DNA from: Methanobacteriota archaeon
Lineage (GTDB): Archaea > Thermoplasmatota > Poseidoniia > Poseidoniales > Poseidoniaceae
Length of the DNA stretch: 63,535 bases
Reading direction: 5' to 3'
NCBI GenBank assembly: GCA_002710015.1
Contig: PAOW01000029.1
Span: 39,009-102,543, forward strand
Under the pieces are notes generated by a model. That model was not told the origin of the DNA, made no database searches, and saw nothing but the letters and a program-made list of their open reading frames with translations. The position numbers and the translations under genes were made by a program. Shown here piece after piece: positions 1 to 63,535 of this stretch (positions are counted from its first letter, which is position 1; every line of letters begins with the position of its first letter).

Positions 1-1070
1 TGTCTTAGGTAGCTGTATGAAGAGCTGTAACAGTATCCGTAGTATATGTAACAGTATCCACCAGCGTTCCTTGTGACAGAGATGGATGGGTCAATTGCCA
101 ATGGGAACTGGCGGTCTTCATCCATCAACCAGTCAGTATCTACTGCTGTTGTCAAAAATACTGTGTTTCCAAATACCTGAACAAAGTAAGTTGCATGATA
201 TGGTTCTTCTGCGTCCATCTCGATTACAACTGGCACTGGGATTGTTGCTAGTAAGTCTCCTGTTTCGAGATTGCGGATTGCAAGCTCGTCTTGAGTTTGA
301 GTAATCTCTTCACGAATTACATCGTTACCCAGGAACAGACCGTATCCTGCTGGAAGGCGCATTTGCTCGGTTAGACCGAAGAATGCAACGCTTTCATCGA
401 GAACAGGGCGGTCTCTAACAACAAGGTTTTGCTTTAGTTCGACTTCACCGACTGTGTAGTCAAGGTCAAAGCCCTCTGCGATTGGGTATCGAATGACGTT
501 ACCACCAACAGAAACACCGTTTTGTGAAGGTGTTGTCATGTATGGCTGTGCCATCTTACCACTCTCATCGACCGTTGTAACTACTGGGTTTAATCCAGTA
601 ACGATCGGGTCCACGTTAGGGTGGACCATCACAGAGACACCGTTGGCGATTTCGGATGCAAAAGAAACTTCATAGATGCTTTCTTTAACTTCCCAACCGT
701 CCAAGGTTGCCTTGATGTTGAGGTCTATTTCTTCCCAAGATCCAGTGCTGCTCATGTAGTGCACTGGTTCTGCGGTAGTCAACAGAGCGGTCTTTCCATC
801 TTCAGTGAGGAAAGCCTTCTGGTTCATTGACCTCATACCCTCTAATTCAGAGGTTTCATCGTATTCATATTGTGCAGGCTCGTAGACATCTGGCAGAGCC
901 AAGAAATCATTGCTATCTTCGTTTGCAACTGCTTTCTCAGTTTCCACCTGAGGAGCTTCGTTCTGTACGAAATTGGTCATTGTCATTCCAACCATTAGCG
1001 CACAGAGCAATAGGGCAATTCCTACTCCTCCCATTATTGTCTTTTTCTTCGTGTTTTTGTTTCCCAACAT
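1..1070 (-). CDS. secreted or membrane-anchored hypothetical protein, N-terminal ~356 codons only (3' end lies beyond the left edge)
   Basis: Absent from the ORF track because it runs off the window edge. I translated the reverse strand by hand from ATG 1070 (alternative GTG 1073; AGGAG 8-11 nt upstream; in-frame TAA at 1086-1088 closes the frame upstream). I checked most of the frame codon by codon and found no stop down to position 1. The N-terminus MLGNKNTKKKTIMGGVGIALLLCALMVGMTM is a basic region plus hydrophobic helix. No family recognised. Confidence 0.6.
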   Translation of the reverse strand, partial: MLGNKNTKKKTIMGGVGIALLLCALMVGMTMTNFVQNEAPQVETEKAVANEDSNDFLALPDVYEPAQYEYDETSELEGMRSMNQKAFLTEDGKTALLTTAEPVHYMSSTGSWEEIDLNIKATLDGWEVKESIYEVSFASEIANGVSVMVHPNVDPIVTGLNPVVTTVDESGKMAQPYMTTPSQNGVSVGGNVIRYPIAEGFDLDYTVGEVELKQNLVVRDRPVLDESVAFFGLTEQMRLPAGYGLFLGNDVIREEITQTQDELAIRNLETGDLLATIPVPVVIEMDAEEPYHATYFVQVFGNTVFLTTAVDTDWLMDEDRQFPLAIDPSISVTRNAGGYCYIYYGYCYSSSYSYLR

Positions 1071-1560
1071 CACGTCATCATCTCCTTACGGACTGTATGC
1101 ACTTGCACTCAGGAACTGTATCCCTTATGAGCATTGGGGTGCATGTCCTTTGAGATGTACCCCAAGAGAGAGAAAATTAAGGTTTGATTTTCTCATAGAT
1201 TATCACAAAATGTAGGAGATCTCTCCTAATACTCGATACCTAAAAATGGTACAAAAAGTTACCGGCATTTTGGACTGTAAAACGCTCACTGCTTCACATT
1301 CACAACCAAATTTAATTTCGAACAACAACAATTTCCAAGAAAAATAAATTACATTTCTCAAAACTCCTGAAATCTAATCGAAGAAAAATGTATCTTAATT
1401 CTAAACAAACAAAGGATTAGAATTAGTGTAATAAGTAAAGTGATTAAATTTGCGCCGTTTTATGTCTGTAGAAATAATATGAAAATGATAAATTATTATG
1501 ATCAAATAAAGATAGATTTGAATCAAAATAATCCGTAATAAATCAAGAAAGAAAGGGGAG

Positions 1561-1590
1561 CCAAAGTGAGCGGCGAACCGCTCACTTTGG
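1561..1590 (-). terminator. perfect 13-bp stem with 4-nt loop, followed by a T-rich tract, downstream of the 1637..4795 gene
   Basis: CCAAAGTGAGCGG-CGAA-CCGCTCACTTTGG is a perfect inverted repeat. On the transcribed (minus) strand the loop reads UUCG and the stem is followed by CTCCCCTTTCTTTCTTGATTTATT. It lies 47 nt past the stop at 1637. A second small hairpin (cggtt-ttca-aaccg) sits at 1597..1610. Confidence 0.5.
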
Positions 1591-1636
1591 CAGCCTCGGT
1601 TTTCAAACCGTTTAGCTTAGTTGCTAATTCCTGAGA

Positions 1637-4600
1637 TCAGTAATCCCAGTCTTTGCCGTCGTCAGCATCTCCTCCACGAGAGAGGATGAAAGCTCCAACT
1701 ACAAACGCTACTACAACCAATCCGATGATTACGCCCCATGTCCAAGTTGGGACCTCTCCATCAGAGGAGTCGTCGGATGTTCCGACTGTTGTACACTCAT
1801 CTGGGTTGTCTGCCTTATATGTTGCATCTTCACAGGGGTCCGCAATTGCGCCTCCCACAAGTTGGATGTCAGTTCCTGGAGCAGACCAACCTTGGTTGCC
1901 CTTGTCATCGTAAGGTATTGCTGCGAAGTAATATGTGCCAGATGGCTGACCACTGTTGGATATGCTTACTGAACTTGCTGTTCCAGCATCTTCACATGTT
2001 GAAGGCATTGCATCTCCAGCCATCCAAGAGCCTCTCTGCCAGCAGACCTTCCAGCCTTCTACATCAGATGCGTCTCCAGATACTGTCCATGAAACCGTCC
2101 AAGAGTTTCCTGATGCTGCGTTAGCCACAGTCATTTGTGTAGCAGTTGCATCTCCATCAACTTGGCTGTCAGCAGTTGCTGAGGCCGTTGCGTTTCCATC
2201 TTGACAATCAGCGACATTGCAGACCTTCAAAGTGTAAGTGTATGTTACTCCATGCTCGGTTTGTGTTTGTCCATCAAGGGAATCTGCAACAGTGTTAATG
2301 TCAACGTTAGTGGTGGTGCAATCGCCATTAGAAGGACAAATCTCCATCTCTAGATAGTCTACACCTGGAACTGTTGTTCCTTCATAACCCCATGATGCAG
2401 TTATTGTTCCACCTGCGCTAGCAATTGCAACAAGGTCAACAACACGTGCATCAGGTTTCTCAATGATTTGAAGTTCTCCGCCCATCAACACAATTTCTCC
2501 TTGAGGCATAACTTGACCTAGCGAACTTAGATCAATATCAATTGAACCATCGGTTGCAGTTGTTGTTATTGTTGCATCAAGTTGTGCCCAGTTGCCATTG
2601 CTAATCCAGAATACGCTTGTTGGCGCTAATGTGGATGCATCATATGTCATGGACACCGTCTGTGAATAGACATCTTCAGGCATGTATGTTGTTGTTGGTG
2701 AATAATCAATTACTGCAACTGAGTTGTATTCTCCAGCATATCCGAAATCTGTTAAGTCCTGTGTGTAGGAAGCTGAGCTATCTTCCCATGTGTCTATACC
2801 AAATGAACTACCGTCGTATGTCAAATCATATGTCAATCCAATTCCGGAGTCTGTTTCAGCAGACACAACAATCTGATTCCAAACAAATATGTTAGTGAAG
2901 TCCTGAGCATATGATCCATACTCGTCAGATACTCTGACTGTGTAAGTGTTGACTCCAGCCCACTCTGAAGTCAGTGCGATTAGATTGCATGTAGAGAATT
3001 CAGGACCTACACCATTACAATCTGAAGGTATTAGGATAGTGCTGTTTAACTGAGTCTCCATAGCAGGGTGTGTCCACTCGTATGAGAGAGAAAGTCCTGC
3101 ATCATCATCTGCGTCGAATGCGTCTGCGACCAATGTGATTAGACCATCTGGTCCTGCAATGATTGAGTTAGCATCTTGCTCGACAGTCATGGATACACTA
3201 GGTCTGTTGTTTAGAGCAGAGATTCCATACATATCTGCATCGTTGTTCCTCGCAGACATGTCGCTTACTGTTCCTCCAACCATAGATACGGTTGCTGTGA
3301 TGTTGTAAACTCCTGGTGCGAATTCAAACCACATACATGCTTGTCCCATCTCAAATGCGGTTCCTTGAGCCATATCGTCACCTAGCAACTTGTGCTCGTA
3401 TATTTCGCCGAATCCGAATGTGCAGTTGTCTGCATCTTCAGTAACAGTAGCTCCCGTGACAGTGTTTTCGACTGTGAAGGTAACCTTCCAGTCATACAAC
3501 ACTTGAATGTCGCTTCCTCTGTGCATGACTGTTGCTTGGATGCTTGACCATGCAGGATTTAGAGGACCATCGTTGATTCCTGGCATGGATGGTTGTCCTG
3601 TTGGAAGACCATCCTCATCTAGAACATATCCTTGGTTTATGACAAGTCCTGTGATTCCAATGTCGTGGAAAGTCTGAACCTTTCCTTCAATCATATCTTC
3701 ACTAGTTGCTGCAACATCGTCTTGAGACTGCTCGACTTCACAGAAGTGGATGTAAGTGACTGATGTTCCATTCTCGCTGCTTCTATCGTCAACGGTTTCT
3801 TCACAGTCTGGCAACTGACCATATAAGGTGTAACTGATCAAGTTGACTTCTATACTGTAATCTCCGCTGCCTCCGCTAGTATCTGGAGAAACTGATCCGA
3901 AGAATTCATACTCATCTTCAAAATCAATTACAAACCTGCTAGCGTTGCTAACATTGTTTTCATCGGTTTGGTGTCGGAATACCTCAGACATTGTGCTTGT
4001 TCCTAAATCTGTAACAATAGTCTTTCCTAGAATGTCATCGCCTGTACTAGAGGTTGCACTGCTTAGTGTTCCTTGAATATCTAGCTCAAGAGTAACATTC
4101 CTAGCTGACCATTCGGATGAACCTCCTGTGGTAACTTTTAGTGTGAATGCCTTGTCCCCAGCTCCACCTTCAATTTCCTTTCCAGTGTCCCACGATAGGT
4201 CAACGATTATGTCGGTCCAATCTACAACTGAAACTGGAATTTCATTTTCGTCGTTACCGGGTTCTGTGTCGCCGATAGCATTTGCTTCGACAACGATTAG
4301 GTAATCGCCAGTTTCTGGAACCCAAGTTACCGGTGCGCCTTGGTAGGCCATGGTATACCTACCATAGTCCAGAAGCTCTGAACTAGCCAGCGAGGACCAT
4401 GGACATACGTTTGCGTCGTCACAAACTACGTCTCCGTTGACCCATGAAAGGTCATTGCCTGCAAGGTCTTTGGCTATGTTTCCTCTTGCACCATTTTCCG
4501 AGAGGTAAACAGTTAGAGTTACTCCCATTTCATCAATGGATGTGTCACCAACGTTTTCGATAAACATCTCAAAGTGGACGTCTTCTCCTGCTCTCAGTGT

Positions 4601-4795
4601 GTGTAACTTTTCTCCGGTTACGGTGTCTGTCGTTGTCGCTCTTGGCGACAGTATGTCTGTGACAGAGGCGTCGGGTCCTGCTCGACCATCTGCTTCTACC
4701 ATATTTCTATCTTCCAGTTCAGCCCAATCAAGTGCTGCTAGTGAAGTACTAGCCATCATGATTATCGCCAAAATTATTGGGGTCAGTTTGCTCAT
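1637..4795 (-). CDS. large cell-surface protein (signal peptide, PKD-like and FN3-like modules, C-terminal TM anchor)
   Basis: Track ORF 1637..4810 begins with TTG. GGAGGAG lies 6 nt before the ATG at 4795, giving the signal peptide MSKLTPIILAIIMMASTSLAAL. A PKD-like stretch (LSLSYEWTHP...YTVRVSDEYG) and two FN3-like stretches (ITASWGYEG..., WTVSWTVSGD..GWKVCW) are present. C-terminal helix WGVIIGLVVVAFVVGAFIL is followed by the tail DADDGKDWDY. Confidence 0.8.
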   Translation of the reverse strand: MSKLTPIILAIIMMASTSLAALDWAELEDRNMVEADGRAGPDASVTDILSPRATTTDTVTGEKLHTLRAGEDVHFEMFIENVGDTSIDEMGVTLTVYLSENGARGNIAKDLAGNDLSWVNGDVVCDDANVCPWSSLASSELLDYGRYTMAYQGAPVTWVPETGDYLIVVEANAIGDTEPGNDENEIPVSVVDWTDIIVDLSWDTGKEIEGGAGDKAFTLKVTTGGSSEWSARNVTLELDIQGTLSSATSSTGDDILGKTIVTDLGTSTMSEVFRHQTDENNVSNASRFVIDFEDEYEFFGSVSPDTSGGSGDYSIEVNLISYTLYGQLPDCEETVDDRSSENGTSVTYIHFCEVEQSQDDVAATSEDMIEGKVQTFHDIGITGLVINQGYVLDEDGLPTGQPSMPGINDGPLNPAWSSIQATVMHRGSDIQVLYDWKVTFTVENTVTGATVTEDADNCTFGFGEIYEHKLLGDDMAQGTAFEMGQACMWFEFAPGVYNITATVSMVGGTVSDMSARNNDADMYGISALNNRPSVSMTVEQDANSIIAGPDGLITLVADAFDADDDAGLSLSYEWTHPAMETQLNSTILIPSDCNGVGPEFSTCNLIALTSEWAGVNTYTVRVSDEYGSYAQDFTNIFVWNQIVVSAETDSGIGLTYDLTYDGSSFGIDTWEDSSASYTQDLTDFGYAGEYNSVAVIDYSPTTTYMPEDVYSQTVSMTYDASTLAPTSVFWISNGNWAQLDATITTTATDGSIDIDLSSLGQVMPQGEIVLMGGELQIIEKPDARVVDLVAIASAGGTITASWGYEGTTVPGVDYLEMEICPSNGDCTTTNVDINTVADSLDGQTQTEHGVTYTYTLKVCNVADCQDGNATASATADSQVDGDATATQMTVANAASGNSWTVSWTVSGDASDVEGWKVCWQRGSWMAGDAMPSTCEDAGTASSVSISNSGQPSGTYYFAAIPYDDKGNQGWSAPGTDIQLVGGAIADPCEDATYKADNPDECTTVGTSDDSSDGEVPTWTWGVIIGLVVVAFVVGAFILSRGGDADDGKDWDY

Positions 4796-4934
4796 TGTCA
4801 TCTCCTCCAAAAGGGTCGGTTGGTCTCCCCAAGCCCTATAGGGTATTTATCTCTTGGCAACATTTACTCCCAAAAAAACGATTAAATAATGATAAAGATA
4901 GAGTTATTATTTAGCATGCAGTTACTCGTTTTGT

Positions 4935-4942
4935 AAAAAAAA
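4935..4942 (-). terminator. oligo-T (T8) tract downstream of the ABC permease gene
   Basis: An A8 run on the plus strand is T8 on the coding (minus) strand, about 85 nt after the stop at 5025. Oligo-T runs are the usual archaeal termination signal. The position fits the end of the ABC operon, ahead of the next gene's promoter. Confidence 0.35.
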
Positions 4943-5024
4943 TATCAGATTTTTAGTCACTTTCGGGTAGCTCATGAACAAATCTCAAGATGTAAGTTTG
5001 AGATAACCTGTTCCAAACAACATA

Positions 5025-8000
5025 TCAGTCTACGACAGATATTGCTTCAGAGGGAGAAATACTGACTGCCCTTTTGACAGGGATTATTGTGGAAATCATA
5101 ACCAAAATCCATCCTCCAGTGATTATCAATATAATCTCCTGCCATGGAAGAATCAAGTCAACATTTTGTTCTTTCCAAAACGTGCTGTGTAGAGCAACAT
5201 GGAAACCAACTGCTACCAACGCACCATTGATGATTCCCATCAATGATGTCCAACTGACCTCAATAAGCATGCTGGACATCACCATTTTCTTTCTAAAACC
5301 TAAGGCCCTTAGCATTCCAATTTCATTCGAACGCTCGCTAACTGAACGGTATGTTACAACACCGATTCCTCCGATACCCACTATCAATCCTAGTGCTAAG
5401 TATGCTTGGAAAATAAGCAAAATTGCAAAAACTAAGCCTAAGATTAACAAAATATCATCCTTGATAATGGATGAGTTTACCCCTTGACTAGCTAAATCCT
5501 TGGTCAGGCTTTCTTCTAATTCACTAGACTCTAAATTTGAATCATGCGAAACATAGATTCTTGTAACGACTCCTCCATACTGATCGTTTACTATTTCACC
5601 GTCCATCCAAATACCTGCTGAGAACAACTGACTTGACTGCGAAAGGATTCCTCCAACCGTCACATTTCTGGCATTTCCCGGGTTTGAAATATCAATTAGC
5701 AAAATTGATTTTCCAATTGATAAACTCAACCCTGAAATGGATTCTCCAGTGTTAGGATCGACCAAGGCAAAAGAGCTATCGATAAACACAATATTTGGAT
5801 TAGATTTTACTGATTTCCATGCTTCAATTTGAGTCTGTCCAAGAGCCCTATCCCAGTCTTCTAATGGGATTGCTCCGTGTTCTACAAACCCAGTATCCAC
5901 ACCTCGTAATATGTATGGGATTCTATCCTCTCCTTCCTCGACCCAAACTACTGCCCTTGAGATTCTACCTATAGCATCTATATCCTCGATTGTAGAATTT
6001 GATAGATTCCATTCATTTACATCATCCGAAAGCTCAAGAGGTAATTGTCTTGACGAGGAAAGTAAAATCTCGAACTCTCCACTAGCATCTTCAACATATC
6101 CGCTTGAATGCTCTTCAAACTGAACGGAATAACCTGCTAGTACAATTACGCTGAACACTGTCAGAGAGAACATTCCCATGATAACCGCCGTTTTCAGAGG
6201 AGTTGATGATGGATAGGCAAGAGATATTCGCGTGACTGCGCCGAATTTCTTTGAAAAAGGTGAGCGTTCTACTAGCCATGATGCAATTCTTGGTGCCAGC
6301 CCAGTAAGAACCATGACTCCTGCAATAACTTGAATCATCCCTTGAACTGCAAATGTAACCTCGTCTGGTTTAACACCATTACTGACAGGAACCCAAGAAT
6401 CAGGAGTTAATGCCCACAAAATCAAACAAATACCAACCGATGAAATTGTATTACGACCAGTGTTACTTATTTTCATTTTTCTTAGATGAGGAATCACGTA
6501 AGTGAAAACTGGGATTATTCCAATTATTAGTAATGATACTGAAAGGTGCCACATAGCAAATCTAAGAGAGGAGTTTGATTCCAAAGTAAGTATGGTTAGG
6601 CCAGAGAGCAATCCACCACCGGTAAATGAAATCATTAACAATAACAACCACCATGGTATCCCTCGTTTCCTAGCAGGAGAAAGTCCACGAAGTGCTTCAA
6701 CAATGCTGAGTTTACTTGTCCAGAAAGCAGTCAAATATAGCGTAAACATTGCTATTAGGAAGCCTGCTGATGCCCCTATTAGCATACTCTCAAAGGAAAA
6801 TGAATAATCGATGCCATCCGCTCCTGCGCTTGAAAATACACTGCTAAATGCCATAGCTACAATCCAAGCGAGAAGTAGGCCAAAGAAACCTCCAATTACA
6901 GATGCGATTGAAGAATTAATCATTCCCTCCATAAGCGAAAGTGATCGCATATCCGACCGCTTCATACCGATAGCCCTGATAACCCCCTCATCCATTCTTC
7001 TTGAATTTGCAAGCATAATTATTATTGTTAAAACGAGTAACAAGCCTGCACCAATTGTGAATGCGCCAAACACAAGGAACATCGCAGACAAGACACCAGC
7101 ACCCTCTTCAGCAGCAATCAGCGCTTCCTCCTTGGCTGCAACTATTCGCAAATCCATAGATTCAACACCCGAATAATCATCTAACCAAGATTCGATTTCG
7201 GTATTGTTACCTTCTGTTATTACGAGAATACTTCTTTCTCCATCCTCGCTTGAAGCAAGTATTTCTCCGTCAGTGAGGTTTACAAAACCTATGATGATAG
7301 ATTCCAATTCATCAATTCCTGGTGCCTCAAGAGAAGTCATATTGCCATCAATTTTCAAGATATGAGGAGTGTTATCACCGTATGCCCATGGAACCAAACC
7401 GTTCAACAGCACATTATTCGATTGATTTAGGAGTGATAATCTGGAAGATATCAATAATTTGCCTTGTTCCGGAGAGAGTTGCCCGTCTGTTGCTAGCAAC
7501 ATTTGTGGCATGACCCCAAAGCCTCCAATGTCAACTGAAGAAGGTAATCTTGGAACAATATTCTGAGATGCGACAATCGTTCCAAATGATGTAGAACACA
7601 ATAATTCTTGATCCATTTCGAAAACTCTGTTATCACAGTCTGCAGGTATAACTGATTCAAAAGAAACGCTTCCATTGAATGAGTAAAGGCTTCCATTATT
7701 AGACACGTAGCCGCCTCTGAAAGCTAGCCAGTTTTCTGGGGATTTTACGCCAGACAATGTTTCCCATCCCGAATTTTGCGACCCCACCATTAATTCATTA
7801 TCGAAATGAAGCCACTCTCCTGTCAAATTCAATTTTTCCCATGAATTTTCAGAATACCGATGCACCTCTGACCCTGTCAGATGTTTTACTGCGATGTAAT
7901 CTATTTCGGAATCCCTTAGGTAATCAATAGAAAAAATAGTCTCTGGCAAATCAGGTAATTCTTGTGTGAAAAGTGCTGCTAATTGCTTTTCTTCTCCTTT

Positions 8001-9386
8001 GAGATGATGAATCACATCATCATCATCAGAATCGTTCGGTATTTCCACTAAACCATTGGTATATGCAACAAGAAGTGAATTTTCAAGAAGTGTTACGTCA
8101 TTGATTAATCCACCGTCCGGTGCTTCCCAACTATGAACTCCACCGTTTCTCTCCTTCTGGAACGAAACTCCTCCGCCAGACACATACCAGTCACCTTCGT
8201 CAGTTGCTAGAATCTCAGTGATTCTATCATCAGGCAGTGAAAGGATTTTTGCCTCCTGTTGGATTTGAATTAATGGTATCTGGAGAACTTCCATAACAGA
8301 ACCAGATTCAACAAGAGATGATTCATTTTCATGCCATGAATCCATAAACTTGGAGTCCAATCTTCCCAAGCCATTTGTATTTGAAATAGATATTGCATCC
8401 TCGCTTGTCGATATTTCAAATCCTGAGGATTCATAACCGATTAAATCGTCTAAAACAGAGGATATGTCATCAACCTGGCCAGTTGCATCTTCACTATCGG
8501 ATAGCGAGATTCTTAGCATATTCACCTTGTTTTCTTTCGATTGGTACAGTTGTGAAATCTCCAGCGAGGTGAACAGGGCTGGGGATTTGGAACCAGCCAT
8601 AGAACCCTTACCTTCCATTGGTATAACAGAAGTGATTGTCAAATTCTGATAAGAACGCTCTAGTTCTGCATCATCAGTATATGAGAACCAGGTCAACTCG
8701 ATAACATCTCCATTCTCAACCCCCAATTCATCAGAGACAACTTGGTTGATAGCAACACCTTCCCAACCAGAATAAGCAAACCAAGCGGCTGATGGTATAG
8801 CAAGTCCGACCTCATTAGATATTGTTGCAACACTATCTATTCCATGATTCCATTTATCTGCGATTCCAGATGAAGTTAGTTCTTGACCAAATGAGGAAGT
8901 AAGATTAGAATCCAAATCAAATGAGAATCCCGTTCTTCTGTCTTTTTGGAATATCTGGATATCTGTGTCTCCATATATCGCTTCAACCTCCTTGCTCAAA
9001 GTTGCGTCTAAACTGTCGCCGATTACTAGAGATGAGGTGATTATAGAGGATGCAATAAGGAGTCCTGCCATCATCAGCGCTGCTTGACGAGGTCTTCTGC
9101 GAATTTGCTGCCATGACAGTCTAAAGGTCACTTGCCTGCGGGGAGACAAGAAAGGCTGGAGAAGCATACATGAGATTATGCCGATCGAAATGACTGAGGC
9201 CCACTTACCAAAAAATCCAATTTCGAAAAAGTCGAGTAAATACCAAGTTAACCAAGCATCGACAACTGGCCCAAATAAAAGTACAAAACGGTAATATGAC
9301 TTTTCGAAATCATTACGCAGCACCCATGTTGATGTAATGCTGATGGGTAAAATCAGCAAAAATACAATCATGGTTTCAATTAGCAT
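5025..9386 (-). CDS. ABC transporter permease, MacB/FtsX type, fused double module with very large extracytoplasmic domains (1453 aa)
   Basis: Two FtsX-type C-terminal modules are present (..IRAIGMKRSDMRSLSLMEG.. and ..IGMLRALGFRKKMVMSSMLIE..). Each is preceded by a TM helix and a long hydrophilic domain. The N-terminal module opens with the typical RLSWQQIRRRPRQAALMMAGLLIA. ATG 9386 lies 2 nt after the ATPase stop, with GAGGA upstream. Confidence 0.85.
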   Translation of the reverse strand: MLIETMIVFLLILPISITSTWVLRNDFEKSYYRFVLLFGPVVDAWLTWYLLDFFEIGFFGKWASVISIGIISCMLLQPFLSPRRQVTFRLSWQQIRRRPRQAALMMAGLLIASSIITSSLVIGDSLDATLSKEVEAIYGDTDIQIFQKDRRTGFSFDLDSNLTSSFGQELTSSGIADKWNHGIDSVATISNEVGLAIPSAAWFAYSGWEGVAINQVVSDELGVENGDVIELTWFSYTDDAELERSYQNLTITSVIPMEGKGSMAGSKSPALFTSLEISQLYQSKENKVNMLRISLSDSEDATGQVDDISSVLDDLIGYESSGFEISTSEDAISISNTNGLGRLDSKFMDSWHENESSLVESGSVMEVLQIPLIQIQQEAKILSLPDDRITEILATDEGDWYVSGGGVSFQKERNGGVHSWEAPDGGLINDVTLLENSLLVAYTNGLVEIPNDSDDDDVIHHLKGEEKQLAALFTQELPDLPETIFSIDYLRDSEIDYIAVKHLTGSEVHRYSENSWEKLNLTGEWLHFDNELMVGSQNSGWETLSGVKSPENWLAFRGGYVSNNGSLYSFNGSVSFESVIPADCDNRVFEMDQELLCSTSFGTIVASQNIVPRLPSSVDIGGFGVMPQMLLATDGQLSPEQGKLLISSRLSLLNQSNNVLLNGLVPWAYGDNTPHILKIDGNMTSLEAPGIDELESIIIGFVNLTDGEILASSEDGERSILVITEGNNTEIESWLDDYSGVESMDLRIVAAKEEALIAAEEGAGVLSAMFLVFGAFTIGAGLLLVLTIIIMLANSRRMDEGVIRAIGMKRSDMRSLSLMEGMINSSIASVIGGFFGLLLAWIVAMAFSSVFSSAGADGIDYSFSFESMLIGASAGFLIAMFTLYLTAFWTSKLSIVEALRGLSPARKRGIPWWLLLLMISFTGGGLLSGLTILTLESNSSLRFAMWHLSVSLLIIGIIPVFTYVIPHLRKMKISNTGRNTISSVGICLILWALTPDSWVPVSNGVKPDEVTFAVQGMIQVIAGVMVLTGLAPRIASWLVERSPFSKKFGAVTRISLAYPSSTPLKTAVIMGMFSLTVFSVIVLAGYSVQFEEHSSGYVEDASGEFEILLSSSRQLPLELSDDVNEWNLSNSTIEDIDAIGRISRAVVWVEEGEDRIPYILRGVDTGFVEHGAIPLEDWDRALGQTQIEAWKSVKSNPNIVFIDSSFALVDPNTGESISGLSLSIGKSILLIDISNPGNARNVTVGGILSQSSQLFSAGIWMDGEIVNDQYGGVVTRIYVSHDSNLESSELEESLTKDLASQGVNSSIIKDDILLILGLVFAILLIFQAYLALGLIVGIGGIGVVTYRSVSERSNEIGMLRALGFRKKMVMSSMLIEVSWTSLMGIINGALVAVGFHVALHSTFWKEQNVDLILPWQEIILIITGGWILVMISTIIPVKRAVSISPSEAISVVD

Positions 9387-9388
9387 AA

Positions 9389-10069
9389 CTATTCCTCTTC
9401 GTTAACTACACTACCATCTTTAATCCTTACAATTCTAGTACACATGCTAGCTATATCGTCATCATGCGTTACAATAACAATTGTAGAACCCGATTGATTT
9501 AACTCTAATAGTAACTCCATGACATTCTTACTCGTTAGAGAATCGAGGTTTCCAGTTGGCTCATCGCACAATATAACGGATGGGTCATGGACTATTGCTC
9601 TAGCAATCGACACCCTTTGCTGTTGCCCACCAGAGAGTTCAGAGGGTCGATGATTTACTCTCTCACTTAGGCCAACCTTAGTGAGAGCTTTCGTTGCCTT
9701 TTTCCTTGCGTCTGAAGGATTGGTTCCTGCGAGTAACAATGGAATCTCAACGTTTTCTACTGCATTCATTACGTCTAGAAGATGGAATTTTTGAAAAATG
9801 AATCCCATTTCCTTTCCTCTGATGTCACTTCTTTCATCATCACTAATTCCAAAGAGGGGTTTTCCTGCAACGTTTACTTGGCCGGCCGAAGGGTCGTCTA
9901 TTCCAGACAAAATGTTTAGCAAAGTCGTCTTACCACATCCAGAGGGACCCATTACTGCAACCATTTCACCCTGATTGATTGAAAGAGAAACGCCTTTTAT
10001 GGCTTGGATTTTCTCGTCCCCCATCTCATATATTTTCCAAAGCCCTTCACATGATAGTGCGACTGCCAT
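9389..10069 (-). CDS. ABC transporter ATP-binding protein (MacB/LolD-like)
   Basis: Walker [10 protein letters not shown], signature [14 protein letters not shown], Walker [13 protein letters not shown]-loop VTHD. The track start at 10072 is TTG; the first ATG is at 10069. Confidence 0.92.
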
Positions 10070-10121
10070 CAATCACTACACAGCGGAACGGGTTGATAAG
10101 TTGGTGCCAAGTCGCCTAATT

Positions 10122-10355
10122 ATGCACGTCAAGGTTCTCACCTTCGGGCCACTTGCAGAAGAAATTGGGGAGCGAGAGAAAACCCTAGAGATTTTACCCA
10201 ATTCTTCAATTAGATTTGTTCTTGAGGAAATTGGTATTGAATCATGGTTAACAAAGGGCTTGGTTATCAGCCTAAATGGCGTAAAAGTTGGTGAGGACGA
10301 ACCCGTTAATGATGGTGATGAAATCGTTCTACTTCCACCAGTTTCCGGGGGCTAA
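10122..10355 (+). CDS. MoaD/ThiS-family ubiquitin-like protein (SAMP-like) ending in Gly-Gly
   Basis: 77 aa from ATG 10122: MHVKVLTFGPLAEEIG...DGDEIVLLPPVSGG followed by stop. The size, the PPVSGG C-terminus and the beta-grasp-like pattern fit the family. The longer track ORF (9975) overlaps the divergent ATPase gene and was trimmed. Confidence 0.75.
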   Translation: MHVKVLTFGPLAEEIGEREKTLEILPNSSIRFVLEEIGIESWLTKGLVISLNGVKVGEDEPVNDGDEIVLLPPVSGG

Positions 10356-10408
10356 TAGCCGATTGATTGACAAGGGATGAACTGCTGCATTACATCAGAG
10401 GGAGCGAT

Positions 10409-10702
10409 ATGAGGTTTGGACCATTCGAAATAATGATTCTCCTTGCAATATTCTTTTTGCTGTTTGGAGCAGAACGACTTCCAAAGCTAGCAAGAGCAGC
10501 TGGACAGTCAAAAGGTGAATTTCAAAAAGGCCTAAACGAAGTAACAGGAGAACCATCTAGTGCAAACACTATTGCAGATTTGGAAGCAGGTGGAAAGACA
10601 AAATCTGTTGAATTGGCACAAAAGGCTGAGGCTCTTGGCATTGATGTGTCTGGAAAAACCTCTGAGGAAATCGAGTCTGAGATTGCATCGGCAGAAGAAT
10701 AA
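10409..10702 (+). CDS. tatA: Sec-independent (Tat) translocase subunit TatA/E
   Basis: MRFGPFEIMILLAIFFLLFGAERLPKLARAAGQSKGEFQKG is the canonical TatA TM helix, FG hinge and amphipathic helix. Start set at the internal ATG 10409 of track ORF 10367..10702. Confidence 0.8.
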   Translation: MRFGPFEIMILLAIFFLLFGAERLPKLARAAGQSKGEFQKGLNEVTGEPSSANTIADLEAGGKTKSVELAQKAEALGIDVSGKTSEEIESEIASAEE

Positions 10703-10728
10703 TTAGCAAAACTCATACCTTTTTGCAA

Positions 10729-11220
10729 TCAGTTCCTAGCACGCTTCACTTTCATGGGTGAGCCACAGATATCGCAGTCGATTTCCTTTTTCGTGTCTAC
10801 TTTTCTTGTTGCCTTGCACCCTATGCATCTTAATTCCCATGCCCACAGTTGTTCACTTTTTCGATTTGACACCGCCTCAAATGGATGATTTATCTTACGA
10901 CATACGTTTTGTAATGAATAGTCATCAGTAAACAATTTTTCACCAGTAATCAAAGCAATAGCCAATATTTCTAAATCAACACTGCTAAGTCTGGGAAGAT
11001 CACCTGTCTCCACTGCTGCAACTCTAGCGTCTTCTACATCAGGAGTTAACCAATTCATTTCAATTGACTCAATTAACAGTGCTCTTTCTGAAGAAAGTTT
11101 CCGCAATTCCTCTAACTGGCTGTGTGCGACATACCCGCCTTCTAACCTCTCTAAAGGCCAATGGAGTAAGGCAGCGGTATCTAAGGCCGGCATTAGTCGA
11201 TGGGTCGTGTTTTCCAGCAA
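10729..11220 (-). CDS. nob1: Nob1-like PIN-domain endonuclease with C-terminal zinc ribbon
   Basis: N-terminal LDTAAL, internal LFTDDYSLQNV (Nob1-type TDDYxxQN motif), and C-terminal CIGC...CDIC zinc ribbon. Confidence 0.7.
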   Translation of the reverse strand: MLENTTHRLMPALDTAALLHWPLERLEGGYVAHSQLEELRKLSSERALLIESIEMNWLTPDVEDARVAAVETGDLPRLSSVDLEILAIALITGEKLFTDDYSLQNVCRKINHPFEAVSNRKSEQLWAWELRCIGCKATRKVDTKKEIDCDICGSPMKVKRARN

Positions 11221-11275
11221 TCAAGACTTCCCCTGTGAAAGGGTTCATCCGTGTGATTGTTCCCCCATAGGACGA

Positions 11276-11887
11276 ATGTCATGGAAAGACTCGGTGATTG
11301 ATTGGTTTGACGGGTTTGGCTGGCTCAGCCTTGCCGCCTTATCATTCACCGAAGCGATTATTCAACCTGTTCCTCCTGATTTGCTGTTTTTACCAATGCT
11401 TGTCAACGCATCTGGAGATTCAAACATGGTATTGTGGCTGTGGATTGTAATAACTGTCACAAGTGTCTTGGGTAGTATAATCGGATACTGGGTTGGAAGA
11501 AAATGGGGCAGAAGTCTGTTTAACCGATTCAAGGGAGAAAAACATCTCAGAAAGATTGAGGCCTTAACAACCAGATATGGGACTGTTGGAGTATTCATTG
11601 CAGCGTTTTCACCAATCCCATACAAGGTGTTTGGATGGGCTGCTGGCATGGGAGAAATGAAGATGAAACCATTCATAATAGCTGGATTGTTTGGCAGAGG
11701 ACTACGATTTGGCTTGGAGGCACTGCTTGTTGGTATTTATGGAAACAAAGCGGTCGAAGGTTTAGAGTGGTTACTTGACAGAGAGGTTCTCATTGGAGTA
11801 GTAATTATACTTCTTTGTGGGATTGCTTGGTTATTGTTACGCTGGTGGAATGAATTGAGTATCGACCCCAACATTGATGAACAATAA
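11276..11887 (+). CDS. YqaA/DedA-like (SNARE-associated) membrane protein
   Basis: FTEAIIQPVPPDLLFLPM motif and multiple TM helices. Start moved to ATG 11276, so it no longer overlaps the divergent nob1 gene. Confidence 0.65.
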   Translation: MSWKDSVIDWFDGFGWLSLAALSFTEAIIQPVPPDLLFLPMLVNASGDSNMVLWLWIVITVTSVLGSIIGYWVGRKWGRSLFNRFKGEKHLRKIEALTTRYGTVGVFIAAFSPIPYKVFGWAAGMGEMKMKPFIIAGLFGRGLRFGLEALLVGIYGNKAVEGLEWLLDREVLIGVVIILLCGIAWLLLRWWNELSIDPNIDEQ

Positions 11888-11906
11888 ATGATGCGAGGGG
11901 CATGCT

Positions 11907-11979
11907 GCTTGTGTGGTGTAGTGGTCCATCATTTCGGGTTTTCATTCCGGCGACCCGGGTTCAAATCCCGGCACGAGCA
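11907..11979 (+). tRNA. tRNA-Glu (anticodon UUC), 73 nt, no intron, CCA not encoded
   Basis: Folded by hand. Acceptor GCTTGTG/CACGAGC (one G-U). Anticodon arm TCGGG-TTTTCAT-TCCGG (anticodon TTC). T arm CCGGG-TTCAAAT-CCCGG. Discriminator A. D arm GTG..CAT with an AGTGGTCCA loop. Confidence 0.85.
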
Positions 11980-12068
11980 CTCTGACATTTCCTAATTCCT
12001 TCTAAATAAAAGAAGTTCATAATGAGAGTGCCAATTTATTCAAGAACTATATTTGACTTCATAACATT

Positions 12069-13025
12069 ATGGAGTTACAGGATGACTATCCCCCTGTTGG
12101 GGAAACATCCATAGATGATCCTCAGAGATTCATACTAGAATTGGTAGGGCTCGCTATCGCTTCAATATTGATCTGGGGAATATTTCGATACATAACGAAA
12201 GACGTTTTTGACTCAAGTGTTTCTGTGTCTTTCAGCATATCTTATGCCCTAGTTGCCCCGATTGTTTTTATTGGCCCAATTATGTTCTATTGGTATCAAT
12301 ACAGGAATGAAGAATGCCTTCCTGTAAGATTGTTTGCTTATAATTCACTAAAAGAAACATTTTCTCAAAAGTTTATTGTGAGTATTATTGTAATAGGTTT
12401 GTCTCTCACTTTTGCAAATTATATATTGGAACTGATTTTAGATTACATTGTTTTAAGTTCTGGATTATACGGAGATATTGATTTCTTTTTCACATGGATG
12501 GACGAGTTCGATTCATTTTTCGTCTTCCTAATATTCATGGTAACTAATATTGCAGTAGTTGCAACAGTTGAGGAATTTTTCTTCAGAGGATTTATCCAAG
12601 ACCAACTGTCTAGAGTATTGCAAGCATGGCAGTCGATGCTGATATCAGCAGCAATTTTTGCCCTAACGCACTTACCAATTGCCATATTTGTCTATGAGAT
12701 TGAGAGTGTATGGCTAATTACATCGTTGATTAACTGGTTTGGATTTGGTTTAGCAGCAGGATATGTTTACCACATAACTAGAAATATTTGGGTTGTAATA
12801 GCCTGGCACGGCATATGGAATGTTACTGTTTCTACTGTTGGATATAGTGCATGGGTATATGATGCCCCAAGTCAAGGATTAGAACAATTCATTTGGACCT
12901 CACAGACGATTCTAATATACGCACTACTTTTGTTGGCGATATACTTCACGAGAGATTATATCAAAGAATTTGGTAGTTTTGGGAATAAATCTAGTGCACC
13001 AAAGACGATTGAGGTCAAATTGTGA
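12069..13025 (+). CDS. CPBP-family (CAAX/Abi) intramembrane metalloprotease
   Basis: EEFFFRGF (EExxxR), FALTH (FxxxH) and HGIWN motifs in a protein with about 8 TM helices. Confidence 0.8.
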   Translation: MELQDDYPPVGETSIDDPQRFILELVGLAIASILIWGIFRYITKDVFDSSVSVSFSISYALVAPIVFIGPIMFYWYQYRNEECLPVRLFAYNSLKETFSQKFIVSIIVIGLSLTFANYILELILDYIVLSSGLYGDIDFFFTWMDEFDSFFVFLIFMVTNIAVVATVEEFFFRGFIQDQLSRVLQAWQSMLISAAIFALTHLPIAIFVYEIESVWLITSLINWFGFGLAAGYVYHITRNIWVVIAWHGIWNVTVSTVGYSAWVYDAPSQGLEQFIWTSQTILIYALLLLAIYFTRDYIKEFGSFGNKSSAPKTIEVKL

Positions 13026-13402
13026 CATTTGATTCTGAATATGAGCCTTTTTTCCAACCCCCTGGTTGGATAATTGGACCAATATGGGCTATTCTTTACA
13101 CTACTCTAATCATCAGTTTTTTTACTACTTTTAATCTTAGAAATAAGATAAATAAAAGCAATACAGCAATTTGGTTATTTGTTGTCCAGTTAATTGTCAA
13201 TCTAGCTTGGCCTAGAGTCTTCAATTCAGAGGAATATTTGATCTCGCTGATTATGATCGTAATTATGGTAATTTTCACTTCGATGTATGCATACATTGTA
13301 TACGAAGTGAACAAAAAAGGCTCACTTATCGTGTTACCATACATACTCTGGGTGTCTTTCGCTGGTATGATAAACGCAACATATTACCTACATGCAGGCT
13401 AG
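13022..13402 (+). CDS. TspO/MBR-like tryptophan-rich membrane protein (apparently 4 TM, short N-terminus)
   Basis: PPGWIIGPIWAILYTTL matches the TspO PPxWxFxPxWxxLY signature, and LAWPRVF and LPYILWVSFA are also present. GTG start lies in a 4-nt GTGA overlap with the CPBP gene. In-frame TGA at 13010-13012 prevents any longer N-terminus. Confidence 0.6.
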   Translation: MTFDSEYEPFFQPPGWIIGPIWAILYTTLIISFFTTFNLRNKINKSNTAIWLFVVQLIVNLAWPRVFNSEEYLISLIMIVIMVIFTSMYAYIVYEVNKKGSLIVLPYILWVSFAGMINATYYLHAG

Positions 13403-13671
13403 CGTAAATACCGGTTTGTTTCGTCGAAACCACCAATAAAAATTGGCATATCTCCTCGGTTATCAATAACAACAGGCACGGTTCTATGTCCTGTTTCGGA
13501 TACAACCTCATAACGAACTTCTGACCTCTCGTCATCGAAATTTATCTCTGTGAAAGTAAAGCCCTTAGATTTCAGTAAGCGTTTCAGTGCTGTGCAGTAT
13601 GGACAAAAATTGCCTGAATAATATAGAAAATCTGTATTACATGACTTTGCATCATCCAATACTCTACCCAT
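13399..13671 (-). CDS. glutaredoxin
   Basis: CPYC active site, TVPVV, and GGFDE near the C-terminus; 90 aa. Confidence 0.8.
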   Translation of the reverse strand: MGRVLDDAKSCNTDFLYYSGNFCPYCTALKRLLKSKGFTFTEINFDDERSEVRYEVVSETGHRTVPVVIDNRGDMPIFIGGFDETNRYLR

Positions 13672-13710
13672 GTAAATCCCTAATGTTAGGACTTATTGAA
13701 TATGTGCATT

Positions 13711-14523
13711 TTATTCTAACAGCTCAAGTCCATTAAAATCAATTTTCCATTCTAAAACATCCCAAGGAATGGCATTTCTAGTAGCCTCTGGGTTACGAGT
13801 AATAATTCCCACAAACCCTCCTGCTGCTGCACCCATCCCTTTCCATGCCAAAACCTCGGGTAAATCATTCAGCATCATGTATGGCTCGTTTAGTTTAGAA
13901 TTTAACTTCCCGACAGCATTGGTGTAAGACTTCATGGCTTCGCAAATATTGAATCTATCATCCCGCTGAACTGCCTGGGCCATATCTCTACCACTCTGCC
14001 GTATTTCCATCAAGTGAGGTAAAACCTCATCGTATCTGGACCAAACTTCGCTATGCAAGTCTCCTGAAGTATGACGAATTCCGGTATCTGCCAAGATAAG
14101 ATGTTTCTCAATCCATCGCACAAAGGATTGAGGTGGGGTTAGAGCGACTCTTTCAACATCATTTCCAATAAATTTCAGATGCTGAATTCCTCCAAATCTC
14201 GCTGCCCATTGATCTTGTCGTCCACCATGATTTCCTAACAATTTTTCAAATTGATATGCCAATTCTTCTGAATTTTCAGCCCCTTTGATAACTGACATTA
14301 AGGCAACATTGATTGCTCCAGTTGTACCCAACCCACTACCAATGGGGACATCACAGTTGTAAGCAACGGATAATTTGCCATTAGAATCGACGTTTAATTC
14401 TGCTTGTGCATAATGATTGATTGCAATATTTACCACATCTCCACCTACTAACTCACAGAATGGGGGAGCATCTGACCAACCCCCTGCAAGGTCGATTCTA
14501 ACTGGGGCTTTAGCAGATGGCAT
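13711..14523 (-). CDS. GHMP-family sugar kinase (HddA/fucokinase-like)
   Basis: RIDLAGGWSD N-terminal motif and PIGSGLGTTGA (GHMP motif II). The track start 14541 is GTG; the first ATG is at 14523. Confidence 0.7.
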   Translation of the reverse strand: MPSAKAPVRIDLAGGWSDAPPFCELVGGDVVNIAINHYAQAELNVDSNGKLSVAYNCDVPIGSGLGTTGAINVALMSVIKGAENSEELAYQFEKLLGNHGGRQDQWAARFGGIQHLKFIGNDVERVALTPPQSFVRWIEKHLILADTGIRHTSGDLHSEVWSRYDEVLPHLMEIRQSGRDMAQAVQRDDRFNICEAMKSYTNAVGKLNSKLNEPYMMLNDLPEVLAWKGMGAAAGGFVGIITRNPEATRNAIPWDVLEWKIDFNGLELLE

Positions 14524-14613
14524 GATACTCCCAAGCCACACACATCTTATTTTTTGCTTATTGAAATGGAGATTAGAATATTGTAGATTAATATTCCAAT
14601 TGAATATTTAAAT

Positions 14614-15207
14614 TTACAATTGATTTTTTGTTTGTAAATCTTCCAACCATTCCTTCACCGATAAATGAAATTCAATTGGAATCATGTGACCTTTATGATG
14701 CTGAATTTTTTCCACATTCCATCCAAATTCAGAGAAAATTTCTACAATTTCTAAGCCGGCTTCTAGTGAAACTCGATGGTCAGATTCCCCATGCATCCAC
14801 AGAATATTAGATGTAGGAATCTCACGCAACCTTTGACGAAGTTCCATTGGCCTAACCGCTCTTGTCGCTATTGTCATTATGCCTATTACATTTAGATCGA
14901 ATTGTAGTAACTCTTGTGCCATTGCGCCACCTTGGCTAAATCCTCCAATCACCAATTCGTCAGCTGGCAATATCTTGACTAAACTCAATAGTGAGCTATC
15001 AACATCTGACAATTCTTTCGAGGTTAGGATCCGCCTTCCTGGCTGGTCAGGACCTTCGTAACGCCACCAAGTGTATCCTCGATTCGTATGACTAAACTCT
15101 GCCTGTGGGACAATCAAATCCCAGCCATTCGGTAGAATTTTCTCAGCAAAAGGTCTCATCATATCGGATGTACCAGTCATCCCATGCATCATTACCAATG
15201 TAGGCAC
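14614..15207 (-). CDS. alpha/beta hydrolase (phospholipase/carboxylesterase family)
   Basis: LVMMHGMTG, nucleophile elbow GGFSQGG, and late HG..D/H residues. The track start (TTG 15252) overlaps the upstream gene by 35 nt. GTG 15207 is preceded by GAGGAG with a 6-nt spacer and lies after the upstream stop, so I prefer it. Confidence 0.65.
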   Translation of the reverse strand: MPTLVMMHGMTGTSDMMRPFAEKILPNGWDLIVPQAEFSHTNRGYTWWRYEGPDQPGRRILTSKELSDVDSSLLSLVKILPADELVIGGFSQGGAMAQELLQFDLNVIGIMTIATRAVRPMELRQRLREIPTSNILWMHGESDHRVSLEAGLEIVEIFSEFGWNVEKIQHHKGHMIPIEFHLSVKEWLEDLQTKNQL

Positions 15208-15217
15208 GGAACTCTCC

Positions 15218-16165
15218 TCATAACTCCCAGTAGTTCTCAATACCACCTGCAATCATGAAATGGAGTGTGCTCTGACCGCCAGTAAGTGTCACTTCTAGTG
15301 TATATTCATCACTTCTACTAGGGATTGTTGCTAATTCCTGAGATTGGGTTCCAGCAGTGTAAGTTCGTGTTAGTATACTGTTACCTACGTGGTCTTTGAC
15401 AGATAGTGTGCCTGACCCACCTTGTATGAGTGATGCATCTATGAAGAATACGTAGTAATCAAAATCAATTCCAGAGGGGTGCCCGCTATCCACAAAGGTA
15501 TCGGTAGCCTCGCCGTCAATTGGTCCTTCAAACAACCTGTCCTTCAGGTCTGTCGCTCGAATGAACCACACTTGTCCTGAATAATCACTTCCTGTGTCAG
15601 TGAGAGTCATTCTAAATTGCAGTTCACCATCACCATCTTTCCATTCAAAGTAGTCAAGGAATCCATGATCACCACTGAATCTGTACTCTAGAGAATGTCC
15701 ATTATCACTGGTTGCCTTTACGATTGGCATACCATTGAGAGACCCTGTTGTCTCAGCACTCCAGTATTCTCCAAGAAGTGTGAATTCCCATTTATCTCCA
15801 TTATTCCATGGGAATTTGAATACCGGCTGTGGATCTCCGTTTTCATAGACGGATAATTCTCCGATAGTTACTCTTCCAAGGAACGGATTGTGATTAATCA
15901 CTGCGTGTCTCTGAGCTTCCCTTTCCGATGAGATACCTAGCATGTATAAGCCGTTATCCTCTCTTATCTCTGTCACAACTAGTCTTGCTGTATCTTCTCC
16001 AAATTGAGGAGTTTCGAAAGTGTATAGCCACCAATCTCCAATATCCCAGCCAGGTTTTTCAGTTGAGTCTACGTTGAATGACTCTGAATCCGAGTAACTT
16101 GTAGTGCTAATGCACCCACTCAACGGTAGTAGCATCAAAACCATGAACGCAAGTATCACTCGCAT
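15218..16165 (-). CDS. putative lipoprotein, function unknown
   Basis: MRVILAFMVLMLLPLSGCIS is a signal peptide with a lipobox-like L-S-G-C. The rest is beta-rich and hydrophilic with no recognised family. Confidence 0.55.
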   Translation of the reverse strand: MRVILAFMVLMLLPLSGCISTTSYSDSESFNVDSTEKPGWDIGDWWLYTFETPQFGEDTARLVVTEIREDNGLYMLGISSEREAQRHAVINHNPFLGRVTIGELSVYENGDPQPVFKFPWNNGDKWEFTLLGEYWSAETTGSLNGMPIVKATSDNGHSLEYRFSGDHGFLDYFEWKDGDGELQFRMTLTDTGSDYSGQVWFIRATDLKDRLFEGPIDGEATDTFVDSGHPSGIDFDYYVFFIDASLIQGGSGTLSVKDHVGNSILTRTYTAGTQSQELATIPSRSDEYTLEVTLTGGQSTLHFMIAGGIENYWEL

Positions 16166-16211
16166 GGTTCATGCCTACCTGTGCGTATTTTTCACTGTGC
16201 GGGTTATCTGC

Positions 16212-18311
16212 TTAGAACCAGCCTGAGACTGTCAGAGCAGGAGCGATTACCACCGCAACAATGCTCATCAGTTTGATTAGAATATTCAATGAAGGTCCAC
16301 TTGTGTCTTTGAATGGGTCTCCAATTGTGTCTCCTATTACTGCTGCATCGTGAGCTGCGTCTCCTTTTTCAGCACCTTCAATGTGACCTTGTTCGATTGC
16401 TTTCTTCGCATTATCCCAAGCACCACCTGCATTTGCCATGAATAGAGCCATCATAACACCGGTTACCAAGGAACCAGCAAGAAGACCACCTAGAGCTGGT
16501 GCACCCAATGCAAACCCAACGATAACTGGTGCAATTACTGCAACTACACCCGGACCTACCATCTCTCTCAAAGCTGCGTCAGTTGAGATTTGAACGCACT
16601 TTGCACTGTCTGGCTTAACACCTTCTTTTCCTTCAAGAAGTCCATCAATTTCTTTGAATTGTCTTCGAATCTCAGTAACCATCTCATTTGCAGCCTTACC
16701 AACAGATGTCATTGTCATTGCTGCGACGACGAATGGCAATGCTCCACCAATAAGAAGTCCGATCACTACTTTGGGATCTGAGAGAGCTAATTGCGAAAGG
16801 TTCAGATCTGCTGCTGCAGAATAAGCAGCGAATAGAGCCAAAGCGGTTAATGCGGCGCTACCAATTGCGAAACCTTTGCCGATTGCAGCAGTTGTGTTTC
16901 CAATCGAATCCAAGCCGTCTGTGATGTCTCTAACATCCTTACCCAGACCGCTCATCTCTGCGATTCCTCCTGCATTATCTGCTACTGGACCGTAAGCATC
17001 AACAGTCATCGTAACACCAACCGTTGCCAACATTCCCATTGCAGCCATAGCAATACCGTAGAGTCCAAACTCAGGCATGTAACCGCCAGCGTCGCTGGAA
17101 GTGTGCCCCTCCATCATGAAATGGTTAGCTCCAAATATTCCTAAACAAATTAGAATGATTGGGATGAATGTAGACATCATACCCACAGAAAGTCCTGCAA
17201 TGGCGTTAGTAGCAGGTCCTGTTTTTGACATCTCCCCGATGTGAGGTATTGACTTGGGCTTTAATCCAAATACGTCCTCAATTCCTGTGTAGTATTCTGT
17301 GACTAATCCAATCAGGATTCCAACAATTGACCCGATTATAACAGCGACCATAGGCTCAGTTCCAGTTTCTAGGCCCATAGCATCAATACCAAACCATCCT
17401 ACTATCCAAAATAATCCTGCACCGATGAAGGTTGTATTCCTTAGCGCAGCACCAGGCTCTCCGTTCTTTAGAATCTCCATCGAGAAAACTCCAACAAGAG
17501 AGGCAAGGTAACCTACTAGTCCAAGGAAGATTGGAAGAATAACATAATCTGCGTTCATAGCATCAGAGGAGTCCGCACTTACCATTGCAGCGATTATGGA
17601 TCCAACAAATGACTCGAATATATCTGCACCCATTCCGGCAACGTCACCAACATTGTCTCCTACATTGTCTGCGATAACACCGGGATTTCTTGGGTCATCC
17701 TCTGGGATACCCGCCTCGACTTTACCAACGAGGTCTGCTCCTACGTCTGCGGCTTTAGTGTAAATGCCGCCACCTACTCTAGCGAATAGTGCTATTGAGG
17801 ACGCACCCATTCCAAAGCCAGCAGCATGAGTTATGTTTGTACTACCACTATCTCCTGCTCCAAGGAAATAAGCAACTAGAGAGATACCTAGTAAACCAAG
17901 TCCGCCAACTGAAAGACCCATAACAGCTCCACCGTTGTATGAGACCGCTAGTGCTCCGGCTTGGCCGTCTTTTTGTGCAGCCATAGCTGTCCTTCCGTTA
18001 GCAGCAGTTGCTGCCTTCATACCCGAAAGTCCTGCTAACACGCTAGCAACCGCTCCTCCTAGGAATGCCAGTGAGGTTAAATGCCCGTCATCTTCGGTGA
18101 CGAAATAAAGCAAAACTGCTACTACTGCTACAAATATCGAGAGATACTTGTATTCTGCCTTCAGGAAGGCCATTGCTCCATCTTGAATTTGTTTTGTTAT
18201 ATCGGCCACAGTTGGATTATCAATCTTAACATCGTTGACTTTTTTGTATAGCAGTGCCGCTATTCCAAGACCTATTAATGATACCACTACCGCAATTAAT
18301 GCAATGTCCAT
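16212..18311 (-). CDS. hppA: membrane-bound ion-translocating pyrophosphatase, K+-dependent subfamily signature
   Basis: [29 protein letters not shown] and [18 protein letters not shown] motifs with about 16 TM helices. Start set at ATG 18311 (MDIALIAVV), with GGTGA upstream. Confidence 0.95.
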
Positions 18312-18514
18312 ACTTTGTTCACCTATTGGCCCGCCACCAAAGTCTCCCAAATAAGTACATCCCTTGAAAAAATGGCGCAATAATGCAATTTTACCAAACT
18401 TTACTCCGTTCCGAGTGATAAGTTACAGTCACGTGCGGGCTTGACTAGAAACCTTGAGTTACTGATACAGATAAATGCGATGATTGATAGATAAGCAGTT
18501 ACTCGGTAACCACG

Positions 18515-18817
18515 ATGGATATCACGGCAGAGGAAGTGCTTGGTGAGATCGGCTCCGTCCAAGAAGTCCTTGATGCACATGATGGTGTAGTGAATGTTTT
18601 GGACACTGCCGGGGGCAATATCATGATATCTTTGGAGGGTGGGTGTGTAGGATGTTCCTCTACTCCTATGACTGCAATGCAAATTTATTACTCACTAATG
18701 AAATTAGATAAAGTGAATGACGTAGTTTTTGTTAATGGAGAGTTACCTGATTACATGCGAACTTTCATCGATCAGAAAATGGCAGATGAGGCGAGTAAGG
18801 GTGGAGAGATAATCTAA
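18515..18817 (+). CDS. NifU C-terminal-domain (Nfu-like) Fe-S cluster protein
   Basis: GGNIMISLEGGCVGCSSTPMT is the Nfu-type GxCxxC motif in a 100-aa protein. Confidence 0.7.
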   Translation: MDITAEEVLGEIGSVQEVLDAHDGVVNVLDTAGGNIMISLEGGCVGCSSTPMTAMQIYYSLMKLDKVNDVVFVNGELPDYMRTFIDQKMADEASKGGEII

Positions 18818-19179
18818 GACTCCTCATCTTTGTTTTTGCCGATACTATGGGGATTTGCTCCAAATGAAACATTTTGGCCTTTTATGTTTAGTCTAGCTGA
18901 AATTGCAATTATCACACAAAGCACGCTGAGCGGTTTTGGAAGATAATTTGAGCCCCAAAGTTCCCCTCCTGAACTAGATAACCACCATAGAATTGCAGCG
19001 GTTAACAAAAGAGAGAACATTATGAAATTTTGCGCCATCAATTCTAGTTTCTCACTCCTTGAAAATGTCGCAATAAAAATGAATGCTGTAAGTGAAATGT
19101 AGCACATTGACTGAGCGAGTAACTCAATCGTTTCTACACCGACCATGCCCATGCTAAGAGGCAGGGGTTCTTCAACCAT
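18814..19179 (-). CDS. small multi-pass membrane protein, unknown function
   Basis: 121-aa ORF with 3-4 hydrophobic helices. It fills the gap between the nifU-like gene and polX. No motif recognised. Confidence 0.4.
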   Translation of the reverse strand: MVEEPLPLSMGMVGVETIELLAQSMCYISLTAFIFIATFSRSEKLELMAQNFIMFSLLLTAAILWWLSSSGGELWGSNYLPKPLSVLCVIIAISARLNIKGQNVSFGANPHSIGKNKDEES

Positions 19180-19196
19180 AACGCACTGGCGTTTAC

Positions 19197-21128
19197 ATGG
19201 CAGGCGGATCTTGGTCTCTACCCAAGGCTAGGAGAGCAGGCCCGCCATATTTCAGTAGGAACCAAGTAAGTAAATCACTTCACCAGATGGCCGTGTTGCT
19301 AGAGTTGGCTGGTGCGAATATTTTTCGAACCAGATCATACCAAAATGGATCGAGATTAATAGGAACACTTTCTCAAGATTTGGGAGAATTAGTAGAGAGC
19401 GGAGAAATCTTTGATCTAAAGGGTATTGGAAAAGGACTAGGAACCGCCATTTCTGATGCAGTATCTGATGGCACTTGGCCTGAGGATTGGATAGATTTAC
19501 ACACCAACACACCTCCTGGTTTAATCGAAATGCTAGGAATACCGGGTGTGGGACCGAAGAAAATCAAATTCCTGCACGATGAGTTGGGAGTGTTATCGGT
19601 TGCTGATTTGAAACGGGTTTGCGATGATAATGAAGTCGCACCTCTGAAGGGTTTTGGCGCAAAAAGCCAGCAAAAAATCCTGGATGGTATAGAACTCCTA
19701 GCGAGATTCTCTGCAAGAAGAAGATTAGATGTTGGTCTTAGATATGGCCAAACCTTCCTTTCCATGATTTCTGCCTTAGACGGTGTTGAGAGGGCTGAGT
19801 TAGCTGGTTCTGCTAGACGTAGAAAAGAAACAATTGGTGATTTAGATATTGTTGCAGCTGTGCAACCTGACGATGTTGAGCGTGTAACTCAAGAGATTCT
19901 ATCCATGAGTGGTATAGCAGACATAAAAGGTGCTGGAGACTCAAAGGTTTCTGTAATCCTTGATACATCGATATTCGAAGGAGGATTTAGTCTAGGACAT
20001 CTAGATTCTAAGGTGCTTGAGGCGATTGGAGGAGAAAGCTATGAACAAATGGAATCAAGTGGAACCATAGATGCTCAGGTTAGGCTTGTCCCACCACACG
20101 TATTTGCATACACACTCGCCTATTTTACTGGCTCAAAAGAACACAATATCAGAATGCGCCAAGCGGCTCAGAATAAGGGTTTGAAATTGAACGAGTTTGG
20201 CCTTATGCCAGAGACTGATTTAACCGGCATAGAAGCCGCAGCAACATCATTGCCGGCGATGACTGAAGAAGAGATATACCATCATTTAGACCTCCAGTAT
20301 GTAACTCCTGAATTAAGGGAGGATATGGGAGAAATCGAGGCATCAGCAAGTAATACACTTCCTGATTTGATCACCCTATCCGGTTTACAAGGAGCACTCC
20401 ACAACCACACCACTCTGTCAGACGGTGCTGCAAGCCTAGCAGAAATGGCAGATGCAGCTAGAAGAATTGGATGGAAATGGTTGGGAATTGCCGACCATTC
20501 CCCTTCCTTAGTTGTGGCAAACGGCGCTAGTGCTGAAGATTTACTCGCTCAATATGATACAATTCAGCAATACAACAAACAGTGGAAGGATGACGGAATT
20601 GACTTCAGATTATTTAGTGGCGTGGAATCAGATATTTTGGAAGATGGAAAGTTAGACCATCCTGATGATGTCTTAGCTCAAATCGACTATGTTGTAGCGA
20701 GTGTTCATGCAATGAGTAGGTGGAAAGGAAGAGATGAATCTCAAAACACAGAGGATCTCTTGACATGTCTAGACCACCCTGCTACAACTGTATTGGGCCA
20801 TCCCACAGGAAGAATTCTTCAGGGTAGAGATGGTTATGAAATCGACCTACACGCAATCCTAGAACATATGTCGCAAGCAAACAAAGATGGACAGTTGAAA
20901 GCAGTAGAATTGAATGCTTCCCCTTACAGATTAGACTTAGACTGGAGACTTTGCAAAAGGGCAAAGGAGTTAGGAGTTCCAGTATTTATCAACCCCGACG
21001 CCCATTCTGTTAAAGGATTGGGCGATATTGAATACGGTGTCATGGTTGGTAGAAAAGGGTGGCTAGAAAAGTCAGATGTTCTAAACTACCTAACTCATGA
21101 AGAATTAAGTGCAAAATTAGGTGTTTGA
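19197..21128 (+). CDS. polX: family X DNA polymerase with C-terminal PHP domain (PolX)
   Basis: HhH motifs (GIGKGLG, IPGVGPKK), the pol-beta nucleotidyltransferase motif GSARRRKETIGDLDIV, and PHP motifs HNHTTLSDG and ..ADHS... Confidence 0.9.
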   Translation: MAGGSWSLPKARRAGPPYFSRNQVSKSLHQMAVLLELAGANIFRTRSYQNGSRLIGTLSQDLGELVESGEIFDLKGIGKGLGTAISDAVSDGTWPEDWIDLHTNTPPGLIEMLGIPGVGPKKIKFLHDELGVLSVADLKRVCDDNEVAPLKGFGAKSQQKILDGIELLARFSARRRLDVGLRYGQTFLSMISALDGVERAELAGSARRRKETIGDLDIVAAVQPDDVERVTQEILSMSGIADIKGAGDSKVSVILDTSIFEGGFSLGHLDSKVLEAIGGESYEQMESSGTIDAQVRLVPPHVFAYTLAYFTGSKEHNIRMRQAAQNKGLKLNEFGLMPETDLTGIEAAATSLPAMTEEEIYHHLDLQYVTPELREDMGEIEASASNTLPDLITLSGLQGALHNHTTLSDGAASLAEMADAARRIGWKWLGIADHSPSLVVANGASAEDLLAQYDTIQQYNKQWKDDGIDFRLFSGVESDILEDGKLDHPDDVLAQIDYVVASVHAMSRWKGRDESQNTEDLLTCLDHPATTVLGHPTGRILQGRDGYEIDLHAILEHMSQANKDGQLKAVELNASPYRLDLDWRLCKRAKELGVPVFINPDAHSVKGLGDIEYGVMVGRKGWLEKSDVLNYLTHEELSAKLGV

Positions 21129-21344
21129 ATGAGATTTACAAGAGCTATCATCATATCAATGCTAATGTTTTTCCCGGGCGCTATCGTTGGCCTATTTGGA
21201 TGGCTTGCTACTGGATCATCCGAAGATAATACATTACCAGAGGTCATATTTTTCTGCAACATAGTCCCATTAGGATTTATCTTTGTGGGGTTCATTTGGG
21301 CTTGGATTACAGGGGAAGAATATAGTCACAATTACCAGGGTTGA
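21129..21344 (+). CDS. small two-helix membrane protein, unknown
   Basis: 71 aa. It starts immediately after the polX stop (TGAATG) and ends 4 nt before nth. Two hydrophobic helices. Confidence 0.4.
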   Translation: MRFTRAIIISMLMFFPGAIVGLFGWLATGSSEDNTLPEVIFFCNIVPLGFIFVGFIWAWITGEEYSHNYQG

Positions 21345-21348
21345 TTCT

Positions 21349-22002
21349 ATGAAGCGTTCTGAAAAAGCTGAGATTATTCTCAAGATGCTGGAAGAATATT
21401 ACCCTGAAACACCCGTTCCTCTCGACCACGAGACTCCATTTCAGTTGCTTATCGCTGTCTTGATGAGCGCTCAGACGACTGACAAAAAAGTCAACGAAGT
21501 TACTCCCGAGCTTTTCCGGCAGGGCCCAGATGCGAAAGCAATGGCTAACCTCAGCCCTCAAAAAATTCAGACTATCATTAGAGAAGTTGGACTTGCTCCA
21601 ACAAAGGCAAAAAATATCTTCAAATTATCCAACATATTGTGTGATGATTATGGTGGTGAAATACCTGATACCTTTGAAGGATTAGAGAGCCTTCCAGGCG
21701 TTGGACACAAAACTGCTGGCGTTGTAATGGCTCAAGCGTTTGGAGTCCCTGCTTTTCCCATAGACACGCACATTCACCGCTTAGCAGCAAGATGGGGGCT
21801 TTCTAACGGAACCAATGTAGTCAGGACAGAAAAAGACCTCAAAGCGATATTTCCCAAGGAGTCTTGGAACAAATTACACTTACAGATAATCTTCTTTGGA
21901 AGGGAGTATTGTCCTGCAAGGAATCATGATCTCACTAAATGTCCTATCTGTTCCTGGGCGGCGACAAAGAAGAGAATTCGGGAAGAGATGCGCTCTCGAT
22001 GA
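21349..22002 (+). CDS. nth: endonuclease III (DNA glycosylase/AP lyase)
   Basis: LLIAVLMSAQTTDKKVN, HhH-GPD motif LPGVGHKTAGVV, DTHIHRL, and a C-terminal 4-Cys cluster (CPA..C..C..). Start set at ATG 21349 (MKRSEKAEI). Confidence 0.92.
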   Translation: MKRSEKAEIILKMLEEYYPETPVPLDHETPFQLLIAVLMSAQTTDKKVNEVTPELFRQGPDAKAMANLSPQKIQTIIREVGLAPTKAKNIFKLSNILCDDYGGEIPDTFEGLESLPGVGHKTAGVVMAQAFGVPAFPIDTHIHRLAARWGLSNGTNVVRTEKDLKAIFPKESWNKLHLQIIFFGREYCPARNHDLTKCPICSWAATKKRIREEMRSR

Positions 22003-22037
22003 CATCTTGAAACCAAGACATTGTGTCTAGAGCCAAT

Positions 22038-23846
22038 CTAGGTCGTGAACAGACCTGTTGCTCCGTCCAAAATGAACGAGGATAACAGACTAGCTAATGC
22101 TGCAATCCAGAGCAATTGTATTGTTTGACCAACAGCACTAGTAAAACCGCCTCCTCTAAGCCTTGTAGCTATGAATGAAACTGCAAGTACTTGAACTAGA
22201 ATAAGGATTGAAGCAATAATTTTGAACATCATAATATTATCTTCAACCGCAGTAGGGTCTTCCATTACAGGTAAAACAAACCCACCTGCTGCGTCTGTGA
22301 TGGAGCCTATGTCTGTCGACTCAGCAATACTTGATGCCACACCAGCAATAGTCTCTCCCAATTGTAAAACGATGGAGATTGTTACGTTTAGTGACACTAC
22401 GGATGATATCAAAAGACCCAAGGCTACACCCCACATAGTAGATGCTGACAGGCTTCTTCTTCGCCTTAGAGACATTAGGTTAGTTATCGAGCGCGAAACC
22501 ATGTCTGCTGTTGCAGCTGGTTCTCCAGATGACTGAGATCCTTCGATGTAGATACGATTGTATCTTGAAATTACAGCTGAGTTGGTATCAGCAGCAAAGT
22601 AATCCCATGCCCTTTCACTATCGATTCTAGTTGACAGACGCTTTTCTAATCGGTCGATTGAAGCATCTAACATACCGAAGTCGATGCCGCGGAGTGCTTT
22701 GATTGTGGCACTTGGTTCTGCACTCCTAGCTTGTGCTGTTCCGCCCAATGCACGAATGAAATCTGGATAAGCCTCATCTCTTCTGAGCACTTTCTTTTCT
22801 TCTCTCTGGACCAAGGTTGATGGAACCAAAAGAGGTGTAAGTGGTATCGCTAGCAGGATCAGCCCATATTTATCCCAACTAACGGTCAGGCCTTCCCAAT
22901 AAGTAATCACGACAATTATTGTAACTATGAATAATAAGGAACTCACCAATCCAGCCCCCATCCACGATTGTCTAAACAGAATTCTAAATGGCGTTTCAAA
23001 CAAATCTCTGGCGAATGTCTGATCGTCAGGAATAGTTGCTCTAAACGCAAATAACGCCCCTATTTGTATTACAATGAATAGGAATCCTGCAAGTAATAAC
23101 CACCTCAGGCGTGTTGCAATTTCTATTGGAGTGTCACTACTACCATTACCAATTTCGAATAGGATTAGATGAATCCCTGCGACTACTAATCCGAATAAAC
23201 CCGCAGAAACCAATGAGACATAGATTTCTTTCAGTGTGTCTACACTCTCTAACCTCGTATCATACAATGTGTTGTATTGCTCAGCGACCGTATCTTGCTC
23301 AGCACGCATGAAAGCGTCGATTGGCTGACCTGCTTCTATTGAAAACGCCATTCGGTCCAGAAAATCAGACCACAATGGTGAAGGAGATTGTTGGGCTACA
23401 ATTCTAGCAGCTTCTGGAAGAGATGTATGCCACTTATCTACCAGTGTCTCAATTCTTTTTACTTCTTGAGCAAGTTCTCCATAGTCTTTCATTTGTCTCA
23501 GTATATCGAAAATTGTGTTGGCTCCAACTTCTCCCAAGGACAATATTCCCATTCTTGTGATGAACATGTGCATCTCTTTTTCGATCTTTAATGCTGACCG
23601 ATTCACTTCTAATACAGGGAAGTAGATTGCAGCAGCTCCCGTAAGTAAAGGCAATATCAGCAACAGAAATACTCCGGTAAATCCAGCAAATAATCCACCT
23701 TCAGCAAATCCGCCAGTTAACCAAATCATCAAAGCTGCCGAGATTAAACCTGCCAATGCAGAGGGTAGAACGAATAGAAATAGGAATCTTGAAACCGGCA
23801 TTTCCAGCCTTCTCAAGGCGATCTGCCATATCGCCATCCTTTCCAT
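22038..23846 (-). CDS. arlJ: archaellum polytopic membrane platform protein ArlJ (FlaJ)
   Basis: 602-aa multi-TM protein immediately downstream of arlI. It shows the two-lobed organisation typical of the FlaJ/TadC/GspF family. The call rests on position plus topology. Confidence 0.8.
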   Translation of the reverse strand: MERMAIWQIALRRLEMPVSRFLFLFVLPSALAGLISAALMIWLTGGFAEGGLFAGFTGVFLLLILPLLTGAAAIYFPVLEVNRSALKIEKEMHMFITRMGILSLGEVGANTIFDILRQMKDYGELAQEVKRIETLVDKWHTSLPEAARIVAQQSPSPLWSDFLDRMAFSIEAGQPIDAFMRAEQDTVAEQYNTLYDTRLESVDTLKEIYVSLVSAGLFGLVVAGIHLILFEIGNGSSDTPIEIATRLRWLLLAGFLFIVIQIGALFAFRATIPDDQTFARDLFETPFRILFRQSWMGAGLVSSLLFIVTIIVVITYWEGLTVSWDKYGLILLAIPLTPLLVPSTLVQREEKKVLRRDEAYPDFIRALGGTAQARSAEPSATIKALRGIDFGMLDASIDRLEKRLSTRIDSERAWDYFAADTNSAVISRYNRIYIEGSQSSGEPAATADMVSRSITNLMSLRRRRSLSASTMWGVALGLLISSVVSLNVTISIVLQLGETIAGVASSIAESTDIGSITDAAGGFVLPVMEDPTAVEDNIMMFKIIASILILVQVLAVSFIATRLRGGGFTSAVGQTIQLLWIAALASLLSSFILDGATGLFTT

Positions 23847-23861
23847 TTCATCACAACCTCA

Positions 23862-25577
23862 TTAACGCTCTGTAATACTAACCCAGGTATCTATCGCGGA
23901 GCGGAATGTATCCCAGCCACCGTTGTAATAGATGTTCAGCAAGTCAAACACGTCGTCATAATGAGTAAGTCCTCTATCCACCATAGTTTGGATTGCTTCT
24001 GTTCTTCGAGTGACCTCGTCGTATACGTCTCTCTTGTTTTCAAACCCTGCCAATGCTGCAATCTTATTCTCAAGCAGGTGAGATTGGAACATTCCACGGA
24101 AATAGTGCTTATCCTTGATTGGATCCCACTCGAACATTCCTCTTGTCAAGACACCATCACTGTGCTTGTTGTAGCCAATAACCTCGTCTATACCGGTAAT
24201 CCTTCTTGCTATACCGCCATTCAATTCAACTACTTCTTGGAAAATAGCGAAATTTAGGTTGTCAAAGAATCTGATTGGAACGTTGATTGGATCTCCTGTA
24301 AACCTTTGAATCATTTTTACGATTGATGATGCGTGGAATGTTGCAATAACAGGGTGACCTGTCTGCATAGCCTGGAATGCAGTTGCTCCCTCAACGCCAC
24401 GTATCTCACCAATTATGATGTATCTGGGACGGGAACGAAGTGCTGCTTTTAGCAAATCAAACATTTCGACTCGGCTTTCTTCATTCTTTGAGTCTCTTGT
24501 AACTAGCCTCTGCCATATCTTGTGCCTAACCTTAACTTCAGGAGTATCCTCAGCAGAGTAAATCTTTACATTGTGATCAATAAATGGTAATATTGCATTG
24601 AGAGTCGTAGTTTTTCCAGAAGCGGTTTCACCACTTACTAGCACTGACATCCCATATTCCAGACATATCCAAATGTATGCTGCTACTTGTGCGCTCATGG
24701 TTCCCCACTGAACAAGTTGAGTTACCGAGATTGTTTCTTCCGCAAATTTCCTGATTGTGAATGAAGGACCTAACATAGATACGTCATCTGAGAATATGAT
24801 ATTGATACGAGAACCGTCCAGTAGAGCACCATCGATAATCGGCTTGTTATCAGATACAGGTCGGCCTATTCGCTCCGACATTGCTCTAAGATATCGAGCC
24901 AGTAAATCCCTTTCGCGGAATCGGATATTTGAGGTAACCATGCCGAACACTTTGTGATCCATGTGAACGTGTTTTAGACCAACAGAGTGTATATCTTCCA
25001 GCATTTCATCTGAGAGCAGTGGCTCTAATGGACCATTCCTGATTAGGTCACGGATGATGATATATCGCAATCGGTCTCGCTGTTCTTTTGTCACGGTTAT
25101 TCTTTTGTCGTCTATTCCTAAGACTTCCCACATCCTACCCTGCCGACGTGTTCCAACTCTAACCTCCGTGTCGAGAACAGTGTATCTATCAATCATACCA
25201 GATAGAATGTTTTCGAATTCATCATCTGTAGTAAAAGAAGGTGCTGTTGGAGCCTCCTGTAATAGAACCTCAATTAGTGTTCTGCGAATATTTTCCTCCT
25301 CGTCTGTGAGTTGTGGCTCCAATCCGAACCACAAGGTTTGGCCCTCTGAACCATCCTCAGAAATCGGCTTATACATGTGGACGAAAATTGGTTCTTTTGT
25401 AATGTAAATTAGATTCATTGGCTCAATTTTTCTTGCATCTCTATCTAGGGGGCCATAGTAATATGGTCTACTTCCATACTTTGCCTCAAAATCGCTCACC
25501 CATTGAGCGACATGCGGATGAGCAGCCATTACTGATTCGAGATCGCCTCTTTGGAATTTGAGTTCTTCGTCAGCCAT
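23862..25577 (-). CDS. arlI: archaellum motor ATPase ArlI (FlaI)
   Basis: Walker A SGETASGKTTTLNA, Walker B-region IIIGEIRG, 571 aa. Start overlaps the arlH stop (TGATG). Confidence 0.93.
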   Translation of the reverse strand: MADEELKFQRGDLESVMAAHPHVAQWVSDFEAKYGSRPYYYGPLDRDARKIEPMNLIYITKEPIFVHMYKPISEDGSEGQTLWFGLEPQLTDEEENIRRTLIEVLLQEAPTAPSFTTDDEFENILSGMIDRYTVLDTEVRVGTRRQGRMWEVLGIDDKRITVTKEQRDRLRYIIIRDLIRNGPLEPLLSDEMLEDIHSVGLKHVHMDHKVFGMVTSNIRFRERDLLARYLRAMSERIGRPVSDNKPIIDGALLDGSRINIIFSDDVSMLGPSFTIRKFAEETISVTQLVQWGTMSAQVAAYIWICLEYGMSVLVSGETASGKTTTLNAILPFIDHNVKIYSAEDTPEVKVRHKIWQRLVTRDSKNEESRVEMFDLLKAALRSRPRYIIIGEIRGVEGATAFQAMQTGHPVIATFHASSIVKMIQRFTGDPINVPIRFFDNLNFAIFQEVVELNGGIARRITGIDEVIGYNKHSDGVLTRGMFEWDPIKDKHYFRGMFQSHLLENKIAALAGFENKRDVYDEVTRRTEAIQTMVDRGLTHYDDVFDLLNIYYNGGWDTFRSAIDTWVSITER

Positions 25578-26293
25578 CAGCTCACCGCCGTGATATCAAC
25601 AATGAAGCCCATGTAAGGCTCTACACGCCATCCTACACTAGATTGAACTGGCCCGGCCGCTCTGAGGAATCTGGTTACAACAATTGTCCGCTTGATTTCT
25701 CCGCCAACGAATCCGGATTGCATGTCTAGTAGTATTTCACATGATGAGCGGAGTTTGTGTAGCAATTTACCATCCATTTCCGATGGATCAACAGTAAGTA
25801 AAAGAGATCTAGATTCACTACACACCCTCCTGAGTTTTTGAAGAACATTCACTTGCTCAACAGTTTCTAGGCCAGTTGGCATTAATGCTGATGCAGAGTC
25901 CACAACTACAACATCGGATTTCTCAATAGCCTCAGAGTCAAGAACGTCAAACAAATCAACACCATCCTTAGTTTCTGCAATTACTCCAAACCTAGAGAAT
26001 ATCAGCAGCCTGCCTGATGCGATATAATCAGTGATAGGATACCCTATTGATTCCATTTGCTCTATCCATCCCCTAGTAGTTAACTCGGTTGTCACCACCA
26101 GAACTTTGGAACCATTTTCTAGCAAACCGAAAACTAATCTTTGGCTTACTAATGATTTACCACTTCCAACCTCACCTTGAATCATCCAAAGGCTACGATT
26201 CGGCAATCTCAATCCCATTGCGTTCGCTAAGCTATCTTGTTCAAGAGTAAATTCATAGCCATCCTCAACGGGTTTTGGAGGTTCATCAAACAC
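25577..26293 (-). CDS. arlH: archaellum KaiC/RecA-like ATP-binding protein ArlH (FlaH)
   Basis: GEVGSGKSLVSQRLVFGLLENGSKVLVVTTE (Walker A in a KaiC-like context), 238 aa, located between the arlG-like gene and arlI. Confidence 0.85.
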   Translation of the reverse strand: MFDEPPKPVEDGYEFTLEQDSLANAMGLRLPNRSLWMIQGEVGSGKSLVSQRLVFGLLENGSKVLVVTTELTTRGWIEQMESIGYPITDYIASGRLLIFSRFGVIAETKDGVDLFDVLDSEAIEKSDVVVVDSASALMPTGLETVEQVNVLQKLRRVCSESRSLLLTVDPSEMDGKLLHKLRSSCEILLDMQSGFVGGEIKRTIVVTRFLRAAGPVQSSVGWRVEPYMGFIVDITAVS

Positions 26294-26780
26294 TCAATCT
26301 CACCTCCGCAGATTCTGAATCTGTGCCTTTAACGCCGTCCACGACAGTTGACTGAACCACTATTGTAACAGTGGCTAAATCATTGTCTGAATAAGCAAAT
26401 GATGCATCAGAGACTGTTACTTCAAGGACGTGGTCAGTAGCCCAAACTCCGCTTGCAGGATACAATGTTGCTGCGCCAACAACCGTGGAAGAAACCCCAT
26501 CAACAAATATTGTGAAAGAGGATTTGTCAAGCGACCTTATTCCAGTGTTTTGAAAATACAATGTTATTTCCTGGTTAGAACCTGACGTATCTAGCAACAC
26601 GTTTCCTCTGTCGCCACTGAATGATACATCTGTTTCAGCATCTGCAACTTTACCTCGATTGTTTTTCCCCGTAGCTTCAGCAACATCTCCCCAAGACTCT
26701 AGCAATACGACAGAGGCCAGGCCACTAATCAATAAAGATGTGACAAGCAAAATCATTGTGCTTGAACCCCCATCTGCCAT
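26286..26780 (-). CDS. arlG: ArlG (FlaG)-like archaellum stator/anchor protein
   Basis: N-terminal archaellin-like hydrophobic helix (STMILLVTSLLISGLASVVLL) followed by a beta-rich domain. Assigned by position (F-G-H-I-J order). Confidence 0.55.
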   Translation of the reverse strand: MADGGSSTMILLVTSLLISGLASVVLLESWGDVAEATGKNNRGKVADAETDVSFSGDRGNVLLDTSGSNQEITLYFQNTGIRSLDKSSFTIFVDGVSSTVVGAATLYPASGVWATDHVLEVTVSDASFAYSDNDLATVTIVVQSTVVDGVKGTDSESAEVRLSV

Positions 26781-26789
26781 TATTTCACC

Positions 26790-27431
26790 TCAGTTTACAG
26801 ACGATACTATCGTTCGACCATCAATTGTCAAAGCTAAGTTATTTGCAGTAGTGTTGGAATTGTCATGTATAAACTCAAATGTTTCACCGGGAAATATAGT
26901 ATCCGGTGAATAACCAACTATTCCAGAGGATAGATTGACAGGCGAATTTGAGTCAATGAATACCCAAGAGAAGTCTGTATTTATATCGGTTGAACCGTCA
27001 TTAGTAACGTTAGCAAAGACTAGTTTTCCAATATTTACAGAAATATTCAGATCTACTCCTGTATTTGGACCTACAACCTCAAGGAAATATAATGAGGGAT
27101 TGTAGAGATACGATGAACCGTAATTAAGGACTTCAAGTCCGGTTACTATACCTCCTGAGATTTGTAGGTTGGCAAGGAATGATCCAGCACTACCGTTTAC
27201 TTCGACTTGACCAGGGGAATATCCCGTGCCAGGATTGTTTATGCTGAATGAAACTACCGCTCCTTCGACATTATCGGCATTCTGTATAGAGAATTTAGCG
27301 ATGGGCTCTGCAGTTGCCTCGATCTGTGCAATGGAATCCTCCACCTGCGCCTCGAGTGTAGCCATCGCTAATGCGAAAACTACGAGCAATGATGTTCCAA
27401 CCACCATCGCTCCAACTGCAACACTTCCCAT
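26790..27431 (-). CDS. arlF: ArlF (FlaF)-like archaellum stator/anchor protein
   Basis: N-terminal hydrophobic helix (GAMVVGTSLLVVFALAMATL) followed by a beta-rich domain. Assigned by position. ATG directly abuts the upstream stop (TGAATG). Confidence 0.55.
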   Translation of the reverse strand: MGSVAVGAMVVGTSLLVVFALAMATLEAQVEDSIAQIEATAEPIAKFSIQNADNVEGAVVSFSINNPGTGYSPGQVEVNGSAGSFLANLQISGGIVTGLEVLNYGSSYLYNPSLYFLEVVGPNTGVDLNISVNIGKLVFANVTNDGSTDINTDFSWVFIDSNSPVNLSSGIVGYSPDTIFPGETFEFIHDNSNTTANNLALTIDGRTIVSSVN

Positions 27432-28241
27432 TCACTCATCTCCTCTTAATGCCCTTGCCCTTCTCCAATTGGATATTAGTGCTGAGAATGTCAGCAACTC
27501 CCTGTGAGGCAAGTGGTCTTCAAGTGCGCTCTCGGTGTCTCCGGGAGCTGCCATTTGAACTATTGCTAGAACGTGTTGTCCCTCATCAGATGTAAGCATT
27601 CCAGAACTCATTGCTTTCTGAGTAAAGGATACTGCCGCCATTCCAGAGAGGTTATCCAGCAAGAGTGCTGCAACCGTTGGTGCACCAACTGTTCCATCCG
27701 CACCATCTCCTAGATGAGCTGGTGCTACTAAGAACGGATTTGATGCTAGCGCTTGAGCCTCATACAATTCCAGTAATGGTGCAGAATCCTCTGCCATAAG
27801 ACGGTCTGAATGGGCATCAGAAATTACCTCGCCAGATGCAGTTATAATTACGTCACCTGCTTCATGGTCTGCTTCAATAGAAGATTCCTCTCCGCTAGAA
27901 ACAGTAACCACATTCTGCTCGATTCTAGTCTCAACTTTACGCAACACATCGTCAACCAAATCCAAGCGATTTGATATCAATCGCTCTAAACCAGATGTGT
28001 CTATGTTAGCCTGAGCCTGTGATGCTGGCATTCCACCTGCTGCGGGTAATGATCCAGAACTGTTCAGTCTTGCACGAGTCGGACCAGGGGCTATTGTCCA
28101 AGCATCCTCCTCAGTTAGTTCCCCCTGTTCGGGAACAGGGACTTGTTCGACTGCTATGTTGGACATAACCCTGAGGCGCTCCTCCGACAGAGGGTTCTGT
28201 GATTCCCCAGTTTTCTCGTTATTACCGAATGGCCACGCCAT
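27432..28241 (-). CDS. hypothetical soluble acidic protein in the ArlC/D/E slot of the archaellum operon
   Basis: Track ORF 27432..28277. GGAGGT lies 7 nt before ATG 28241 (MAWPFGNNEK), which I prefer as the start. No TM helix and no motif I recognise. A-, S-, E- and D-rich. Confidence 0.6.
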   Translation of the reverse strand: MAWPFGNNEKTGESQNPLSEERLRVMSNIAVEQVPVPEQGELTEEDAWTIAPGPTRARLNSSGSLPAAGGMPASQAQANIDTSGLERLISNRLDLVDDVLRKVETRIEQNVVTVSSGEESSIEADHEAGDVIITASGEVISDAHSDRLMAEDSAPLLELYEAQALASNPFLVAPAHLGDGADGTVGAPTVAALLLDNLSGMAAVSFTQKAMSSGMLTSDEGQHVLAIVQMAAPGDTESALEDHLPHRELLTFSALISNWRRARALRGDE

Positions 28242-28266
28242 ATCAGTACCTCCTGATTCCAGTTGA

Positions 28267-28298
28267 GCTCTAAACACTCCAAGAGTGATAATTAGAGC
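28267..28298 (-). promoter_or_regulatory. intercistronic stem-loop between the second archaellin gene and the accessory genes
   Basis: Outer stem GCTCTAA/TTAGAGC (28267-73 with 28292-98) and inner stem CACTC/GAGTG (28275-79 with 28283-87, 3-nt loop), read directly from the sequence. It lies in the 67-nt spacer after the archaellin stop at 28309. Confidence 0.4.
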
Positions 28299-28308
28299 CC
28301 AGCCCGAA

Positions 28309-28896
28309 TCAGATAACTAGGGTTCCTCTGGTTGTGTCAGATAGGTAAAGTGTCTCGTAAGTAGAGCCTCCACCTTCAACGTGTATCCAGAGAGTTACTT
28401 CGCCATTTACTCCAACGCTCAAAGCATCGCATGATGCTGTTGCTGCTGTGTCAGCATCCATAACGAAGGAATAGCTTACACCTGGCAATAAGTTTGTAAC
28501 TGGTCCGTCACCATTACCATCTGCTACGTCATCAACATCATCTGCATTTGTGAAATCACCTGAGACATATTCGTAGTCTCCGTTGGTATCTTCACATGTC
28601 AGCTGGAATTGAACATTCGCTGCTGTTATAACTTCGGAACCTGGTGCGGTCTCAAAGTAAAGTAGGTATGAGTCATCAGGATTGAATACAAATACCGAAT
28701 TAACTGATATCTTACCAGATATTTCTTGTTGTGTATCGCTACCAGATTGTTGTGCGTTTTGTTGCAGTTTCTCACCGGTTTGGATAATTACAGCAGATGC
28801 AACCGCTGCAACCAAAATTAGCGCTATGAATACAATCATTGCACCAATACCAATCGATCCTAGTTCGTTATTTTTAATTTGATTATTTCTCTTCAT
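28309..28896 (-). CDS. arlB: archaellin (ArlB/FlaB), copy 2
   Basis: Class III signal and N-terminal helix ..ELGSIGIGAMIVFIALILVAAVASAVIIQTGEKL.., 195 aa. GGTGAT Shine-Dalgarno sequence in the 9-nt spacer. Confidence 0.88.
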   Translation of the reverse strand: MKRNNQIKNNELGSIGIGAMIVFIALILVAAVASAVIIQTGEKLQQNAQQSGSDTQQEISGKISVNSVFVFNPDDSYLLYFETAPGSEVITAANVQFQLTCEDTNGDYEYVSGDFTNADDVDDVADGNGDGPVTNLLPGVSYSFVMDADTAATASCDALSVGVNGEVTLWIHVEGGGSTYETLYLSDTTRGTLVI

Positions 28897-28905
28897 GATA
28901 TCACC

Positions 28906-29478
28906 TCAAACAACTGTGTCTCCCCTATCAGTTCCCACATAACTTAGCGTCTCATAGGTAGTTCCTCCACCATCAGCGCTAACAATCATGGAATGTTCTT
29001 CATTCAAAACTGGAGGACATCCAGCTCCAGCAGCTCCAACATTCAGTTCTACCATGTAGGTTTCACCAGGATTGAACTGAGCTACAACTGTTGCACCATC
29101 TAATTCAGTAGCCGCAGAAAGATCACCATCTGCAACTGCTGGAGTTCCTGCGCCATCATCACAGATAACTGCCCAATGTACAGCGTCAGCTGCAAGTGGC
29201 TCGGAACCGGGTGCCAATTCAAACACCATGTTTATTTCTTCATTTCCAGCAGTTGGAGTATCTCCTACCCAGACAGTGATTATCGAAATCTTACCCGATA
29301 TCTCTTGCTGTGTGTCGCTACCCGACTGCTGTGCGTTCTGCTGCAGTTTTTCACCCGTCTGGATGATAACTGCGCTCGCAACTGCGGCAACCAAAATGAG
29401 CGCAATGAATACAATCATTGCACCAATTCCGATTGAACCCCAATCGTTTTCTTCTTCATTCATTCTTTTTTTCTGCAT
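28906..29478 (-). CDS. arlB: archaellin (ArlB/FlaB), copy 1
   Basis: ..DWGSIGIGAMIVFIALILVAAVASAVIIQTGEKL.., 190 aa. GAGGTGA lies 7 nt before ATG 29478. Confidence 0.88.
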   Translation of the reverse strand: MQKKRMNEEENDWGSIGIGAMIVFIALILVAAVASAVIIQTGEKLQQNAQQSGSDTQQEISGKISIITVWVGDTPTAGNEEINMVFELAPGSEPLAADAVHWAVICDDGAGTPAVADGDLSAATELDGATVVAQFNPGETYMVELNVGAAGAGCPPVLNEEHSMIVSADGGGTTYETLSYVGTDRGDTVV

Positions 29479-29544
29479 TGGTTTTCACCTCTTTTTTTCT
29501 CTACAATCCTCTCAAACGGCAAACCGCCGCAGAGTGGAATATCA

Positions 29545-30510
29545 TCAGGCGCCGAATTCACCTCCGTCGCCCATATCAATCGATAGCGGCATCACTATCG
29601 TTCCTGTTTCATCAGGGGATAATTTCTCCACAAGTGGGAGAACATCTGCCTTGTAACCCGGAGGCATCCAAGGTTCAAGTAGTAGGTCACGAATTGTTTC
29701 CATACTCCTATTTTGAACGCGAATTGTAACATTGACCTGCCCTGCTGATATCTCATAACCAGTTTGTATGGCAAGTTTTCTAGATAGAGGAATCTCATCA
29801 ATTGCGAAACGTAGACCTGGCTTAACTTCGAACCGCACTAGAATGACATCCCCTGGACGAATTATTGGTAGGTCAATTGATTCGGGAATACATTGCCATT
29901 CTTTTGGGACTGGTGGTGCTAATCTCATCTCAGGAATTGGGCGATTGCCGTCATTGCAAAGACGGACTATCAAAACGCCATTATCTCCGCCAGCTGGCCA
30001 TCTGGTGTCGACGCCCAGCCAGAATTTCCTAAACAGGAACGGGTTTAGGGCCACAGCTGAGTCTACTACTAAATCGCCAATTAACTGCTCAACCTCGTCA
30101 GCAGCATATCCTACCTCTCCAATTTCTGCTGCACCTGTTGCATTTCTGAGTCTTCTAAGAATTGTTTCGATTTCCGCCTCTGTCAGGGTTTTTTCCTTCA
30201 AAAGACGATTAAGCATAGCAATGTTTCTTCTCAATTCTACAACATCTGCCTCCACTGATGCCAGTGTCTTTTCTGCACGTCTGACTGACTTTCTGGCTCG
30301 GGCCAGTTTATGTTGTTCTAGACTGGTTCTTGCATCGTTGATATCATATTCAGTTGCAGCCAAAGAAGACTCATCACCAGATACACCATACACTATATGC
30401 TCCAGCTCTTTACTAGCTCTGATTAATCTGTCAGCACTTGTTTGTGAATCACGAATTACTCTTCGAGCGTCTTCTAGATCGTTAGCACCAACCTCATATT
30501 CTTCAGCCAT
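29545..30510 (-). CDS. hypothetical coiled-coil protein with two CARDB-like beta-sandwich domains and no signal peptide
   Basis: 321 aa. Residues 1 to ~150 are heptad-like and E/R/L-rich. The C-terminal half contains VRLCNDGNRPI and IRVQNRSMETI beta-sandwich-type motifs. ATG overlaps the stop of the upstream giant gene (ATGGCTGA). Confidence 0.65.
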   Translation of the reverse strand: MAEEYEVGANDLEDARRVIRDSQTSADRLIRASKELEHIVYGVSGDESSLAATEYDINDARTSLEQHKLARARKSVRRAEKTLASVEADVVELRRNIAMLNRLLKEKTLTEAEIETILRRLRNATGAAEIGEVGYAADEVEQLIGDLVVDSAVALNPFLFRKFWLGVDTRWPAGGDNGVLIVRLCNDGNRPIPEMRLAPPVPKEWQCIPESIDLPIIRPGDVILVRFEVKPGLRFAIDEIPLSRKLAIQTGYEISAGQVNVTIRVQNRSMETIRDLLLEPWMPPGYKADVLPLVEKLSPDETGTIVMPLSIDMGDGGEFGA

Positions 30511-33500
30511 CTTCTTTCACCTCCCCGTCTTCATCATCTTCGAACAAATCATCTAACTCTATTTCTAATGAGGGCGATTCAACAATTTCATCTTCTGTGA
30601 TTGACTCATCAGTATCCTCATCCTGTGTTAGCAAACTAATGTCCTCATCCCAGTTAGCAACTTCAGCAGTAGAAGATTCGCCATCAGCAGCAACGTTTGG
30701 CTTTGGAGTTGAGATTATTGAAGAAATATCAAGACCATCACTTGCTAATTCTGTTAGAAGACGTGCAGGATCTCCGAGGTCTCTCTCTATTCGGCTAGCC
30801 TGCACTTCAACTTCAGTCAAGCGACCATATAGCGAGCCATACATCCTGTTCGCATTCCAAATCAAGAATACAACACCAACTATCACAACGGCCAAATACC
30901 CGACAAGAGACATAGCGTTCGCTGAATTTCCAGCCATCTGCGGAGGGAAACCAAGGATAACACCAATCATGCCAAGAATTGGCATTGACAGTATTATTGC
31001 CAGCTGCCTCTTTGCGTTTGACAGCACATCAAAGTGATCGCTGTAGAGAGTACTAATTCCCTTTCTTGCTCTCTGGTAGTCCTCATGAATCAACTGGAAT
31101 TCATCTGTTGATTTCCAAGTCATTATCCAAACCCAAACTGCCGCTATGAGAAGGACAACTATTCCTGCGTAGTTGTTGTTAGTCAACTGCATTAGATGGA
31201 ATGCAAAACCTAGTGCCAAAACACCAGAATATACTGCTGCAAGTCGGAATTTATCATTTTGACCCACTAGTCTGATTAAACCAATTGACGTGATGAGTAG
31301 AGCCAAAAATGCAACGAATGACACTCCTATTCCCGGAGACCATGATTCTACTTTTTCGTCTATCTTTTTAGATGTGGAGTTCAGTTCGTCTCCGTTAATG
31401 TATTCTCCACTTACCTTTAGTTCGCATGACACTTCTCGTGATTGTGACCACCAATCTAGGTTTTCATTTTCAACATTCCAAGTGTAAGATTTGCTACTTC
31501 GGGGAGCAATGAACAGTTCTTGTTGTGAAGCATCTTCAATATCAATGCCATCACAAATCAACTCACTTTTAACATCGAATGCAATTGCTGTTCCAACGTT
31601 TGATACAGTTGCAGATATTGTTTGAGATTTGCCTTCGATAAGAGAGTTGTCTTCAAATCCAAAGTTTTCGATTTCCAATTTGGGGTCTGTGTCAAAGTAG
31701 AATGAAAAGGTAGCATTTGAGAATTCTGTAAACCCATTATGCTCATCAGGATGATATAACCTAAATGTCAAGTCATAACCATCATTCGTGACTATATTTG
31801 GGGAGCGGGGTTCATCTATGACAATCTCTAATTCGTTTGTTGCCCAAGCCTCAACCTCTGGAAGAGAGATTACAGAGTGAGATACTCCACCGCAATTATT
31901 ATCCAAATTTAAAACCTCATCTGTGCCATTAATTCGAATAGCAAAGTCCCAATCATAATCTTCATCTGTATCGTAATTAGTTGAATTAATGCGTCTTTCT
32001 GCCCCACACAACTCTATCATGTAAGATACTGAATTTCCTATGCCTTGCGGAGTGTGTGACCACTCGATGAATTCAATTTGTTTATCATCGTCTAGGCTTT
32101 GAACCTCCAATTTGTATTCCTTGTGACTGTATAGCCTAGACATTTTGAGAACGGTTTTTGCAGTCGCAGTTCCTTCAACAGTTGGGTCTTTCGGATCCAT
32201 TGTTAGTATAAAATCAGCTAATAGGTGAATATCAGGATTAAAATCATCTAATTCAATCTTGAATTCTAACGTTGTCGGCACTTGAACTGGCAAAGAGATG
32301 TTGTTATCATATCCAGAAACAAGGTCCCAAGCCAATGAATTCGTTTGCAAACCTGGTTTGAAAATGTCATAAGTTAAATCCACAACCACATCCTTATTTC
32401 CTACATTGGTGATTTCTACTTTCCATGTTCTATCTTGTCCTCTGTAATACTCCATCTCATCTGGCCAGTTTTTGAATTCTACTTTGAATACAGGAGATAT
32501 TTGTAAAGTGAAGGTTCTAGCAACTAAGAAATCCCCATTGTTTGTGCTGTAGAGGGAGATAGTTACGTTGTGGGTATCTCCATCAGCCAGCCTATACTCT
32601 CCACCTAAGGACGGTATTGAAATCGTCAGGTCATTTCCTTGTGAGCCATTGATTGGCAAAACCATTTGATACATCTCCCAACTTGTGTCCCAACCACCCT
32701 CTACAACCGCTGTAACATTGAGGAATTCGATGAGATTGCCATTATTGGTAAACTCTACCTCTATTGTTTCGTTTTGACCAGGAGTAACTTCGTGAAGATT
32801 ATCCACATCGATTTGTAAATCTGTGTCAGCAGAAATATTAGCTACAATTGAAGCGGATTTATTGATTCCGTTAGCCGATTCCACATACAAAGTAGCCATG
32901 TGTAACTCATCAGCACTAGCTTCTGTATCTGGATTTAGACGAATTCTAACAGAGTCACTGTATCCTGGCGCTACAATTACGTTTGTTGGAGATTCTAGTG
33001 AAAAGTCGACATCTCCCCTGTTCGAATCGTCTAACCAAACTGAGAATGTTGTTGCAACATTCCCGGTATTATTGATGTAGACTCTAGTTAACGGAGATTC
33101 GTAAGGCGATAGATCAATAGTGTGATTTGTGGGATATAGCTCGAAGTTTATTGATTCCTCTACCCTAATTAACAATGTGTTCATCGAGAGAACTTCTCCC
33201 GTATCCCTGTCCTCGACTCTTATGTTGATTGGTTGAAGAGTGTCCGCAGGAGCTTGGGGGTCGGTAGTAACACTCAGCGTGATGTTTGAGATGTGATTAC
33301 TTCCAGGAAAGGGATGATCTGACATTGAGGGAGTGAGATTTGAAATGATTGAAGGATTGTTAGTAGTAGATGTATCTAATGTAGCAGTCCAAAGATCAGG
33401 CAAATCATCTTCTATAACCAGTCTGTAACTAGTTATGTCATTACCCGTATTTGCAAACTTAATTGGGATATCGGTTAGATTACCAACATCGGCCTCCAAT

Positions 33501-35476
33501 GGACCCAGTGTGATAATCTCACCATCTTTTATGCTAGGAATGATTATGCTGACGTTTCTTGTAACACTACTAGCAAGAACTCCACTTGATTGCTGGCCTG
33601 CTGTCAGTTGTGGAGTTGCTGTCACAGGAAGTATCAGTTCTCCTGCTAGTGGCATCTCATCTCCCGGGCCATCGATAGCTAGCCAAGATTGGAATATCTC
33701 ACCGACCTCTAATCCTGATACGCTGTTTGGTGTTACTATCGAAGTCCATCTAACTGCCTCGTTATTACTACCTGGGCTTAGTGGAGTGAAACTGGGAGAA
33801 GAGACGGAGATGTTTGCATCTACACCACCTGTAACTGCACCTCCCAGATTGTGCCTGACTTGAACAGATAAGGATAAAATTTCATCGATTCCACCTGAAC
33901 CATTAGCCTCAATTATCTCTTGAGGTGTTAATATTATCTGGTCCGTCTCTGGACTTGGATCTACTGCTATTACTGCTCTGACTACCAATTGTGTAGAGTT
34001 AAGCGCTGGTATACCACCTTCTACTGGGGTTGCGGAAACCCAGCTGTAAATGCTATCTCCTGCTGCATTTCTCTCACCCGTGTCAAGTGGAGACGATATT
34101 GGTGCAGGCGTAACTTGAACGAATACAGTAATGTTTGAGCCGACCGATATGACATCTGTAACGGGTGTTGTTAATATGACATCCCAATTATCTGCCGAAG
34201 AAGATAACCCTGCATCTAAATTAAACGCTGCGGGAACATTTCCCGTGTTTACGATAGTAAATTCTAGGGATTCAGTTTGAGCAGGCGTAACGGTCACTGG
34301 ACCAACTGGGGCAATGACAGTAGCTTGATACTGGTCTCCAACCATAACGTGTGCTACACTGCGAGCGGTGTATGGAGTAGAGGACCCGCTTGTCAAGTTG
34401 AGGTATATATTCTCAAGAGTAGGTTTTACCGCAGAAGCGGGTACTGTAACCAACACTGCGATTGATGTGGATGCACCAGCTTGAAGATTTATGACCGAAC
34501 CATCCTGACTATTGTCATGCCATCCCAAATCTGACCCTAACTGAACTGTTAGATTATCTTCGCTACCAAGGTTGGATATTATCCAAGTCAAAGTCGTTGT
34601 TGCTCCAGGCTCAATCGCCCTGTCTCCTGGAGTGGATACATCAATGATATAGTCGGAAAATGTGATTGTTTCAACCGAACTAATCACAGTATTAGTCCAC
34701 ACTGTCCCATTGAAAATGACTCTAGCCACCATCGTCCATGTGCCCAACAATGGATTTGCATCAAATGATGCAGATAAGGTTCCACCAGCCGAGGGATAGA
34801 GAAGACTACCCGGGTCTAGTATTAGCGTGTTCGACCAAAATGAGACCTTATTACTTGGATTCGATTGTTCCGTGAAATTCAATTCCATTACCGCTGATAA
34901 GTCCATTACACCATCATTTCTAACAGTCGCATCAAATGTGTGAATTGAATGGTTGAGGCGAACATCTGGAAATCCTCCGGTTGGGCCAGGAATATTATCG
35001 CCTAAGACTGTACCAAGGTGGAACAATGTTACGTCAAAGGAAATTGAGTTCTCGTTATTGTTAGTGTTGGTATCTGCTGATGAAGCTACTCTGGCGAAGA
35101 GTGTTTGGTCATCTCCTGAAAGTGCAGTCCAGTTGATTAGTATTGGATTGGAGGAAGTTGCTGCTGGAATATTTCCTAAACTGATTGAGGTTACTACCGA
35201 CTCAGCGGAAGAAGGAGATGCACGATGGACTAAGTTTAGAGTCGCATCTCCATCTCCTTGTCCTGAGTTTGTAACTACAATTCTTACTATATGGTCTCCA
35301 GGAGCAAGCTTTGTTTCACCGGAGTATTCGACAGAACCACCTGATGACAGTGTCATTACAGATACTGAAAAATCGGGTGTTGATCGTCCGCTAGTTGCAT
35401 CAACAGTTAGTGCAGGCATTGCTATCTGCAAAAGAAAAACTGCAAGGATAACAGTTGCAATGTTGCGACTAGACAT
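30503..35476 (-). CDS. giant (1657 aa) envelope protein: signal peptide, many CARDB/NEW3-like domains, five C-terminal TM helices, acidic cytoplasmic tail
   Basis: Signal peptide MSSRNIATVILAVFLLQIAMPALTVDA. At least nine h-x-h-x-N-x-G-N/T strand motifs are present (VVTNSGQG, VRNDGVM, IISNLGSE, IVNTGNV, FANTGND, INNTGNV, FTNNGNL, ITNVGNK, VSNVGTA). The last 281 aa hold 5 hydrophobic helices and then a D/E-rich tail. Confidence 0.85.
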   Translation of the reverse strand: MSSRNIATVILAVFLLQIAMPALTVDATSGRSTPDFSVSVMTLSSGGSVEYSGETKLAPGDHIVRIVVTNSGQGDGDATLNLVHRASPSSAESVVTSISLGNIPAATSSNPILINWTALSGDDQTLFARVASSADTNTNNNENSISFDVTLFHLGTVLGDNIPGPTGGFPDVRLNHSIHTFDATVRNDGVMDLSAVMELNFTEQSNPSNKVSFWSNTLILDPGSLLYPSAGGTLSASFDANPLLGTWTMVARVIFNGTVWTNTVISSVETITFSDYIIDVSTPGDRAIEPGATTTLTWIISNLGSEDNLTVQLGSDLGWHDNSQDGSVINLQAGASTSIAVLVTVPASAVKPTLENIYLNLTSGSSTPYTARSVAHVMVGDQYQATVIAPVGPVTVTPAQTESLEFTIVNTGNVPAAFNLDAGLSSSADNWDVILTTPVTDVISVGSNITVFVQVTPAPISSPLDTGERNAAGDSIYSWVSATPVEGGIPALNSTQLVVRAVIAVDPSPETDQIILTPQEIIEANGSGGIDEILSLSVQVRHNLGGAVTGGVDANISVSSPSFTPLSPGSNNEAVRWTSIVTPNSVSGLEVGEIFQSWLAIDGPGDEMPLAGELILPVTATPQLTAGQQSSGVLASSVTRNVSIIIPSIKDGEIITLGPLEADVGNLTDIPIKFANTGNDITSYRLVIEDDLPDLWTATLDTSTTNNPSIISNLTPSMSDHPFPGSNHISNITLSVTTDPQAPADTLQPINIRVEDRDTGEVLSMNTLLIRVEESINFELYPTNHTIDLSPYESPLTRVYINNTGNVATTFSVWLDDSNRGDVDFSLESPTNVIVAPGYSDSVRIRLNPDTEASADELHMATLYVESANGINKSASIVANISADTDLQIDVDNLHEVTPGQNETIEVEFTNNGNLIEFLNVTAVVEGGWDTSWEMYQMVLPINGSQGNDLTISIPSLGGEYRLADGDTHNVTISLYSTNNGDFLVARTFTLQISPVFKVEFKNWPDEMEYYRGQDRTWKVEITNVGNKDVVVDLTYDIFKPGLQTNSLAWDLVSGYDNNISLPVQVPTTLEFKIELDDFNPDIHLLADFILTMDPKDPTVEGTATAKTVLKMSRLYSHKEYKLEVQSLDDDKQIEFIEWSHTPQGIGNSVSYMIELCGAERRINSTNYDTDEDYDWDFAIRINGTDEVLNLDNNCGGVSHSVISLPEVEAWATNELEIVIDEPRSPNIVTNDGYDLTFRLYHPDEHNGFTEFSNATFSFYFDTDPKLEIENFGFEDNSLIEGKSQTISATVSNVGTAIAFDVKSELICDGIDIEDASQQELFIAPRSSKSYTWNVENENLDWWSQSREVSCELKVSGEYINGDELNSTSKKIDEKVESWSPGIGVSFVAFLALLITSIGLIRLVGQNDKFRLAAVYSGVLALGFAFHLMQLTNNNYAGIVVLLIAAVWVWIMTWKSTDEFQLIHEDYQRARKGISTLYSDHFDVLSNAKRQLAIILSMPILGMIGVILGFPPQMAGNSANAMSLVGYLAVVIVGVVFLIWNANRMYGSLYGRLTEVEVQASRIERDLGDPARLLTELASDGLDISSIISTPKPNVAADGESSTAEVANWDEDISLLTQDEDTDESITEDEIVESPSLEIELDDLFEDDEDGEVKEDG

Positions 35477-35894
35477 CCGCCATTCCCCTCCTGAATGCGT
35501 GGATTTGTACAGATTTACCTTGCCTAGTCCATGCTGCTAGGAGTTGTTCCATCAACCTGTTGTGTACATGATCGTCTATTCCCAGCCTCCTTCTCTCCTC
35601 CCAAAGCAGAAGTTGCTCCGCCTGTGTTAGAACGCCGTCTTTGAGATACAATTCAAGTGTTCTGCGATAGGAATCTCGGTCCGATACAGCGTAAACAATC
35701 TCGTCACCGGGAAGCATGTCTGCTCTATCTTGCAATATATTTCCAAGGTTCAGTGCTTCCTCGTAAGATAAGATTCTTCTATCGAGGTCGCTTTGTATGT
35801 TTGAAGCAATTTCCTGCAAGGAATATTTTGTGGAAGCCTTGTGTATGTGCCGCATGAACTTACGGCATCTGCGAGACATGCGGCTGGCTGCCAT
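35469..35894 (-). CDS. small soluble hypothetical protein (start uncertain)
   Basis: Track ORF 35469..35966 starts with TTG; the first ATG is at 35894. Helical, R/E/L-rich (..GVLTQAEQLLLWEERRRLGIDDHVHNRLMEQLL..). Its stop overlaps the ATG of the giant gene (ATGTCTAG). Confidence 0.5.
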   Translation of the reverse strand: MAASRMSRRCRKFMRHIHKASTKYSLQEIASNIQSDLDRRILSYEEALNLGNILQDRADMLPGDEIVYAVSDRDSYRRTLELYLKDGVLTQAEQLLLWEERRRLGIDDHVHNRLMEQLLAAWTRQGKSVQIHAFRRGMADV

Positions 35895-36060
35895 AGAAAA
35901 TCTATGAACCGGGCGGATTATAATACAATCGCCCGATATGTCAATTTTAATGCGCTGTGCAAGCAAATAGATGCAAAACGCATAAACACAGTGTAGTGAG
36001 CCTTTTTTACCGAATTACCTCAAAACAAACCTTGATTTGGGAGGCCGAATAGGAGCTGCC

Positions 36061-36546
36061 ATGACAGATACTGTAACTTTAGCAGCTGGTGACAAATCAC
36101 CATCGTTCGACGCACTCGATTCAAAAGGAAACAAACACAATCTCAGTGAAATTCTTTCATCTGGAAGCAAGGTAATTCTCTATTTTTACCCGAGAGATTC
36201 CACACCCGGGTGCACCACGCAGGCTTGCGACTTCAGCGAAAACCTTAGCAAGCTCGAAGGGTATGGATACAAGGTATTCGGTGTATCGAAAGATTCAGCT
36301 AAGAGTCATGAGAAATTCATCGATAAACAGAGCCTTGGCTTCCCTCTATTAATGGATGAGGACGGTTCCCTACATGCCACGTTCGGAGCATGGAGGAAGA
36401 AGATGAATTACGGTAGGGAATACATGGGTTGTGCAAGATCTACCTTCGTCATAGGAGAAGATGGTAATCTGATATTTGCGAGATACAACGTTAAGGCCAA
36501 AGGCCACGTATCCATGCTTACACGAGAGTTGGGCCTGGATGAATAG
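36061..36546 (+). CDS. bcp: peroxiredoxin Bcp (thiol peroxidase)
   Basis: YFYPRDSTPGCTTQACDF (PxxxTxxC with a resolving Cys 5 residues on). ATG 36061 is preceded by GGAGG. Confidence 0.9.
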   Translation: MTDTVTLAAGDKSPSFDALDSKGNKHNLSEILSSGSKVILYFYPRDSTPGCTTQACDFSENLSKLEGYGYKVFGVSKDSAKSHEKFIDKQSLGFPLLMDEDGSLHATFGAWRKKMNYGREYMGCARSTFVIGEDGNLIFARYNVKAKGHVSMLTRELGLDE

Positions 36547-36559
36547 TGATGGAAACCAA

Positions 36560-37006
36560 ATGGTCCGTTTAGCCAATGGTGCCACTGCATGGCAACCGTG
36601 TATGGTAGGTAGTGACCAAATAGGGAGTAGTTCGAACATCGGAGCACTCTCGCACATAGGGAAAAATGTAGTAATTGGAGAAAATTGTAGAATTCAAGGG
36701 TCAGTGTATATCGCCGATGGTTGCAAAATCGGAAATGATGTATTCATTGGACCAAATGCAACATTAACCAATGACAAATACCCTCCTTCAAAGGGAAAGT
36801 GGTCACCCGTGATTGTTGGAGACGGTGTAATTATCGGCGCAAACTCTACCATCGTAGCCAATGTAACATTGTACGAATCATGCGTAGTTGGTGCTGGATC
36901 TGTGGTAACCTCAGATATACCAAGCAGAGAGGTGTGGGCGGGTAACCCTGCAAAATTCTTGATGTCGAGAGACGAATACGAGAAAAGGAGGCTTGAGAAT
37001 GAGTAA
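36560..37006 (+). CDS. left-handed beta-helix (hexapeptide-repeat) acyl/acetyltransferase
   Basis: Hexapeptide-type repeats IGKNVVIGENCRIQGSVYIADGCKIGNDVFIGPNATL...VIVGDGVIIGANSTI. Start is ATG 36560, or alternatively ATG 36539, which would overlap bcp by 8 nt. Confidence 0.75.
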   Translation: MVRLANGATAWQPCMVGSDQIGSSSNIGALSHIGKNVVIGENCRIQGSVYIADGCKIGNDVFIGPNATLTNDKYPPSKGKWSPVIVGDGVIIGANSTIVANVTLYESCVVGAGSVVTSDIPSREVWAGNPAKFLMSRDEYEKRRLENE

Positions 37007-37772
37007 AACTGGAGTTATTGAATTCCTTCAAAATTGTCTTGAATATGCCGATGCGTCAATACTTCGCAAAGAGAAACGAGGTGATAATGAAGAAATTATT
37101 TCTGAATGGAAAGCATACAGAAATTATACTCAGTACGCTCTTGAGGAAGTTGAAAAGGGAGATTTAGACCATTGGTTTACAAGAGCTTTTTCCAAGGCTG
37201 ATATGGAAATTGACATGGATAATCTAGACCACTCTACCCGTAGTAAATGGCTTGCTGCAACTGTGTCACCTAGACCACTAGCACTTGTTTCAACTAGAGA
37301 TGGAGAAAGAGAAAATGTCGCTCCAATGACCAGCCTATCGGTAGTATCTAACTCTCCACCCCTTATTGTAATGTCATTGTCTCAAAATCGTGATGCTAAA
37401 AAGAGAGATACATATCTAAATCTGGTAAAAAATGGTGAGTGTGAATTACAATTCCTATGTCCTACAAAAGATGCGGCAATGGATGTTGATCTTGCCAGCA
37501 CTCCGACCGAGGCAAGCGAGTGGGATTTGCTAAGTTGTGATGGACCAATTCACCCACTTGCAACTGTAATCATGAAGTGTAAATTGGTTGAAGACTATCC
37601 TCTACCCGAGGGTGCTGTTGCTCGACTGGTAGTTCTCAAAGTTATGAAAATGATCGTTCCATCAGAAATCCCGCCGAGGGAGGGTCTGTCTCTTCTATGC
37701 CAACACGGTGTTGATAGATTGACTCCTAGCCCCGAAGATTGGGGTCATGTAGCTACACATTACAGAAGCTGA
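36999..37772 (+). CDS. flavin-reductase-like (FMN-binding split-barrel) domain protein with N-terminal extension
   Basis: PRPLALVSTRDGERENVAPMTSLSVVSNSPPLIVMSL matches the flavin reductase-like domain core. ATG 36999 is preceded by GGAGG and overlaps the upstream stop by 8 nt (ATGAGTAA). Confidence 0.6.
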   Translation: MSKTGVIEFLQNCLEYADASILRKEKRGDNEEIISEWKAYRNYTQYALEEVEKGDLDHWFTRAFSKADMEIDMDNLDHSTRSKWLAATVSPRPLALVSTRDGERENVAPMTSLSVVSNSPPLIVMSLSQNRDAKKRDTYLNLVKNGECELQFLCPTKDAAMDVDLASTPTEASEWDLLSCDGPIHPLATVIMKCKLVEDYPLPEGAVARLVVLKVMKMIVPSEIPPREGLSLLCQHGVDRLTPSPEDWGHVATHYRS

Positions 37773-38659
37773 TCGAGACCTTCTTTCAGGGTGGTAATAG
37801 CCTGCCAATCTATCAAACTATTTGTTTCGACATCCGGAATCCTTCTCCTACTATCTCCATGATTGGGCTCACAAAATTTGTATTCTACTGATCTCCTTTT
37901 TGAGATAATCATTGCTAATTCTAACATTGATATTTCATCGGTAGAACCTAAGTTAAATGAAATTCCTGATTCTAACTCATACTCTCCCACTCTAATCATT
38001 CCCTCAACAACATCTGCAACCCAAGTCAAACTACGAGTTTGCGTTCCATCGCCATGGACCATTATGGGATTTGCCTCTAGCATTCTAGAAACAACTTGGC
38101 CATTTTTTCCACCCTTTAATCGAGTCCCGTATACATTATATGGTCTTACAATTCTTACATCCAAACCTTCTCTTACAGCGAATTGGCATAGGATTTCTCC
38201 CAAGTATTTCGAAGCACCATAAGAATGGCGCTGATGCTCAATTGCAGGAGGAAATACACTTGGTGAAGAGTTTGATAGAGGCATATTTTCCTGTTCCCCA
38301 AATGCTTCTGGAGATGAGTAAAAAATCAGCCTAACTCCCAATCGCTTTGCTATTTTTATTGCATTAATAGTCCCGTTAACATTCACATCAACTACCAAGT
38401 CCGCCTCATCATGAAAACGCTTTGTTCCATTTACTGCTGCAAGATGATGAATAACTTCGGGTGTGTGTTGAGATATTGCACGCTCCCAATCATCCAGTAA
38501 CCTGACATCCCCCTGAACAAATTTCGCTGCTGTTGAAATTTGTGATTTTTCACCTCGAGACAAGTCATCTAGAACCACAACATCGTGTCCTCTGTCTACA
38601 AGAGAATCTACTAAATGCGATCCAAGAAAACCAGCACCGCCAGTCACTAGAATATTCAT
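37760..38659 (-). CDS. NAD-dependent sugar epimerase/dehydratase (extended SDR)
   Basis: VTGGAGFLGSHL Rossmann motif and catalytic YGASK (YxxxK). 299 aa. Start overlaps the AcnX stop (TGATG). Confidence 0.88.
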   Translation of the reverse strand: MNILVTGGAGFLGSHLVDSLVDRGHDVVVLDDLSRGEKSQISTAAKFVQGDVRLLDDWERAISQHTPEVIHHLAAVNGTKRFHDEADLVVDVNVNGTINAIKIAKRLGVRLIFYSSPEAFGEQENMPLSNSSPSVFPPAIEHQRHSYGASKYLGEILCQFAVREGLDVRIVRPYNVYGTRLKGGKNGQVVSRMLEANPIMVHGDGTQTRSLTWVADVVEGMIRVGEYELESGISFNLGSTDEISMLELAMIISKRRSVEYKFCEPNHGDSRRRIPDVETNSLIDWQAITTLKEGLDQLL

Positions 38660-40392
38660 CAGTCATCAACTCGCTTCAAAATTTCTATTGTGACCTCATC
38701 AGAAATTTTGCTTACCTTGACTAGATCTCCATCGTTGACACCAATGCATGGATCTTCCTCAAATCCATGAGAGTATGGGACGTTGAGCAGGGAGCAAGCT
38801 GGAAGAGTTAATGAGCACACATCCCTATTTACAATCGCCTTTGGGCCTTTATCGGTGTAGATTAATCCCATCAAAACGTATGGAGCAACAGTAGAACCGG
38901 AACCTTTTGGATATATGAGAACCGTATCTTCGATACTCCTGCCATCCAGAGGGTGACCCGTTTCTTCAATAATCCCAGTATCTCTATTTACATATCCCAA
39001 ATAAGTAATAGGAACATCAGTCACCATCGCAATTCCTTCAACCACCCAGTCCTCTTGAGAATTTAGCCCACTTCCAGTAGAAGAAAAATTTCCTGACTGA
39101 TAGGTTTTTGAAGATGCATGTTGGGGTTGAGATTTTGGTTTCAAAGGAGGAACCTCACCTTGGCATAAATTTGGATTAAATGCGTGCGCTACACAATCTG
39201 AAATCGTTCCCACTGATGTTGGAATTTTATTCAAACCGCTCGTAAGATAGTGTTCTGCTTTCAATGAATTAGTCATTAGATGATTGTACAATTTTCTATT
39301 GTATGGGGTAACTTCGGGACAGGTGTCTTGCAGAATAACTGCCCCGGCTTCCTCGAGTATTCCAATTGAGCCATCAGCCTCTGCCAACTCATAATTCTCA
39401 CCTGAGGTGAACACCCATAGACGTTCATCAGGTATAACCATCCCAAGTTCACAATGGCATCTAACCTCGGATGCCGTTATTCTTATTTCTTCAAGACTCG
39501 CCTGTGGACAACCGATCACAACTAAGTCGACTTGCCCCTTTGGTGCTAGTTCCTCGAATCGCAAATCAAGGTCTTTTTGTGTGAATATCAGAGATTGCTC
39601 ATCGCCAGAAAGTTCAGGAGTTTTTGTGTGCCCTTCTGCCCATAACATTGGGCATCCATAATTTGCTGCCGCTGCTGTAAGGGCTTTTTTGGAAGCAAAG
39701 CTAACGTATTCAGGCAATCCTTTGATGAAAGGCATCGGCCCATATGGAATATCCCAACTGGGGCGCACCTGTTTTCCAATCCAATCTCCCAAGATTGACC
39801 AATCCGCAAGTGTTTTCATCTCGCATTTGACCTCAACGACAATATTTGGAATTCTATTTTTCTCGAGGTGTAATCCCCACATTGGGGCATATCCAGTTAG
39901 AGCTGTTGCTAAAGCGGACAAGCCTGATTCTCTGTTTGTAACCAAGTCCGTCCAAGAATTAGAAAAGGCAACTGCATTAGACTCAGCCCAGGATGCGTAA
40001 CCAGTTTTACTTTCAACGCCTCTATCATATGGAGTGCAGGAGAGGGTCGCTTCAATTCCTAAACTCTCATATGCGGAAATAATTTCAAACTGCTGCTCAA
40101 GGAAATCTGGATAATCAATATCCATCTCTTCCATCTTTCTTTTGTCGCACCCTGCAGAATTCAGGGTTGTGGAAATAGCCACTGATCCATCTCCTGCCAA
40201 ATCGGCTAGGAATCTACGAAGACCATGCCCTCCTGTGATTACAGAAACACCTGAAACATGGCTGTGGTCGACCTCAATAAAGCCTTCAGCCTTTGCAGTA
40301 ATTGCTAGGTCGACAACTAGCCTAGCTGCTTTTTGACGAGTTGGTCCTTCATCGCCTGCGAGCATGCTCGCTAGCTTTTCAGGTAACTCCAT
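38659..40392 (-). CDS. aconitase X (AcnX) family dehydratase, single chain with catalytic (DUF521-like) and swivel (DUF126-like) domains
   Basis: The N-terminus (LAGDEGPTRQKAARLVVDL...VDHSHVSGVS) is typical of the AcnX large domain. The C-terminal ~130 aa (VEGIAMV..LGYVNRDTGII..LDGRSIEDTVLIYPKGSGSTVAPYVL..GPKAIV) are typical of the small swivel domain. Recognised by pattern only. Confidence 0.7.
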   Translation of the reverse strand: MELPEKLASMLAGDEGPTRQKAARLVVDLAITAKAEGFIEVDHSHVSGVSVITGGHGLRRFLADLAGDGSVAISTTLNSAGCDKRKMEEMDIDYPDFLEQQFEIISAYESLGIEATLSCTPYDRGVESKTGYASWAESNAVAFSNSWTDLVTNRESGLSALATALTGYAPMWGLHLEKNRIPNIVVEVKCEMKTLADWSILGDWIGKQVRPSWDIPYGPMPFIKGLPEYVSFASKKALTAAAANYGCPMLWAEGHTKTPELSGDEQSLIFTQKDLDLRFEELAPKGQVDLVVIGCPQASLEEIRITASEVRCHCELGMVIPDERLWVFTSGENYELAEADGSIGILEEAGAVILQDTCPEVTPYNRKLYNHLMTNSLKAEHYLTSGLNKIPTSVGTISDCVAHAFNPNLCQGEVPPLKPKSQPQHASSKTYQSGNFSSTGSGLNSQEDWVVEGIAMVTDVPITYLGYVNRDTGIIEETGHPLDGRSIEDTVLIYPKGSGSTVAPYVLMGLIYTDKGPKAIVNRDVCSLTLPACSLLNVPYSHGFEEDPCIGVNDGDLVKVSKISDEVTIEILKRVDD

Positions 40393-40469
40393 GAGTATAT
40401 GCTAGTAACACTATTCTTTCAACACTTTGTTAGCAGCACACTCTAATCTGAATACTTCGTGCGTAACTT

Positions 40470-42146
40470 ATGGCAGCCAAACAATTGAAGAAAAAAAGAA
40501 ATTGGAAGAAAATCCTCACTATATCGGTTATTACAATATCATTTCTCTTGAGCATAATTGCTATTCTTGCGACAAGCGATATCGATGAGATAAAGTCAGG
40601 TGAGGATGGAGAATCTTCCCTTACCAGAATAGATAGTTTGTATGGAACTCATGGGTGCGAAGAAGGAGGATTTAGTATACAGGTTGGAATTGATGACAAC
40701 AGAAACTCAGTTCTGGAGAGTGAAGAGGTTGATGACATAAGGAACGTTTGCCATGGTAAGCAAGGTGAATCTGGACCAATGGGTGTTCGTGGATACTGGG
40801 GTTACAACGGCAGTGATGGCACTAATGGAACAAATGGGTCTATCGGACAAAACGGTAATTCTCCATTCATATCTGCTAAAACAGGAGAATACGGACCCTG
40901 CTCGAGAGCAGCAGTTATCGAAATGGGAAATAATTCTACCAGTAAGGTTGTGGAATCTGAAATAAAAATATGCTTTGAAAACCTTTCAAGCGGGAGGCTT
41001 AGTGATATCAATCAAAATACAGGGAATTCTTTTTCCACCGGTTGTAATGGAGGGCTTGCAACAGACGAAATCTTTGTTTTTGCAGCGGTAAAAGACGGTA
41101 ATTGCAAACTTTACAAGTTGGATTCTGGAGAAGTTCAGTTACTGTCCCCGGATGTAGATTTCAAGCCGGGAAATAATCTAGGGTTCACTGAATTCAGAGG
41201 TAGAATTTGGTTCGATGCTGATGATGGTTCGGGTTTGGAGTTATGGTCAGTGAATGAATCTTCAATTTGGAAAGAGACCAATCAGAGTTTTTCATTTGAT
41301 AGCGATTCAAAACTAATTATTGTAAACCAAGAATTAGTTCTATCAGCTATTGATGAAATCTTGATAATAGGTGATTCGGATGTGTTGATCGATGTAGCAC
41401 ACACTAATCTCACATCGGATAATGGAGTTCTTATCTTTAACACAGGAGATGGATTATCGATAAATGGCTCAATACATTTGGGAGAGATTCATTCCAAGGC
41501 TATTTACCATGGTGATTACTACTGGTTTTTTGCAAGCACGGATAACGACGGAGTTGAATTATATCGGGCTAATGAGAATGATTTGGAAAAAATGACTACC
41601 ACCTTAAGTCAGTTTGCAGGAGATAATTTGGGGATTAATCTCGTCAATGGGCATATCGTGTTTGATGATTCAGATATTTATTCGTTCAACCCTAACTCAT
41701 TGACATTAACAGTTCTAAACTCGACTATTACAGAAGTATCTACGGACTCAGAGTTTACAATTTTCGATGACAAAATATGGTTTGACTGTGGAATTGCTGG
41801 TTTCGGCTATGAGTTGTGTGTGAGCGACGGCGTAGATGCTTGGTTACACATAGACTACAATCCTGGAATGGCTTCTTCAAGTCCAGCAAATTTTGTTGTT
41901 GTCAAAGAGAATTTATTGTTAATCCTTGATAACCCGATAGAAGGCAGTCAACTAGCGCTAGTCACAGATACTGGTTTTGAGATACTCTGGGATCACAGCA
42001 TATCCAGTCACGCAGGCGGAGTGCATGGAGGTATGTGGTCGGATTCAAGCAGCGTATATTTCATTGGAGACTCCGATGATTACGGGTTGGAACTCTATGG
42101 TTGGTCTCATGGTGAAATAAACGACGAATGGGTTGTAATCTATTGA
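40470..42146 (+). CDS. membrane-anchored protein with a collagen-like Gly-X-Y tract and ELWxxDGT-type propeller repeats
   Basis: N-terminal anchor ILTISVITISFLLSIIAILA. 12 uninterrupted G-X-Y triplets (GKQGESGPMGVRGYWGYNGSDGTNGTNGSIGQNGNS). At least four repeats of the F.A.D...G.EL(W/Y) type (GLELWSV, GVELYRA, GYELCVSDG, GLELYGW). Confidence 0.7.
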   Translation: MAAKQLKKKRNWKKILTISVITISFLLSIIAILATSDIDEIKSGEDGESSLTRIDSLYGTHGCEEGGFSIQVGIDDNRNSVLESEEVDDIRNVCHGKQGESGPMGVRGYWGYNGSDGTNGTNGSIGQNGNSPFISAKTGEYGPCSRAAVIEMGNNSTSKVVESEIKICFENLSSGRLSDINQNTGNSFSTGCNGGLATDEIFVFAAVKDGNCKLYKLDSGEVQLLSPDVDFKPGNNLGFTEFRGRIWFDADDGSGLELWSVNESSIWKETNQSFSFDSDSKLIIVNQELVLSAIDEILIIGDSDVLIDVAHTNLTSDNGVLIFNTGDGLSINGSIHLGEIHSKAIYHGDYYWFFASTDNDGVELYRANENDLEKMTTTLSQFAGDNLGINLVNGHIVFDDSDIYSFNPNSLTLTVLNSTITEVSTDSEFTIFDDKIWFDCGIAGFGYELCVSDGVDAWLHIDYNPGMASSSPANFVVVKENLLLILDNPIEGSQLALVTDTGFEILWDHSISSHAGGVHGGMWSDSSSVYFIGDSDDYGLELYGWSHGEINDEWVVIY

Positions 42147-43822
42147 CGCCAGTCGTGCTTAGCTGCCAAAGGTTGTCTCCAACCTTGTCCGAATGCACGT
42201 TTCGACACCCTAGGTGCTGGCGCCATTTGCCACCGCTTGTGCTCATTCCTAGACAATCTTGTCAAAACATCATTCACTGTGGCAGGGTCATGTCCAGTTT
42301 CAATCAACCTTGTTGCATCGAAACCGTCCTCGATGTGCAAGCGTAAAATCTCGTCTAGAATCTCATAAGGTGGCAGACTATCCTCATCTTTTTGGCCCGG
42401 AGCAAGTTCAGCACTAGGTGGCTTAGTCATGGTGGATTCATTAACAGCATCTCTTCCAATTCTTTGGTTGAATTCTTTGGCTAGAGCGTATACTTCCATT
42501 TTGTAAAGGTCGCCAAGAGGTGCATAACCTCCAGCCATATCTCCATACAGAGTGCAGTAACCCTGACCAAGCTCAGACTTATTCCCAGTTGCGATAGCCA
42601 TAGCTCCATTTGCATTTGCATGAGCCATAACGATTAATCCCCTCAATCTAGACTGAATATTTTCAGCCGCAACTGGGTTACCGTTAGACAGTAAATCCTC
42701 TAATTGTGAATCTGCCGTGCTGTGGAGTTCTTTTATTGGTCGAATCAAGAACTCGATTCCCAAAATTTCTGCCAACTCTCTTGCATCATCAATACTGTGT
42801 TGACTAGAATGCCTAGAAGGCATGGAAATGCCAGTAACGTTGGGAGCGCCCACAGCAGCAGTTGCAACACAAGCCGCTAGCGCTGAGTCTATTCCCCCCG
42901 ATAGGCCGAGAACAATTTTCGAAATTCCACTTTTACGACAATAATCGGAAAGGCCTGTTACAACAGCATCGAGTTTGTCATCATCTTCAATGAGCGCATC
43001 GACTGCTTTGAGGAAGGTTACCTCCCCGTCTCCTATCCACTCACAATTTTTGGGGCTCTGCAAGTCTGCGATCAATATACCCTCACTCCATGCTGGAGCT
43101 ATGATTGCATCACCATTTGGCCATGAAACTACTGAACGCCCATCAAAAACAAGGTCGTCATTACCACCCACTTGGTTAGTGAGTAAGAACGGATGACCTA
43201 GAGATTTAGCCGCACAGCGAGCAACTGCTAGACGTATTCCAGATTTATTGGCGTGATATGGTGAGGCTGATAAATTGACAGTTGCATCTAGGTTTGTCCC
43301 TTGCTTACCCCATTCAACTATCTGTTCTATTGGGTCGCTATCGTAATCATTGGGAGTCGCCTTGCAGTGTTGCCAAGCATCTTCACATATTGTTACACCA
43401 ATTTCCAAATTTGCTATTCCTTTTGCTATTCCTGGTTGATCATCTGGTTCGAAGTATCTCGCCTCATCAAAAACATCGTATGTTGGTAGCAATTGTTTCC
43501 TTGTTACCTCACTGATGTTATCTCCTGCTCTTACAACTCCATTACCGGGCAGATTTCTACCACCAATCGCAGTGACAGGGGTCCCTACAAGAATTGGTAT
43601 CTGTGAATTTAAACCACTAGCTACCTTGTGACAATATTCTACAAAATCCGTTTGCATTAACAAATCTCTAGGTGGGTAGCCGCTGATTGCTAATTCAGTT
43701 GTGACAGCCAAATCTGCACCTGCATCCGCTGCAACGCTAGCGAATTCGAGAATTTTCTCTGCATTCCCTTGGATATCTCCAACTGTTGGATTGAGTTGAA
43801 GCATCGCAATCTTACTAGCCAT
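42140..43822 (-). CDS. nadE: glutamine-dependent NAD+ synthetase (CN-hydrolase and PP-loop domains)
   Basis: N-terminal nitrilase-like domain (..TTELAISGYPPRDLL..), PP-loop LGLSGGIDSA, 560 aa. Confidence 0.92.
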   Translation of the reverse strand: MASKIAMLQLNPTVGDIQGNAEKILEFASVAADAGADLAVTTELAISGYPPRDLLMQTDFVEYCHKVASGLNSQIPILVGTPVTAIGGRNLPGNGVVRAGDNISEVTRKQLLPTYDVFDEARYFEPDDQPGIAKGIANLEIGVTICEDAWQHCKATPNDYDSDPIEQIVEWGKQGTNLDATVNLSASPYHANKSGIRLAVARCAAKSLGHPFLLTNQVGGNDDLVFDGRSVVSWPNGDAIIAPAWSEGILIADLQSPKNCEWIGDGEVTFLKAVDALIEDDDKLDAVVTGLSDYCRKSGISKIVLGLSGGIDSALAACVATAAVGAPNVTGISMPSRHSSQHSIDDARELAEILGIEFLIRPIKELHSTADSQLEDLLSNGNPVAAENIQSRLRGLIVMAHANANGAMAIATGNKSELGQGYCTLYGDMAGGYAPLGDLYKMEVYALAKEFNQRIGRDAVNESTMTKPPSAELAPGQKDEDSLPPYEILDEILRLHIEDGFDATRLIETGHDPATVNDVLTRLSRNEHKRWQMAPAPRVSKRAFGQGWRQPLAAKHDWRQ

Positions 43823-43931
43823 GTCAGCCCCTCATTTAGGCGCACAGAATTTTACTTACTATGCTTTTGCATGCATTCAGAAACCCAACATTCTGCACTC
43901 ACACAAATTGTATTATTAGATTGTGATTGAC

Positions 43932-46900
43932 TCAGAATTCTAGTTCTTCATCATCTAATTCCCAGTCGATTTCAGATTCTCTATGACGCATAGTTGCTGT
44001 TCTCATCCATGCTAATATGAATACTAATCCAACGCAGAGCATTAAGATTGTAATACCTAGTATCCATGGATTCGTTGAACCTAGCGAATCCTCTAGGAAT
44101 GCTTCTTCTTGAGTTGGTTTTACATCCACGAATGCAGATTGACTAACCTCTTCACCCACTGTAACTTCGATCCTTTGAATACCTGGCGCGTTTGGTTTCC
44201 AATCCACAACCAGTGTTCCCAAAGACTCTGCATCAACGTAAATTGAGGATTTTGCTAATTGATTTCTCTCTCCACTTAAACTGACTACCTCAACCAGAAC
44301 TTCTGCATCTCCTCCAAGCTTCCCGTCATTTCTTACATAGATTTGAACAACGGTAGGTTCATCAACTTCAAGACTTGATTTTGATAACTCAACTCCACTC
44401 ATTTCAATAGAAAAATCGGGAATGTAGTGTTCTAGTTTCCAAGAACTTGCTGGATAGGAGTTGCTGTTTTGACTTGTCTCGAATGCGTTTCCTGCAACAT
44501 CTCTTCCCTCAAACCTTGTTTTCAATATCAACTGCTCCTGTAAGAATTCAGGAGATATATCGGACAAATCGATGCTTCCAACAAACTCAAGACGCAGGCC
44601 TATTGAGTCATTGCCATCTAAAGTAAGGTCTGTGGATCCTGATGTAATCGGTGAGTTATCTCCTTGAACTGTAACCCACCAAATCATCTCTACTGAATCG
44701 GAATCGATACCGTAATTTTCTGAAATAACTACTCTTACATCGTGCTCTCCTACGCTCAATATCGAGGATTCTCGTGGAGAAATGAATTCAACAACTTGCG
44801 GTCCAACCGAATCAACTAATATCCACTTCACAGAGGTTGTTGAACTAGTCATATCGATTCCTTGCTCTGGCATGCATTCAATATTCCATGTAAGAGCGTG
44901 ATGTCCCGATGTTATCGGGGCATACATCGAAGCTGTGAATATACCATTTACCGCAAGCGCTGAACTCTTAATTCCATTCAGTCGGGTATCAACCTCACAG
45001 TCAAATTGGGGGATTTCCATACTTCTGACAAAAGTAAGTTGGCCTGAAAGTTCCATTGGAGAGCCTGGTGAAACTCTTGCACCATCGCTAAGCAGAACAC
45101 CATTTTCTACCCATAATGATGTATTATCCAGTATCATCATTTCGGATGAAAACCGCCATCTATTCTGCGGAAATGTCGTTATGTCCTCATTTCCGGCTCT
45201 GTCGATTAACAAAACAGCAGGCTCTCTCCTGAAGTCTCCCAAATCTGGGAGAGTCCACTGAGGTTCAATCACTAGGTTTAGAACCAATTCGGTTTGATAA
45301 GGGTCTGGTGTTTGGCCGTTTCTATCATTTATTTTGCATGATTTAATCTCGATATGATGCGTTTCACTCACACAATTATTCAACTCGCTGTCCCAAATCA
45401 GTAACAGTTTGTCACTCTGAAAGTTATCTGCAAGCATTAGTTGGATCTTATCTAAATCCGATATTCCATTTCTTTCCGTAAAGGAAATGTTGAGACCGTA
45501 GGATTGTCCTGGATGCAACCATGCACGTCTATCATCAACCCATTGGAAGCCATCCTCTTCGATTTCGGGGAATCCATCTGCCATGATTTGATACATGAAT
45601 AGATGGTCTTCTACCATTTCTGAGCCACCACCTATTACCGGATATCCTGAAGGGTCTTGCCCGATAACATATCCTGCTACCTTTTCTCCAGGGAACGCCG
45701 ATGAATCATCAATGAATGTGTAATACGACCCATAAGGTGAACTCAGATTTGAAGGAAGTGTAAGAGTCCTTGGAATATATTCTCCTGCGCTTGGCAAGCC
45801 ATCTCCATTGTAGTCATTAGCCCATTCAGTCCAAAGCATGAGGGTAACATCAGTTGGAAGTGTGGGTTGATCTGTAATGTTGATTATAATCTCCTGTGCG
45901 GAAGATGAAACCTTGTGATCGTAATGCCTGATATTTGCACCTGTGACAACCGGTGAAAGCGGATCGATTACGAACAACCTATCCACTTGTGATGGATTAC
46001 CAAGTCCTCCGCCAGCAAGAGGTGTTAATCTGGCAGAATATGTGATGTTTCCACTGGTAAATGGTGTGGTTGTATTGACATACCAGATTTCACCTTCATA
46101 CTCACTCGTGTTTGCGATCACCACATCATTTCGCAATAATTCTAGAATATATTCCCCGGGATATGGTTTCTCACTCAAATCGCCAGATTCAAATCCAATA
46201 TCGATTTCAAAACTCAGATTATCTGCCGCCATAAGATAATCATCATTTTGAGAAACTATGCCGCGTTCAGATGAAATCTGCATCGATTGAATTAGCATGT
46301 CATTATCTGTTGCTTGTGAACTCCAAGTTTCTATTAGTGGCATAGATACGACGCCATTGGCCAGTTGTATTCTAGATTCAAGTCTGAGATATTGTTGATC
46401 ATCAAAATGCTGTGAAAGCCGGAATCTGGTTTTTATTTCGTGAATGTCCCCTGACACATTTTGCGATATACCACTCTCAAAGGTAAGAGAATCATCAATA
46501 CCTGTCGAGATGACGCTTCCTCCTAAAATTGGTAAAAACCACATAGCAGCATCGCTGTTTGTGTATAAATTTAGTATAAGTCGATGAGGTGATGATTGAT
46601 GTATCTCTGCTCTTGTAGTTAATTCTCGCCAATTTTCTGAAGGAGTGAGGGTCTGACTGTAGTTACCCCAAGTTAAAGCACCCATAGCAATATTTCCCGA
46701 TGAGCTAAAAGTGATTATATCCACTAGTATTTCACAAGGGCTTGAAGCCGTAAATAGCAGTGGTAAATTGGAGGATTTACTGACATCCATCCTAGCTCTG
46801 TTCATCGCTAATACCTGCTCGTCAATCGCTGTCGCTGTAACAACTTCTCCTGCATCATACGCAATAGTTAGTCCACCCAGCCTATACTTCCCTGCGTCGG

Positions 46901-48782
46901 TAAGGGTCTCAATTTTCCCGACAACAAAATCTGTGCCTCCAGTGCTGTGAACTACTGGCGAACTGGCTGTCAAGAAATTCAAATCCTCGATTTCAGTATT
47001 ATCTAGACTCAAACGTATCCCGTTTACAAACCCATTACCACCAGTTTGTGTCACCATGTTGTTACCGATCCACAGTGCTACTGTTTGCGCACCTATGCCC
47101 ATAGCACTAATTTTATCCACCGAAATCTCAAACGATTTTGCGTTCTTAGGGATTAATACGTTGTGCCAAGAGGTTGGGTTCAAACCAACATCAAATTCCA
47201 TCGAAGTATTTCCATCCAAAAATACGTCTTGATTGCCCCAAGTGCCTATTCCCGGCCCAGTTGCTGACCATTCATACAATCCATCACTGTCAATATCCAT
47301 CCGCGGCTTGAGAACCTCCTCACTAGGGAAGAGCTGAACCCCAATTTGGTCAACTTCCCAATCCCCTGAGCCAGAGTATTGGATTTGAATTCTAGAAGCA
47401 GCAATATCAAGTTCGGTTATGGCAGATGTCTGATTTATCGCCATCCAGTTGCCATCATCAATCGAGACTGATGTGATGATATTAGTTTCTGAGGGAGTAT
47501 CAAACTTGTAAGCTGTGAAAGGCATATCAATATCGTAAACAGGTGAAGTAATAACTGAATTTGAATTACCAACAATTCGTTTTGAATCCTCATTCCAAGT
47601 TGAATTCTTCAAAACCCAGCCGTTGTCGGAAACATCTGTGTGGAAACTTTGTTGAATTTTGCCACCCCCAGATATCGAATAAAGTCTAGGAGATTCGCCA
47701 AGAAGATTAGAACTGAATTCCAACCTTAATCTCAACGAGTCGTGGATATTCCAATCGACTGATGAAAGGTCGACCCATTGACCTGTACGATTTACAAGCC
47801 CCGGTATTTCTATCCCTGAATCTGCATCTATGACAGTCCAATTCAAGCTTGATTTTTCAGGTATTAATGCATCAAGGTATATCGGTGGATATTTTCCCTC
47901 ATCAATTCTATCGTCTGCGAGATTTGACCAGCCGAAGGATCTCGTAGTCAGCGTTGCGCCGGTGGTCCCAGGTACTACAATATCGTCAAAGAACCAATAA
48001 TCGCAACAAGTGCCAGAGCCTTGGGTTTGCCTAGCCCTTATCTGAAAATCTGCGTGGTATGCATTGGCTGGCAAATTGTAATTTACGTTTGTTACAGACC
48101 CCCCCGAGGTGGACCCTTGCAAATATTGAATCTGTGACCAACCATTGTTAGCATTCTTGTATTCAAGATAAAAGTCCTCATTGAGATCTGGTTCCTCACC
48201 GCAACCATAATTCCCCTGTCTAATCCAGGCATTTAGGGTCAAACCTTGGAATCCAGCTAGGTTACTTACGGGGCTAGTTACACTCACAGAACCTCCTCTT
48301 GTCCACCAACTTGCACCACTAGCACCGCTCATTCCGCAAGTTGATGCTGTGTTGTGTTGAGCAAAGTTAGTATTGGATGTAGTCCAACCGTCCGTACCGT
48401 TATCAAAGTCGTAATTTATACCTTGAAATCCAAGTATTAACGACCCATCATTTTCTTCAATTAACCCCTGTGATTGGAATTCGGGAAGACTCCAATCTGA
48501 CCAAGAGAAGCCGGTGTCTCGATAGCCTTTGTTAGGTTCCACCGAAAATGTGATCGTCTGGAGTGCATGGTCGCTTGGCATTTCCAAACTAGGGCCGATT
48601 CCAATTGAATCAGCATATGGTATTGTTACGATTGTAGAATTTTGATTGGAAGACAATTTTTCAATGGTAAAATCTTCTCCTAAATTTATAGAATCGTCGT
48701 GAAAAAGTTGAGATAGCGGTCCAGACAATACAAACAGGATGCTCAGCGCCAAGGCCTTAGCACCAGTAGTCAACCTCGCCAT
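43932..48782 (-). CDS. giant (~1616 aa) secreted surface protein with C-terminal TM anchor
   Basis: The track start 48803 is TTG. ATG 48782 gives the signal peptide MARLTTGAKALALSILFVLSGPL. An N-terminal lectin/MAM-like module follows (YDFDNGTDGWTTSN ... CCDYWFFDDIVV). C-terminal helix WILGITILMLCVGLVFILAW is followed by an acidic tail ending DWELDDEELEF. Confidence 0.8.
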   Translation of the reverse strand: MARLTTGAKALALSILFVLSGPLSQLFHDDSINLGEDFTIEKLSSNQNSTIVTIPYADSIGIGPSLEMPSDHALQTITFSVEPNKGYRDTGFSWSDWSLPEFQSQGLIEENDGSLILGFQGINYDFDNGTDGWTTSNTNFAQHNTASTCGMSGASGASWWTRGGSVSVTSPVSNLAGFQGLTLNAWIRQGNYGCGEEPDLNEDFYLEYKNANNGWSQIQYLQGSTSGGSVTNVNYNLPANAYHADFQIRARQTQGSGTCCDYWFFDDIVVPGTTGATLTTRSFGWSNLADDRIDEGKYPPIYLDALIPEKSSLNWTVIDADSGIEIPGLVNRTGQWVDLSSVDWNIHDSLRLRLEFSSNLLGESPRLYSISGGGKIQQSFHTDVSDNGWVLKNSTWNEDSKRIVGNSNSVITSPVYDIDMPFTAYKFDTPSETNIITSVSIDDGNWMAINQTSAITELDIAASRIQIQYSGSGDWEVDQIGVQLFPSEEVLKPRMDIDSDGLYEWSATGPGIGTWGNQDVFLDGNTSMEFDVGLNPTSWHNVLIPKNAKSFEISVDKISAMGIGAQTVALWIGNNMVTQTGGNGFVNGIRLSLDNTEIEDLNFLTASSPVVHSTGGTDFVVGKIETLTDAGKYRLGGLTIAYDAGEVVTATAIDEQVLAMNRARMDVSKSSNLPLLFTASSPCEILVDIITFSSSGNIAMGALTWGNYSQTLTPSENWRELTTRAEIHQSSPHRLILNLYTNSDAAMWFLPILGGSVISTGIDDSLTFESGISQNVSGDIHEIKTRFRLSQHFDDQQYLRLESRIQLANGVVSMPLIETWSSQATDNDMLIQSMQISSERGIVSQNDDYLMAADNLSFEIDIGFESGDLSEKPYPGEYILELLRNDVVIANTSEYEGEIWYVNTTTPFTSGNITYSARLTPLAGGGLGNPSQVDRLFVIDPLSPVVTGANIRHYDHKVSSSAQEIIINITDQPTLPTDVTLMLWTEWANDYNGDGLPSAGEYIPRTLTLPSNLSSPYGSYYTFIDDSSAFPGEKVAGYVIGQDPSGYPVIGGGSEMVEDHLFMYQIMADGFPEIEEDGFQWVDDRRAWLHPGQSYGLNISFTERNGISDLDKIQLMLADNFQSDKLLLIWDSELNNCVSETHHIEIKSCKINDRNGQTPDPYQTELVLNLVIEPQWTLPDLGDFRREPAVLLIDRAGNEDITTFPQNRWRFSSEMMILDNTSLWVENGVLLSDGARVSPGSPMELSGQLTFVRSMEIPQFDCEVDTRLNGIKSSALAVNGIFTASMYAPITSGHHALTWNIECMPEQGIDMTSSTTSVKWILVDSVGPQVVEFISPRESSILSVGEHDVRVVISENYGIDSDSVEMIWWVTVQGDNSPITSGSTDLTLDGNDSIGLRLEFVGSIDLSDISPEFLQEQLILKTRFEGRDVAGNAFETSQNSNSYPASSWKLEHYIPDFSIEMSGVELSKSSLEVDEPTVVQIYVRNDGKLGGDAEVLVEVVSLSGERNQLAKSSIYVDAESLGTLVVDWKPNAPGIQRIEVTVGEEVSQSAFVDVKPTQEEAFLEDSLGSTNPWILGITILMLCVGLVFILAWMRTATMRHRESEIDWELDDEELEF

Positions 48783-48893
48783 GCATGCAGTGGATAAACT
48801 CAAGGTAATTCAAAGCAACCCCTGCTTTAAATCACAAATAATACCACTTTTTTGATAATTTATTGAGAATTTTTCAAACGACTGTTTGAAGAC

Positions 48894-51800
48894 ATGGTAT
48901 CGTTTGGGAATGCTATGGCGACACCTAAAACAACTGTTGAACTTGATTCAGTTGCTTTGGAGAATGATTTATTGTCCGTTTGGAGCAGTGAAAAACTATT
49001 CGAAAAAACGGTTGATAACAGGTCAAATGGTGAACCATTTATCTTCCTAGAAGGGCCTCCCACAGCCAACGGTAAACCTGGAATTCACCACGTTGTAGCA
49101 AGGACATACAAAGATCTTGTTTGCAGATGGAAAACAATGCAGGGGAACTTTGTAGAGAGAAAAGGTGGATGGGATACGCACGGACTACCGGTAGAAATCG
49201 AGGTGCAGAAGAGACTTGACCTGATGAGCAATGAAGCTATCGAACAATTTGGCATGGAAAATTTCAACAAAGAATGCAGAGAGTCTGTCTGGACTTATGA
49301 GGCTGCTTGGAGAGAAATGACTGAGAGAATGGCTTATTGGTGTGATCTGGATGATCCATATGTAACACTGCACAACGAATATATCGAATCGTGCTGGTGG
49401 GCTCTCAAGCAGATGTTCGACAAAGGATTGCTTTACAGAGGCTACAAAGTTCTGCCTTACTGTCCACAAACAGGAACTTCATATTCAAGCCATGAAGTCG
49501 CATTGGGCTACAAAGAAGTTGAGGAACCATCGGTTTATGTGAAATTCAAACTTGAGGACTCAGACGCATCAATTCTAGCATGGACCACAACTCCATGGAC
49601 TCTTCCGGGAAACGTAGGATTAGCTGTGGGTCCAGATGTGGAATACATCAAAGTCAAGGTGATGAAAGAACCTGAAAAATGGGAAGGTCATGGTGGAGCC
49701 GAGGTTGGTGAAGAGTTAATACTTGCAAAAGACCTCTACAAAGAAGTGATTAGGCATCACTGCGAAATTATCGATTCCTTCTCGGGTAGTGAACTAATAG
49801 GTCGCTCATATGAACCCCTATTTCCTGGAGCAGTTGACAGAGGAGAATCTGAAACTGCATGGACGGTTATTGGAGCGGATTGGGTAACTACAACTGACGG
49901 AACTGGTGTTGTCCACACTGCTGTTATGTACGGTGAAGATGACTACAACCTCGGAATGGAAGTAGGTTTACCAGCACAGCATACTGTGGGTATGGATGGC
50001 AACTTTTTAGAGGGGACTCACAGCGAATTGGATGGAAAATACGTAAAGGACTGTGACGATAGTATAATTCAGTTGATGCATGAAAGCGGACTTTTGTATC
50101 GCGAAAAGATGTATCTCCACGATTATCCACATTGCTGGAGAACAGGTCATCCACTACTCTACTATGCTATGGATTCGTGGTTCGTAAAGATGACTGCTGT
50201 CAAAGAACAGTTACTCAAATTCAATTCAGAAGTTGAATGGGCACCTGATTGGGTAGGCCAGAAGCGATTCGGTGAATGGCTAAGGAATGTGAAAGATTGG
50301 GCAATTAGTCGAGAAAGATATTGGGGGACTCCTTTACCAGTTTGGATTTGTAACGAATGTGGACTTCAACATTGCATTGGTTCGGTAGAAGAAATGGTAT
50401 CGATGGCGAAAGAGGGTACAAAAATATCTGAAGATTTACACAGGCCATTTGTTGATGATACAATCCTAAAATGTCCTACTTGCAGTGGAGATATGAAAAG
50501 AGAGCCATTCGTTATGGATTGCTGGTTTGATTCAGGATGTGCCTCCTTTGCACAATGGCACCACCCATTTGGAGAGGAGGGGAAATTCGAAAATAACTTC
50601 CCAATCGATTACATCTGTGAAGGTGTTGACCAGACAAGGGGTTGGTTTTACACACTGCTAGCAGTAAGCACAACTGTCTTCGATTCCATTTGTTACAAAA
50701 GGTGTTTATCATTAGGCTTGATATTAGATGCTGAAGGCAAGAAAATGTCAAAATCCAAAGGTAACATTGTCGATCCTTGGGACCATTTCAATCGTGAAGG
50801 TGCTGATGCTACAAGATGGTATATGGTCACAGCAGGAGCTCCGTGGAATCCGTTAAAATTCGATCCAAATGGAGTAAGGGAAACTTATGGAAAGATGTTC
50901 CTTACACTCTGGAACGTACACAGGTTCCATGCAGATTATGCCGCTCTTGATGGCTTTGACCCTGAATCCTCAAAACCCGGAATCAAAACTCCTTTGGACA
51001 ACTGGATTCTATCTAGACTAGCCCAAGTTGTTGACTCAACATCAAATCAATTTGAAGAATGGGATTTCCACAAAGCATGTAGAGACATTGAAGAATTCGT
51101 CGTTAACGACTTGTCTAATTGGTATGTTAGGAGATCCAGAAGAAGACTTTGGGACGAGGCAGATAGTAATGACAAGCTGAGTTGTCAGCACACCCTGCAC
51201 GAAGTTTTGGTCACCGTGTGCAAATTAATTGCTCCTGTATCCCCATTCATGTCGGATTCTATCTTCAGAAACCTAACTGGAACATCTGTCCACCTTGCAG
51301 ACTGGCCTGAGAGTAAGCCTGTCGATAGCGATTTGATTCAAACCATGGAATTGGTTAGAGAACTTGCTGAAACTGGAAGAAAAATCCGAGTTGATGCAGA
51401 CAGAAGGCAGAGACTTCCATGCCAAGAAGGTTGGATAGTTAGTGGACCTGATTTATCAGATTTCCATGACATCCTTGCAGAGGAGTTGAACGTGGAAACG
51501 ATTTCTTTAGAAGAAGATCTAGACCGTTTCCAAAAGGTAGAAGTCGTGCCAAACAGAAGAACCTTAGGGGCAAAATGCAGACAAGATTTGCCTGCAGTTT
51601 TGGAAGGTATTCAGTCTGATGACAGCGAAGCCATACTCTCTAGCATCGAAGCAGGTAATTTGACCATCGCTGGATATGAAATTACAACCGAGGACATTGA
51701 ACTTCGCAGGGTTGAGAGAGAGGGATATGCTGCTCAAACAATACAGATGGCAGAAAACTCTGTGTCTTTGGTATTGGACATGACAGATACACCTGAATTG

Positions 51801-52052
51801 TTATCCAAGGGGTTGGCCCGAGATATCACAAGAAGAATCCAATCTACTAGAAAAGATATGAATCTGGAGATTGAGGATTCCATAACATTAGAGATATGGA
51901 TGAAGGATGCTCCGGAACTGTTTGAGGAAGATAAAGCTTGGATCTTAAATGAAACAAGGGCTAAAAGCGCTAATTTCAACTTGACTGCAGGCGAAGGTGA
52001 CTGCTTCGAGGTAGACGGTTCCACGATCTGGTATAATGTAGAGAGGGTCTGA
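48894..52052 (+). CDS. ileS: isoleucyl-tRNA synthetase
   Basis: PPTANGKPGIHHV (HIGH), KMSKSKGN (KMSKS), a Zn-binding-type Cys cluster CNECG..CPTCSG, 1052 aa. Alternative start at ATG 48915. Confidence 0.95.
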   Translation: MVSFGNAMATPKTTVELDSVALENDLLSVWSSEKLFEKTVDNRSNGEPFIFLEGPPTANGKPGIHHVVARTYKDLVCRWKTMQGNFVERKGGWDTHGLPVEIEVQKRLDLMSNEAIEQFGMENFNKECRESVWTYEAAWREMTERMAYWCDLDDPYVTLHNEYIESCWWALKQMFDKGLLYRGYKVLPYCPQTGTSYSSHEVALGYKEVEEPSVYVKFKLEDSDASILAWTTTPWTLPGNVGLAVGPDVEYIKVKVMKEPEKWEGHGGAEVGEELILAKDLYKEVIRHHCEIIDSFSGSELIGRSYEPLFPGAVDRGESETAWTVIGADWVTTTDGTGVVHTAVMYGEDDYNLGMEVGLPAQHTVGMDGNFLEGTHSELDGKYVKDCDDSIIQLMHESGLLYREKMYLHDYPHCWRTGHPLLYYAMDSWFVKMTAVKEQLLKFNSEVEWAPDWVGQKRFGEWLRNVKDWAISRERYWGTPLPVWICNECGLQHCIGSVEEMVSMAKEGTKISEDLHRPFVDDTILKCPTCSGDMKREPFVMDCWFDSGCASFAQWHHPFGEEGKFENNFPIDYICEGVDQTRGWFYTLLAVSTTVFDSICYKRCLSLGLILDAEGKKMSKSKGNIVDPWDHFNREGADATRWYMVTAGAPWNPLKFDPNGVRETYGKMFLTLWNVHRFHADYAALDGFDPESSKPGIKTPLDNWILSRLAQVVDSTSNQFEEWDFHKACRDIEEFVVNDLSNWYVRRSRRRLWDEADSNDKLSCQHTLHEVLVTVCKLIAPVSPFMSDSIFRNLTGTSVHLADWPESKPVDSDLIQTMELVRELAETGRKIRVDADRRQRLPCQEGWIVSGPDLSDFHDILAEELNVETISLEEDLDRFQKVEVVPNRRTLGAKCRQDLPAVLEGIQSDDSEAILSSIEAGNLTIAGYEITTEDIELRRVEREGYAAQTIQMAENSVSLVLDMTDTPELLSKGLARDITRRIQSTRKDMNLEIEDSITLEIWMKDAPELFEEDKAWILNETRAKSANFNLTAGEGDCFEVDGSTIWYNVERV

Positions 52053-52053
52053 A

Positions 52054-53442
52054 ATGAGGATTAGATTTGCTATATTAATTGCATTATCAACCATACTTGC
52101 TGGTTGCTTTGGTGATGGTGATAATGAACTGATGAAAGAAGATGTTCAGACGCCTATATGGACAGATTATCAGATGGTTGATCCAATACCCGCAATCTCC
52201 CCATGGGAGTTCACTACCATTGACCTAAACCTAAACGAAAGCACAATGACGTCATGGGCAGTTTTCGACAAGAATTACGGGGGAAACTGCTGTGAACATT
52301 ACATTGCTACTTCCATCAACGGGACGATTCTTAACATAGGTGGCGAATATCCTGTTTGGTCTCATGACAGAGGGCATGAATGGGATACTTACATCCCCGG
52401 AGTGTTTACTGATTCTATGTGTAGAACGCCTGTTCCAACCAACCCCGGCCAAGAAGGTCTTGGTGAGGGAAGCATAGTTCAAGCTACAAACGGCGATATA
52501 ATCTCAATGTCTTGGTTCCCTTACATCGGCGCTGATGGGAAATTAGACAAATTCTATGCTATACTCTACGACGAGTCTGAAGATGAATGGTCTTGGTGTT
52601 ATAATCGCTTGACTGAGCCATTCTATGACCGTTCGTGGCAAGTCGAGGTTGTTGGACCAATTTCATCTAACATAGGTAGTGGAGAATGGGCTAGTTTAGT
52701 GGTGTCAAACTTCTGGCACCAGACTCAAAATGCGGGTGGACAGATAAGTGTAGACGGACTGAATTACTACAACTTCCAATTTGCTGGCAGAACCAGTAAC
52801 CAAGACTCGATTGAAGTAGATTTGAACTTCTCTGGTTTGCCCGAATACTATGACGTAAACAAGCCTCACAAGGAAATGAGAGCATTCCCTGTTCCAACAG
52901 GTGGCTTGTATTTCCCGCAATATTTCAGCGATGGAACATCTGCCTTCTTGGATACATCACTCAATTGGAATAAGCATGAAGCGATATTCCCAAGCGAATA
53001 CTGCCAGATAGACTCCACTGGAGCGATACATTGCGTCAGCCTTTCAGGAACAACATTCACCCACCACCTATCATACGATGGAGGCTCGTCATGGGCTACT
53101 CAGAATTACACAGATGAAAGCTGGGCTGCAATTGAGGAATGGGAATTCCAAGCGAATGGAAATTTGGATCTATTTGTGCTAAACGTTCGATATCAATCTT
53201 CTGAAGGTCCTGATGTTGATGTCCTATTCCATGTCAGAGATTATTCAGAATCGATGTCACCTGATACCTTAACTTACATCGGTCAAGGTGATTTGGATTC
53301 AACAAGCGGAGCAGGAAATGACATTCGATTTGACTTTGCATCCCTTGCCATACTAAATGATGGAGGCGTTGTTGTAGCATACCACGACTCTACGGATCCA
53401 GACCCGCTGTTCGCAGTTGAGGTTGAAATGCCGATTTATTGA
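52054..53442 (+). CDS. putative lipoprotein, beta-propeller-like with one Asp-box (BNR) motif
   Basis: MRIRFAILIALSTILAGCFG lipobox-type signal. SYDGGSSW is an Asp-box. Starts 1 nt after the ileS stop. Function unknown. Confidence 0.55.
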   Translation: MRIRFAILIALSTILAGCFGDGDNELMKEDVQTPIWTDYQMVDPIPAISPWEFTTIDLNLNESTMTSWAVFDKNYGGNCCEHYIATSINGTILNIGGEYPVWSHDRGHEWDTYIPGVFTDSMCRTPVPTNPGQEGLGEGSIVQATNGDIISMSWFPYIGADGKLDKFYAILYDESEDEWSWCYNRLTEPFYDRSWQVEVVGPISSNIGSGEWASLVVSNFWHQTQNAGGQISVDGLNYYNFQFAGRTSNQDSIEVDLNFSGLPEYYDVNKPHKEMRAFPVPTGGLYFPQYFSDGTSAFLDTSLNWNKHEAIFPSEYCQIDSTGAIHCVSLSGTTFTHHLSYDGGSSWATQNYTDESWAAIEEWEFQANGNLDLFVLNVRYQSSEGPDVDVLFHVRDYSESMSPDTLTYIGQGDLDSTSGAGNDIRFDFASLAILNDGGVVVAYHDSTDPDPLFAVEVEMPIY

Positions 53443-53510
53443 TTAATTCAGTAAATCTTCATTGATTCAACTCTCCGACCCTTATATTCAAAAACCCTTG
53501 ACAATCAAAA

Positions 53511-55439
53511 ATGATTATGGTTTTGAAATCTATACCAGGAATTGGGGCTGGTTTAGCTAGAAAACTTACCGACCATTTTGGTAACGAAGACAAAGTTTTG
53601 CAACTTCTTGCCGATGGGCAAACTGAAGTTATTGCAGAGGTTGATGGTGTTTCTCTCAAGCGAGCAGACAATTTAGCAAGGGCAATGAGTGGCATGGATG
53701 GGTTCCTTGCTACTCCTGAAGCGGTAAGACTGCACAAAGAGCTGGTGGCATCAATATCCGCACATGCCCTAAACGCAGCGACTCGATCTAGATTGAGAAA
53801 TCTGATGCCTACTAGGAATATAGAGCAGAGAAGGAAACTCATTGTAGATGCAATGAATTGTGACTATGTGTTCAACGGGTTAAAAATTCCAACTGACGTG
53901 GACAAAAATTACGATAGAGTTGTAGTTTCGAAAACCCCCATTGAGGAACTGAAAAGATTCTGCAGAGTCTTGACACCCTCCGAACAGGAAACATGGCAAG
54001 ATTATCGAGTCTTCAAATCGGTAACTTGGGTTGGAGGAGACGGCCCCAGTCAAACACCAGAAGGGTGGCTAATCGTCCCAGAATCAAGTGATGTTGACAT
54101 GATCCTACCTGAGAAGTGTGTAGGATGGTTTCAACACAATAAGGAATCGATCGAGCTTTTGACAGATCTACCTCAAGGCGAGGGTTTTGCAAAGAACTTT
54201 GATGAACTTAGAATGCCTCACCTGAGAGAATTATTAGATGAAATGGCAAACGAATCTGATGCTGAAGAAATCGCTGATGTGAGAGATAGATTATGGCCAA
54301 CGGCAAAGGAATTAGAAAAGAAAATACATGAGCAAGTTGACCAAGCGATGCAAAATGTGAACCTAGACTTATCTGGTGCTGACATGTTACAAGCACTAGC
54401 GGATGCAGCCTCCCTGCAGCGGAAATTAGCCCAACGAACTAGCGACTCGATTGAACAGGCTATCGAATCAGCCACTGACGAAATTGCCAATCTACTCAGC
54501 ACCGTCGGAGTCAGATGCCCCCGTAATGTGTTCAAAACCGAATGGCCAACCAAGGTTGACAGGACTGTCTTAGACAGCATCGATTCACAACTAGAAGAGC
54601 TCTACAAAACAACAAAATCTGATAGACTAATATCTCTTTCAAGAAGGCTTGCACCACTGAAGAAAAAGTGTGAAAACTCATTGAGGAAGTTGATTGAATT
54701 AGACCAGTGGTTAACAATCGGTAGATGGGCAAATTCAGTGAATGCAGTAATGCCAGAAATGTGCAACCACGGAATTTCAATCAAATCTGGAAGACACCTA
54801 TTAATCGATGGTGAAGCTGACCCTGTTGACTATGGGCTTGGAAATTGTGCTGGTAAGGGTGACAACCAGTCAGTAGCCCTACTCACTGGAGCTAATAGTG
54901 GTGGAAAAACCACGATGTTAGAACTGCTAGCACATTGCACAATTCTAGCACATATGGGATTACCAGTTCCGGCTAAATCTGCCAAGGTCGGCAGAATTGA
55001 ATCTATTCATGTCCTTGCAAAAGCAGGGGGAACACAATCTGCTGGTGCGCTCGAACAAACCTTACTCCAGCTGGCTGAAGTTGTATCCAACACTGATTCA
55101 AAGCTCATTTTGGCAGACGAGTTAGAAGCAATCACAGAGCCGGGAGCAGGAGCTAGAATCATTGCAGGAATGCTCGAAGCAGCAGAATCACATGATGCTA
55201 CTTGCATGCTTTTAGTGACACATCTTGCACCTGCTATCATAGAAGCTGCTGGAAAAGAGTTGCGAACAGACGGAATTGAAGCAAGAGGTTTGGATGAGAA
55301 TCTAGAATTAATTGTTGACAGAACTCCAAGAAGAAACCATCTTGCTAAATCCACACCCGAACTAATTGTTAGAAGGCTGGTTGAGAGATCGGAAGGTGAC
55401 GCAAAATCTGTCTTTAAGTCGATATTGACTAGATTCTGA
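53511..55439 (+). CDS. MutS-related ATPase (archaeal MutS2/MutS5-like) with N-terminal helix-hairpin-helix
   Basis: N-terminal SIPGIGAGLARKL (HhH), Walker A LTGANSGGKTTMLE, Walker B LILADELEAITEPGAG, and THL. I see no mismatch-recognition domain and no Smr domain. Confidence 0.75.
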   Translation: MIMVLKSIPGIGAGLARKLTDHFGNEDKVLQLLADGQTEVIAEVDGVSLKRADNLARAMSGMDGFLATPEAVRLHKELVASISAHALNAATRSRLRNLMPTRNIEQRRKLIVDAMNCDYVFNGLKIPTDVDKNYDRVVVSKTPIEELKRFCRVLTPSEQETWQDYRVFKSVTWVGGDGPSQTPEGWLIVPESSDVDMILPEKCVGWFQHNKESIELLTDLPQGEGFAKNFDELRMPHLRELLDEMANESDAEEIADVRDRLWPTAKELEKKIHEQVDQAMQNVNLDLSGADMLQALADAASLQRKLAQRTSDSIEQAIESATDEIANLLSTVGVRCPRNVFKTEWPTKVDRTVLDSIDSQLEELYKTTKSDRLISLSRRLAPLKKKCENSLRKLIELDQWLTIGRWANSVNAVMPEMCNHGISIKSGRHLLIDGEADPVDYGLGNCAGKGDNQSVALLTGANSGGKTTMLELLAHCTILAHMGLPVPAKSAKVGRIESIHVLAKAGGTQSAGALEQTLLQLAEVVSNTDSKLILADELEAITEPGAGARIIAGMLEAAESHDATCMLLVTHLAPAIIEAAGKELRTDGIEARGLDENLELIVDRTPRRNHLAKSTPELIVRRLVERSEGDAKSVFKSILTRF

Positions 55440-57242
55440 TTAACATACTCGACCAGATTCTTCTCCATATTCCATCATAGGAACCTGGAAGAGGTCATCG
55501 CATGTTCGTTCAACGATTGGTAAAGTAAGCGTACTTGCAGCCCAATTAACCGTAAACCATCCGGTTGCAGCAGGGCTAGGAACATAATCCTCTCCGGTAT
55601 TGGTTACAGTCAGGTGAATCGATTCTCCAGCCGAGAGGAATACATCCATTGGCATAAATTCCATCTTCGCCATTACAGTCTCGAAAGGTGTTAGTTGGAA
55701 AACACCATCTCTTCCTCCATCATAATATCTCAAATCCATAACAGCGTGGCCAAGATGGATTCCGTTATCATCTGTCATTTCGACAAACATGTGGCCATTA
55801 CGGGCATCATGGGGGGTTGCGGAAACGTGGAAAGTTGGCAAACCAGCAATATATGTGTCATTTTCAAACGGCCCGTATGTCATCATAATTGGATCGAAAC
55901 CTGGACCTATCGAGCCTGTGGGTGATTGGCTTATGTCACTAACTAGAATCTCAAGATAAGTGGTATCATCTGAAGGCCAGGCGGTTTCAAATCTCCACCC
56001 ACCTCTATTATCTTGCATTTCAACACCGAGTTCGGGTGCCTCTCCTTCTCCTTTGAGATACCAATTAAACCAATACAGCATTTCATCCGCCCAATCCCAA
56101 CGTAGTGTGTATGGGTATGCTTCCTGTCCACGTCCAACACCTTGTGAACTGTGACCAGATACACGGTCTGGATAATCATGAGCCCATTGACCGGCTAGAG
56201 TCTTAGTTTCTATACCAGCATCGGTTACTATTTGATGAGTAGGGAATGCCATGTGAGGATCGACATTCCAATCTTGCATTCCTTGAATGATGTAAATAGA
56301 GCCGTTATAGTTCTCAACAACTCTGTCCAGGAACGACCTTTCTGTCCAATATGTGTTTCCCGCATAATCGACCATCCCTCCAGTCAAATAAGCCGCTGGA
56401 CCATTGAGATATCCCTGCATGTAACCCTCACAGGCATTATCCGGATCATCAGCATCTCCATCGATTCCAAATGAGCCATACACTCCATTGTGCATGACGG
56501 CACCCCTAGCCTCCATGCTACCGTTTCTCCACATAAGCTCGTGAACTCCAATAAGTCCCGACATTGGTACAATTGTAGCAAGGTGTGGGTTCCCAAATGT
56601 TGCTGCTTGCCACGGAGTACTTCCATCATATGATTTACCAATCAGCCCAACATTTCCATTTGACCATCCCTGTGTTCCTAACCAAGTAACAGCAGCGTCT
56701 ATTCCTCTCTGTTCATCAGTGCCCATCAAATCCATACAGTGATTTGATTCACCGGTTCCAAAAACACTCACTTGTGCAACTCCAAAGCCATGTGGTACGT
56801 AATTTTCAATCAAGAATCTGCCAAGTCTTTCAGCAGGAGTTAATGCGTCAACATCGCCATCATCGTAGTATGGCCCAACCTCGGCGATTACTGGAACTTT
56901 ACAATTATCAGGTAATTCGGCTGATTCCCAGTCACATCCTTCGATAACAGGTAGCCATAGTCCAAGATGAACTGCTGCGTCCCCTGTCAGGCCAGAACCA
57001 CCGTCTGCCGCTGTAATGGTGGGGACATCGACATACACGCTTCTAACTGCATCAGTAGCATAGGTTCCGTTTTCTGTTACTCTGCTAAAGCTATCAGAGT
57101 TATCGTAAATTATGTTTGCACGGTCCCAGGGAGCAGGATATGCTGGCTCTATCTCAACATTTGTGATAACCTCATCTTCCCCGAAACAACCGGAAAACAT
57201 GGCTGGTAGTAAAACAACCAACATTAGAATTGCTTTACGCAT
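55440..57242 (-). CDS. CocE/NonD-family hydrolase / Xaa-Pro dipeptidyl-peptidase (S15), lipoprotein
   Basis: [21 protein letters not shown] lipobox-type signal, GKSYDGS nucleophile motif (GxSYxG), 600 aa. Confidence 0.75.
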
Positions 57243-57347
57243 GCCCTAAGGGCATGTTGACTTGGATTTGAGTCTATCCATTGGTCGTACGAAATTAGCG
57301 GGTCCACTAGTGGGTGGATTCATGTGCTGTGACGAGTTGGGTAATAC

Positions 57348-60300
57348 ATGCGTGGTCTGTTTGTCGCATTGATACTCCTTGTCGCCTTTGTTCCAAATAG
57401 TATTGTAACTGCCGAAACCACTAGTTGGACTGTGACAGAAGAAAACTACCAAGGAGTAGTGATTACAGAAATTTTGGTATCTCCAAGCGATGAATCTCAC
57501 AACGGAACCGACTGGAATGGGGACGGAGAGATCGGAAGGGAAAGTGACCAATACATGACTATTCAAAACTCTGGAAGTGAAATTGTCGATCTAACCAATT
57601 GGTCGGTTGATGATAAACAAAATGCAGGTAGTCCGCCTTGTGTGATTTTAAACATGACCATATCTCCTGGAGATTCGATTACTTTCTACAGAGCAGATAC
57701 GGGCATAGAATTGGATTACTTTGATGGAGATTCAGCTACATTGATTGACAATAATGGTCTGGTTCAGAGCCAATTTGAGTATCCCGGACTCGATTCTGAC
57801 TGGGACAGAACATACGTACAAGGGCCAAATTCAACCTTAGTGAAATCAGACCCTAGCCCATCATCAACTCATGGAACATGCGTGATTAGCGATACAAACG
57901 GACAGGATGACAACAACACTGGTGGAGGAGACACCTCTAGTGTTGGAATGTGGTATACAAGTAGTTCGAATTACCAAGGAGTAAAAATTTCAGAGATACT
58001 TGTCTCATCCTCAGGGGAAGATTACGGAGGCGTCGATTTAGATGGTGATGGAGAAGTATTCACAAACAGCGAGCAATATATCCAACTAACCAACGAAGGC
58101 GACTTTGAGGTTGACATATCGGACTGGACCCTAGATGACAATCCCTCTGGAGGCAGTGCTCCGTGTTCAATAGGATGGGATACAACAATAGCACCTCAAG
58201 AGAGTATTGTTTTCTATCGTTCTAAAACCCAAATCATATTCGATTATTTCGAAGATGATTATGCAATTCTCAAAGACATGTCCGGCACAATTCAGAGTTC
58301 TGTTCAATACCCTGCGAGAGATTCGTTCTATGATGAAGCATACATCATGAATGAAGACGGCACGCTTGGTAAAAGCGATGCAAATCCCGCCACTAGACAA
58401 GGAACTTGTTTCAAACAATCAGATAATTCAGAATCAAAGTATATTCTAAAAGGCAAGATTGTGACAATGGCTGGAGAAAATAATGTCATTGAGAACGGTA
58501 ACATAATGATTGAAGATGGCATGATAGCGGCAATTTGGTCGAATGGAGAAATACCCCCAATCAACACAGACGATATCACTGTCTATGATACAGAGGCTAG
58601 CATCTATCCGGGTCTAATAGATCTTCACAACCACATGCATTACAATCACATACCACTATGGGATTTTGATGTTCACTTGTCTGATTCCCAAAAGTCCGAG
58701 GAAGGTGGATATACTAATCGATACCAATGGGGTAATAATTGGGACTACGGACCGAGCATTACTTGGATGAAAAATAATGTTCAAGACTTCAACAGATGGG
58801 ATATGGCTTCGGAACAGATGAAGTATGCTGAAGCTCAAGCTGTTGCGGGAGGAGTTACCGCTGTCCAGGGCTCACCAAGTAGTGGAACTGATTCTTGGGA
58901 CAGTATGTTATCTCGCAACGTTGAGTTATACAATTTCGGACAGGATGGAATGTATACATGTGCTGTGTGTGGAGCTGCGGATGATGACTATTCAGGCCAA
59001 CATCTAATCGATAAAAGCAATGCTGGGACTCTCAACGCATGGTTCGTTCACCTCTCAGAGGGAGTGGATTCTAGCAGCAAGAGTGAATTCGATGCACTTT
59101 ATGATAAAGGACTGATTATGGATGAGACTGTGGTCATACATGGCACTGGCATGGATCAAAGTCAATTCAACAAGATGGGGCAGACCGGAGCAGGATTAGT
59201 CTGGTCACCATTTTCCAATCTAGTTCTCTATGGAGATACTACGGATGTTGTTGCTGCTGATAATGCTGGAATAACAATCTCTCTAGCACCTGATTGGGGC
59301 CCTAGCGGAACCAAGAATAATCTGCATGAACTAAAAGTCGCAGATATGTGGAATCGAGAGGTCCTGAACAACCATTTTTCAGATTATGAACTAGCACAAA
59401 TGGTAACCTCAAATGCTGCGGAAATAAGCAAATGGAGTAGCTTTGTTGGCCAAATAAAAACTGGAATGTATGCTGACTTAGTGGTTATCGATACCTTCCA
59501 TGAGAATCCATATCGTAACTTAATCGAAGCGATTGATCCAGATATCAGACTGACTGTTGTTCAAGGCAAACCAGTGTTTGGAGATATTGACCTGATGAGT
59601 GAAATGAAGGGAGACGATTGGGAATACGTCAATGGCAGTGGATTCAGTAAGGCGATAGATGTCACATCAACCACGGAAGTAGATGGAATGCAAACTTGGG
59701 AAAATATTGAGAGTGGCCTATCAATGGCAATGAAGAATAATTTCGATGACATCAAAGAACACTGGAACGACGTTCAAGGCATGAGTGATTCAGAAATCAA
59801 TGATTGGCTCGGCACCACATTTGATGGAGATTATCGAGACGGTGTTAATCACCTCAAATCAATGGACCTTGACCCAATTTATACAATAGGTGATGACCGT
59901 TTCTTCGATGTTGTAAATAGGTCAGGTCATGCAAATTACCACATTGATATGACTAAGTTATACGATTACTACGATGTCGAGTATGATGCTGAAGGAAACA
60001 GGCCATTCATACAGGATTCAAACTACAATAACAACAATAATGACACTGATAATGAGTTGAAAACCGGTTGCATGGATTCACTGGCAACAAATTATGACTC
60101 TGATGCTCAAGTCGATGATGGCTCTTGCGTATTCGATGTAATCGATGATAACCAGAATGACAACGATCAGAATATCGAGGATAGTGACACCTGCACCGGC
60201 ATATGTGATGAAGAAACTACAGATAAGACAAAATCAGATGAATCTGATCCTGTTGTTGTCTTGTCGATTGTGATGGGACTAATTTTTGCAATAGCGATTG

Positions 60301-60404
60301 CAGTAATTTACATTTCTAGGGGTGAAGATTCTTTGGTAGACAACGATGACGTGAGCGAAGAATTTGTTCCTGAATTACCACCACTAGAGCCGCCAAAGAG
60401 CTAG
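57348..60404 (+). CDS. surface-anchored protein: signal peptide, two lamin-tail (LTD)-like domains, amidohydrolase domain, Cys-bracketed NYD motif, TM anchor
   Basis: Tandem repeats NYQGVVITEILVSP...YMTIQNSG..VDLTNWSVDD and NYQGVKISEILVSS...YIQLTNEG..VDISDWTLDD are LTD-like. YPGLIDLHNHMHYNH is the metal-dependent hydrolase HxH motif. C-terminal helix VVVLSIVMGLIFAIAIAVIYI is followed by an acidic tail. Confidence 0.75.
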   Translation: MRGLFVALILLVAFVPNSIVTAETTSWTVTEENYQGVVITEILVSPSDESHNGTDWNGDGEIGRESDQYMTIQNSGSEIVDLTNWSVDDKQNAGSPPCVILNMTISPGDSITFYRADTGIELDYFDGDSATLIDNNGLVQSQFEYPGLDSDWDRTYVQGPNSTLVKSDPSPSSTHGTCVISDTNGQDDNNTGGGDTSSVGMWYTSSSNYQGVKISEILVSSSGEDYGGVDLDGDGEVFTNSEQYIQLTNEGDFEVDISDWTLDDNPSGGSAPCSIGWDTTIAPQESIVFYRSKTQIIFDYFEDDYAILKDMSGTIQSSVQYPARDSFYDEAYIMNEDGTLGKSDANPATRQGTCFKQSDNSESKYILKGKIVTMAGENNVIENGNIMIEDGMIAAIWSNGEIPPINTDDITVYDTEASIYPGLIDLHNHMHYNHIPLWDFDVHLSDSQKSEEGGYTNRYQWGNNWDYGPSITWMKNNVQDFNRWDMASEQMKYAEAQAVAGGVTAVQGSPSSGTDSWDSMLSRNVELYNFGQDGMYTCAVCGAADDDYSGQHLIDKSNAGTLNAWFVHLSEGVDSSSKSEFDALYDKGLIMDETVVIHGTGMDQSQFNKMGQTGAGLVWSPFSNLVLYGDTTDVVAADNAGITISLAPDWGPSGTKNNLHELKVADMWNREVLNNHFSDYELAQMVTSNAAEISKWSSFVGQIKTGMYADLVVIDTFHENPYRNLIEAIDPDIRLTVVQGKPVFGDIDLMSEMKGDDWEYVNGSGFSKAIDVTSTTEVDGMQTWENIESGLSMAMKNNFDDIKEHWNDVQGMSDSEINDWLGTTFDGDYRDGVNHLKSMDLDPIYTIGDDRFFDVVNRSGHANYHIDMTKLYDYYDVEYDAEGNRPFIQDSNYNNNNNDTDNELKTGCMDSLATNYDSDAQVDDGSCVFDVIDDNQNDNDQNIEDSDTCTGICDEETTDKTKSDESDPVVVLSIVMGLIFAIAIAVIYISRGEDSLVDNDDVSEEFVPELPPLEPPKS

Positions 60405-61882
60405 ACTAAGTCCCAGATTGGACCCTGGGCTGTATCGGTAACCACCACACCCATTAGGGCAAGTTCTTCCCTAATTGCGTCTGCTTTTGCCCAGTCCTTT
60501 GAGGACCTTGCTATGCTTCTTTGTTCAATCAATTCTTCAACCTTATCCGCAATCTGTGCTTTACGTGGATCTTCCTCTGGTTCGGCTAAAACCTGCTCTC
60601 TGGTTGGTAATACTCCCAACACTGATCCAGCTGTATCTTCTAGCCACTCGACACAATGAACCGCATATGCCCCAAGATCATCACCTTCCAGTGTTGATAG
60701 CATCTTGCTCATCTCACGTAATGCACCCAAAACTTTAGCACAAGCTTCTCTAGAATTGAAATCGTCATCCATCGCAACAGCAAAGCCCTGAGCCATTTTT
60801 TCTAGAAGCCCAACACTTCTGACTAGCGGAATAGCAGATTGGACATCACCATGAGGGAGAGGGGGACAATTGACGCCCATCAACTCTAGAGCTGCTTTGT
60901 AAACATCAACTAATCGCGAATGATTCTTTTGAGCATCTTTGAGTAATTGTTCATTCATATCGATAGGAGAACGATAGTGCGCATTGATTAAGGAAAATCT
61001 TAGAACAAGCGGATCTACCTTTTCTACAATATCACGGATTGTCCAAAAATTTCCAAGAGACTTACTCATCTTTTCCCCGTCAATATTGACAAACCCGTTG
61101 TGCAACCAGTGATGAACTACTGGAGAGCATCCTGTGTGACATTCTCCTTGGAATATCTCTGCCTCGTGGTGTGGAAATAGTAAATCATGTCCACCACCAT
61201 GAATATCAAATTGTGCACCGAATGAATCCATAGACATCGCTGTGCATTCGATATGCCAACCTGGCCTGCCCTCACCCCAAGGAGAGTCCCATGTTGGCTC
61301 TCCTGGTTTTGCTGATTTCCAGAGAGCGAAATCTTTGTGATCTCTTTTACCAGAACCGCTATCACCAACGCGTCCTCCTGCGCCGCTTCTAACCGCATCA
61401 ATGCTCTGACCGGTCAATTGCCCATATTTTTCTGGAGCGCTCTCAACGCTGAAGTAAACTCCATCTTCCGCAGCGTATGCGTGTCCTTTGTCGATTAAAT
61501 CAGATGTGATATCTATCATTTCATCAACAAAATCTGTACACCTTGGATACTTATCGGCTCTCAGAATATTCAAAGAATCCATATCTCTGTAATACGAATT
61601 TATGTTTTGCTCAACCAGTTCTCTCCAATCGGTTTCTGTTTCGATTGCTCTGTTGATTATCTTATCATCAATGTCCGTAAAATTCTGAACGTAGTTAACA
61701 TCATACCCGGACTTCTCTAGCCACCTGTGTATCAAATCGAATGCAAGATAACACCTAGCATGACCCAGATGACACAAATCATAGACAGTCACACCACAAA
61801 CATACATGTTTACTACGCCGGGATTCATAGTGGTGAAATCCACTTTTTCCCGCCGACGGGTATCATGTACTCTCAGAGGCAT
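60401..61882 (-). CDS. cysS: cysteinyl-tRNA synthetase
   Basis: [15 protein letters not shown] (HIGH region), KMSKSLGN, 493 aa. Confidence 0.95.
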
Positions 61883-61953
61883 CTACACCCTGCGGTAATT
61901 TACTTCTATTCAAACAATGCCATTATTCAAAGCAAGGTGGTGGATGCCCGACC

Positions 61954-62919
61954 ATGGCTGGGCTTGTTGTCGTCACTGGTGCGAACGGCCATATTGGAAA
62001 CAATCTGTGCAAGGAATTACTGGCTCATGGCTATGAAGTAAGAGGCACAGTTCGGTCTTTGGAAAAAGCACCACCTCTAGATATGGAATTTGTAGAGGCT
62101 GATGTGCTGGACCCTGATGTCTGGGAGGATGTTTTCAAGGATGCTACCGGTCTATTTCATCTTGCGACAATATATGCCACCAAAGGAGACGCACAACTGA
62201 TTCTTGATACTGCAAATATTGGGACTGAAAACGTCCTTAAAGCAGCAAGTAAATGTGGAATCGAAAGAATTGTCTACACTTCCTCTACTGCTGCTGTGGG
62301 AGCATCGCCAAAAGGAGTAATAAAAAATGAAAATAATTGGAATGATAATTTCTCTCTTCCATATTCACAGGCAAAAACTGACTCTGAAAAGAAAGCATGG
62401 CAAATAGCAGAAGAATTGAATTTAGATCTCAGAGTAATTAATCCAAGCGGCGTTCTAGGTGGTTCATTTGCCACGCCAACTCCTACCACAGAAATAATTG
62501 GAGATGCAATGAAAGGAAAATATCCAGCTGTGCCAAAAATTCCTCTTGCCTTTGTCCATGTAGATGATGTTGCAATAGCTCACAGACTTGCGTATGAAGT
62601 GGATGATGCTAGCGGGAGATACGTTCTTGCTCCCCATCAAGGAGGCAACATTCATGATTTGTTGAAAAGGGCGAGAACACTATATCCAAACCTAAAATTT
62701 CCAAGAATAGGAATTCCATTGTGGTTACTACCAGTTGTTGTTTTCCAAGACTGGATAATGAGTTTATTTTCGGGCAAAAGGTTGTTGACAAGATCTGCCG
62801 CAAAATCATTCAAGAATGGTGATTCACTCTATTCAAGCGAAAAAGCGGAAAACGAATTAGGAATCGTTTGGAAATCATACGATGATTGTATCAAAGATAC
62901 GGTGGAGGCTTACAAGTGA
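61954..62919 (+). CDS. NAD(P)-dependent SDR, dihydroflavonol/cinnamoyl-CoA-reductase-like
   Basis: VTGANGHIGNNL Rossmann motif and YSQAK (YxxxK). 321 aa. Confidence 0.85.
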   Translation: MAGLVVVTGANGHIGNNLCKELLAHGYEVRGTVRSLEKAPPLDMEFVEADVLDPDVWEDVFKDATGLFHLATIYATKGDAQLILDTANIGTENVLKAASKCGIERIVYTSSTAAVGASPKGVIKNENNWNDNFSLPYSQAKTDSEKKAWQIAEELNLDLRVINPSGVLGGSFATPTPTTEIIGDAMKGKYPAVPKIPLAFVHVDDVAIAHRLAYEVDDASGRYVLAPHQGGNIHDLLKRARTLYPNLKFPRIGIPLWLLPVVVFQDWIMSLFSGKRLLTRSAAKSFKNGDSLYSSEKAENELGIVWKSYDDCIKDTVEAYK

Positions 62920-63535
62920 ACCTAAATGCTGTAATAGCAAGATTAGGTTGGACTTTACCTGCAATTACTGTTATTCTCTCAAGCCTTACACATCTATTAC
63001 TTGGCGACAATAGGGCATTCCCATTCTTAATTTCTGAGGCAGACTACCCTGGACTACAACGCTATATTTTCACAATTGGATTCTTTTTATCCGGTATCAT
63101 TTTGATATACCTTTCATGGAAATTCTACAAATCGAACAAAGATGATACTAGATGGTACTGGATACACTTGTCGCTAATTTGTGGTATCATTGTTGGAATT
63201 AACCTCAGCATTATGGCGTTCATGAACATGTATGACCACCTCGAACTTCATATTCTTACAGCAAGCAATGTTTTCCAATTTGGCCTTGCATGGGGAATTT
63301 TGTCACATCTGGCGTTTGAGAATAGCCAAGAATGGGCAAAAAAATTGAGATACTTCTCGATTAGCTTGGGCTTTTTTTCATTTTTTATGATGCTATTAGT
63401 GTTCAATATGGGTATCCAAGAAAATCCGCAATTTATTGATAATGAGTGGGATTTGGACACATTACAACCTTACATAAACTGGGCAGCTCCATTGGAATAT
63501 ATGCTTGTAGCATCCTTCATACTGACCCTAGTTTC
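62916..63535 (+). CDS. polytopic membrane protein, 5' part only (runs off the right edge); tentatively Frag1/DRAM/Sfk1-like
   Basis: Absent from the track because no stop falls inside the window. My translation from GTG 62916 (GTGA overlap with the upstream stop) is stop-free to 63535, with at least 5 hydrophobic helices. FPFLISEADYPGLQRYIF resembles the P-(F/Y)-I-S-D..P motif of that family, but this is a weak call from memory. Confidence 0.45.
   Translation, partial: MNLNAVIARLGWTLPAITVILSSLTHLLLGDNRAFPFLISEADYPGLQRYIFTIGFFLSGIILIYLSWKFYKSNKDDTRWYWIHLSLICGIIVGINLSIMAFMNMYDHLELHILTASNVFQFGLAWGILSHLAFENSQEWAKKLRYFSISLGFFSFFMMLLVFNMGIQENPQFIDNEWDLDTLQPYINWAAPLEYMLVASFILTLV

Follow-up and report, generated by a model that had tools for sequence, protein, structure and literature searches.

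A giant Ig-domain membrane protein and a coiled-coil partner at the head of the Poseidoniales archaellum gene cluster: a possible lineage-specific accessory module

The DNA analysed here, a 63,535-nt stretch of a Ca. Poseidoniaceae (MGIIa) genome referred to below as the window, contains an archaellum (arl) gene cluster preceded by three genes whose products have 141, 1657 and 321 amino acids (the small protein, the giant and p321). The features of this region are listed in the direction of transcription.

35915..35932, minus strand: promoter-like box GCGATTGTATTATAATCC, with a TTATAAT core at 35917-35923 and its centre ~26 nt upstream of ATG 35894
35469..35894, minus strand: gene of the small protein, 141 aa, starting at ATG 35894, its stop overlapping the giant start (ATGTCTAG)
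30503..35476, minus strand: gene of the giant, 1657 aa, with a signal/anchor helix, an Ig-like ectodomain, five predicted transmembrane (TM) helices and a tail
29545..30510, minus strand: gene of p321, 321 aa, its start overlapping the giant stop (ATGGCTGA)
29503..29542, minus strand: conserved hairpin, directly 3' of the p321 stop
29479..29502, minus strand: conserved GTAGAG(ATAC) block, then an A-rich tract whose length varies, then the Shine-Dalgarno sequence GAGGTGA
28906..29478, minus strand: arlB1, archaellin (Pfam Arch_flagellin, 1e-22)
28309..28896, minus strand: arlB2, archaellin (Pfam Arch_flagellin, 1.9e-19)
27432..28277, minus strand: p281, an acidic cytoplasmic protein at the ArlC/D/E position; the window copy has no family match
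26790..27431, minus strand: ArlF-like protein, assigned by position and N-terminal hydrophobic helix only (TM-like, residues 1-28)
26286..26780, minus strand: arlG (NCBIfam ArlG, 1.1e-16)
25577..26293, minus strand: arlH (NCBIfam ArlH, 5e-54)
23862..25577, minus strand: arlI (NCBIfam FlaI, 1.2e-201, 671 bits against a curated cut-off of 550)
22038..23846, minus strand: arlJ (NCBIfam ArlJ/FlaJ, 2e-115)

An earlier sequence-only reading of the window had described the first three genes as translationally coupled and joined to the archaellum operon, and its layout is correct in the minus-strand ORFs (35469..35966 from a TTG start, 30503..35476 and 29545..30510), in the 8-nt start/stop overlaps (ATGTCTAG at 35476-35469 between the small gene and the giant, ATGGCTGA at 30510-30503 between the giant and p321), in the spacer of exactly 66 nt (29479-29544) between the p321 stop and the arlB1 ATG at 29478, and in the GAGGTGA Shine-Dalgarno sequence within that spacer (29485-29491). 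Its run of 11 same-strand genes ending at 22038 likewise stands, with the upstream limit refined from 35966 to 35894. All of these genes lie on one strand with short or overlapping junctions and no opposite-strand gene between them, as in an operon, and the run is flanked by opposite-strand genes, upstream by one for a peroxiredoxin and downstream by that for endonuclease III.

The start of the small protein is placed at ATG 35894 because conservation among 38 distinct homologous sequences begins at this methionine and the region upstream of it is unconserved. The homologues share 57-91% identity and 62 invariant columns, and the protein is helical, with a basic N-terminus, and lacks a TM helix. 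Searches of the small protein against Pfam, NCBIfam and PDB returned no match, and 11 homologues gave none against the Arl family profiles at E<=10. The box in front of the gene, in the form GCGATTGTnTTATAATCC, is conserved with unchanged spacing in almost every MGIIa locus and is the sole 12/12 hexamer match in a scan of the region. A TATA-like box ~26 nt from the ATG, with no Shine-Dalgarno sequence between the two, implies that the small gene is a leaderless first gene, and transcription of the module would start from this box.

The spacer between p321 and arlB1 has a structure of its own. The outer stem of its hairpin follows the pattern UCC-N-CCC/GGG-N-GGA (ACUC/GAGA in the window), and the inner stem differs between loci through compensatory changes. 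The fold was found in all 16 representative spacers; 55 unique spacers contain 36 distinct inner hairpins, with the sense strand more stable than the antisense strand in 41 of them. Each of 49 loci contains a single copy of the motif, always at the p321-arlB junction, and it has no match in Rfam. The spacer contains no canonical TATA box, in agreement with the sequence-only reading, and a U-tract is absent too. The hairpin and the GTAGAG(ATAC)/A-rich block could form part of an arlB promoter or act as an operator; processing or attenuation at this site would be other possible roles. Judging from the gene layout, the trio may be co-transcribed with the archaellins, and the hairpin would uncouple the expression level of the module from that of the archaellins.

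Downstream of the trio, the two archaellin genes, arlG, arlH, arlI and arlJ are, by their sequences, genuine arl genes. For the ArlF-like protein HMM searches found no match. Profile searches revealed no ArlC/D/E or ArlX family match anywhere in the cluster of the window; among ten p281 orthologues, three have weak FlaC_arch matches (best E 0.06), and the protein, which is kept from MGIIa to MGIIb at ~30% identity, is possibly a divergent ArlC/D.

The giant begins with a hydrophobic signal/anchor helix (residues 4-28), followed by an ectodomain of ~1350 residues (~30-1377) built from ~11 tandem CARDB/NEW3/Ig-like beta-sandwich domains. FixG_C and NEW3 were each matched in six of eight orthologues and CARDB in five; together with Ig_VWA7 and HYDIN-type Ig, these matches occur in 4-6 of the eight. 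The searches thus returned the NEW3, CARDB and Ig-like families expected from the sequence-only reading and no unrelated characterised system. The window giant carries 27 N-X-S/T sequons against 18.7±3.8 expected, a moderate enrichment, and no ligand-binding domain was recognised in it beside the Ig-like repeats. Its membrane region (~1382-1539) has four segments above the hydropathy threshold of 1.6 and a fifth, weaker one between them; from hydropathy, and consistent with the positive-inside rule, we infer that the chain crosses the membrane in five TM helices and ends in a cytoplasmic tail. The tail of ~120 residues is conserved at 1540-1600 and then passes into a variable acidic end. Conservation within the protein is among the highest in the TM region and proximal tail, and nine N-x-G strand motifs, ~115 aa apart, are invariant from MGIIa to MGIIb, as is the order of domains.

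The partner protein p321 is cytoplasmic, with neither a signal peptide nor a TM helix. Its AF2 model, based on a 28-sequence alignment (pLDDT 78.4, pTM 0.64), depicts a coiled-coil protein with two beta-sandwich domains: a long helical hairpin or coiled coil occupies residues ~9-160, and the sandwiches span 162-231 and 246-311. Among 12 family members, 11 match the NEW3 profile and six an EzrA-like coiled coil, and Foldseek retrieved generic tandem Ig-like folds only. The family is tiny, with 55 clusters at 50% identity among 1.84 billion representatives. The claim that none of the three proteins resembles an Arl component was borne out at E<=0.1; the same 12 p321 members gave no match to FlaC_arch, Arch_fla_DE or other Arl profiles at E<=10, nor did eight giants to the Arl family profiles at E<=0.01.

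Conservation of the arrangement was assessed in 84 related loci, in which p321 is 58-97% identical, and in four divergent MGIIb lineages. In 79 of the 84 loci arlB directly follows p321, and the other five comprise four that end within ~170 nt of p321 and one chimeric contig; wherever more than ~400 nt of upstream sequence is available (73 loci), the giant lies in front of p321. The four MGIIb lineages keep the order giant-p321-arlB...arlJ, with p321 at 27-35% and the giant at 23-27% identity, and their giants align end to end (23-24% identity, E 1e-66 to 1e-85); the giant/p321 junction there is an 8-nt overlap or a 0-1 nt gap. The synteny expected by the sequence-only reading was thus recovered for the giant and p321, the more so as the block persists in MGIIb, where ArlJ is 50% identical, while the flanking genes differ from those of MGIIa. 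No true exception appeared in ~80 informative loci, the chimeric contig being the sole deviation and also the only one of the loci examined in which the pair might stand apart from arl genes. That every informative related locus has the same order speaks against a chance arrangement.

The small gene was not found within 10 kb of the MGIIb loci and is present in MGIIa only, so that it is dispensable in MGIIb, and the proposed trio reduces to a core pair, the giant and p321, with an MGIIa-specific addition. Measured by sequence identity, p321 (~30%) and the giant (~24%) have diverged between MGIIa and MGIIb to much the same extent as p281 and ArlG (~30% each) and the ArlF-like protein, whose match is partial (30-35% over 45-103 aa). 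In a group of loci at ~60% identity, p321 (~60%) and the small protein (~62%) are conserved similarly to ArlH (~65%). Among close MGIIa relatives the giant diverges fastest of the genes in the block (58-85% identity where p321 has 79-97%). In each archaellated lineage of Poseidoniales that was sampled, the two core genes stand at the head of the arl cluster; their presence order-wide was judged indirectly, from published operon tables that list complete operons of 12.6-14.6 kb in MGIIa subclades 1-8 and MGIIb.10, sizes that require the 5-kb giant gene within them.

The gene arrangement itself is already published, and the word "new" applied to the module earlier was too strong. Tully 2019 (Nat Commun 10:271; PMC6336850, Fig. 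4, Supplementary Table 3) presented the same 11 genes as a 'putative MGII motility operon', with the trio drawn as unannotated 'hypothetical' boxes conserved between subclades. Its operon in MAG IN35 (NZLM01000078, 5366..19273, 11 proteins) maps onto one locus of our sample (L004) and ends exactly at the end of arlJ; its start, probably because that annotation begins at Met14, falls 39 nt (13 codons) into the small gene. In MAG UBA53, assigned there to MGIIa subclade 3, p321 is 97% identical to that of the window. Added here are the domain architecture and topology, the coupling of the genes, the promoter-like box, the spacer hairpin, the distinction between core and accessory genes in MGIIa and MGIIb, and a functional proposal.

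Large Ig-fold, S-layer-like proteins are also known from archaellum loci of Methanococcales (arCOG05057) and Thermococcales, where a local adaptation of the S-layer was proposed, and from archaeal type IV pilus (T4P) loci (Makarova 2016, PMC4858521; bioRxiv 10.64898/2026.04.22.720090). Such proteins are secreted and anchored in the membrane, and were suggested to adjust the envelope locally around the filament. The giant shares with these accessory proteins its location in an archaellum cluster, a secretion signal and several Ig-like beta-sandwich domains. Compared by description, it is larger (~11 domains) and always coupled to a coiled-coil/beta-sandwich partner, and its five predicted TM helices and conserved tail contrast with the single C-terminal TM domain of one such S-layer-like protein from Pyrobaculum/Thermoproteus loci. 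Like ArlX of Thermoproteota, a coiled-coil protein that is anchored in the membrane and builds rings around ArlH/I, and ArlCDE of Euryarchaeota, which form a cytoplasmic ring, the trio is a lineage-restricted, non-core addition encoded in the arl cluster; however, there is no sequence similarity to either, p321 itself lacks a TM helix, and ArlX and ArlCDE have no extracellular part.

Given this conservation and architecture, we consider it probable that the giant and p321 are a functional part or partner of the Poseidoniales archaellum. More tentatively, and somewhat short of even odds, we propose that they form a transmembrane scaffold or anchor, a lineage-specific accessory module of the machine. 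p321 and the giant would be produced in a fixed ratio, and p321 would bind the giant's conserved cytoplasmic tail or loops, giving one envelope-spanning complex that would sit as a fixed scaffold at the archaellum base. Outside the cell the array of Ig domains would provide a local S-layer-like collar or an anchor point for the ArlF/ArlG stator; inside, the p321 coiled coil would tie the anchor to the ArlH/I/J motor, possibly via p281. In MGIIa the small protein would join the pair as a cytoplasmic assembly or regulatory factor. In the model of ArlF/G action it is the S-layer that provides a fixed anchor in the envelope and keeps the motor from turning futilely, and this is the role proposed for the giant, which would be a binding partner rather than a homologue of the small, archaellin-like ArlF/G also encoded here. 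That Poseidoniales, with or without an S-layer, need a substitute anchor is an assumption. The literature that favours a scaffold includes, besides the Ig-fold S-layer-like proteins of other archaellum loci, the open question of how ArlF/G work as a stator in Thermoplasmatales, where an S-layer is lacking, and the absence of chemotaxis genes from MGII, to which the lack of a recognised ArlCDE in this cluster can be added. That Thermoplasmatales swim without a giant-p321 module counts against a scaffold. So do the conserved hairpin and what may be a separate promoter of arlB, since the module need not be co-expressed with the filament genes, and the dispensability of the small protein in MGIIb; a huge, fast-evolving, sequon-rich ectodomain of Ig repeats is equally typical of adhesins.

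The main alternative, rather unlikely in our view, takes up this last point: the giant would be a co-regulated adhesin for particle or algal surfaces, or a contact sensor, whose five-TM region together with p321 would relay contact inward, and its adjacency to arl would stem from the joint use of attachment and swimming rather than from motor structure. The tandem Ig-like/CARDB domains, the excess of sequons and the rapid divergence in close MGIIa relatives suit such a protein, as do the published views on MGII, in which archaella are used to attach to particles and clades are set apart by their adhesion genes, the frequent presence of adhesins as additional components in archaeal T4P loci, and a p321-arlB hairpin permitting separate expression levels. 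Ordinary adhesins, however, rarely hold the head of an operon across family-level divergence while the flanks change; a multi-pass region and a cytoplasmic tail that are both conserved, and an obligatory cytoplasmic coiled-coil partner, are unlike simple adhesins, and the invariant N-x-G motifs and domain order suggest that the architecture is fixed and the number of repeats not variable.

It is improbable that the pair works chiefly on the cytoplasmic side, with p321, tethered by the giant, standing in for ArlX/ArlCDE as a ring around ArlH/ArlI and the ectodomain being secondary. A cluster lacking ArlC/D/E and ArlX family matches, the absence from MGII of chemotaxis genes and thus of the system to which ArlCDE couples, the precedent of ArlX as a membrane-anchored coiled coil ringing ArlH/I, the ~150-residue coiled coil of p321, and the ArlH-like conservation of p321 and the small protein all speak for it. 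Yet the ArlC/D/E position is already taken by p281 with its weak FlaC_arch matches, divergent FlaC/D/E proteins have been reported in all archaellated archaea, and the 1350-residue ectodomain would be left unexplained. As an ArlX-like scaffold p321 was rejected, having the coiled coil but not the required N-terminal TM helix, and none of its 12 family members resembles FlaC_arch or Arch_fla_DE. Very unlikely indeed is a general envelope or S-layer-type operon placed beside the arl genes by chance and with no functional tie, for which the missing homology to Arl proteins, the module's own promoter-like box and the structured spacer before arlB could be adduced, but which is at odds with an adjacency that outlasts the replacement of the flanks from MGIIa to MGIIb, with p321 never being seen in another context, and with the expectation that a general S-layer gene would occur in non-archaellated MGIIb too.

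The scaffold/anchor reading has a most specific form, which we regard as unlikely as it stands: the giant, with its array of ~11 Ig domains, would form an S-layer-like collar of its own to hold the ArlF/G stator, while its tail, through p321, would clamp the ArlH/I/J motor. If true, the collar and clamp would constitute a new class of archaellum component acting on both sides of the membrane, and would show how an archaellum can generate torque without reliance on a general S-layer.

The three open reading frames that a sequence-only reading had placed at the upstream end of the archaellum (arl) genes are all present in the sequence, together with both 8-nt start/stop overlaps and the spacer described for them. 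The 5' part of the block is arranged as follows.

35469..35966, minus strand: small-protein gene, with the TTG start as first described; reading frame confirmed
30503..35476, minus strand: gene of the giant protein (1657 aa); reading frame confirmed
29545..30510, minus strand: gene of the 321-aa protein p321; reading frame confirmed

The small gene overlaps the giant gene by ATGTCTAG, the giant gene overlaps p321 by ATGGCTGA, and exactly 66 nt, with GAGGTGA inside, separate the p321 stop codon from the ATG of the first archaellin gene, arlB1 (29478). The true start of the small protein is the ATG at 35894 (141 aa), where conservation begins in 38 of 38 distinct homologous sequences, the stretch 5' of this Met being not conserved in them. 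The same-strand block thus defined comprises 11 genes, from 35894 to 22038, and is bordered by a divergent peroxiredoxin gene on one side and a convergent endonuclease III gene on the other. The genes 3' of p321 are real archaellum genes encoding two archaellins, ArlG, ArlH, ArlI (NCBIfam match at 1e-201, exceeding the curated cut-off) and ArlJ (2e-115), along with an ArlF-like protein assigned from position only and a 281-aa protein (p281) in the ArlC/D/E position, the window copy of which has no family match.

Homologues of p321 come exclusively from metagenome-assembled genomes of Candidatus Poseidoniales (Marine Group II, MGII) and from marine metagenomes, and all are annotated as 'hypothetical'. 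The closest genome is UBA53, listed as MGIIa (Poseidoniaceae) subclade 3 (Tully 2019, PMC6336850), whose p321 is 97% identical to the window copy. We placed all 11 proteins by tblastn in 84 loci with p321 identities of 58-97%; species-representative genomes supplied four of these loci and metagenomes the other 80. An arlB gene lies directly 3' of p321 in 79 of them, and in four of the remaining five the sequence stops within ~170 nt of p321, two of these still showing the spacer hairpin motif described below. The other locus, L046, was considered as a counter-example and rejected, as its contig is chimeric: the p321 stop codon marks a switch in the sequence, the G+C content rises from 47% to 58%, and a tRNA-Thr and then bacterial-like genes follow. 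Positions 1..3355 of L046 join an archaeal giant tail and p321 to TauD-like and MFS-like genes of 58% G+C. The giant gene is found 5' of p321 in 73/73 loci with more than ~400 nt of upstream sequence, and the small gene 5' of the giant in 40/40 loci reaching that far. As a separate observation, in-frame stops or frameshifts occur in arlB1 of one metagenomic locus (L075, about 11103..11620) and in the p281 homologues of two others (L033, 12408..13232; L061, 3703..4524), which either are errors of assembly or mark pseudogenes of some populations.

A second search, with a profile built from the most divergent p321 family members, retrieved homologues from Thalassarchaeaceae (MGIIb) with 27-35% identity to the window p321. 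The gene order on these contigs is a 1.6-kaa giant, the p321 homologue, two archaellins, a p281 homologue, ArlF-like, ArlG, ArlH, ArlI and ArlJ, and the MGIIb giants align end to end with the window giant at 23-24% identity (E-values 1e-66 to 1e-85). The flanks differ, with DNA primase and PolD in MGIIb versus peroxiredoxin and endonuclease III in the window. Giant and p321 therefore stand beside arlB-arlJ in all informative loci from MGIIa to MGIIb, and the synteny test suggested when the block was first described comes out in favour of the archaellum link proposed there. The trio of that proposal is to be narrowed: no small-protein homologue was found within 10 kb in these MGIIb loci while giant and p321 are kept, so only the giant-p321 pair forms the conserved core, with the small protein as an extra of MGIIa. 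With 55 clusters at 50% identity, many of them fragments, among 1.84 billion representative proteins, the p321 family is very narrow, and every member with readable context is located in an arl cluster. A query with the giant transmembrane region and tail returned only 129 proteins, from Poseidoniales and fragmentary, which therefore say nothing about the distribution of the giant in non-archaellated lineages. In MGIIb a gene of 326-342 aa follows arlJ (L085, 18426..19454; L087, 18924..19910; L090, 13131..14111); its weak Arc_PepC_II match in L090 makes it a candidate prepilin/archaellin peptidase (ArlK), and the corresponding position in the MGIIa window is taken by endonuclease III on the opposite strand.

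The giant starts with a hydrophobic signal (residues 4-28), and its ectodomain contains 27 N-X-S/T sequons versus 18.7±3.8 in shuffled sequence, none of them past residue 1385. Four hydrophobic segments above threshold and a weaker fifth between them occupy residues ~1382-1539, and the loop charges are consistent with a five-transmembrane topology that would leave the tail in the cytoplasm. The transmembrane region and the proximal tail (about 1540-1600) are well conserved; the end of the tail is variable and very acidic, residues 1536-1657 containing 35 D/E versus 7 K/R. Pfam searches with eight giant orthologues matched Ig-like families in 4-6 of the eight, including FixG_C (1.9e-9), NEW3, CARDB, Ig_VWA7 and HYDIN-type domains, and the MGIIa-MGIIb alignment contains nine invariant N-x-G strand motifs ~115 residues apart, a spacing that indicates an array of roughly 11 predicted tandem beta-sandwich domains in fixed order. 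Sequence searches of the PDB with the giant, p321 and the small protein gave nothing meaningful. A second giant reading frame in the window (43932..48803, minus strand, 1623 aa, weak Reelin-subrepeat match) was compared as a possible paralogue and showed no paralogy; it probably encodes another surface protein, as does the nearby gene at 40470..42146 (plus strand), with DUF7151 and a collagen-like repeat.

We found neither a signal peptide nor a transmembrane helix in p321, and the acidic N-terminal extensions of its relatives argue against export. The AF2 model built on a 28-sequence alignment (pLDDT 78.4, pTM 0.64) places long helices at residues 9-160 and two beta-sandwich domains after them; the single-sequence model was unusable (pLDDT 42.7). 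Foldseek matched the alignment-based model to generic tandem Ig-like folds only, with TM-scores below 0.2 normalised to query length. The statement that p321 resembles no known Arl component agrees with the profile searches, in which 12 family members gave no match to FlaC_arch or Arch_fla_DE, 11/12 matched NEW3 and 6/12 an EzrA-like coiled coil; of the families named in advance for the module, NEW3 was matched by both p321 and the giant, and CARDB by the giant. Divergent ArlC/D/E proteins have been reported in all archaellated archaea, and the weak FlaC_arch matches in 3/10 orthologues of p281 (27432..28277, minus strand) make it the better candidate for such a protein. We also considered p321 and p281 as distant paralogues and rejected this, since hhalign aligned only a shared NPFL motif with a probability below 1%. 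This motif is invariant just past the helical region of both proteins (ALNPFLFR, residues 155-160, about 30031..30048 in p321; SNPFL, residues 179-183, about 27729..27743 in p281), and could be either chance or a shared docking motif. The small protein is helical and very conserved, with a basic N-terminus. When 11 of its sequences, 57-91% identical to the window copy, are aligned, 62 columns are invariant, among them those of SDRD-YRRT-ELYL and EQ-LLWEERRRLGI; searches of Pfam, NCBIfam and the PDB gave no match.

Two putative regulatory features accompany the block.

35932..35915, minus strand: promoter-like box GCGATTGTATTATAATCC, with a TTATAAT core centred 26 nt 5' of the small-gene ATG
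29503..29542, minus strand: spacer hairpin immediately 3' of the p321 stop codon, present in every MGIIa spacer

The TATA-like box keeps its distance from the ATG in nearly all MGIIa loci, and no Shine-Dalgarno sequence was found between the two, so that the small gene looks like a leaderless gene at the head of an archaeal operon, unlike the giant gene, p321 and arlB1, which have strong GGAGG-type sites. A GATTGT-type promoter motif common to the small gene and arlB1 was not substantiated. Nearly all MGIIa loci also contain a TGCAT(N)A element ~60 nt 5' of the small-gene ATG (window about 35950..35965, minus strand). The element lies 5' of the TATA-like box, between the divergent small and peroxiredoxin genes, and may be a regulator binding site. 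The hairpin has a conserved outer stem, UCC-N-CCC/GGG-N-GGA, and inner stems that vary in sequence and retain pairing; the 55 unique spacers contain 36 different inner hairpins. MAFFT with RNAalifold misaligned the variable inner stems and so gave no structure, and we relied on per-sequence folding, which gave the hairpin for 16/16 representative spacers, and on motif counts. Each of 49 loci has a single copy of the motif TTCCNCCC...GGGNGGA, solely at the p321-arlB1 junction (the same junction in L003-L063), and none was found elsewhere in the window; 41/55 spacers fold more stably as the sense than as the antisense strand, and Rfam had no match to the spacer. Between the hairpin and arlB1 come a conserved GTAGAG(ATAC) block, then an A-rich tract whose length varies, and last the Shine-Dalgarno sequence. 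The hairpin has no U-tract after it, hence it is not a typical terminator; it may serve in RNA processing or stability, as an attenuator, or as a DNA operator beside a possible arlB promoter. Judged by these patterns the spacer is not a neutral linker; the module may be co-transcribed with the archaellins, as first suggested, and differential expression of the giant-p321 module versus the filament genes seems likely.

The module had been presented as possibly new, yet the operon membership of its genes has been in print since 2019. Tully (2019, PMC6336850) described a 'putative MGII motility operon' with 'several orthologous proteins lacking annotations', listing in Supplementary Table 3 eleven proteins at 5366..19273 of contig NZLM01000078 (MAG IN35). 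This contig is our locus L004, in which the arlJ end falls exactly at 5366 and the start of the small gene lies 39 nt past 19273, as if annotated from Met14; the published operon therefore consists of exactly these 11 genes. The complete proposed operons of all MGIIa subclades span 13.8-14.6 kb and those of MGIIb.10 span 12.6-13.7 kb (Tully 2019, PMC6336850), sizes that need the 5-kb giant gene because arlB-arlJ alone takes ~7.4 kb, and that serve indirectly as a reverse test of whether arl clusters carry it. The 'FAT1_2_3 protocadherin' (KEGG) clusters in supplementary file 12 of the same study, with MGIIa/MGIIb frequencies of 0.83/0.17, near those of flaB (0.86/0.26) and flaH (0.86/0.29), might be the giant under a spurious name. 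Two surveys report that archaeal loci for type IV filaments can encode additional large S-layer-like Ig-fold proteins, among them archaellum loci of Methanococcales (arCOG05057) and Thermococcales, with a proposed role in local S-layer modification (PMC4858521; bioRxiv 10.64898/2026.04.22.720090). We assign the giant-p321 module to this known kind of S-layer-like accessory proteins. We found no paper characterising the Poseidoniales proteins; new in this work are the architecture, in which a multi-pass protein with an Ig array has an obligatory coiled-coil/beta-sandwich partner in the cytoplasm, the retention of the pair across the whole order, and the promoter box and junction hairpin.

The strict arl linkage of the gene pair, its architecture and its start-stop coupling are established here. 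From these features the giant and p321 are quite probably functionally part of the archaellum or partners to it. A specific scaffold or anchor mechanism is proposed more tentatively, as a possible arrangement in which p321 would bind the cytoplasmic tail or loops of the giant, the complex would span the envelope at the archaellum base, the Ig-domain array would provide ArlF/G with a local S-layer-like anchor, and p321 would connect this anchor to the ArlH/I/J motor. Candidate interface residues for such contacts are the conserved NPFLFR motif and the C-terminal IDMGDGGE of p321 and residues 1540-1600 of the giant. Such a mechanism fits the divergence rate of the pair, which resembles those of ArlG and p281, the good conservation of the transmembrane region and proximal tail, the Ig-fold precedents in archaellum loci of other orders, and the explicit question, posed as open for Thermoplasmatales, of how a stator works without an S-layer. 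The pair could alternatively be a co-regulated adhesin or contact sensor; we regard this as rather unlikely, and it is favoured by the fast-evolving, sequon-rich ectodomain of the giant and by a published view in which MGII cells use their archaella to attach. An ArlX- or ArlCDE-like cytoplasmic scaffold role of p321 appears improbable, p281 being the better ArlC/D/E candidate. That the pair is an unrelated neighbour of the arl genes is very improbable, given the linkage from MGIIa to MGIIb with exchanged flanks.

Marine Group II comprises the most abundant planktonic archaea in surface oceans, and it is debated whether their archaellum drives swimming or serves to attach them to particles. 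The value of the module is limited by the uncultured state of these organisms and by the prior publication of the gene arrangement. It bears on what the stator pushes against in the absence of a regular S-layer, as raised for the Thermoplasmatales, on the replacement of ArlCDE or ArlX in lineages without them, and on the composition of polar anchoring structures. Should the pair instead serve as an adhesin or contact sensor linked to the motility operon, it would bear on how these heterotrophs find and hold particles. For the archaellum questions, an arl-linked pair in which a transmembrane Ig-array protein is accompanied by a coiled-coil partner in the cytoplasm provides a concrete candidate.
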